Assembly: GCA_026770705.1 (NCBI GenBank)
Contig: JANJGN010000150.1
Location: forward strand, 1,054,001-1,118,000
Direction of reading: 5' to 3'
Origin: Isurus oxyrinchus
Taxonomy: Eukaryota
Length of the DNA: 64,000 nt
Under the pieces are notes generated by a model. That model worked only from the letters and a program-made list of their open reading frames with translations. It was not told where the DNA came from and did no database searches. Within the stretch, counting starts at the first letter, position 1. Each line of letters starts with the position of its first letter. Shown here in pieces: positions 1-64,000 of this stretch. The position numbers were made by a program, and so were the translations under genes.

Positions 1-30600: not shown

Positions 30601-31388
30601 GTCACTACTGAGGGAGTGCTGCACTGTCGGAGTGTCAGTACTGAGGCAGTGCTGCACTGTCGGAGGGTCAGTACTGAGGGAGTGCTGCACTGTCGGAGGG
30701 TAGGTACTGAGGGAGTGCTGCACTGTCGGAGGGTCACTACTGAGGGAGTGCTGCACTGTCGGAGGGTAGGTACTGAGGGAGTGCTGCACTGTCGGAGTGT
30801 CAGTACTGAGGCAGTGCTGCACTGTCGGAGGGTCAGTAGTGAGGGAGTGCTGCACTGTCGGAGAGTCAGTACTGAGGGGGTGCTGCACTGTGCGAGGGTC
30901 AGTACTGAGGGGGTGCTGCACTGTCGCATAGTCAATATTCAAGTGGTGCTGCCTTCTCGAAGAGGCAGTTGTGAGGGAGTGCCGCACTGTCAGAAGCCAG
31001 CACTGAGAGTACATTGTAGTGTTCAAGGTGCTGTCTTTCAGAACAGTTGTATAATGCTGACCATGTTTACCCTCTCAGGTGGTCGTATAAGATCCCACGG
31101 CCACATTTCCAACACTATAGCAGTGACACCCTTCAACAAAAATTTCTTCATTTGCGTGAGGTTCTTTGGATGTCTTTGAAAAAAAGGGTTAAACGCTCTG
31201 AGCCACGACTGACACTAACGAGGCTGCACAATAATTTAACCCTATCAGTGCCAGTAAATGATGTGAGGATGTCTTCTGTTTCCATTTCTCTGTAGGGTAA
31301 ACAGAACGTGCTGATTACTGAGCCCCGGAACACAACCAGAGACACAACTAGTGAGGGGGAGACCCCAGCTCCCCTGGGATCTCTCTGA
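16..31388 (+). CDS. Gene A: giant Siglec-family type I membrane receptor (V-set + C2 + 24 tandem Ig repeats + TM + short tail); spliced, 5' signal exon outside window
   Basis: 29 GT-AG exons join in one frame: 369+297+24x282+97+82+93 nt, plus 1 nt from the upstream exon, gives 2569 codons including the stop. Siglec V-set motifs and a TM exon are present. Confidence 0.85.
785..1081 (+). CDS. Gene A domain 2 (C2-set Ig) exon
   Basis: ttag| and |gtaagt. [41 protein letters not shown] is typical of Siglec domain 2, including the extra inter-domain Cys. Confidence 0.92.
1230..1550. repeat. 33-bp minisatellite (gtgcagcactccctcagtactgaccctctgaca)n
   Basis: About 10 visible tandem units. Confidence 0.9.
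1683..1964 (+). CDS. Gene A Ig repeat exon 1 of 24
   Basis: ttttag|..|gtgagt, 282 nt, phase 1-1; [33 protein letters not shown]. Confidence 0.88.
2525..3321 (-). mobile_element. 5'-truncated CR1/L2-clade LINE 3' end
   Basis: The minus-strand ORF contains [29 protein letters not shown] (C-terminal to RT). It has an (ataagacc)n tail and is absent from the sister intron copies. Confidence 0.9.
3808..4089 (+). CDS. Gene A Ig repeat exon 2
   Basis: 282 nt, AG/GT intact, open frame. Confidence 0.88.
4871..5043 (-). mobile_element. Short 3' fragment of the same LINE family
   Basis: Matches 2525-2690 and interrupts the caccaccttc|..caagggcaattagg sequence seen intact in other copies. Confidence 0.8.
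5258..5539 (+). CDS. Gene A Ig repeat exon 3 (tyrosine-corner Y>C variant, GDCQC)
   Basis: 282 nt, AG/GT intact, open frame. Confidence 0.85.
6034..6315 (+). CDS. Gene A Ig repeat exon 4
   Basis: 282 nt, AG/GT intact, open frame. Confidence 0.88.
7315..7596 (+). CDS. Gene A Ig repeat exon 5
   Basis: 282 nt, AG/GT intact, open frame. Confidence 0.88.
8270..8551 (+). CDS. Gene A Ig repeat exon 6
   Basis: 282 nt, AG/GT intact, open frame. Confidence 0.88.
9577..9858 (+). CDS. Gene A Ig repeat exon 7
   Basis: 282 nt, AG/GT intact, open frame. Confidence 0.88.
10614..10895 (+). CDS. Gene A Ig repeat exon 8
   Basis: 282 nt, AG/GT intact, open frame. Confidence 0.88.
11707..11988 (+). CDS. Gene A Ig repeat exon 9
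   Basis: 282 nt, AG/GT intact, open frame. Confidence 0.88.
12751..13032 (+). CDS. Gene A Ig repeat exon 10
   Basis: 282 nt, AG/GT intact, open frame (IEWNS variant). Confidence 0.88.
13975..14256 (+). CDS. Gene A Ig repeat exon 11
   Basis: 282 nt, AG/GT intact, open frame. Confidence 0.88.
15014..15295 (+). CDS. Gene A Ig repeat exon 12
   Basis: 282 nt, AG/GT intact, open frame. Confidence 0.88.
16099..16380 (+). CDS. Gene A Ig repeat exon 13
   Basis: 282 nt, AG/GT intact, open frame. Confidence 0.88.
17104..17385 (+). CDS. Gene A Ig repeat exon 14
   Basis: 282 nt, AG/GT intact, open frame. Confidence 0.88.
18168..18449 (+). CDS. Gene A Ig repeat exon 15
   Basis: 282 nt, AG/GT intact, open frame (IEWNS variant, copy of exon 10). 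Confidence 0.88.
19398..19679 (+). CDS. Gene A Ig repeat exon 16
   Basis: 282 nt, AG/GT intact, open frame. Confidence 0.88.
20437..20718 (+). CDS. Gene A Ig repeat exon 17
   Basis: 282 nt, AG/GT intact, open frame. Confidence 0.88.
21511..21792 (+). CDS. Gene A Ig repeat exon 18
   Basis: 282 nt, AG/GT intact, open frame. Confidence 0.88.
22912..23193 (+). CDS. Gene A Ig repeat exon 19
   Basis: 282 nt, AG/GT intact, open frame. Confidence 0.88.
23949..24230 (+). CDS. Gene A Ig repeat exon 20
   Basis: 282 nt, AG/GT intact, same protein sequence as exon 18. Confidence 0.85.
25354..25635 (+). CDS. Gene A Ig repeat exon 21
   Basis: 282 nt, AG/GT intact, open frame. Confidence 0.88.
26316..26597 (+). 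CDS. Gene A Ig repeat exon 22
   Basis: 282 nt, AG/GT intact, open frame. Confidence 0.88.
27304..27585 (+). CDS. Gene A Ig repeat exon 23 (extra Cys, NRTCS)
   Basis: 282 nt, AG/GT intact, open frame. Confidence 0.88.
28339..28620 (+). CDS. Gene A Ig repeat exon 24 (membrane-proximal)
   Basis: 282 nt, AG/GT intact; followed by a different intron lacking the CA tract. Confidence 0.88.
29438..29534 (+). CDS. Gene A transmembrane exon
   Basis: tttacag|..|gtaagt, phase 1-2; (C)[32 protein letters not shown], with no charged residue in the TM. Confidence 0.9.
30206..30287 (+). CDS. Gene A cytoplasmic exon 1
   Basis: tgcag|..|gtacag, phase 2-0; [27 protein letters not shown]; paralogous exon at 58496. 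Confidence 0.8.
30500..30990. repeat. 33-bp minisatellite, reverse orientation
   Basis: (agtactgagggagtgctgcactgtcggagggtc)n. Confidence 0.9.
31296..31388 (+). CDS. Gene A last coding exon (stop at 31386-31388; ITIM/ITSM-like remnant out of frame to 31545)
   Basis: tgtag| [30 protein letters not shown]. One extra nt relative to the paralog leaves ILYANI and TEYTQI in a shifted frame. Confidence 0.75.
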   Translation, partial: GKQNVLITEPRNTTRDTTSEGETPAPLGSL

Positions 31389-31837
31389 AGGTCCAGTGGG
31401 AGGCGATGCTGGACATGGGAATCCTGACAAACCCGACGAGATTCTCTACGCCAACATCAACTTTTCAAAGCTGCCCAGCGGTGACAGGACTGTGCACAGG
31501 AGCGAGGACACGGAATACACACAGATCAGGTTCCAGAAAAACTGAGTGCGAAACAGGGAGCGGGGCTGTGGGGTGTGTGCAGCCAACATGGTCAAATAGT
31601 AATGAACAGAAATATGATGTTGCTCAACTTTTTTTTTATTGGTTCTGAGTGAGCTTTCTGAATGCTGTACCTTTTTCCATGCTGTAAAAGATTGTGAGAA
31701 GCTTATGAATTATCTATAATTTTACATCTGTTAATACAAGGTGAGGTGAGAATGACTGCCTTTGACATCAAGGCTGCATTTAACCGAGTGTGGCCTCTAG
31801 GAGCCCGAGCAAAACTGGAGTCAGTGTGAATCAGGGG

Positions 31838-32751
31838 TGGTACGAAAGTATAATTGTTTGCATAATATTTTCCTGGTTTGTTGTAAACTAGGTTTCTGGG
31901 TGTGAGTGTAGATGTGTGTCTGTCTGTGTGGTTTAATTACATCTGGAGTCAGGTAGACTGCAAGTTTGAGATTATCAAAAGAAGCTAGATGTAGAAATGT
32001 ACTTGAAATGCTAATGAGAACACATGGAGTCTGCCTTAGCATGTAAGGTGTGAAGGGGTTGTTTAGATTTCAAAGGGATGTCGGTCTGTTTAGGACAAGC
32101 CCAACAAGCAAAGCTAAGGAGTTTTTTTTTTAATTTTACCCAAACTTCATTGACAATATTGGCAACATGAAAGTTTATATTATGGGAAAGGTACAGTTCC
32201 AAAGACATATGGAACAATGGAATTTACATATCAAAGAGAGAGAAACTTTTATAAAGGAGAATGAAAGGCTATGTTGGGGGCCATGTAAGATCTAACAGGA
32301 GTGTGTGAAACAGGCTTGAAGAAGCCTCCAGGCATTTGTGCATAAGTCTGTTATGTTCAGTAAATAAAGTTGGAGAAATCCATTTAGAATTCCAGTGTCA
32401 AGTGTGTGCTGTGTTAACTCGCTGGATTTGTTTTTAATCTAAAATCTTATTTTGGACTGTTGCCTTAAACGGGCTCTGTAACTGGGAGTCAGGTTAATTA
32501 GGAATTTGAGAATTTATTTTAGCTGTAACTAACTGTGGCATTATGTATGTGCTTGAAATCTTTTATTTTGTTAATAAATATCTTAATTGAATTTTTAAAA
32601 TCTCTAAAGGTTGTGGTCAACTCATTACTCCTGAATTCAGTGCACGCTTCTTGTATTAAATACAAATTGCAAAACTATTGTGATAGAATGACCAATTTTC
32701 CCTTGTGGATTTGGAGCACCAAGCACACATCATCTGCCATGTCATGTCACA
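31838..32751. mobile_element. Probable solo LTR inserted into a CR1-like fragment
   Basis: TG...CA ends with gggg/ggga flanks; splits otherwise contiguous LINE-like sequence; paralog at about 60038-60950. Confidence 0.5.
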
Positions 32752-33830
32752 GGGAAAACTCTCCACTCGTTGGATTCATACCAAGTACAAAGGAAGGTGG
32801 TTGTGGTTGTTGGAGGTCAGTCATCTCAATTCCAGGACATCACCGCAGGAGTTGCTCAGGGTAGTGTCCTAGGCCCAAACATCTTCAGCTGATTCATCAA
32901 TGACATTCATTCTATCAGATGGTCAGAATTATGGAAGGTTGCTGATGATTGCACAACGTTCAACATCATTCATGACTCATCAGATGCTGAAGCAGTCCAT
33001 GTCCAAATGCAGCAAGACCTGGACAATATCCAGGCTTGGCCTGACAAGTGACAAGCAACATTCATGCCACACAAGTGCCAGGCAATGACCATCTCCAACC
33101 AGAGAGAATATATCCATCTCCCCTTAGCGTCCAATGGCATCACCATTACTGAATCCCCCACTATCAACTTTCTGGGGGTTAACATTGACCAGAAACTGAA
33201 CTGGACTAGCCATATAAATACTGTGACTACAAAAGCAGGCCAGAGGCTGGGAATCCTGTGGTGAGTAACTCGCCTCCTGACTCCCCAAAGTCTGTCCACC
33301 AACCTCAAGGCACAGGTCAGGAGTGTGTTGGAATACTCCCCACTTGCCTAGATGAGTACAGCTCCATCAACACTCAAGAAGCTCGACACCGTCCAGGACA
33401 AAGCAGCCCCGCTTGATTTGCACCCCATCCACAAACATTCTCTCCCTCCACAACTGACGCACAGTGGCAGCAGTGTGTGTACCATCTACAAGATGCAACA
33501 CAGGGATTCACCAAGCCTCCTTAGACAGCACCTTCCAAACCCACGACCACTACCATCTAGAAGGACAAGGGCAGCAAACACATGGGAACACCACCACCTG
33601 GAAGTTCCCCTCCAAGCCACTTACCATCCTGATTTGCAGATATATCGCCATTCCTTCACTATCTCTGGGACAGAATCCTGCAACACCCTCCCAAACAGTT
33701 CTGTGGGTGTACATACACCACAGGGACTGCAGCAGCTCAAGAAGGCAGCTCACCCCCATATTCTCAAGGACAATTAGGGATGGGCAATAAATTCTGGCCT
33801 AGCCAGTGTCGTCCACATCCCATGAATGAA
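32752..33830 (+). mobile_element. Decayed CR1-like LINE (RT region to 3' end)
   Basis: QGSVLGP/ADD-like RT remnants and a caagg.caattagggatgggcaataaa tail; paralog at 60960-62010. Confidence 0.8.
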
Positions 33831-34229
33831 TTAAATAAAGAAGTAACTAAAATGCTCTGACATTTCTGTACATTTTTATCAAATTAAACACATACTCTTA
33901 TGAATAATTCCATTCTCCAAGGCACCACTTCCTGTTGTCACATGCCCTTCTGATTATTTAAATTCCTGTGTCATTGGTAATGGAACATTCCCATGTAAAC
34001 ATGTCACACTGTAATTACAGCCTCCTGCCAGTGGTGGTGCTCTAGTGTCCTAGTTTTGCTTCTCAGAGACTGGAGGAGCTCTATACGTTGTGTTTACAAT
34101 ATGAGTAACACTCAGGGGTGACCAGGGGGATTCTTTCGGCCAAGTTTATGATGTTGCTAAGATACAATGGCCCCATGGGATTTTTCCTACTGCGTTTACA
34201 AGGTTGAATTGAAGAGATTTTTGAAGTGT

Positions 34230-34470
34230 CTGGCACAGTTTTATAAAGGTCCCCGCACTGCGTTCAGGTCTGGGGCCTGCAGCTTAGGAAGGATATATTG
34301 TCCATGGAGAGGATGCTGTACCGATTCACCAGAATGATCCCGGGGCTGAAAGGGTTAAATCCCGAGGACAGGTTGCACAGACCAGGCTTGTGTTCCCTCG
34401 AGTCTCGAAGATTAAGGGGTGATCTAATCGAGGGGTTTATGATGATTAAAGGCTTTGATATGGGCAATAG
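34230..34470 (+). mobile_element. CR1/L2-like LINE fragment
   Basis: RFTRMIPGLKGL..SLESRRLRGDLIE. Confidence 0.75.
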
Positions 34471-35300
34471 AGAGAACGCAGCAGCTCATTGAACTTTGTC
34501 CAGCGCTGATGGGCTCGTATTGCACTCACCACAGCCGCTATTTGAACCCAGGCCCTCTTGGTTGCTGCAGGATCATTACGGTGACCAGCCGAATACAGGG
34601 CTGCTCTCCTCTTCTGGATCTCTTCCACCAAAACAGGAAGGTCCTATCAGGAGAGCACGGAGCAGCTGGACCCAGCCCTTCCCCAGCGTCCCCGCTGTGT
34701 GACATTCTGTCAACGGAAAGGTAAGGTGAAAAGGGTCACGGTCCATTCAGATTACAAAGCTCCCGTTGACTTTTGTGTGCTTGTCCACACGAACCATTTT
34801 CACCGCATCACCAGTGATTGTTGGGAAGGTTTGGTGGAGAGACCGGCTCTGCATGAATGCTCGGTGCCGGGTATGTTGCGGCTGTGACTCTGTGGGAACA
34901 CGCGGTGCTCCGTCACCACCCACAGCCCTACCGGTTTCCTCCCTCTGACTCACGCTGTTATGTCGTGACAGTGAGCAGCTGCGAGGGACCTGGGCAAGGG
35001 TCAACAGTGTGGGCACCTGCTGATGGACGGGTGGCAAGGGGGCAAATGGATGTGATAATGAGCATGGCACTGTCCATCATTCGTCCACGCTCTGAGTCTT
35101 TGGCAGCTAACCACATGACTGCAGAATATCTGTACCAGTGAGTGGTGGTGGGACAATGCCAACTCCGAGTCTGTGTCTTGTGAATCCATCTCATGTTTTC
35201 ACTTAAGCCCACAGAAACCCACAGGAAACCCACAGAGTGACAGTCACTGGGAAAGACACTCGCTCCTTGTGGCTTCACGTTTTAACCATATCCTGTCTGA
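34470..35300 (-). mobile_element. Decayed PIF/Harbinger-like fragment (Myb/SANT-like remnant)
   Basis: VEEIQKRRAALY..TKRAWVQIAAVVSA..KFNELLRS resembles Harbinger Myb/SANT proteins; boundaries approximate. Confidence 0.5.
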
Positions 35301-35596
35301 GTGTCTCAAATGTTAAACACACCAGCCATATTCAGGGAGGTTTCACTNNNNNNNNNNNNNNNNNNNNNNNNNNNNNNNNNNNNNNNNNNNNNNNNNNNNN
35401 NNNNNNNNNNNNNNNNNNNNNNNNNNNNNNNNNNNNNNNNNNNNNNNNNNNNNNNNNNNNNNNNNNNNNNNNNNNNNNNNNNNNNNNNNNNNNNNNNNNN
35501 NNNNNNNNNNNNNNNNNNNNNNNNNNNNNNNNNNNNNNNNNNNNNNNNNNNNNNNNNNNNNNNNNNNNNNNNNNNNNNNNNNNNNNNNNNNNNNNN

Positions 35597-35811
35597 TCTA
35601 CGCGTGTGTATGTGTGTTTGTGAGAGAGAGATTCGAGTGTATGTGTGTGTGTATATGTTTGAGCATGTGTGTGTTTGTGTGTATGAGTGTGTGCCTGTAT
35701 GTGTGTGTGTTTTTGTGCGTGTGTGTGTGTGTTTCTGGTTGTGAGTATGTGTGTGTGTGTGTGTGTGTTTGTGTGTTCGTGTGCAGTGTTTGTGTATGTT
35801 TATTTGTTGTA

Positions 35812-35856
<45 letters not shown>

Positions 35857-35890
35857 GTGTGTGTTTGTGCCTCTCTGTGAGACTGTGTGT
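35597..35890. repeat. (TG)n-rich microsatellite
   Basis: Visible; paralog at 63725-64000. Confidence 0.9.
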
Positions 35891-35924
35891 ATCTGACAGC
35901 AGGTCAGGCAGAAATAGTCCAGAA

Positions 35925-36247
35925 TGCGCTGTGGTTTTGTAGCATTGAAAGAATGACATGAACTAAACGAGTGCTGCACCAAATAAAGACATGGAGTGAC
36001 CACACCAATAAACCACGTGACTTCCCCAGTTTCACATCTCCCTCAAACACAGAAAAACTGGGTTAACACTGACCCTCCTCCCAGAGCCAGTTCACCTCGT
36101 GTCCGATGCAGTCAGGAGAGGAAGATCATCTCTCCTCCGATCCTGCTAAACTGAACATTTCCAGAATTAGATCAGCTCCCTGAAGTGTCTCCAGTTAGAC
36201 ATTCATCTGACAGGATTGACTCTACAACCCTGGGGACTCATTCTCCT
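35925..36247 (+). promoter_or_regulatory. Candidate promoter / non-coding first exon of gene B
   Basis: RUNX TGTGGTT (35930), CCAAT (36005), E-box CACGTGAC (36014) overlapping a minus-strand ETS/PU.1 GGGGAAGT (36020-36027), and a donor |gtaagt at 36248. Confidence 0.35.
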
Positions 36248-36289
36248 GTAAGTAAAACACTTGCTGCTCCTGTCAAATCTCTTCTGTAC

Positions 36290-36570
36290 AGCATGGTCTC
36301 TGGATGTCCCAGAACACTTTACAGTTGAGTTCACCCTTTTTTCGAAGTGTGGTTACTGTTGTAATGTAGGAAACGCAGCAGCCAATTAGCGCACAGCAAG
36401 CTCCCACAAACAGCAATGTGATCATCTGTTTTTGGTGATGTTGGTTGAAGGATAAATATTGGTCCCAGGACACCGGGGAGAACTCCCCCCTGCTCTTCCT
36501 CCAAATAGTGGCTGTGGGATCTTTCACACCCGCCCGAGAGGGCAGACGGGGGACTCGGTTTAGTGTCTAA
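36290..36570. mobile_element. SINE remnant (DeuSINE/SacSINE-like)
   Basis: gcacagcaagctcccacaaacagcaatgtg..ggacaccggggagaactcc, recognised from memory; related pieces at about 29020-29130 and 57090-57200. Confidence 0.55.
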
Positions 36571-37334
36571 TATTGGACTAATCTCCAGGCGAGGTTGGCT
36601 GGATGGATTATTGACAAGGTCCATTCACCCTGAAAGAGTTTCTCTGGTTTGAAATACCCGATCAAACATCAAGTTCTGTGTCTAAACCTTGTGTTGAAAA
36701 GACACCTTTCCAGCTCTTCACCTGCCATTAGCTTGTTGAGTCTTCACACGCTCCGTCTGTCCGTAACCAACCCCTCTTAGCTCATCCTTTCCTTGTCGTA
36801 CATCGAGCTGTTCATCCTGACGGGTTCCCTCCTTCCCAGTAACACTCCATCTCCGACATCAAACTAACTCCCAACACGTTGATGAATTGTATGGATTCCA
36901 GCGTCAGTTGGTTCTGTCTGAGGCTGTTTCTCTGATCGGGGACCGAGCTGTTCTGAATGGACATTGTGTTCAGCAGTTCTTATTGCAGATCAGGCTGTTC
37001 AACCAATGCTGCTGTTCACTGAGGTGACTCCGATTCTACATTCACACATTAATGATCTCATGTCCAGCAGCAAACATCTGAATGAAGCCAGGTTCAAGAA
37101 AAAACCCAGCTGCTTGATCCGACAGTTATCTGTTCAGGCATGGCCCCTTGTTCCAAATAACAAACATTATTTAAAAATAGTCATCACATGAGCCTGGTTT
37201 CTAAGGGAATGGAGCCTCAATCAATTTACAGTGAAGTGAAATCTACAGGACTAATCTAGTTATTTTGAGCTGCTGATATAGAATTATAAACGAGGCATGT
37301 TTCTAATTTCTATCATCATCTAAAATACGGCAGT

Positions 37335-37665
37335 TCTGACAGTGCAGCACTCCCTCAGTACTGACCCTCTGACAGTGCAGCACTCCCTCAGTACTGACCC
37401 GCCGACAGTGCAGCATTCCCTCAGTACTGACCCTCTGACAGTGCAGCACTCCCTCAGTACTGTCCCTCCGACAGTGCAGCACTCCCTCAGTACTGTCCCT
37501 CCGACAGTGCAGCCCTCCCTCAGTACTGACTTTCTGATAGTGCTGTGCCCCCTCAATACTGTCCCTCTGACAGTGCAGCACTCCCTCAGTACTGACCCTC
37601 TGGCAGTGCAGCACTTCCTCAGTACTGACCCTCCAACAATTCTGACATCCCTCAGCACTCCCTCA
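37335..37665. repeat. 33-bp minisatellite
   Basis: About 10 units. Confidence 0.9.
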
Positions 37666-37729
37666 CTGTGTGTCCAACTGCGTTTTGAGCTGAAATCTTG
37701 AGCAGGTCTTAAAATAACAACCTTCCATG

Positions 37730-40085
37730 TCAGAGAGAGAGAGAGTGTGTGTGGGAGAGAGAGCAAGAGACTGTGTGTGTGAGAGAGTGTGAGAGAGAGA
37801 GAATGTGAGAGAGTGTGCATGAGAAAGTGTGTGAGAGAGTGTGTGAGAGAGAGAGAATGTGAGAGACTGTATGTAAGACAGTGTGCATGGGAGAGATTGA
37901 GAGTGTGTGCATATTTGAGAGAGGGAGCAAGTGTGTGTGTGAGGAAGTGTGTGTGAGTGTGAGAGAGTGTGTGTATGTGACTGTGCGAGAGTGTGTTTGA
38001 AATAGGGCGAGTGTGCATGTTTGAGAGAGAGAGAGTGTGNNNNNNNNNNNNNNNNNNNNNNNNNNNNNNNNNNNNNNNNNNNNNNNNNNNNNNNNNNNNN
38101 NNNNNNNNNNNNNNNNNNNNNNNNNNNNNNNNNNNNNNNNNNNNNNNNNNNNNNNNNNNNNNNNNNNNNNNNNNNNNNNNNNNNNNNNNNNNNNNNNNNN
38201 NNNNNNNNNNNNNNNNNNNNNNNNNNNNNNNNNNNNNNNNNNNNNNNNNNNNNNNNNNNNNNNNNNNNNNNNNNNNNNNNNNNNNNNNNNNNNNNNNNNN
38301 NNNNNNNGTTTGACAGAATGTGTGCATGTGTGAGAGAGTGTGTGTGAGAGAGAGTGTGTGTGTGAGAGTGTGTGTGTGTGACAGTGTGTTTGTTTGATAG
38401 AGACTGTGCGCATGTGTGAGAGTGTGTGTGAGAGAGTGTGTGTGTGTGACAGTGTGTATGTTTGACAGTGTCTGTGTTTGACAGAGTGTGTGCATGTGTG
38501 AGAGAGAGTGTGTGAGAGAAAGTGTGTGTGTGAGAGTGTGTGTGTGTGACAGTGTGTGTGTTTGATAGAGACTGTGTGCATGTGTGATAGAGAGTGTGTT
38601 TGAGAGAGAGTGTGTTTGAGAGAGAGAGAGTGTGTGTGAGTGAGAGTGTGTATGTGTTTGAGATAGAGAATGTCTGTGCGAGAGTGTGTGTTTGAGAGAG
38701 GGATTGTGTGTGTGAGAGAGTGTGTGTAAGCGAAAGAGTGTGTGTGAGAGAGTGTCTGTACGAGAGTGTGTGTTTGAGAATGTTTGTGAGAGAGAGAGAG
38801 TTTGTGTGAGTGAGTATGTATGTGTTTGAGATAGAGAATGTGCGAGAGTGTGTGTTTGAGAGAGAGATTGTGTGTGTGAGAGAGTGTGTATGAGAGTGTG
38901 TCTGTGTGAGAGAGAGTGTCAGTGCGAGAGAGTGTGTTTTTGGGAGAGGGAGCAAGAATGTGTGCGTGTGAGAGAGATAGAGCAGAAGAGTGTGATAGAG
39001 AGAGCTTGTGAGTGTTAGAGAGAGAATGTGTGCGTGTGTGAGAGAGAGAGAGAGCAGAAGAGTGCAATAGAGAGAGATTGTGATTGTTAGAGAGAGAATG
39101 TGGGTGAGAGAGAGAGATAGAGCAGAAGAGTGTGATAGAGAGAGATTGTGAGTGTTAGAGAGAGAATGTGTGTGTGTGAGAGAGAGATAGAGCAGAAGAG
39201 TGTGATGGAGAGAGCTTGTGAGTGTTAGAGAGAGAATGTGTGTGTGTGAGAGAGAGAGATAGAGCAGAAGAGTGTGATAGAGAGAGATTGTGAGTGTTAG
39301 AGAGAGAATGTGTGTGTGTGAGAGAGAGAGAGATAGAGCAGAAGAGTGTGATAGAGAGAGATTGTGAGTGTTAGAGAGAATGTGTGTGTGTGAGAGAGAG
39401 ATAAAGCAGGAGAGTGTGATAGAGAGAGATTGTGAGTGTTAGAGAGAGAATGTGTGTGTGAGAGAGAGAGAGAGAGCAGAAGAGTGTGATAGAGAGAGAT
39501 TGTGAGTGTTAGAGAGAGAATGTGTGTGTGTGTGTGAGAGAGATAGAGCAGAAGAGTGCGATAGAGAGAGATTGTGAGTGTTAGAGAGAGAATGTGTGTG
39601 TGTGTGTGAGAGAGATAGAGCAGAAGAGTGCGATAGAGAGAGATTGTGAGTGTTAGAGAGAGAATGTGTGTGTGAGAGAGAGAGAGATAGAGCAGAAGAG
39701 TGCGATAGAGAGAGATTGTGAGTGTTAGTGAGAGAATGTGTGCGTGTGTGTGAGAGAGAGATAGAGCAGAAGAGTGCGACAGAGAGAGATTGTGAGTGTT
39801 AGAGAGAGAATGTGTGTGTGTGAGAGAGAGATAGAGCAGAAGAGTGCAGTAGAGAGAGATTGTGAGTGTTAGAGAGAGAATGTGTGTGTGTGAGAGAGAG
39901 AGAGATAGAGCAGAAGAGTGTGATAGAGAGAGATTGTGAGTGTTAGAGAGAGAATGTGTGTCTGTGAGAGAGACAGAGATAGAGCAGAAGAGTGTGATAG
40001 AGAGAGATTGTGAGTGTTAGAGAGAGAATGTATGTGAGAGAGAGAGAGATAGAGCAGAAGAGTGTGATAGAGAGAGATTGTGAGG
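37730..40085. repeat. GA/GT compound microsatellite grading into a ~60-66-bp minisatellite (from about 38960)
   Basis: Unit gagagatagagcagaagagtgtgatagagagagattgtgagtgttagagagagaatgtgtgt repeated about 17 times. Confidence 0.9.
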
Positions 40086-40352
40086 GCTAAACTCACTGAG
40101 AGAAAAAGCTGGACACCCAGCACAGGGAGTGAGGGAACAATGAATTTTTGCCGTGTTTGGTGAATCAGTTTGCGATGTCCCTTCTCAATCTCTCCTTCCT
40201 TGTCTTGACATTAGTTTATTCTCTGGGGCTGTTTAATTCACTGAAAGGTGCCATTTAAACACAAGTTGTTGTTGTTTGAGGAAGAAACGCTGGGGACAAT
40301 TTCTGAAAAAGTCTCTGTCTTTATCATTTTCCATTTAGATGAGGAACTGAAG

Positions 40353-40398
40353 ATGGGAGAGGTCGGTCTGATATTGATCTTCATCAGCTTGCTGCAAG
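40353..40398 (+). CDS. Gene B signal peptide exon (coding part)
   Basis: aagATGG in good Kozak context; MGEVGLILIFISLLQ(G)|gtacaa, phase 1. The acceptor-like tttag at 40338 implies an upstream non-coding exon. Confidence 0.85.
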
Positions 40399-43300
40399 GT
40401 ACAAATTCATTACTGATCGGAACTCAGGGAATTGGATTCTTTCCTGGAGTGAGGAAGTGAACATTTAATTTTAGAGAACAGGGTTAGTGATCACACAGAG
40501 AGTGAGTGAATAGCGAGTCAGAGAATATAGCAAAAGAAAAAGACTCATACGGACTCGAAACGTCAACTCTGTTTCTCTCTCCACAGATGCTGTCAGACCT
40601 GCTGAGTTTTTCCAGCATTTTCTGTTTGTGCATCAGAGAGCTTGTTTCAATAGGAATGACAGTGCATTTATATAGCACCTTTAATGCAGTAAAACATCCT
40701 TATTGCGTCACAGGATTCCCCCACAAGGGGTAACATCCCCTCAGCATCCACCCTGTCAAACCCCCCACCACCTCAGAATCTTATATGTTTCAATAAGATC
40801 ACCTCTCATTCTTCTAAACTCCAATGGATACAGGGCCCAACCTGCTCAACATTTCCTCATAAGACAAACCCCCTTCATCCCAGGAATCAGCCCAGTGAAC
40901 CTCCTCTGAACTGCCTCCAATGCAGAGTCTATCCCTCCCTAAGTAAGGAGACCAGAACTGTACACACTGCTCCTGATACAATCTCACCAACGCCCTGTAC
41001 ATTTGTAGCAAGACTCCCCTCCTTTTATACTCCATCCCTTTGCAATAAAGGCCAACATTCCACTTGCCTTCCTCATTCCGTGCTGTTCCTGAATGCTGAC
41101 TTTCTGTGATTCATGTACAAGGACACCCAGATCCCTCTGTGTCACATTCTGTAGACTCTCTCCATTGAAGTAATATACTGCTTTTTGATGTCCTGTCCCC
41201 TCCCTTGTTGCCTTTCAGGAGTGACGTCAGAGGGATGGTCTATGAAGGCGCTGCCTCAGAGGGCCATCAGCAGCTCTTGTGTGGTTATTCCGTGTAGCTT
41301 TGACTTTCCTTCCCACTCTTACACAGCACTGCACGGAGCTTGGTATAAATATTGGTATAGATGGAAATATACCATCACATACACCAAAGATCCCAATTAT
41401 GGGATGGCCACATTCGTGGGACGTGCTAAAATAATCGGCGACTTGGAAGGGAAGAATTGTTCGGTGAGGATTGACAGTCTCAGAGCTGAAGATAGTGATG
41501 TGTATTACTTTTATGTGGATGTGGAGGGCTACACAGATCACACTTTTACAGAACCAGTCCAACTCCAGGTTCTTGGTAAGTCCCAGTTCCTTTCACACTC
41601 AGTCTCTCAGCACAAGGGGGTCATGTTCTCATCTCAGAGCCAGGCAGTCATGGGTTCAATTCCTGCTCCAGGAGATGTCAGAACAAAGTCCAGGATGTGA
41701 TCAGGCACAGTACTGAGGGAGTGCCGCACTGTCAGAGGGTCAGTATTGAGGGAGTGCTGCAGTGTCAAAGGATCAGTACTGAGGGAGTGCTGCACTGTCA
41801 GAGGTCAGTGAAAAGGGAGTGCTGCACTGTCAGAAGGTCAGTACTGAGGGAGTGCTGCAGTGTCGTATGGTCAGTACTGAGGGAGTGCTGCACTGTCAGA
41901 GGGTCAGTACTGAGGGAGTACTGCACTGTCAGAGGGTCAGTACCGAGGGGGTGCTGCACTGTTAGAGTGTCAATACTGAGGGGCTGCTGCACATTCAGAG
42001 AGTCAGTACTGATGGGGTGCTGCACTGTTGGAGGGTCAGTACTGAGGGAATGCTGCACTGTCAGAGGGTCAGTACTGAGGGAGTGCTGCACTGTCGAAGG
42101 GTAAGTACTGATGGAGTGCTGCACTGTCAGAAGATCAGTACTGAGTGAGTGCTGCACTGTCAGATGGTCAGTACTGAGGGAGTGCTGCACTGTCAGAAGG
42201 TCAGTACTGAGGGGGTGCCGCACAGTTAGAGTGTCAATACTGAGGGGGTGCTGCACTTTCAGAGAATCAGTACTGATGGGGTGCTGCACTGTTGGAGGGT
42301 CAGTACTGAGGGAGTGCTGCACTGTCAGAGGGTCAGTACTGAGGGAGTGCTGCACTGTCGAAGGGTCAGTACTGAGGGAGTGCTGCACTGTCAGAAGGTC
42401 AGTACTGAGGGAGTGCTGCATTGTCAGAAGGTCAGTACTGAGGGAGTGCTGCACTGTCGGATGGTCAGTACTGAGGGAGTGCTGCACTGTCAGAGGGTCA
42501 GTACTGAGGGAGTGCTGCACTGTCAGAGGGTCTGTACTGAGGTGGTGCTGCACTGTTAGAGTGTCAATACTGAGGGGGTGCTGCACTTTCAGAGAGTCAG
42601 TACTGATGGGGTGCTGCACTGTCGGAGGGTCAGTACTGAGGGAGTGCTGCACTGTCAGAGGGTCAGTACTGAGGGAGTACTGCACTATCAGAGTGTCAGT
42701 ACTGAGGGAGTGCTGCAGTGTCGGAGTGTCAGTACTGAGGGAGTTCTGCATGGTTGGGGGTCAGTGCTGCGTGAGTGCTCCACAGTCTGAGGATCATTGG
42801 CAAAGCAGTGGGTAGTGATAAGGAGAGATTGGGCACGAGAGGGGCAGGATCAGGGTGAGGTGGGCAGACACATAGCTGATGCATTTTAGTGCAGTGAAGT
42901 GTGAAGTGACGCACTTTGTCAGGATGAATACAGAAAGATATTGGACACGAACAATTTGGACAAGTGTTGGACAATAGAGACCTGGGTGTCTCTCTGCACA
43001 CATTCTGAAAAATTAAAGGGCAACTTGTTGAGGGGATTAAGAAAGCAAATATTTTCCTTGTGTTAACAGACTGAGGAACCGAGTTAAAAGCAAAGAGATC
43101 ATGCAGGAACTTTATAAATCACTGGTTAGAACTCAGCTGGAATATTGTTCAGAACGCTGGGCCTCCACACTTCAGGAAAGATGTAAGAGCTTCAGAAAGG
43201 GTGTCAAAGAGGACAAAACAGTAAAAACTGGGACATAAGAGTCCTGCTCGAAACTGGTCTTGTATAGCTTAACATATAACACCAGTAAAACTGGGAAATA

Positions 43301-46300
43301 AGAGTCCTGGTCCAAACTGGTCTTGTATAGCTTCATATAGAACACCAGTAAAACTGGGAAATAAGAGTCCTGGTCTGAGCTGTTTTTTTGCTTCTGGGTG
43401 GAGAGGAGATTGAGCAGAATGGGTCCAGGGATGAGGGATTTTAGCTACAAGGTTGGGTTGGAGAAGCTGGGGTTGTTCTCCTTGGAGCAAAGGAGATTGA
43501 GGGGGGATCTGATCGAGGTGTACAAGATGATGATGGGTTTAGATAAGGTAGACAAAGAGAAGCTGTTGCCATTAGCTGATGGGACAAGGACTGGGGGACA
43601 CAGATTGAAGGTTGTGGGAAGAGGGGGGATGTGAGGAGGAACTTTTTTACACAGCGAGTGGTAATGAGCTGGAAATCGCTGCCTACGAGGATGGTGGAAG
43701 TGGAGACGATGGGCGATTTCAAAATGAAATTGGACGGACACTTGAGGGAAATAAATTCGCAGGGATACGGGGATAGAGGAGGGGGAATGGGACTGACTGG
43801 ATTGGTCTACAGAGTGACAGCATGGACTCGATGGGCTGAATGGCCTCCTTCTGTGTTCTGAGTGTCTGTGACCCTATTGAAAAATCAAAGGACAAATCAA
43901 ATCTCTTTTCTACTTGTCTGTTAACATCTGGAACTTTCTATTACAGATGTTCCAGATAAGCCAGTTATTGTGCTCCTGAAGGATTTACAGGAGGGGACTC
44001 CTGCACATATCATCTGTAAATGCCTCGACACCTGCCCTGATAACCACCCCAATCTAACCTGGAGTGAATTGCTGACTTCCTCGGTCAGCACCATCACAGA
44101 GAACGGTGGTGAGGTTTCTGCTCTACTGACCTTTAACCCTTCGTTCAAGCATCATGGACGAACTCTCCGCTGTACCTGTGACTACCCTCAAACCAGCCAT
44201 CGAGTGGTCAACTCAGTTACTCTGAGTGTAAAGTGTAAGTATTGGTTAGAACATCCTGCTTGTGATGGAGGGGGAGTCAGTCTCCTATTAAATCAGGCAT
44301 TGGAGAAGGTGCAAGTGGGATTGACATGGATGATCTCCGAACTGAGAGGTTATAACTAACAGGAAAGACTGAACAAGCTGGTATTCTTGTCTCTAGAAAA
44401 GAGAAGGCTGAGGGGGTGACCTGATCGAGGTCCTTAAAATGATGAAACGGTTTCGATAGGGTAGATGTAGAGAAGATGTTTCCACTTGTTGGAGCGAGGC
44501 CAGAACTAGGATCCATCAATATAAGATAATCATTAATAAATCCAGTGGGGAATTCAGGAGAAACTTCTTTACCCAGAGAGTGGGGAGAATGTGGAAGTCG
44601 CTCCCACAGGGAGTGGTAAAGGTGAATAGTATCGATGTATTTAAGGGATAAACACATGAGGGAGAAAGTAAGAAAAGGTTATGGGGATGGGGTGAGATAG
44701 CCACTTGTAGACTCGCTGTAATTCTGTGTAACATCATCTGCTGGTGAGGAACACAGTGCAGTTTGTACAGGTGCTAGTGTTGGAGCTGTATCCAGTCCAT
44801 GATTCAAAACAGACCCTATCCCAATCTGGATGTTACACCTCATCAGTTCACTCTTTTTTTCATTCTTTTCTGGGATGTGGCCATTACTGGCTGGGGCCAG
44901 CATTTATCACCCATTCCTAATTGTCCCTTTGGAAGGTGGTGGTGAGCTGACTTCTGGGACTGCTGCACAGCATGTAGTGAAGGTGCACCAAAAGTGCTTC
45001 CTGGAGAGTGTTCTAGGATTTTGACCCAGAAACAATGAAGTAACAGTGAAATCGTTCCAAGTCAGGATGGTGTGTGGCTTGGAGGGGAACTTACAGGTGG
45101 TGATGTTCCCATGTATCTGCTGCCCTTGTCCTTATAGGTTTCAGAGGTCATGCGTTGGAAGGTGCTGTCTTAAGAGCCTTGGTGAGTTGCTGCAGTGCAT
45201 CTTGTAGATGGTATACATTGCTGATAATGTGCGTCATTGGTGGAGGGAGTGAATGTTGAAGATGGTGGTTGGGATGCCGATCAATTGGGCTTTGTCCTGG
45301 ATGGTGTCGAGTTTCTTGGGTGTGTTGGAGCAGCACTCATCCTGGCAACTGGAGAGAATTCCATCACACTCCTGACTTTAGCTCAGTGTTTAATGTGTTG
45401 ATAATTTTGTATTTGAAAGATTCTCCTCACAACACGTCTGTCAGGCTGACACGGGAAAAAGGAAAGATGATTTCTCTAAGTTGTTCCAGTGACGGGAATC
45501 CAGCAGTCCACAATTTCACCTGGTTTAAGATCTCCCAAGGCAAGGCGACAAATCTGGTGCTCACTGGTCAAACTATTACAGTTCCTTATGGATTCGATGA
45601 GGAAATCTCCTACTACTGTGAAGCAACAAGTATCCTGGGCAGTTCCCAGTCTCTGCCCATTAAAATTCCCACTGAATGTGAGTACTTTTTTTATTCATAC
45701 ATGCGATGAAGGTGTCACTGGCTAGACCAACATTTATTGCCCATCCCAAATTATACTGGAACAGAGAGGCTTAGTGGGCCATTTCAGAGGATATTGAGGA
45801 GTCAACCACGTTGCTGTGGGTCTGGAGTCACATGTAAGGCCAGACCAGGTAAGGACAGCAGATTTACCTCCCTAAAGGACATTAGTGAACCAGATGGGGT
45901 TTTAACGACAATTGGCAATGTTTTCATGGTCAACAATAGACTTTCAATTACAGATTCTCATTGAATTGGTTGGAAAGTGGACATTTGAACACTATGGCCA
46001 CAATTTGTCCACAATTATCTGTTGCCAGCCAATCAGCACCCTCTTCTCATGCAGTATAATTTGTTCTCCCTTTGAGATTTGGTAATCTTGCAATTCTGTC
46101 CTGATGAGTGAAAGATGAAAAGCTTTGACAGAATGTCTCCTTTTTCACCAATGCTCAGGTTCTGTCCTGCCAAGTGACTGTAAACATCGTCTTCTGTAAA
46201 TCAAAATCCTGAATACACTCGTAAATGACTAACATATCATTCCTGGTACACAAATCAGAGAAAGTTAGAATGCAGGTGCAGCATGTGGTTAGGAAGGCAA

Positions 46301-49300
46301 ATGAAACATTGGTGTTTATTGCAAGGGAGATTGAGTGTAAAAGTAGAGACGCATGTTACAACTGTACAGGCTATTGGTGAGACTGCATCACGAGTACTGT
46401 GTACAGTCCTGGCTTCTGACATAGAAAAGATGGGCCGAATGCGCAGCTGTAGACTATCTTTAATTCTGTGTAACATTATCTGCTGGTGGGTAATACAGTG
46501 CAGTTTGTACGTGTGCTAGTGTTGGAGCTGTATGCAGTCCATGATTATATAAAGAGACTATTCAAATCTAGAGTTTAAACCACATGAGTTTGCCCATATT
46601 TAATTCATTTGCTGATATGGGCAACATTTATTGCCCATCCCTAATTACCCCTTGAGACATTGTCTTGAACCGCTTCACTACATGTGCTGTAGGTACACCC
46701 ACAGCAATGTTAGGCAGGGAGTTCCAGGATTTTGTCCCAGTGATAGTGAAGGAACAGCAATAGATTTCCAAGTCAAGGTGGTGTGTGGATTGGAGGAGAA
46801 CTTGCAGGTGGTGGTGTTCCCATGAGTCTGCTGCCCTTGTCCTTCTAGATGTTAGAGGTCACAGGTTTGGAAGGTGCTGCTTAAGGAGCCTTGGTGAGCA
46901 GTTGCAGTGCATCTTGTAGATGGTACACACTGCTGCTACTGTGCGTCGGTGGTGGAGGGAGTGAATGATGAAGTTGATGGGTGGGATGCCAGTCAAGTGG
47001 GCTGCTTTGTCCTGGATGGTGTCGAGCTTCCTGAGTGTTGTTGGAGCTGCACTCATCCCGGCAACTGGAGAGAGTTCCATCACACTCCTGACTTTAGCTC
47101 AGTGGTTAATGTGTTGATAATTTTGGATTTGAAAGCATCTCCTCACAACATGTCTGTCAGGCTGACACTGGAAAAAGGAAAGAATATTTGAAGAGCTTTG
47201 ATAGAATGTCTCCTTTCACACCAATGCTCAGGTTCTGTGCTGCCAAGTGACTGTAAACATCGTCTTCTGTAAATCAGAATCCTGAAAACTCTCTCCAATG
47301 ACTAACACATCATTCCTGGTACACGAATCATAGAAAGTTAGTATGCAGGTGCAGCAAGTGGTTAGGAAGGCAAATGGAACGTTGGTGTTTATTGCAAGGG
47401 AGCTCGCGTGTAAAAGTAGGGACACATGTAACAACTGTACAGGCTCTTGGTGAGACTGCATCACGAGTACTGTGTACAGTCTTGGCTTCTGACATAGAAA
47501 AGATGTGCCGAATGTGCAGCTGTAGACTACCTGTAATTCTGTGTAACATTACCTGCTGGTGATGAATACAGTGCAGTTTGTACATGTGCTAGTGTTGGAG
47601 CTGTATCCAGTCCATGATTATATAAAGAGACTATTCAAATCTAGACTTTAAACCTCATGAGTTTGCCCATATTTAGTTCATTCACAGGATGTGGGAGCTG
47701 CTGATATGGGCGACATTAATTGCCCATCCCTAATTACCCCTTGTCCTGACCTGCTGCAGTCCACATGCTGTACGTATATCCACAGTGCTGTTAGGGAGGG
47801 AGTTCCAGGATTTTGACCCAGCGATAGTGAAGGAACGGCCGATATATTTCCAATTCAAGATGGTGAGAGGCTTGGTGGGGAACTTGCAGGTGGCGTTGTT
47901 CCCATTTTCCTGCTGCCCTTGTACTTCTAGGTGTTAGGGATTGGAAGGTGCTGCTCAAGGAGCCTAGGTGTGCTGTTACATTGCATCTTGTAGACGGTAC
48001 ACACTGCTACCACTGTGCATTCATGGTGGAGGGAGTGAATGTTGAAGATGGTGGGTGGGATGCCGTTCAAGTGGGCTGCTTTGTCCTGGATGGTGTCCAG
48101 CTTCATGAGTGTTGCAGGAGCTGCACTCATCCCGGCAAATGGAGAGTGTTCCATCACACTCCTGACTTTAGCTCAGTGGTTAATGTGTTGATAATTTTGT
48201 ATTTGAAAGATTCTCCTCACAATACGTCTGTCAGGCTGACACGGGAAAAAGGAAAGGTGATTTCTCTAAGTTGTTCCAGTGACGGGAATCCAGCAGTCCA
48301 CAATTTCACCTGGTTTAAGATCTCCCAAGGAAAGGTGACGAAACTGGTGCTCGCTGGTCAAACTATTACAGTTCCTTATGGATTCGATGAGGAAATCTCC
48401 TACTACTGTGAAGCAACAAGTATCCTGGGCAGTTCCCAGTCTCTGCCCATTAGAATTCCCACTGAATGTGAGTACTTTTTTTATTCGTTCATGGGATGAA
48501 GATCTCACTAGCTAGACCAACATTTATTGCCCATCCCAAATTACCCTGGAACTGAATGGCTTGCTGGGCCATTTCAGAGGTCATTGAAGAGTCAACCACA
48601 TCTCTGTGGGTCTGGACCTGCATGCAGGCCAGACCAGGTAAGGACGGCAGATTTCCCTCCCTAAAGGACATTAGTGACCCTGATGGGTTTTTAATGACAA
48701 TCGGTAATGTTTTCATGGTCATCGTTAGAAATTCAATTCCAGGTCCTAATTGAATTGGTTGGCAAGTGGACATTTGACACTTTATCCACAATTTGCCCTC
48801 AATTATCTGCTTTCCAGGCAATCAGCACCACCTCCTCATGCAATCTCGATTGTTGTTCCCTTTGAGATTTGGTATTCTTGCAATTCTGTCCTGATGAGTG
48901 AAAAATGAAAAGCTTTGACAGAATGTCTCCTTTCTCACCAACGCTCAAATTTTTTACTGCCAAGTGACTATAAATATCTTCTTCTGTAAATTCTCCTGAA
49001 TGCTCTCCCAATTGACTAATATATAATTTCTGGTACATGAAACATAGAAGGTTCGTATGCAGGTGCAGCAAGTGTTTAGGAAGGCAAATGGAATGTTGGT
49101 GTTTATTGCAAGGGATATTAAGTAAAAGTATTAGGGATGTAGGGTGGAGGTGTACAGGTTCTTTTTGAGACTGCATCAGGAGTACTGTGTATAGTCTTGG
49201 CTTCTGACATAGAAAAGATGGGCTGAATGCGCAGTTGTAGACTACCTGTAATACTGTGTAACATTATCTGCTGGTGAGGAATACAGTGCAGTTTGTACTT

Positions 49301-52300
49301 GTGCTAGTGTTGGAGCTGTATCCAGTCCATGATTATATAAAGAGACTATTCAAATCTAGATTTTAAACCTCATGAGTTTGCCCATATTTAATTCATTTGA
49401 TGATATGGGCAACATTTATTAGCCATCCTTAATTACCCCATGAGCCACTGTATTCAACTGCTGCAGTCCATGTGCTGTAGGTACACCCACAGCAATGTTA
49501 GGGAGGGAGTTCCAGGATTTTGACCCAGTGACAGTGAAGGAATGGCGATAGATTTCCAAGTCAGGATGGTGAGTGGCTTGCAGGGGATCTTGCAGGTGGC
49601 ATTGTTCCTACCTATCTGCTCCCCTTGTCCTACTTGATGTTAGGGTTTGGAAGGTGCTGTTCAAGGAGCCTTGGTGAGCTGTTGCAGTGCATCTTGTAGA
49701 TGGTACACACTGCTGCCACTGTGCACCAGGGAGTGAATGTTGACTATGGTGGGTGGGGTACCGTTCAAGTGGGATGCTTTGTCCTGGATGGTGTCGAGCT
49801 TCCTGAGTGTTGCTGGAGCCGCACTCATCCCGGCAACTGGAGAGTGTTCCATCACACTCCTGACTTTAGCTCAGTGGTTAATGTGTTGATAATTTTGGAT
49901 TTGAAAGATTCTCCTCATAACACGTCTGTCAGGATGACACTGGAAAAAAGGAAAGATGATTTCTCTAAGTTGTTCCAGTGACGGGAATCCACCAATCCAC
50001 AATTTCACCTGGTTTAAGAGCTCCCAAGGAAAAGTGATGAATTTGGTGCTCGCTGGTCAAACTATTACAGTTCCTTCTGGATTTGATGAGGAAATCTCCT
50101 ACTACTGTGAAGCAACAAGTATCCTGGGCAGTTCCCAGTCTCTGCCCATTAGAACTCCCACAGAATGTGAGTAATTTTTTTATTCGTTCATGGGATGGAG
50201 GTGTCACTGACTAGACCAACATTTATTGCCCATCCCAAGTTACCCTGGAACAGAGTGGCTTGGTGGGCCATTTCAGAGGGTATTGAAGAATCAACCACAT
50301 TGCTGCAGTCACAGGTACGCCAGAGCAGGTAAGGACAGCAGATTTCCCTCCCTAAAGGACATTAGTGACCAAGATGGGGTTTTAATGACAATCAGCACTG
50401 TTTTCATGGTCATCATTAGACTTTCAATTCCAGATTCTAATTGAATTGGTTGGCAAGTGGACATTTGACCACTTTGGCCACAATTGGTCCACAATTATCT
50501 GTTGCCAGCTAATCAGCACCCTCTTCTCATGCAGTATCAATTGTTGTTTCCTTTGAGATTTGGTATTCTGGCAATTCTGTCCTGATGAGTGAAAGATGAA
50601 AAGCTTTGACAGAATGTCTCCTTTCTCACCAATGCTCAGGTTCTGTGCTGCCAAGTGATTGTAAACATCATCTTCTGTAAATCAGAATCCTGAATACTCT
50701 CTCCAATGACTAACACATCATTCCTGGTACAAGAATCATAGAAAGTTAGTATGCAGGTGCAGCAAGTGGTTAGGAAGGCAAATGGAACGTTGCTGTTTAT
50801 TGTAAGGGAGCTCGCGTGTAAAAGTAGGGACGCATGTTACAACTGTACAGGCTCTGGGTGAGTCTGCATCACGAGTACTGTGTACAGTCTTTGATTCTGA
50901 CATAGAAAAGATGGGCCAAATGTGCAGCTGAAGGCTACCTGTAATACTGGGTAATGTTATCTGCTGGTGAGGAATACAGTGCAGTTTCTACTTGTGCTAG
51001 TGTTGGAGCTGTATCCAGTCCATGATTATATAAAGAGACTATTCAAATCTCGATTTTACACCTCATGAGTTTGCCCATATTTAATTCATTCACAGGATGT
51101 GGGAGCTGCTGATATGGGTAACATTTATTGCCTATCCTTAATTACCCCTTGTCCTGACCTGCTGCAGTCCATGTGCTGTACGTATACCCACAGTGCTGTT
51201 AGGGAAGGGGTTCCAGGATTTTGACCCAGCGATAGTGAAGGAACGGCCGATACATTTCCAATTCAGGATGGTGAGAGGCTTGGCGGGGAACTTGCAGGTG
51301 GCATTGTTCCCATTTTTCTGCTGCCCTTGTTCTTCTGGTATTAAGGAATGGAAGGTGCTGTTCAAGGAGCCTTGGGGAGCTGTTGCAGTGCATCTTGTAG
51401 ATGGTACACACTGGACATTCATGGTGGAGAGAGTGAATGTTGTAGATTGTGGGTGGGATGACGTTCAAGTGGGCTGTTTGTCCTGGATGGTGTCGAGCTT
51501 CCTGAGTGTTGCTGGAGCCGCACTCATCCAGGCAACTGGAGAGTGTTCCATCACACTCCTGACTTTAACTCAGTTATTAATGTGTTGATAATTTTGTATT
51601 TGAAAGATTCTCCTCACAACACGTCTGTCAGGATGACACTGGAAAAAGGAAAGATGATTTCTCTAAGTTGTTCCAGTGAAGGGAATGCAGTAGTCCACAA
51701 TTTCACCTGGTTTAAAATCTCACAAAGAAAAGTGACGAATCTGGCACTCGCTGGTCAAACTATTACAGTTCCTTATGGATTTGAAGAGCAAATCTCCTAC
51801 TACTGTGAAGCAACAAGCATCCTGGGCAGTTCCCAGTCTCTGCCCATTAGAATTCCCTCTGAATGTGAGTACTTTTCTTCATTTGTTCATGGGATGGAGG
51901 TGTCACTGGCTAGACCAACATTTATTGCCCATCCCAAATTACCCTGGAACTGAATGGCTTGCTGGGCCATTACAGAGTGTATTGAAGAGTCAACCACATC
52001 TCTGTGGGTCTGGACTTGCATGTAGGCCAGACCAGGTAAGGACAGCAAATTTCCCTCCCTAAAGAACATTAGTGACCCAGATAGGTTTTTAACGACAATT
52101 GGTAATGTTTTCATGGTCATCGTTAGAATGTCAATTCCAGATTCTCATTGAATTGGTTGGCAAGTGGGCATTTGACACTTTATCCACAATTTGTCCACAA
52201 TTATCTGCTTGCCAGCTAATCAGCACATTCTCCTCATGCAGTATCAATTGTTGTTCCCTTTCAGATTTGGTATTCTTGCAATTCTGATGAGTGAAAGATG

Positions 52301-55300
52301 AAAAGCTTTGACAGAATGTCTCCTTTCTCACCAATGCTCAGGTTCTGTGCTGCCAAGTGACTATAAACATCGTCTTCTGTAAATCAGAATCCTGAATACT
52401 CTCTCCAATGACTAACACATCATTCCTGGTACATGAATCATAGAAAGTTAGTATGCAGGTGCAGCAAGGTGTTAGGAAGGCAAATGGAACGTTGGTGTTT
52501 ATTGTAAGCAAGCTTGAGTGTAAAAGTAGGGATGCATGTTACAACTCTATAGGCTCTTGGTGAGACTGCATCAGGAGTACTGTGTACAGTCTTGGCTTCT
52601 GACATAGAAAAGATGGGCCGAATGCGCAGCTGTAGACTACTTGTAATTCTGTGTAACATTATCTGCAGGTGAGGAATACAGTGCAGTCTGTACATGTGCT
52701 AGTGTTGGATCTGTATCCAGTCCATAATTATATAAAGAGACTATTCAATTCTAGATTTTAAACCACATGAGTTTGCCCATATTAAATTCATTTGCTGATA
52801 TGGGCAACATTTATTGCCCATCCCTAATCACTCCATGTGCTGTAGGTACACCCACAGCAATGTTAGGCAGGGAGTTCCAGGATTATGACCCAGTGACAGT
52901 GAAGGAAATGACGATAGATTTCCAACTCAGGATGGTGTGTGGATTGGAGGGGAACTTGCAGGTGGTTGTGTTCCCATGAACAGATGCCCTTGTCCTTCTA
53001 GATGTTAGAGGTGATAGGTTTGGAAGGTGCTTTTCAAGGAGCCTTGGTGAGCTGTTGCAGTGCATCTTGTAGATGGTACACACTGCTGCTACTGTGCATT
53101 CAAGGTGGAGGGAGTGAATGTTGAAGATGGTGGGTGGGATGCCAATCAAGTGGGCTGCTTTGTCCTGGATGGTGTCGAGCTTCATGAGTGTTGTTGGAGC
53201 TGCACTCATCCCGGCAACTGGAGAGTGTTCCATCACACTCCTGACTTTAGCTCATTGGTTAATGTATTGATAATTTTGTATTTGAAAGATTCTCCTCGCA
53301 ATACGTCTGTCAGGATGACATGGGAAAAAGGAAAGATGATTTCTCTCAGTTGCTCCAGTGACGGGAATCCAGCAGTCCACAATTTCACCTGGTTTAAGAT
53401 CTCCCAAGGAAAGGTCATTAATCTGACACTCACTGGTCAAACTATTATGGTTCCTGATGGAGTCGATGAGGAAATCTCCTACTACTGTGAAGCAACAAGT
53501 ATCCTGGGCAGTTCCAAGTCTCTGCCCATTAGAATTCCCACAGAATGTGAGTAATTTTTTTATTTGTTCATGGGATGAAGGTCTCACTGGCGAGACCAAC
53601 ATTTATTGCCCATCCCAAATTACCCTGGAACAGAGTAGCTTGCTGTCCATTTCAGAGGGTTTTGAGGAATCAACCTCTTTGCTGTGGGTCTGGAGTCACA
53701 TGTACACCAGACCAGGTAAGGATGGCAGATTTCCCCCCCTAAAGGACATTAGTGACCCAGATGGGGTTTTAGCGACAATCGGCAATGTTTCCATGGTCAA
53801 AGTTAGACTTTCAATTCCAGATTCTAATTGAATTGGTTGGCAAGTGGACATTTGACACTTGGGCCACAATTTGTCCACAATTATCTGCTTGCCAGCCAAT
53901 CAGCACATTCTTCTCATGCAGTATTGTTGTTCCCTTTGAGATTTGGTATTCTTGCAATTCTGTCCTGATGAGTGAAAGATGAAAAGCTTTGACAGAATGT
54001 CTCCTTTCACACCAATACTCAGTGCCGGAAAAGGATGAATGATCTCCTCCGTTCCACCAGCGTAAGTCACCCTTTTCATCACTCCTAACTCACACACTCA
54101 CAAACACATCACACACCCACAGGGCCCTCACTCACTGCCAGCGCAAGAGATATCACCATTCACTCTCTCACTCACACCGTCATTGTCCACATCCCATCCG
54201 TAGGACCACTCACCACCCACACAGGTCAGGCATACTTATCATCTGGCCTGGCAGGCATCCTGATACACTCTCCCCATCTCTATCCATGCAGGACAAACTG
54301 GCTCACAACAGGAGGGGAAGGTCACAGACAGGTGGAGAGATGTCGGAGATCAAAGCTCTGACAGAATTGGAAAACAGAGTCATCCAGCTGGCCGGCAATG
54401 ACCGGGATCGGTCCTGTGCTGACAGTGAGTTCAGCGCTGCTTTCCCAAGTGAGGATCCAGAAGTGCAACATCCATCAAACAACCATGCTGTGAGTGATGT
54501 GTCCTCTTTCACAGGCCACTGCCATGCACTAATTAGCTCCCAATGCTTTCACAGACACATCTGGGAAGCAGCAGACAGAGTCCACGACCCAGAACCTCCA
54601 AGCAAGCTCCGAAGAAACCTCTGAAGAGGAATCTGAAGGCACCCTCCCTGAACTCCCCTCACAGCGCTCATCCTCACCCTCCATCAGCGCAGAGACACGC
54701 ACCTCGGTGGGACCTAGCTTTAGAGTAGCCTCTGGTGAGCACATCGCACTGTTTGATTCACAGCAGGCTGAGGCAGGGACCTACCAGGTCCCCGGCACTC
54801 GGAGGACTGCTGGAGGCCAGAACGTTGCTGAGTCCGAGTCGGATGATGAGCTTCTGACTCAGTAATGTCACAGTTGCTGGAGCTGCAAAGGCAAGCTGGG
54901 GAACATCAGGAAGGGATGTCCGCTGCACTCCTCAGATTGCAAGGCATGATGGAGGAGTCCGTCTGCCTTCAGGTTGAGGTGATAGTGCCAGCATGGCAAC
55001 GCACTGAGGTCAACACTGGCAGGATGACGGCCGCCATGGAGACCTTGGTCCAGGACGTTGCTCACGTACTGCTACACGGGTTTAACCCCATCTCTAATGT
55101 CATAGTTGGCCTCCTACAGTGTTCAGGTGAGAGGGATGCTGGGCAGCTCAATCTCACTCTACCTACACCCCATCTCTCATCCCCATTGATGTCCTCCTCA
55201 TCAGAGGAGACCTCCAGCTCCTCCATCTCCTCCTCAGCCAGCTCCTCTCCCAGTTGCAGTGCCTGGTTGTAAAGGGCGCAGCAGACGATGACGATGTGCG

Positions 55301-58300
55301 ATACCCTCTGCGGACTGTATTGCTGGGCTCCACTAGACTGGTCCAGGCACCGCAACCACATCTTCAGCATCCCGGGTCTGTGCTACCAAGTTACGAGTTG
55401 CTGCCTGAGCCTCATTATAGCGTCGCTCTGCTGCAGTCTGAGGCCTCTGCACGTGTGTCATCAGCCACAACCACTGCGGGTAGTCCTTGTCCCCAAGGAG
55501 CCAACCCTGCAGCCTCTGTGGACCCTGGAAAACTGCAGGGATCTGAGAGTGACTCAGGATGTAGGCTATGTGCGCACTCCCTGTAAACCGTGTGCATACC
55601 ACAGGATGTGTTGCTGCTGGTCACATACCAACTGCATATTCAATGAGTGGAAACCCTTGTGGTTGATGAAGTCCACTGGGTGTAGCGATGGAGAACTGAG
55701 CGCCACATGAGTGCGGTCAATCGTACCCTGCACCTATGGGAATCCCGAGATCAGGGCAAATCGAAAGGCCCTTGCATCCTGGCTGTCCGGGTCCCGGGCA
55801 AAATGCATAAAGTTGTTGCCATGGAGAAGATGCATCCGGGACCTCATGGATGTATTTGTGGGTGGAGAATTGTGATATCCCACAGAGGTCGCCTGTGGAG
55901 CCCTGAAAGGAGACACTGGCAGAGAAATTGAGCACCACGGTCACTGTCACAGGCACTGGCAGTGGATGCCCTCTATGTTCCCTTGGTACAGTAAGTGGCA
56001 GATGTGAGCCAACAGGTCCCTAGACATGCACAGACATCAGTGACGCTGGTTCTCAGTCATCTGCAGGAATGACAGGCGGTGTCTATAGACTCTGGGTGTC
56101 GCTAGGCGCTGACCAGTCACGGCTCACTGTCGCTCCTCGACAGCGTATGCGAGACCTCCACTGCCCCTTCTTCATGAGGTTGCTGTTCCTGCCTTTGTGC
56201 GGCCAGGAGCCTCAGTCACTCTCTCCTCCGTCTTCTACAGTCTCCATGGACCATCAGGCACACAGCTAGGTCACCAGGGTCCATCATCCCGACATGGCCC
56301 TCCTGCACCATGAAAAAGAGAGAGAGAGAGACTTGGTTATCGTGGCTGTACTTAGCACCTTTCCTGGCCCTGTGTGACTGCCCCTCAATGCTTCCCGGGA
56401 AGTGCTGGTCACCGCTTGGACGGCCAGAGATGAGTGCGCTGCATGGCTGCCCCCTCAACCCGTGACATGCGGGACACTGGTCCAAACCGAGATGCTGAGA
56501 GACCTGAGAGAGTTTTGTCTGTGGAAGTCAGAGGCTTGTAACATCAAAGCAGCTGTAAGCCTACACCTGTCTGCAAAGGAACCAAAGTGAAAGGAACCTC
56601 ATTTGGAATTTGTGAGGTTAAAATGCTTTGCCTGGTGTCTGCTTAAAGTCTATGGGTTGTCTTAGAGGAGATTAGTTTGGGAATTTGATAAAAAGTTTTG
56701 ATCGTTGTAACTTTTAGCCATGTGTCTATATTTAACTTGTTATAAGTTGGTAAATTTAGTTTGATATAAAAACCTCTAGAGAACCGGTGGTCTTATTCCT
56801 GAATTTTGAGCTGCATCTCAAACATTCCACTGGGAAATATAGGTTTTAACAGTTGTTTAAAGTTCCCCTCTGGGATTTTAAACCACAGCTTTTACCAACT
56901 GCTGTATTGTAACATCTATAAATGTTACATAGATTACATCGATAAATATTATATATAAATATTACAAAGATTACATCGATAAATATTACATATAAATATT
57001 AGATAGGTTATATGGAAATGCAAGAAGTTTATTCATAAATTGCTTAGAAATTCCTGAAACTCTCAACAGCCAATGAAGCAGTTTCGAAGTGAGCTCACTG
57101 TTGTATTGTTGGAAACGCAGCTACTGATTTGTGCACAGCAAGATTCCAACAATCAGCATTGTGATAATGAACTGATAATCGATTATTTTAGTGAGGTTAG
57201 TTGATTCATACAAAGAGATTACATTTAGGAGGTGGATCACTAATAACCTTTTAGGGAGGGAAACCTGTCTGGGTGTATATGTGACTCCAGTCTCAAACAC
57301 CAATGTAATTAACTCTGACCTGCCCTCTGAACTGGTCTCCCAGTTTGGGACAAACCAGTGGTTCAGGAGGAAGACCCCCCACCACCTTCTCAAGGGGAAA
57401 CTAGGGATGGACAATAAATGTCAGCATTGCCCGAGAATGAGTATTTAAACATTGAGTGAGTGTATCGCTTCTCGAGATACATCGGAGCATCATTCTAAAC
57501 CTGTAGTGCAGTAATTAATGGCTGTTTTTACAGGTAGAGACTGCAGTAAATGGACAGTAGGATTGCTCACGGCTGGGATCATGTTGAGTGTTTTCCTGGC
57601 TGGAATCTTCATCTTCATCTGTGTGAGAAAGTAAGTCTGAAGATTTAACTTGATTTTAATATAAACATTTGCTTCAATGTTCTTTCCTTAAGTCGGTGAT
57701 TGTTTCCCTTGGGATCAGCACCAGGTCCCTCTCGGTAAGTGGTCCCTGTGTCCACTCTGATCCGGAGAGAACCTTTCATTGTCCTGTATCCAGGTAAACA
57801 ATCACGAGACCCAGAGATTCCTCACTCTGCACGATTACTCCGGGATAAACATTTGCTTCAATGTTCTATCCTGAAGTCGGTGATTGTTTCCCTTGTGTTA
57901 AGCGCCAGATGCCTCTCCGTAACTGGTCTCTTTGTCCCTTATGATCCAGAGAGTGTTTTTCATTGCCCGTTATCCAGATGAATAATAATCAGTTGCTGTG
58001 ATCTGGAAGGTGCTGCCTGAAAGGGAGGTGGAAGCAGATTCAATAGGAACTTTCAAAAGGGGAATTGGATAAATACTTGAAGGGGCAAAATTTGAAGGGC
58101 TATGGGGGCAAGAGCAGGGGTGGAGGGGGGGTCAAAGATATGGCATGTTATTATAATGATATTATACCTTGGGCTTATTTACTGTACAAGACACAAAGCA
58201 CCAATCGCACACAGGGATTGGGTGAGAATGTTATGGGCTCATTTATCAAGAACAGTTATACATACGGATAAAGCTTGGAGGCATCAGAGCTGTGAGTGTG

Positions 58301-59747
58301 TGCTCTGCTCAAAGCAAAAGTGAAACTAAGATTGGATCACATGACACACTTCCATTATAGTGATGTCACGCTGATATCCCTTATTGGAACTAGAGACAGT
58401 CCAGTCATTGGTGTAAGGTTACAGTGGGCTTTGTGTCTGTGCTGCACTGACTCTCTGCTATATGATAACCACAGTGTGATATTGTGTTATTGCAGGAGAA
58501 AGACAGCGATGGAGGAGAGAGTTTCAGGGACCAGAGACATTGCATTGACCCCCAGTCCACTCTCTGTGAAGCACCAGGTACAGGAGCTGTTTACACTCAC
58601 TCCAAAGCTTCAACCCCAGTGTGTAGACAACACGTGTCCCAGATTCTCAGCCAGGTTACCCACTGACTTCTAACTGTGGAGTCAGCAATGGCTCAGTTTT
58701 TAGCATTGTCTCTTGCTCTCTCTCTCTCTCCCTCAGTCTCTCTTTCTCCAGAAACCTGAGCACAAAAATGCCGATACATCTGAGGTCAGCACTGGGGGAG
58801 AGCAACACAGAAGGAGAATCAGTACTGAGGGTGTGCTGCACCATTGGAGGGTCAGTAATGAGAGAGTGATGCATTGGAGAAGGCTCAGTACTGAGAGAGT
58901 GCTGCACTGTCAGAGGGTCAGTACTGAGAGACTGCTGCACTATCGGAGGGTCAGTACTGAGGGGGTGCTGCACTGTCGGAGGGTCAGAACTGAGGGAGTG
59001 CTGCACTGTCGGATGTTCAATACTGAGGGAGCGCCGCACTGTTGGAGGGTCCATATTGAAGGAATGCTGCCCTCTCGAAGGGGCAGTTCCAAGGGAGTGC
59101 CGCACTGTCAGGAGCCAGCACTGAGAGAACGTTGCATTGTTCAAAGTGCCATCTTGCAGAACAGTTGTGTAATGCTGACCATGTTTACCCTCTCAGGTGG
59201 GCATATAAGATCCAACATTATAGCAGTGACACACTTCAATAAAATTCCTTCATTGGCGTGAGGTGTTTTGGATGCCTGTGTTTGTGATGAATGGAGCACA
59301 AATCTCACGATCCAGATGGTAACTAGGACTTCCAGACTCAGGTGCGCAAGAGAGAGAGAGAGAGAGGGAAAGAGAGAGAGCGAAAAAAGGGTTAAACCCA
59401 CTGAGCCACGACTGACACTAACGAGGCTGCACAATAATTTAACCCTATCAGTGCCAGTAAATGATGTGAGGATGTCTTCTGTTTCCATTTCTCTGTAGGA
59501 TGAACAGAACATGCTGATTACTGAGCCCCGGGACACAACCAGAGACACAACTAGTGAGGGGCAGACCCCAGCTCCCCGGGGTCTCTCTGAAAGTCCAGTG
59601 GGAGGCGATGCTGGACATGGGAACCCCGACAAACCCGACGACCTTCTCTACGCCAACATCAACTTTTCAAAGCTGCCCAGCGGTGACAGGACTGTGCACA
59701 GGAGCGAGGACACGGAATACACACTGATTGGATTCCAGAAAAACTGA
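40353..59747 (+). CDS. Gene B: Siglec-family (CD22/MAG-like) inhibitory receptor, about 716 aa with 6 Ig domains if the defective repeat exons are skipped
   Basis: Exons of 46+357+288+4x258+97+82+249 nt give 717 codons including the stop: signal peptide, V, C2, repeats, TM, ITIM and ITSM-like motif. Confidence 0.82.
40730..41165 (-). mobile_element. CR1/L2-like LINE fragment
   Basis: MEYKRRGVLLQMYRALVRL..CVQFWSPY. Confidence 0.8.
41219..41575 (+). CDS. Gene B V-set Ig exon (Siglec-type, essential Arg replaced by Tyr)
   Basis: ttcag|..|gtaagt; GW..SSCVVIPCSFDFP..GRAKIIGDLEGKNCSVRIDSLRAEDSDVYYFYVD. Confidence 0.92.
41705..42770. repeat. 33-bp minisatellite, about 32 units with internal higher-order repetition
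   Basis: Visible; the variant block gttagagtgtcaatactgagggg recurs at about 41960, 42225 and 42555. Confidence 0.92.
43400..43860 (+). mobile_element. CR1/L2-like LINE 3' end
   Basis: LGLFSLEQRRLRGDLIEVYKMM..RTGGH..RRNFFTQRVV and an atgggctgaatggcctccttctg tail. Confidence 0.85.
43947..44234 (+). CDS. Gene B domain 2 (C2-set) exon
   Basis: ttacag|..|gtaagt; DVPDKPVI..CKCLDTCPDNHPNLTW..SALLTFNPSFKHHGRTLRCTCDYP. Confidence 0.9.
44290..44700 (+). mobile_element. CR1/L2-like LINE fragment
   Basis: agaaggctgagggggtgacctgatcgagg..aggagaaacttctttacccagagagt. Confidence 0.7.
45420..45677 (+). CDS. Gene B Ig repeat exon a
   Basis: 258 nt, phase 1-1; SPHNTSV..LSCSSDGNPAVHNFTWFK..YYCEATSILG (CD22/sialoadhesin-like C2). 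Confidence 0.88.
46093..46134 (+). ncRNA. Minimal type I hammerhead-ribozyme-like motif
   Basis: ATTCTGTC-CTGATGA-gtgaaagat-GAAA-AGCT-TT-GACAGAAT: 8-bp stem I, both core boxes and a palindromic stem III. Confidence 0.6.
47136..47187 (+). pseudogene. Gene B repeat b: truncated pseudo-exon
   Basis: Only the first ~50 nt of the exon remain, fused to downstream intron sequence; the donor is deleted. Confidence 0.85.
48210..48467 (+). CDS. Gene B Ig repeat exon c
   Basis: 258 nt, AG/GT intact, open frame. Confidence 0.88.
48883..48924 (+). ncRNA. Minimal hammerhead-like motif copy
   Basis: Same motif, with a gtgaaaaat stem II region. Confidence 0.58.
49908..50166 (+). pseudogene. Gene B repeat d: frameshifted exon (259 nt)
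   Basis: An A6 run instead of A5 at 49944-49949 leads to a stop at 49979-49981; this could be a homopolymer sequencing error. Confidence 0.65.
50574..50615 (+). ncRNA. Minimal hammerhead-like motif copy
   Basis: Same motif as 46093. Confidence 0.58.
51607..51864 (+). CDS. Gene B Ig repeat exon e
   Basis: 258 nt, AG/GT intact, open frame. Confidence 0.87.
53289..53546 (+). CDS. Gene B Ig repeat exon f
   Basis: 258 nt, AG/GT intact, open frame. Confidence 0.87.
53957..53998 (+). ncRNA. Minimal hammerhead-like motif copy
   Basis: Same motif as 46093. Confidence 0.58.
54025..56500. mobile_element. Decayed PIF/Harbinger DNA transposon (HARBI1-like DDE nuclease on -, Myb/SANT partner remnant on +)
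   Basis: Minus strand: GSAHIAYIL..GWLLGDKDYP..WLMT..AERRYNEAQAATRNLV and LKMWLRCLD..YSPQRVSHIVIVCCALYN. Plus strand: KLAHNRR..QTGG..LTELENRV. Both are frameshifted. Confidence 0.8.
56500..56914. mobile_element. Probable LTR 3' fragment
   Basis: AT-rich, loosely similar to 32500-32750, ends ..ttgtaaca. Confidence 0.35.
57534..57630 (+). CDS. Gene B transmembrane exon
   Basis: (C)[32 protein letters not shown]; 2 nt differences from the gene A exon. Confidence 0.9.
58496..58577 (+). CDS. Gene B cytoplasmic exon 1
   Basis: [27 protein letters not shown], phase 2-0. Confidence 0.82.
58785..59110. repeat. Degenerate 33-bp minisatellite
   Basis: Paralogous to 30500-30990 but more decayed. Confidence 0.8.
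59499..59747 (+). CDS. Gene B last coding exon with ITIM (LLYANI) and ITSM-like motif (TEYTLI)
   Basis: tgtag| open frame to tga; the tandem tyrosine motifs resemble those of CD33-related Siglecs. Confidence 0.9.
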   Translation, partial: DEQNMLITEPRDTTRDTTSEGQTPAPRGLSESPVGGDAGHGNPDKPDDLLYANINFSKLPSGDRTVHRSEDTEYTLIGFQKN

Positions 59748-60037
59748 GTGTGAAACAGGGAGCGGGGCTGTGGGGTGTGTGCAGCCAACATGGCCAAATA
59801 GTAATGAACAGAAATATGATGTTGCTCAATTTTTTTTATCAGTTCTGAGTGAGCTTTCTGAATGCTGCACCTTTTTCCATGCTGTAAAAGATTGTGAGAA
59901 GCTTATGAATTATGTATAATTTTACATCTGTTAATACAAGGTGAGGTGAGAGTGACTGCCTTTGACATCAAGGCTGCATTTGACCGAGTGTGGCATCTAG
60001 GAGCCCGAGTAAAACTGGAGTCAATGTGAATCAGGGG

Positions 60038-60950
60038 TGGTATGAAAATCCAATAACTTTCATAATATTTTTCTGGTTTGTTGTAAAGTAGGTTTATGGG
60101 TGTGAGTGTAGATGGGTCTGTCTGTGTGGTTTAATTACATCTGGAGTCAGGTAGACTATAAGCTTGAGATTATCAAAAGAAGCTAGGTGTAGAAATGTAC
60201 TGGAAATGTTGAAATGGAGGCTGTCTCAGCATGTAAGGTGTGAAGAGAATTTGCATTTTTAGATAAGTTAAGGGATTGTTTGGATTTCAAATGCACGCTG
60301 GTCTGTTTACAACTATCCTGATAAGCAAGGCTGAGGAGTGTTTTAATTTTTCCCAAAGTTTACTGACAATATTGGCAACATAAAAGTTATTATATTATTA
60401 GAAAGTTACAGTTCCAAAGACATATAAACAATCGAATTTACACATCAAAGAGGGAGAAACACATTTAAAGGAGAATGAAAGGCTATGTTGGGGGCCATGT
60501 AAGATCTAACAGGAGTGTGTGAAACAGGCTTGAAGAAGCCTCCAGGCATTTGTGCAAAAGTTTGTTATATTCAGTAAATAAAGTTGGAGAAACCCGTTTA
60601 GAATTCCAGTGTCAAGTGTGTGCTGTGCTAACTCGCTGGGTTTGTTTTTAATCTAAAATCTTATTTTGGACTGTTGCCTTAAACGGGGTATGTAACTGGG
60701 AGTCAGGTTAATTAGGAATGTTAGGATTTGTTTTAGTAGTAACTGCTGCCTTAGATACGTGCTTGAAATCTTTTATTTTGTCAATAAATATTTTAAATTA
60801 GTTTTTAAGATCTCTAGATGTCTTCATCGATTAATTTCTCCTGAATTCAGTACATGCATCTCGTAATAAATATAAATTGCAAAACTGTTGTGATAGCACA
60901 ATCAAGTTGCCATTGTGGATTTCGCACACATCATCTGCCATGTCATAAGG
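60038..60950. mobile_element. Probable solo LTR (paralog of 31838-32751)
   Basis: Same insertion point, tcagggg|tggta. Confidence 0.5.
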
Positions 60951-60959
60951 TGGGGGGGA

Positions 60960-62010
60960 AACACTCAGCTGGTTCGATTCGTACCTAGCACAAAGGTTGT
61001 GGTTGTTGGAGGTCATTCATCTCAGTTCCAGGACATCACCGCAGGAGTTGCTCAGTGTAGTGTCCTCGGCCCAACCATCTTCAGCTGCTTCATCAATGAC
61101 GTTCATTCTATCAGAAGGTCAGAATTATGGATGTTCGCTGATGATTGCACAATGTTTAGCACCATTCGTGACTCATCAGATACTGAAGCAGCCCATGTCC
61201 AAATGCAGCAAGACCTGGCCATTATCCAGGCTTGGCCTGACAAGTGGCAAGTAACTTTCATGCCACACAATTGCCAGGCAAAGACCATCTCCAACCAGAG
61301 AGAATCTATTAATTTCCCCTTGACATTCAATGGCATTACCATTGCTGAATCCCCCACTATCAACATTCTGGGGGTTACCATTGACCAGAAACTGAACTGG
61401 ACTAGCCATATAAATACTGTGGCCACAACACCAGGCCAGATGCTGGGAATCATGTGGTGAATAACTCACCTCCTGATTCCCCAAAGCCTGTCCACCATCT
61501 TCAAGGCACAGGTCAGGAGTGTGATGGAATACTCCCCACTTGCCTAGGTGGGTGCAGCTCTCACAACAGACAAGAAGCTCGACACCGTCCAGGACAAAGC
61601 ATCGCGTCTGATTGGCACCTCATCCACAAACATTCTCTCCCTCCACAACTGACGCACAGTGGCAGCAGTGTGTGTACCATCTACAAGATGCACCGCAGGG
61701 GCTCACCAACACTCCTTAGACGGCACCTTCCAAACACATGATCACTACCATCTCGAAGGACAAGGGCAGCAGACACATGGGAACACCACCACCTGGAAGT
61801 TCCCCTCCAAGTCACTCACCATCCTGACTTGGAAATATATCACCGTTCCTTCACTGTCGCTGGGTCAGAATCCTGCAACACCCTCCCAAACAGTTCTGTG
61901 GGTGTACATACACCACAGGGACTGCAGCAGCTCAAGAAGGCAGCTCACCCCCATATTCTCAAGGACAATTAGGGATGGGCAATAAATTCTGGCCTAGCCA
62001 GTGTCAGTGA
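60960..62010 (+). mobile_element. Decayed CR1-like LINE, RT region
   Basis: GVAQCSVLGPTIFSCFIND..MFADD..ILGVTIDQKLNWTSHI. Confidence 0.85.
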
Positions 62011-62419
62011 ATGAATACAAAAAAGAAGCAATTAAAATGCCCTGACATTTCTGTACATTTTTATCAAATTAAATACGTTCTCTAGTGAATAATTCCATTC
62101 TCCAAGGCACCACTTCCTGTAGTCACACGCCCTTCTGATTATTTAAATTCCTGTGTCATTGGTAATGGAACATTCCCATGTAAACATGTCACACTGTAAT
62201 TACAGCCTCCTGCCAGTGGTGGTGCTCTAGTGTCCTAGTTTTGCTTCTCAGAGACTGGAGGAGATCGATACGTTGTGTTTACAATATGAGTAACACTCAG
62301 GGGTGACCAGGGGGATTCTTTCGGCCAAGTTTATGATGTTGCTAAGATACAATGGCCCCATGGGATTTTTCCTACTGCGTTTACAAGGTTGAATTGAAGA
62401 GATTTTTGAAGTGTCTGGC

Positions 62420-63480
62420 ACAGTTTTATAAAGGTCCCCGCACTGCGTTCAGGTCTGGGGCCTGCAGCTTAGGAAGGATATATTGTCCATGGAGAGGATG
62501 CTGTACCGATTCACCAGAATGATCCCGGGGCTGAAAGGGTTAAATCCCAAGGACAGGTTGCACAGACCAGGCTTGTGTTCCCTCGAGTCTCGAAGATTAA
62601 GGGGTGATCTAATCGAGGGGTTTATGATGATTAAAGGCTTTGATATGGGCAATAGAGAGAACGCAGCAGCTCATTGAACTTTGTCCAGCGCTGATGGGCT
62701 TGTATTGCACTCACCACAGCCGCTACTTGAACCCAGGCCCTCTTGGTTGCTGCAGGATCATTACGGTGACCAGCCGAATACAGGGCTGCTCTCCTCTTCT
62801 GGATCTCTTCCACCAAAACAGGAAGGTCCTATCAGGAGAGCACGGAGCAGCTGGACCCAGCCATTTCCCAGCGTCCCCGCTGTGTGACATTCTATCAACG
62901 GAAAGGTAAGGTGAAAAGGGTCACGGTCCATTCAGATTACAAAGCTCCCGTTGACTTTTGTGTGCTTGTCCACACGAACCATTTTCACTGCATCACCAGT
63001 GATTACTGGGAAGGTTTGGTGGAGAGACCGGCTCTGCATGAATGCTCGGTGCCGGGCATGTTGTGGCTGTGACTCTGTGGGAACACGCGGTGCTCCGTCA
63101 CCACCCACAGCCCTACCAGTTTCCTCCCTCTGACTCACGCTGTTATGTCGTGACAGTGAGCAGCTGCGAGGGACCTGGGCAAGGGTCAACAGTGTGGGCA
63201 CCTGCTGATGGACGGGTGGCAAGGGGGCAAATGGATGTGATAATGAGCATGGCACTGTCCATCATTCGTCCACCCTCTGAGTCTTTGGCAGCTAACCACA
63301 TGACTGCAGAATATCTGTACCAGCGAGTGGTGGTGGGACAATGCCAACTCCGAGTCTGTGTCTTGTGAATCCATCTCATGTTTTCACTTAAGCCCACAGA
63401 AACCCACAGGAAACCCACAGAGTGACAGTCACTGGGAAAGACACTCGCTCCTTGTGGCTTCACGTTTTAACCATATCCTG
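62420..63480. mobile_element. LINE fragment plus Harbinger-like Myb/SANT remnant (duplicate of 34230-35300)
   Basis: Near-identical ORF translations at an offset of 28185. Confidence 0.6.
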
Positions 63481-63944
63481 TCTGAGTGTCTCAAATGTTA
63501 AACACACCAGCCATATTCAGGGAGGTTTCACTCTGAGAANNNNNNNNNNNNNNNNNNNNNNNNNNNNNNNNNNNNNNNNNNNNNNNNNNNNNNNNNNNNN
63601 NNNNNNNNNNNNNNNNNNNNNNNNNNNNNNNNNNNNNNNNNNNNNNNNNNNNNNNNNNNNNNNNNNNNNNNNNNNNNNNNNNNNNNNNNNNNNNNNNNNN
63701 NNNNNNNNNNNNNNNNNNNNNNNNNTCTAGGTGTGTGTATGTGTGTTTGTGAGAGAGAGATTCTAGTGTATGTGTGTGTGTATGTGTTTGAGCATGTGTG
63801 TGTTTGTGTGTATGAGTGTGTGCCTGTATGTGTGTGTGTTTTTGTGCGTGTGTGTGTGTGTGTGTGTTTCTGGTTGTGAGTATGTGTGTGTGTGTGTGTG
63901 TTTGTGTGTTCGTGTGCAGTGTTTGTGTATGTTTATTTGTTGTA

Positions 63945-63987
<43 letters not shown>

Positions 63988-64000
63988 GTGTGTGTTTGTG

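What the first reader, a model, noticed from the sequence alone, without database searches (positions are those of the whole stretch)
31296..31545. One-base insertion removes both tyrosine motifs from the giant Siglec
Seen: gene A reads gctcccc-tggga-tctctctgaa where gene B reads gctcccc-gggg-tctctctgaa. With the same phase-0 acceptor, gene A stops at 31386-31388 and leaves ILYANI (31441) and TEYTQI out of frame. The nearby alternative acceptor (aacag, 31304) keeps the same frame, so it does not rescue the motifs. The stop is in the last exon, so NMD is not expected. Inference: a very long, Arg-positive, ITIM-less receptor that converges on the sialoadhesin design (long stalk, no tyrosine motif) from an inhibitory ancestor. 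The undecayed motifs suggest a recent or polymorphic change.
Basis: partly seen in the sequence, partly recalled or inferred. Interest (0 to 1): 0.78.

Follow-up and report, generated by a model that had tools for sequence, protein, structure and literature searches.

The report
Frameshifted signalling tail, giant shark Siglec
One very long shark immune-receptor gene of the Siglec type carries a single extra DNA letter that cuts off its inhibitory signalling tail, but an uncut version is transcribed too, so it looks like a recent loss variant in a fast-changing gene family.

Summary
Gene A has one base more than gene B at 31375. Read from the phase-0 acceptor at 31296 it stops at 31386-31388, leaving ILYANI (31441) and TEYTQI (31510) out of frame.

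RNA-like contigs of run X1 show GT..AG joints 29534>30206 and 30287>31296, so the frame is confirmed.

All 18 distinct homologous tail modules from shark Siglec models read through this site in frame, so the extra base is derived. Apart from it, gene A's out-of-frame part is almost the family consensus, so the change is young.

In X1, 69.2 of 156 depth units at 31375 lack the base. Both forms are transcribed, as alleles or as near-identical paralogues. Two DNA-type runs gave no depth at 31375.

The rest of gene A is intact: a V-set exon with the arginine, a C2 exon, and 24 of 24 Ig exons with AG/GT and no stops.

The best reading is a recent tail-truncating variant in a birth-and-death Siglec family. 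It resembles the human SIGLEC12 polymorphic frameshift. It is not shown to be a settled sialoadhesin-like design.

The scan noted many Siglec clusters in this genome, but not this frameshift.

The parts
16..384 (+). Gene A V-set exon (phase 1 to 1). The arginine of the FFRIE motif is at codon 321-323.
   Evidence: Pfam V-set 7.8e-14, Ig_CD22 8e-10; best solved relatives are Siglec-5 (5e-17), MAG, CD33, Siglec-10, Siglec-8 and sialoadhesin; FFRIE aligns with FFRVE of Siglec-5. Splice sites read.
785..1081 (+). Gene A C2-set exon
   Evidence: PF08205 C2-set_2, 1.6e-09. Boundaries read.
1683..28620 (+). Array of 24 near-identical Ig exons of 282 bases each, phase 1 to 1, with five N runs between them
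   Evidence: 24 ungapped copies, 93-97% identical to the last one; 24 of 24 have AG and GT and no stop. Ig_3 1.6e-11, I-set 1e-09; an X1 contig lies on 28400-28597, and a loose end after 28619 runs into the start of another Ig exon.
29438..29534 (+). Gene A transmembrane exon, with no charged residue in the hydrophobic core
   Evidence: X1 contig on 29438-29534 and joint 29534>30206 (GT..AG).
30206..30287 (+). Gene A first cytoplasmic exon; it enters with one base completing a codon and ends in phase 0
   Evidence: X1 contigs on 30206-30288 and joint 30285>31294, which with 'cut +2' is 30287>31296 (GT..AG).
31296..31388 (+). Coding part of gene A's last exon as assembled, premature stop included
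   Evidence: X1 contig carries the joint and runs on to 31374.
31375..31375 (+). The extra base (T) relative to gene B and to all homologous tails; it lies inside the conserved Arg codon
   Evidence: 'left out 1' at 31375 in X1 (69.2 of 156 depth, 2 contigs) and in X11 (1835.2 of 6083.1, 2 contigs).
31386..31388 (+). Premature TGA
31441..31458 (+). ILYANI (fits the ITIM pattern), out of frame in gene A
31510..31527 (+). TEYTQI (fits TxYxx[IV]), out of frame in gene A
31543..31545 (+). Stop codon of the ancestral tail frame. Transcribed sequence goes on at least to 31750.
   Evidence: X1 contig on 31445-31667 and depth in the bin 31643-31750.
59499..59747 (+). Gene B last exon, the in-frame comparator. 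Gene B's transmembrane exon is 57534-57630 and its first cytoplasmic exon is 58496-58577.

Best explanation
Gene A is a shark Siglec-family gene with one V-set exon (arginine present), one C2-set exon, 24 tandem Ig exons, a transmembrane exon and two cytoplasmic exons. In this assembly its last exon holds a genuine single-base insertion (T31375) inside the conserved Arg codon of the tail segment AP-R-DLSEG. Translation therefore ends at TGA 31386-31388. The receptor keeps its whole ectodomain and membrane anchor and a short cytoplasmic stub without tyrosine. It loses both the ITIM (ILYANI) and the distal TxYxxI motif (TEYTQI). Because the stop lies in the last exon, the mRNA should escape nonsense-mediated decay (inference from the exon-junction rule). 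Because the membrane span has no basic residue, the product should be signalling-silent rather than activating (inference). The change is young: the out-of-frame part is still almost the family consensus, and a form without the extra base is transcribed in the same species, either as the other allele or as a near-identical paralogue. I read it as a recent loss-of-signalling variant in a large birth-and-death gene family, not as an established sialoadhesin-like design.
For: The sequence and the frames are shown. In X1, six introns or intron parts have zero depth, while the exons are covered and GT..AG joints lie exactly at 29534>30206 and 30287>31296. At 31375 the X1 depth is 156, of which 69.2 (2 contigs) lacks the base; the remaining depth covers the place with no listed difference. 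No A>G row appears at 31379 or G>A at 31390 in any run, so the contigs lacking the base are not gene B. All 18 of 18 distinct tail modules in shark Siglec models read through the site in frame. The A-type-repeat models P0004 and P0017 are in frame. Gene A's post-site frame reads [30 protein letters not shown]...TEYTQIRFQKN, which by my count differs from the second tail of P0014 at 4 of 56 residues. Between A and B there are 5 differences in 78 bases before the site and 10 in 168 after it. The ectodomain is intact: 24 of 24 Ig exons have AG/GT and no stop. There is no charged residue in the membrane span and no tyrosine in the three cytoplasmic pieces.
Against: No DNA-type contig of the same species covers the site: X4 has depth 0 at 31371 and 31375, and X10 has 56.8 at 31371 but 0 at 31375. 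All runs were contigs, not raw reads, so allele counts are not possible. X1 may come from the assembled animal, so it is not independent proof. The genome holds very many Siglec paralogues (425 notes fit 'Siglec') with near-identical tail exons. Contigs with or without the base may therefore come from other copies, and contig breaks at 31374/31380 in X1 and at 31374 in X10 show a branch point in the graphs.
Confidence: 0.6

Rival explanations
1. This is a fixed, functional design. The giant, arginine-bearing receptor has lost its inhibitory tail for good and works as a non-signalling adhesion or capture receptor, analogous to sialoadhesin.
For: There are 26 intact Ig-type exons with the arginine. 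The transcript is spliced and present in RNA-like contigs. The stop is in the last exon, and the membrane span has no basic residue. Tails of the two orthologue-like models also show single motif changes: LLCANI in P0004 and MEYAQI in P0017. In X11, another species, part of the depth at the site shows no gap.
Against: The out-of-frame part shows no decay. A version without the base is co-transcribed. P0004 and P0017 keep the frame. Motif changes are common across the whole family, with only 5 of 18 modules keeping both motifs, so they are not special to this lineage. In X11, at least 5 contigs plus loose ends are one base shorter, i.e. in frame.
Confidence: 0.15
2. This is an assembly or consensus error. 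The animal's DNA has no extra base and gene A has a normal ITIM tail.
For: Contigs lacking the base, with otherwise A-like sequence, exist in X1 (69.2 of 156) and X11. No DNA-type contig of X4 or X10 covers 31375. The base sits between a C run and a G run, and the window has eight N runs.
Against: More than half of the X1 depth at 31375 (156 minus 69.2) covers the place with no listed difference. The X1 contigs shown in table 8 match gene A's exons with 0 other letters over 560 bases (records 2, 3, 5, 7, 8). The extra base is not a simple change in homopolymer length.
Confidence: 0.15
3. The frame is rescued at the RNA level, by an alternative acceptor or an unseen exon that restores the ITIM frame.
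For: Two AG sites would open the ITIM frame after its last upstream stop (exon starts at 31342 and 31369). Table 5 left 80 joints unshown.
Against: These two sites have only 8 and 7 pyrimidines in the 20 bases before them, against 17 at the used acceptor. The only joint into this exon shown for X1 is 30287>31296. No other copy of the tail exons lies in the window besides gene B's.
Confidence: 0.04

Closest known systems
Human SIGLEC12 polymorphic frameshift (PMC7876704; abstract seen in the listing)
   Same: It is a small frameshift in a Siglec gene of an inhibitory type, with intact and broken forms co-existing within one species, in a rapidly evolving family.
   Different: According to that abstract, the human frameshift eliminates the full-length protein. 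Here only the last 52 or so codons (the tyrosine motifs) are lost, and the ectodomain and anchor remain. Polymorphism is not proven here, because a paralogue is possible.
Sialoadhesin / Siglec-1
   Same: It has a long Ig stalk and a sialic-acid-binding arginine. Its tail has no immunomodulatory motif (PMC7226832, passages seen: 'contains no immunomodulatory motifs'; the count of 17 domains is recalled).
   Different: Gene A's exon still encodes both motifs one frame away, and orthologue-like models keep them in frame. The stalk is 24 near-identical recent tandem copies. The V-set is no closer to sialoadhesin (1.9e-14) than to Siglec-5 (5e-17) or MAG (1e-15).
Automatically annotated shark Siglec-like proteins, e.g. 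XP_041037176.1 'hemicentin-1-like' (Carcharodon carcharias, P0004) and XP_078389... 'intercellular adhesion molecule 5-like' (Cetorhinus maximus, P0017)
   Same: They share the Ig repeat unit, the transmembrane exon and the two-exon tail. The tail regions are 86-89% identical to one another.
   Different: Those models hold 4 and 5 repeats and begin inside the array. Their tails are in frame. No model longer than 816 residues with this tail was found in the 294-1390 residue range that could be searched.
Activating, DAP12-coupled Siglecs (Siglec-14, -15, -16; PMC7226832 passages)
   Same: They lack an ITIM.
   Different: They carry a basic residue in the membrane span. Gene A's span has none, so its loss of the ITIM does not make it an activating receptor.

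Membership tests
Siglec family (sialic-acid-binding Ig-like lectins) | N-terminal V-set Ig domain related to Siglec V-sets | tested here: met
   V-set 7.8e-14 and Ig_CD22 8e-10; the 17 best solved chains are all Siglecs (Siglec-5, MAG, CD33, Siglec-10, -8, sialoadhesin, Siglec-7).
Siglec family (sialic-acid-binding Ig-like lectins) | Canonical arginine in the V-set | tested here: met
   One search aligns FFRIE of gene A with FFRVE of Siglec-5. That this Arg is the canonical ligand-binding residue comes from the PMC12953582 abstract (listing) and from recall. Gene B has YYFYVD instead.
Siglec family (sialic-acid-binding Ig-like lectins) | C2-type Ig domains followed by a single membrane span | tested here: met
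   C2-set_2 1.6e-09; Ig_3 and I-set for the repeat; one hydrophobic 19-residue window with score up to 2.53 in exon 29438-29534.
Siglec family (sialic-acid-binding Ig-like lectins) | Binds sialic acid | not testable with these tools
   This needs a glycan-binding assay with the recombinant V-set.
Inhibitory Siglec (ITIM plus distal tyrosine motif) | Both tyrosine motifs in the translated frame | tested here: not met
   In gene A as assembled, the stop at 31386-31388 comes before both motifs. The feature is met in gene B.
Sialoadhesin (Siglec-1) orthologue | V-set closer to Siglec-1 than to other Siglecs | tested here: not met
   sialoadhesin 1.9e-14, against Siglec-5 5e-17, MAG 1e-15 and CD33 2.1e-15. 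No tree was built.
Sialoadhesin (Siglec-1) orthologue | Tail that natively lacks tyrosine motifs | tested here: not met
   The exon encodes both motifs one frame away. Models P0004 and P0017 with the same repeat keep them in frame.
Activating DAP12-type Siglec | Basic residue in the membrane span | tested here: not met
   the span [25 protein letters not shown] has no K or R.
Polymorphic frameshift allele (as in SIGLEC12) | Both forms at the same locus within the species | tested here: inconclusive
   both forms are in X1 (69.2 of 156 depth lacks the base), but contigs cannot tell an allele from a near-identical paralogue.

The most novel reading that the evidence does not exclude
Lamniform sharks may keep, fixed or as a balanced polymorphism, a signalling-silent Siglec of 26 or more Ig domains. 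It would be made from an inhibitory receptor by a one-base tail truncation and would act as a long-reach sialic-acid capture or decoy receptor beside its inhibitory relatives. That would be an independent, very recent origin of the sialoadhesin layout.
Probability: 0.15. Interest if true: 0.55.

Novelty: new member of a known kind. Interest (0 to 1): 0.3.

Why it matters
If the truncated form is common, it gives a natural pair of receptors with the same ectodomain, one with and one without an inhibitory tail. That is a clean system for asking what the tail contributes in a basal jawed vertebrate. It would also show that the quick gain and loss of Siglec signalling modules known from primates operates in sharks. 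As it stands, this is one broken-tail copy in a very large, fast-evolving family, which is the expected kind of event there. The 24-exon Ig array is the more unusual feature of the gene, but it was not the finding under test.

Tried and rejected
1. One search searched gene A's ITIM-frame open stretch (31315-31542) in the word-indexed protein collection and found no candidate. Only proteins of 0.55-1.75 times the query length are seen, so this says little.

2. One search tried to fetch the genomic loci of the Carcharodon and Cetorhinus orthologue models, to read the site in their DNA. Cross-species comparison therefore rests on gene models, which are in frame by construction, and on X10/X11 contigs.

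3. I considered gene B as the source of the contigs that lack the base, and rejected it. Gene B would also show G at 31379 and A at 31390, and no such rows appear. At about 94% identity, gene B falls under the 95% threshold. Other paralogues cannot be excluded.

4. I considered alternative acceptors that would restore the frame. Two candidates exist, both with poor pyrimidine tracts and no read support.

5. I looked for annotated giant relatives with this tail. None was longer than 816 residues among 17 and 8 hits. Lengths above 1390 residues could not be searched.

6. I searched the literature on shark Siglecs. One search found 22 papers with the terms and one search found 325; I looked at the listings only. 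The one shark hit, the whale shark genome paper, mentions Siglecs once in passing. I found no paper on shark Siglec tails in these two searches. Supplementary files were not opened and may list such genes.

7. I did not search or fold a joined (spliced) protein model; exons were searched one at a time. I did not fold any structure.
Full report
OBSERVATION. Gene A's last exon reads ...cagctcccctgggatctctctgaaggtcc.... Gene B reads GCTCCCCGGGGTCTCTCTGAA at 59571-59591. This was the only match in the window at up to 3 mismatches, with none expected by chance. In the alignment of the two 3' ends (633 columns, 91% mean identity) the only gap inside the exon is one base, T31375.

From the acceptor (AG 31294-31295, exon start 31296) the open frame gives [30 protein letters not shown] and then TGA at 31386-31388. 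The frame that holds ILYANI (31441) and TEYTQI (31510) runs to TGA 31543-31545 but is closed upstream by TGA 31312-31314. The third frame has several stops. The nearby AG at 31303-31304 gives an exon start 9 bases later, in the same frame.

GENE MODEL. Gene A in the window has these exons:
- A V-set exon at 16-384.
- A C2-set exon at 785-1081.
- 24 tandem Ig exons of 282 bases between 1683 and 28620. All 24 of 24 have AG and GT and no stop.
- A transmembrane exon at 29438-29534.
- A small cytoplasmic exon at 30206-30287.
- The last exon, from 31296.

The phases fit throughout: phase 1 through the Ig exons, two bases carried out of the transmembrane exon, and phase 0 into the last exon. Gene B has the same three 3' exons at 57534-57630, 58496-58577 and 59499-59747, at 97.9%, 96.3% and 94.3% identity. 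The flanking introns are 86-91% identical.

RNA EVIDENCE. In run X1 (coded; same species, judging by 0 other letters over the 560 exon bases listed in table 8) the intron bins have depth 0 and the exon bins are covered. Two contigs carry GT..AG joints at 29534>30206 and at 30285>31294, which with 'cut +2' is 30287>31296. Contigs continue to at least 31750, so this is the terminal exon with its 3' UTR.

WHAT THE FAMILY SAYS. The V-set is of Siglec type: Pfam V-set 7.8e-14 and Ig_CD22 8e-10. The best solved relatives are Siglec-5 at 5e-17, MAG, CD33, Siglec-10, Siglec-8, sialoadhesin and Siglec-7, with FFRIE aligned to FFRVE of Siglec-5.

A full scan of 1.84 billion representative proteins with gene B's last exon gave 11 hits. 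Their source names are automatic Siglec-like annotations from Cetorhinus, Carcharodon, Stegostoma, Hemiscyllium, Scyliorhinus, Rhincodon and Mustelus. Two word-indexed searches with the tails of P0004 and P0014 gave 17 and 8 hits.

My pattern found 22 tail modules in 19 of the 25 proteins held. I dropped one as too short (P0025) and three as identical to earlier ones (P0012, P0013, P0016). All 18 remaining distinct modules read through the site in frame, as AP(R/Q/W/G)(D/G/N)..SE followed by the LLY motif region. Six proteins were not captured by the pattern. The printed ends of P0007, P0022, P0023 and P0024 also run through a homologous segment, while P0010 and P0011 differ before the motif.

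Gene A's first piece matches the family up to ...ETPAP. Its second piece, read from 31375 in the other frame, is [10 protein letters not shown]...EILYANINF...TEYTQIRFQKN. By my count it differs from the second tail of Carcharodon P0014 at 4 of 56 residues. So the extra base is derived and lies inside the conserved Arg codon. The part behind it has not decayed. Between A and B there are 5 differences in 78 bases before the site and 10 in 168 after it. At most of these positions gene A carries the family's usual residue.

THE SITE IN THE RUNS (contigs only).
- At 31375, 'left out 1' appears in X1 for 69.2 of 156 depth (2 contigs) and in X11, another coded species, for 1835.2 of 6083.1 (2 contigs).
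- At 31371, 'left out 1' appears in X11 for 548.6 of 5222.6 (3 contigs).
- X11 loose ends read a variant that is also one base shorter.
- X4 has no depth at either place. X10 has 56.8 at 31371 and none at 31375.
- No run shows the gene-B letters at 31379 or 31390, so the shorter contigs are not gene B.
- X1 contigs break at 31374 and 31380, and an X10 contig stops at 31374, so this is a branch point in the assembly graphs.

I conclude that both the form with the base and an in-frame form with otherwise A-like sequence are transcribed in the window's species. Contigs cannot say whether the two are alleles or near-identical paralogues. The scan's own notes show a very large Siglec family in this genome (425 notes fit the word). 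No independent DNA run confirmed the base.

MECHANISM.
- Shown: the stop lies in the last exon. The membrane span ([25 protein letters not shown]) has no basic residue. The three cytoplasmic pieces up to the stop hold no tyrosine.
- Inferred: the mRNA escapes nonsense-mediated decay. The protein reaches the membrane with 26 Ig domains. It can neither recruit SH2 phosphatases nor pair with a DAP12-type adaptor, so it would bind ligand without signalling.

WHY NOT A SETTLED SIALOADHESIN-LIKE DESIGN. The two models with the same Ig repeat and junction, P0004 (Carcharodon) and P0017 (Cetorhinus), keep the frame. They do show single motif changes (LLCANI; MEYAQI), but such changes are common in the whole family. 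Of the 18 modules, 9 fit the ITIM pattern, 12 fit TxYxx[IV], 5 fit both and 2 fit neither. The V-set is no closer to sialoadhesin than to other Siglecs. The resemblance is one of layout only.

KNOWN PARALLELS. A polymorphic frameshift in human SIGLEC12 is described in PMC7876704 (abstract seen). PMC7226832 (passages seen) gives the ITIM signature as [I/V/L/S]-x-Y-x-x-[L/V]; that I is also accepted at the last position is recalled. [quoted passage not shown] It does not mention sharks (0 occurrences). My two searches for shark or cartilaginous-fish Siglecs gave only a passing mention in the whale shark genome paper.

LIMITS. Supplements were not opened. The number of Ig exons depends on an array with five N runs and a 4.9-kb block repeated at 97.3% identity, and I did not verify it.

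VERDICT. This is a real-looking, recent, tail-truncating one-base insertion in one member of a large shark Siglec family, with an in-frame form co-expressed. It is a new member of a known kind, and of modest interest.

Noticed in passing
window 1683-28620: The stalk of gene A is 24 Ig exons, 93-97% identical to the last one, each followed by an (AC)n-rich stretch or an N run. A 4.9-kb block (11162-16000) recurs at 16555-21412 with 97.3% identity, so the array has a higher-order repeat or is partly an assembly duplicate.
   Followed up: partly
window 30502-30991; also 37335-37633 on the other strand, and open stretches at 1170-1556, 41580-42812 and 58704-59258: A 33-base minisatellite (14.8 copies in gene A's last intron) recurs in several introns and between the genes. 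In the DNA-type runs its depth reaches millions, so it is a very abundant satellite in these sharks.
   Followed up: partly
window 41155-41697: Gene B's V-set has YYFYVD where gene A has YFFRIE, so gene B lacks the canonical arginine while keeping the in-frame ITIM tail. The Cetorhinus models P0016 and P0019 show the same.
   Followed up: partly
P0001, P0014, P0015 (Cetorhinus and Carcharodon models); window 31527-31531: Three gene models string two complete tail modules together (…TEYAQIR followed by RKTA…), apparently using a GT just before the end of the tail exon. Gene A has the same ATCAG|GT at 31527-31531, but the window holds no second tail module behind it.
   Followed up: partly
P0004 and P0017: The two orthologue-like models with gene A's Ig repeat each carry one motif change: Y to C in the proximal motif in Carcharodon, and T to M in the distal motif in Cetorhinus.
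   Followed up: partly
window 38327-40084: This is a long G/A/T-rich block of tandem repeats (periods 16-82; a 72-base unit in 15.6 copies) with a GC skew of 0.86, lying between the two genes next to an N run.
   Followed up: no
window 32500-35300 and 60900-63400: Similar retroelement-like open stretches (reverse-transcriptase-like translations) follow both genes' 3' ends. The duplicated segment therefore extends beyond the genes: 31180-32598 matches 59383-60808 at 89.7% identity.
   Followed up: no

Follow-up and report, generated by a model that had tools for sequence, protein, structure and literature searches.

The hammerhead motifs that lie in tandem in the introns of a shark siglec gene are identified by their sequence as the hammerhead-bearing 3' end of an abundant EN+ Penelope-like retroelement (PLE) family. 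The reading preferred here, to which a probability of roughly 0.85 is given, is that this element end likely arrived in one sense insertion, was likely copied together with an exon-intron unit of about 1.7 kb, and is predicted to keep little or no activity, in short a probable inert passenger from a class of element already known. On present evidence the case is an ordinary one, the truncated and CpG-decayed end of a known class of retroelement in a duplicated intron. The window is the whole 64,000-nt stretch of Isurus oxyrinchus DNA that was analysed, and all positions refer to it. The host gene is a shark siglec/CD22-like immune-receptor gene, with the following exons:

40353..40398, + strand: leader exon
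41219..41575, + strand: V-set exon (Pfam V-set 7.5e-8, Ig_CD22 6e-5)
43947..44234, + strand: second Ig exon
45420..45677, + strand: Ig exon B1, repeated, 258 nt
48210..48467, + strand: Ig exon B2
49908..50166, + strand: Ig exon B3, 259 nt, with a frameshift in an A run
51607..51864, + strand: Ig exon B4
53289..53546, + strand: Ig exon B5
57534..57630, + strand: transmembrane exon
58496..58577, + strand: first cytoplasmic exon
59499..59747, + strand: last coding exon, end approximate, with two tyrosine motifs that we take to be ITIM-like

The counterparts of exon B3 on contigs C121 and C557 are 258 nt long. Hammerhead cores were matched five times in the window, always on the + strand (46101, 48891, 50582, 52284 and 53965), against 0.02 matches expected by chance, and the motifs lie 408-417 nt behind the ends of the B exons (45677, 48467, 50166, 51864 and 53546). 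Together with one deleted unit, the copies are:

46093..46134, + strand: copy 1, minimal type-I hammerhead motif, full
47136..47255, + strand: deleted unit, in which a splice acceptor and the stub of an exon starting at 47136, lacking a donor, are fused to the 3' half of a motif (at about 47189) and the element tail
48883..48924, + strand: copy 2, full, its core match (48891) differing at one loop-2 position
50574..50615, + strand: copy 3, full
52281..52317, + strand: copy 4, lacking 5 nt from the 5' strand of stem I
53957..53998, + strand: copy 5, full, in a unit that ends at about 54022

The motifs are thus real and stand where a sequence-only reading of this DNA had placed them, and since the host gene is on the + strand they lie in sense in its introns, as that reading had also held. 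In copy 1, C3 is at 46101, G10.1 and U11.1 are at 46108 and 46116, the palindrome AAGCTT occupies 46120-46125 and U17 is at 46126; standard numbering agrees with the proposal of a cut after 46126 (UUU). Stem I closes the CUGANGA and GAAA cores in the type-I manner. An Rfam scan at E<=10 returned seven weak matches, with no hammerhead family among them.

A Penelope-like origin, which the sequence-only reading had suggested, is supported. Pattern search recovered at least 2,961 genomic copies of the family (a control pattern gave 0), and longer copies carry decayed reverse transcriptase (RT) and GIY-YIG-like frames upstream of the 3' end. The motif lies within the terminal repeat of such an element, of which the window holds these parts:

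46022..46182, + strand: 5'-truncated Penelope-like 3' end (part of the pseudo-LTR plus tail), about 160 nt, about 80% identical to dispersed copies
~48806-48972, ~50502-50660, ~52204-52365 and ~53884-54022, + strand: counterparts of that element end
50445..50462, - strand: short piece of this element in inverted orientation, lying upstream of the forward one
~45965-45982: unit-1 counterpart of the inverted piece, read from the sequence

The flanks of the insertion consist of other decayed repeats. Truncation at the 5' end with an adjacent inverted copy, a mark of EN+ PLEs, is found both in the window, through the 18-nt inverted piece, and at dispersed loci, where inverted partners accompany 11 of 18 family copies. 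An RT followed by a C-terminal GIY-YIG endonuclease (EN) occurs in longer dispersed copies, one match being below the cut-off, and is absent from the window; no CX2-5CxxC linker between RT and EN was seen by eye in the decayed fragments L034, L036 and L038. No intact open reading frame was seen in any of the 24 family loci examined, a protein search with the EN fragment gave 57 candidates with none at E<=0.001, and an NCBIfam search gave RT matches below threshold only.

The perfect 8-bp stem I had been presented as part of the match to minimal hammerheads. It is present in window copies; as a family trait it is ruled out, since 53 of the 70 dispersed copies have a stem of 5 bp. Eight base pairs are therefore a local state, one C>A change away from the subfamily state seen in locus L100, and a stem I longer here than in the family is a point against a mere passenger. 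Compensatory change in the stems is seen across the family: both partners of the fifth stem I pair have changed in 24 of 46 rows. The score for compensatory change in the stem is 0.138 against 0.077 for shuffled rows, in an alignment whose core is fixed by the search pattern and for which slid controls reach 0.112.

The copies in the window have lost two CpG sites of the family. Both decays, C11.1>U and C17>U, are carried by every one of 15 non-redundant units as T at each position, in accord with the earlier suggestion of CpG decay; the G10.1-C11.1 pair, whose CG is kept in intact family copies, is G-U in all 15. Across the genome both CpGs are intact in 97 of the 2,961 copies. Events may have run as follows: retrotransposition with 5' truncation would have placed the element end, with its short inverted piece, in sense behind a 258-nt Ig exon; CpG deamination would then have changed the G10.1-C11.1 pair to G-U and position 17 from C to U, ahead of the amplification of the unit; unequal crossing-over would have multiplied the exon-intron unit; and the motif would now be removed with the intron by splicing. 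That tandem duplication spread the motifs, as had been claimed, is supported and likely, and the units have insertion junctions in common.

The active element would cut as a dimer through its AAGCUU palindrome. With U17 the palindrome in window copies grows to 8 nt, so that two copies would prefer a duplex in which A14 pairs with the cleavage-site nucleotide. U17 is accordingly predicted to favour an inactive form, nearest-neighbour energies giving -13.9 kcal/mol for the active dimer fold and -20.5 kcal/mol for the A14-U17 duplex; the same calculation does not prefer the active fold for the intact family copy L100 either, which makes the folding argument weak. A single G10.1-C11.1 pair can stand in for helix II (PMC544870), a UUC>UUU change makes a poor substrate according to passages of PMC6908138, and a minimal hammerhead assayed in PMC4209133 gave nil cleavage as a monomer and only low cleavage as a dimer. 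Rates for G10.1-U11.1 or U17 were not found in passages of PMC1636495, PMC2837043 and PMC3138052. The motif probably cannot cut any more. One X1 contig, from a guessed-RNA run, spans the predicted cut; it may be DNA or another unit, and ends, strand and level are not readable from contigs of such runs.

What remains odd is that units differ less from one another in the core than in the intron around it. The core is fully intact in 13 of 15 units, and the AAGCTT palindrome (positions 15.2-16.2 and loop 3) in 14. At 16 core positions there are 2 variant alleles where non-CpG intron rates predict 7.7 (P=0.017), at the 11 strict positions 1 against 5.1 (P=0.039), and of 37 non-overlapping intron windows the 25-nt one over the core shows the least variation. 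Stem I lacks such conservation, with 9 variant alleles where 7.6 are expected; for the 42-mer as a whole the count is 14 against 19.6 (P=0.12). These tests leave out two motif deletions, and their expected rates do not include trinucleotide-context mutability.

Such a core could mean that the fossil was kept as a weak, dimer-dependent array of intronic ribozymes, whose copies 1.7 kb apart would pair through the palindrome and cut the pre-mRNA at a low rate, and in that way adjust exon skipping (and with it Ig-domain number) or transcript level. The low core variation, the sense orientation, the 8-bp stem I, the presence of the insertion junction in contigs of related organisms, and a spacing that resembles the ~3-kb tandem hammerheads of real PLEs reported in part of PMC4209133 all speak for this. 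It is nonetheless unlikely. In the 10 units beyond those first read, core P rises to 0.068, and variant alleles number 9 in stem I (5.7 expected) and 13 in the whole motif (14.8 expected); the two motif deletions fall outside the tests; in its C121 counterpart one unit shows an additional core change, at A9; no unit retains C11.1 or C17; and dispersed copies found through RT/EN DNA are themselves core-intact in 9 of the 28 rows that cover the core, about a third. The bolder version, a domesticated array in which neighbours cut across the repeated Ig exon and so set the Ig-domain number of the receptor, would account for the core being the part of the intron that varies least, and is a shade less probable again. 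The earlier suggestion that the motifs affect exon skipping or transcript stability is not supported: the decays are fixed, 9 of 15 units keep both core and 5-bp stem I while 6 are broken in one or the other, only half of the motif is left in a 16th, U17 is predicted to promote the inactive duplex, and a neighbouring gene amplified its own Ig exons with no hammerhead.

Mild constraint on the core from a non-catalytic cause, such as a purine-rich splicing-factor site or a local stem, would fit a conserved core beside an unconserved stem I, which catalysis needs; it is very improbable, given a borderline signal in the independent set (P=0.068) and rates from which trinucleotide context is missing. 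Least credible is that the hammerhead helped to drive the amplification, two cuts freeing an exon unit that circularised and was reverse transcribed by Penelope protein in the manner of a non-LTR retrozyme: where tandem B exons are separated by an internal intron, each intron checked has the insertion or a remnant, and 21 of 21 single-exon paralogues checked are without it (a count without L139 and L140, which have no exon anchor), so that the hammerhead coincides with amplification of this exon, which also tells against the passenger reading, and tandem units with one type-I hammerhead each do have a retrozyme layout (part of bioRxiv 10.64898/2026.07.22.740005), but the junction of the founding duplication is ~330 nt beyond the cut site, a circle would presumably need two hammerheads before the first duplication, the decays are older than the amplification, the units are 6-15% diverged with the arrays found sitting in siglec loci on C150, C121 and C557, and the neighbouring gene amplified its Ig exon at least 23 times in tandem without any hammerhead.

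The minimal hammerheads of metazoan PLE pseudo-LTRs, as described in sections of Cervera and de la Pena 2014 (PMC4209133), are alike in type-I topology, in CUGANGA and GAAA cores, in a stem I that is 4-5 bp in the family, in G10.1-C11.1 in intact copies, in a small palindromic helix III, and in a genomic load of thousands of truncated copies, most of them single, with some pairs on opposite strands. They differ in that stem II is 2 bp here against 7-8 bp in the Schistosoma families described there, with no extra nucleotide here between 9 and 10.1, and in that window copies have G10.1-U11.1 and U17 and owe their tandem layout to duplication of a host exon-intron unit rather than of the element. 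EN+ PLEs of the Penelope/Poseidon type, as set out in parts of Craig et al. 2021 (PMC8557442), share an RT with a GIY-YIG-like region C-terminal to it that has two Cys between the VVY and YVG motifs, a 3' hammerhead, strong 5' truncation, an adjacent inverted truncated copy and an optional tail, whereas the window holds only ~160 nt of the 3' end; the assignment to that clade is tentative, resting on the absence of the CX2-5CxxC linker from decayed fragments. Non-LTR retrozymes, in the portion of bioRxiv 10.64898/2026.07.22.740005 that describes them, are alike in tandem units, one type-I hammerhead each and PLE origin; a chondrichthyan is among the hosts reported there, and in Xenopus 42-44% of the copies overlap an intron. 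Their consensus is 51-972 bp, whereas the present unit, ~1.7 kb long, is host-gene sequence that includes a coding exon and splice sites, was found only in siglec loci and has its junction away from the cut site, so that it does not fit the retrozyme definition of a non-coding tandem repeat of less than 1 kb that moves as one.

One pre-mRNA would carry up to ten sense-strand copies, which gives the locus some modest worth as a natural experiment on whether host transcripts are cut in vivo by PLE hammerheads. The conserved intronic ribozymes of amniotes and the CPEB3 ribozyme are active. They resemble the present motif in being sense-strand and intronic with a possible effect on pre-mRNA processing (passages of PMC6765202), and differ in being conserved single loci, the motif here being decayed, in need of a dimer and without a conserved stem I. 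Host-transcript cutting by PLE hammerheads in vivo is left open in the relevant parts of PMC4209133 and PMC6765202. Were the weak core conservation real, a retroelement ribozyme would have been recruited to regulate an immune receptor.

Sequence context may account for asymmetry in the CpG decay. In a hand tally of the first 100 of the 2,961 genomic rows, site 11.1/12 is TG in 58, CA in 23, CG in 14 and TA in 5, and site 17/1.1 is TG in 47, CA in 39, CG in 12 and TA in 2. Selection is not needed for the TG over CA skew at 11.1/12 (58:23), because the context there is asymmetric (ACG/TCG) and the palindromic site 17/1.1 is near even (47:39).

The tandem hammerhead motifs are best read, with a probability of roughly 85%, as the decayed end of a Penelope-like element (PLE) that was passively copied with a siglec exon-intron unit and is likely inert; its 3′ end would have been carried along as that unit duplicated. 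The array described by the sequence-only reading was confirmed, with five core matches in the window, all on the forward strand, against 0.02 expected by chance, and with the motif lying 408–417 nt past the ends of five repeated exons. Both defective copies were also recovered: in one, 5 nt of stem I are missing, and in a sixth unit a deletion has fused an exon stub to the 3′ half of the motif. An Rfam scan of 44000–56000 at E ≤ 10 returned no hammerhead match. The repeated exon (B) codes for an Ig domain (Pfam Ig_3 at 1.4e-5) and matches, at 85–93% identity, proteins of Cetorhinus and Carcharodon annotated as CD22-like, sialoadhesin-like, MAG-like or siglec-13, the longest of which have about ten such repeats. 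A tblastn search with these proteins gave a complete forward-strand gene model, from leader to two cytoplasmic exons, which puts the motifs in introns and in sense orientation.

Exons of the host siglec-like gene (tblastn)
40353, + strand, leader exon
41219, + strand, V-set exon
43947, + strand, second Ig exon
between the second Ig and TM exons, + strand, five B exons
57534, + strand, TM exon
after the TM exon, + strand, two cytoplasmic exons

The exact window motif has 38 matches genome-wide, 18 dispersed and 20 in siglec arrays, and a relaxed pattern in which CpG states and the loop base are free has 2,961, with none in the control. The 18 dispersed copies share a common sequence with a variable 5′ start, extending to about 50–85 nt beyond the motif start, and 11 have an inverted partner nearby. 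Walking upstream (two DNA searches, best 40 candidates of each scored) revealed longer copies with decayed reading frames, which carry the RT motifs QIDGVAMGSPLGP and YVDD and then a region with VVY..C.C..YVG.TSQRLADRIKQH. Pfam RVT_1 matched these frames at E 0.003 and 0.03, both under cut-off, and by Atlas placement (0.96) the C-terminal piece falls among eukaryotic clusters in which 11–18% of members have GIY-YIG. Such frames and inverted partners support the Penelope-like origin first suggested from the motif itself. The family resembles EN+ PLEs, as excerpts of PMC8557442 describe them, in its longer copies with RT and C-terminal EN, and in its 3′ hammerhead, 5′ truncation and inverted copy. 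It may tentatively be assigned to Penelope/Poseidon, since no zinc-finger linker between RT and EN is visible in the decayed frames. Its remnants in the window are ~160 nt of the 3′ end (46022–46182 and the corresponding stretches, which share ~80% identity with dispersed copies) and an inverted piece of 18 nt.

CpG decay at 11.1 and 17, proposed from the window copies, holds across the family. In a hand tally of the first 100 of the 2,961 relaxed-pattern matches, site 11.1/12 was TG in 58, CA in 23, CG in 14 and TA in 5, site 17/1.1 was TG in 47, CA in 39, CG in 12 and TA in 2, and in loop 2, 96 rows had C and the other 4 had A; both CpGs are intact in 97 of all 2,961. This pattern indicates CpG decay on both strands, starting from an element that had G10.1–C11.1 and a UUC triplet. 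Decay at 11.1/12 is biased to TG in these 100 rows (58 vs 23 CA), so that G12 is kept, and at 17/1.1 is near even; the skew likely reflects a putative context-dependent mutation. The 8-bp stem I is present in the window copies as described but does not extend to the family, where stem I has 5 bp (first pair disregarded) in 53 of 70 distinct dispersed copies. Among 46 rows (48 supplied, CTGTC-selected loci excluded), the fifth pair covaries, with both sides changed in 24, and pairing fails at the three outermost positions of the 8-bp stem in 41, 25 and 30 rows. The longer stem is thus a local state, and from the covarying fifth pair and the 5-bp family stem we infer that the family was under hammerhead constraint while mobile.

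The non-redundant set of 15 units (5 in the window, 10 downstream) excludes five near-identical duplicates, the copies on contigs C121 and C557, the half-deleted unit and also the final exon, whose intron is unrelated. U11.1 and U17 occur in all 15, and both changes are therefore older than the amplification; the units diverge by 6–15% (mean 10.8%). The repeated intron regains homology to the intron before the first B exon ~330 nt beyond the cut site, and contigs of related organisms span the insertion's left junction, so the insertion is common to these relatives.

A regulatory role in exon skipping or transcript stability, as the sequence-only reading proposed, draws on low core variation. 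Distinct variant alleles per column were compared with base-specific, non-CpG intron rates: in this test, which ignores unit tree, gene conversion and trinucleotide context, the 16 core positions hold 2 alleles vs 7.7 expected (P=0.017) and the strict core 1 vs 5.1 (P=0.039). The 25-nt core window is the least variable of 37 non-overlapping windows. Stem I holds 9 alleles vs 7.6 expected and the whole motif 14 vs 19.6 (P=0.12), counts that leave out deletions, two of which strike the motif. In the 10 downstream units, unseen by that reading, however, the core gives 2 vs 5.9 (P=0.068), stem I 9 vs 5.7 and the whole motif 13 vs 14.8, and we read the core deficit as a borderline signal. Core and 5-bp stem I are kept in only 9 of 15 units, and U11.1 and U17 are universal; the origin and decay of the motif are supported, the regulatory role is not, and we consider the predicted function very unlikely. 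Among dispersed copies found via RT/EN DNA (13 of 41 rows are misplaced partial matches; 28 cover the core), core variation is 7% vs 12% upstream, and 9 of the 28 have an intact core.

With regard to cleavage, a G10.1–U11.1 pair would be expected to harm the hammerhead. In ViennaRNA the monomer hammerhead fold scores −0.3 vs an MFE of −9.0 kcal/mol, stem II has a probability of 0.0005–0.03 in local context, and the active dimer is predicted at −13.9 vs −20.5 kcal/mol for a duplex pairing A14 with U17, which is not possible with C17. The folding argument is weak because the active fold is likewise not predicted to be favoured in the intact copy L100. PMC4209133 reports that a Schistosoma minimal hammerhead did not cleave as a monomer and showed low cleavage as a dimer, a review (PMC6765202) gives very low rates, dimers included, and in PMC6908138 the UUC>UUU change is taken to yield a poor substrate.

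A block of the window recurs ~27.7 kb downstream at 99.2–99.4% identity, and beyond it lies a longer gene, which has 11 B exons and carries the hammerhead in 10 introns; arrays on C121 and C557 are near-identical to those of C150, the window's contig. The repeated block (window ~46300–63540 vs loci L046–L047, C150, +27.7 kb) takes in much of the siglec gene and is either a very recent segmental duplication or an assembly artefact. Exon B3 (window 49908–50166; L046:3595–3853) is 259 nt in both C150 copies, with a frameshifting extra base in an A run, and 258 nt in its C121 and C557 counterparts; it is either an allele requiring exon skipping or an assembly error. The last B intron contains a decayed DNA transposon, which we take to be Harbinger-like (54023–~56600; DDE_Tnp_4 match at 55336–55620, − strand, E 7.5e-6), starting where the last hammerhead unit stops. 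Arrays of a 33-bp tandem repeat lie within and between the siglec genes.

Arrays of the 33-bp repeat (both orientations)
1192–1549
30502–30991
37335–37633
41708–42796
58819–59128

The neighbouring siglec-like gene (1658–28883; TM and tail exons ~29440–31540) has a tandem array of 23 or more near-identical Ig exons, with introns rich in (CA)n between them, and shows no match to the Penelope-like element. At least 21 more loci carry one B-type Ig exon, which shares about 93% identity with those of the window; in all 21 that were scored, the downstream intron is a different one and lacks the motif. These loci form a large siglec-like gene family, on contigs C52, C71, C121, C150, C189, C385, C646, C838 and C1130 of the Isurus oxyrinchus genome (G000).
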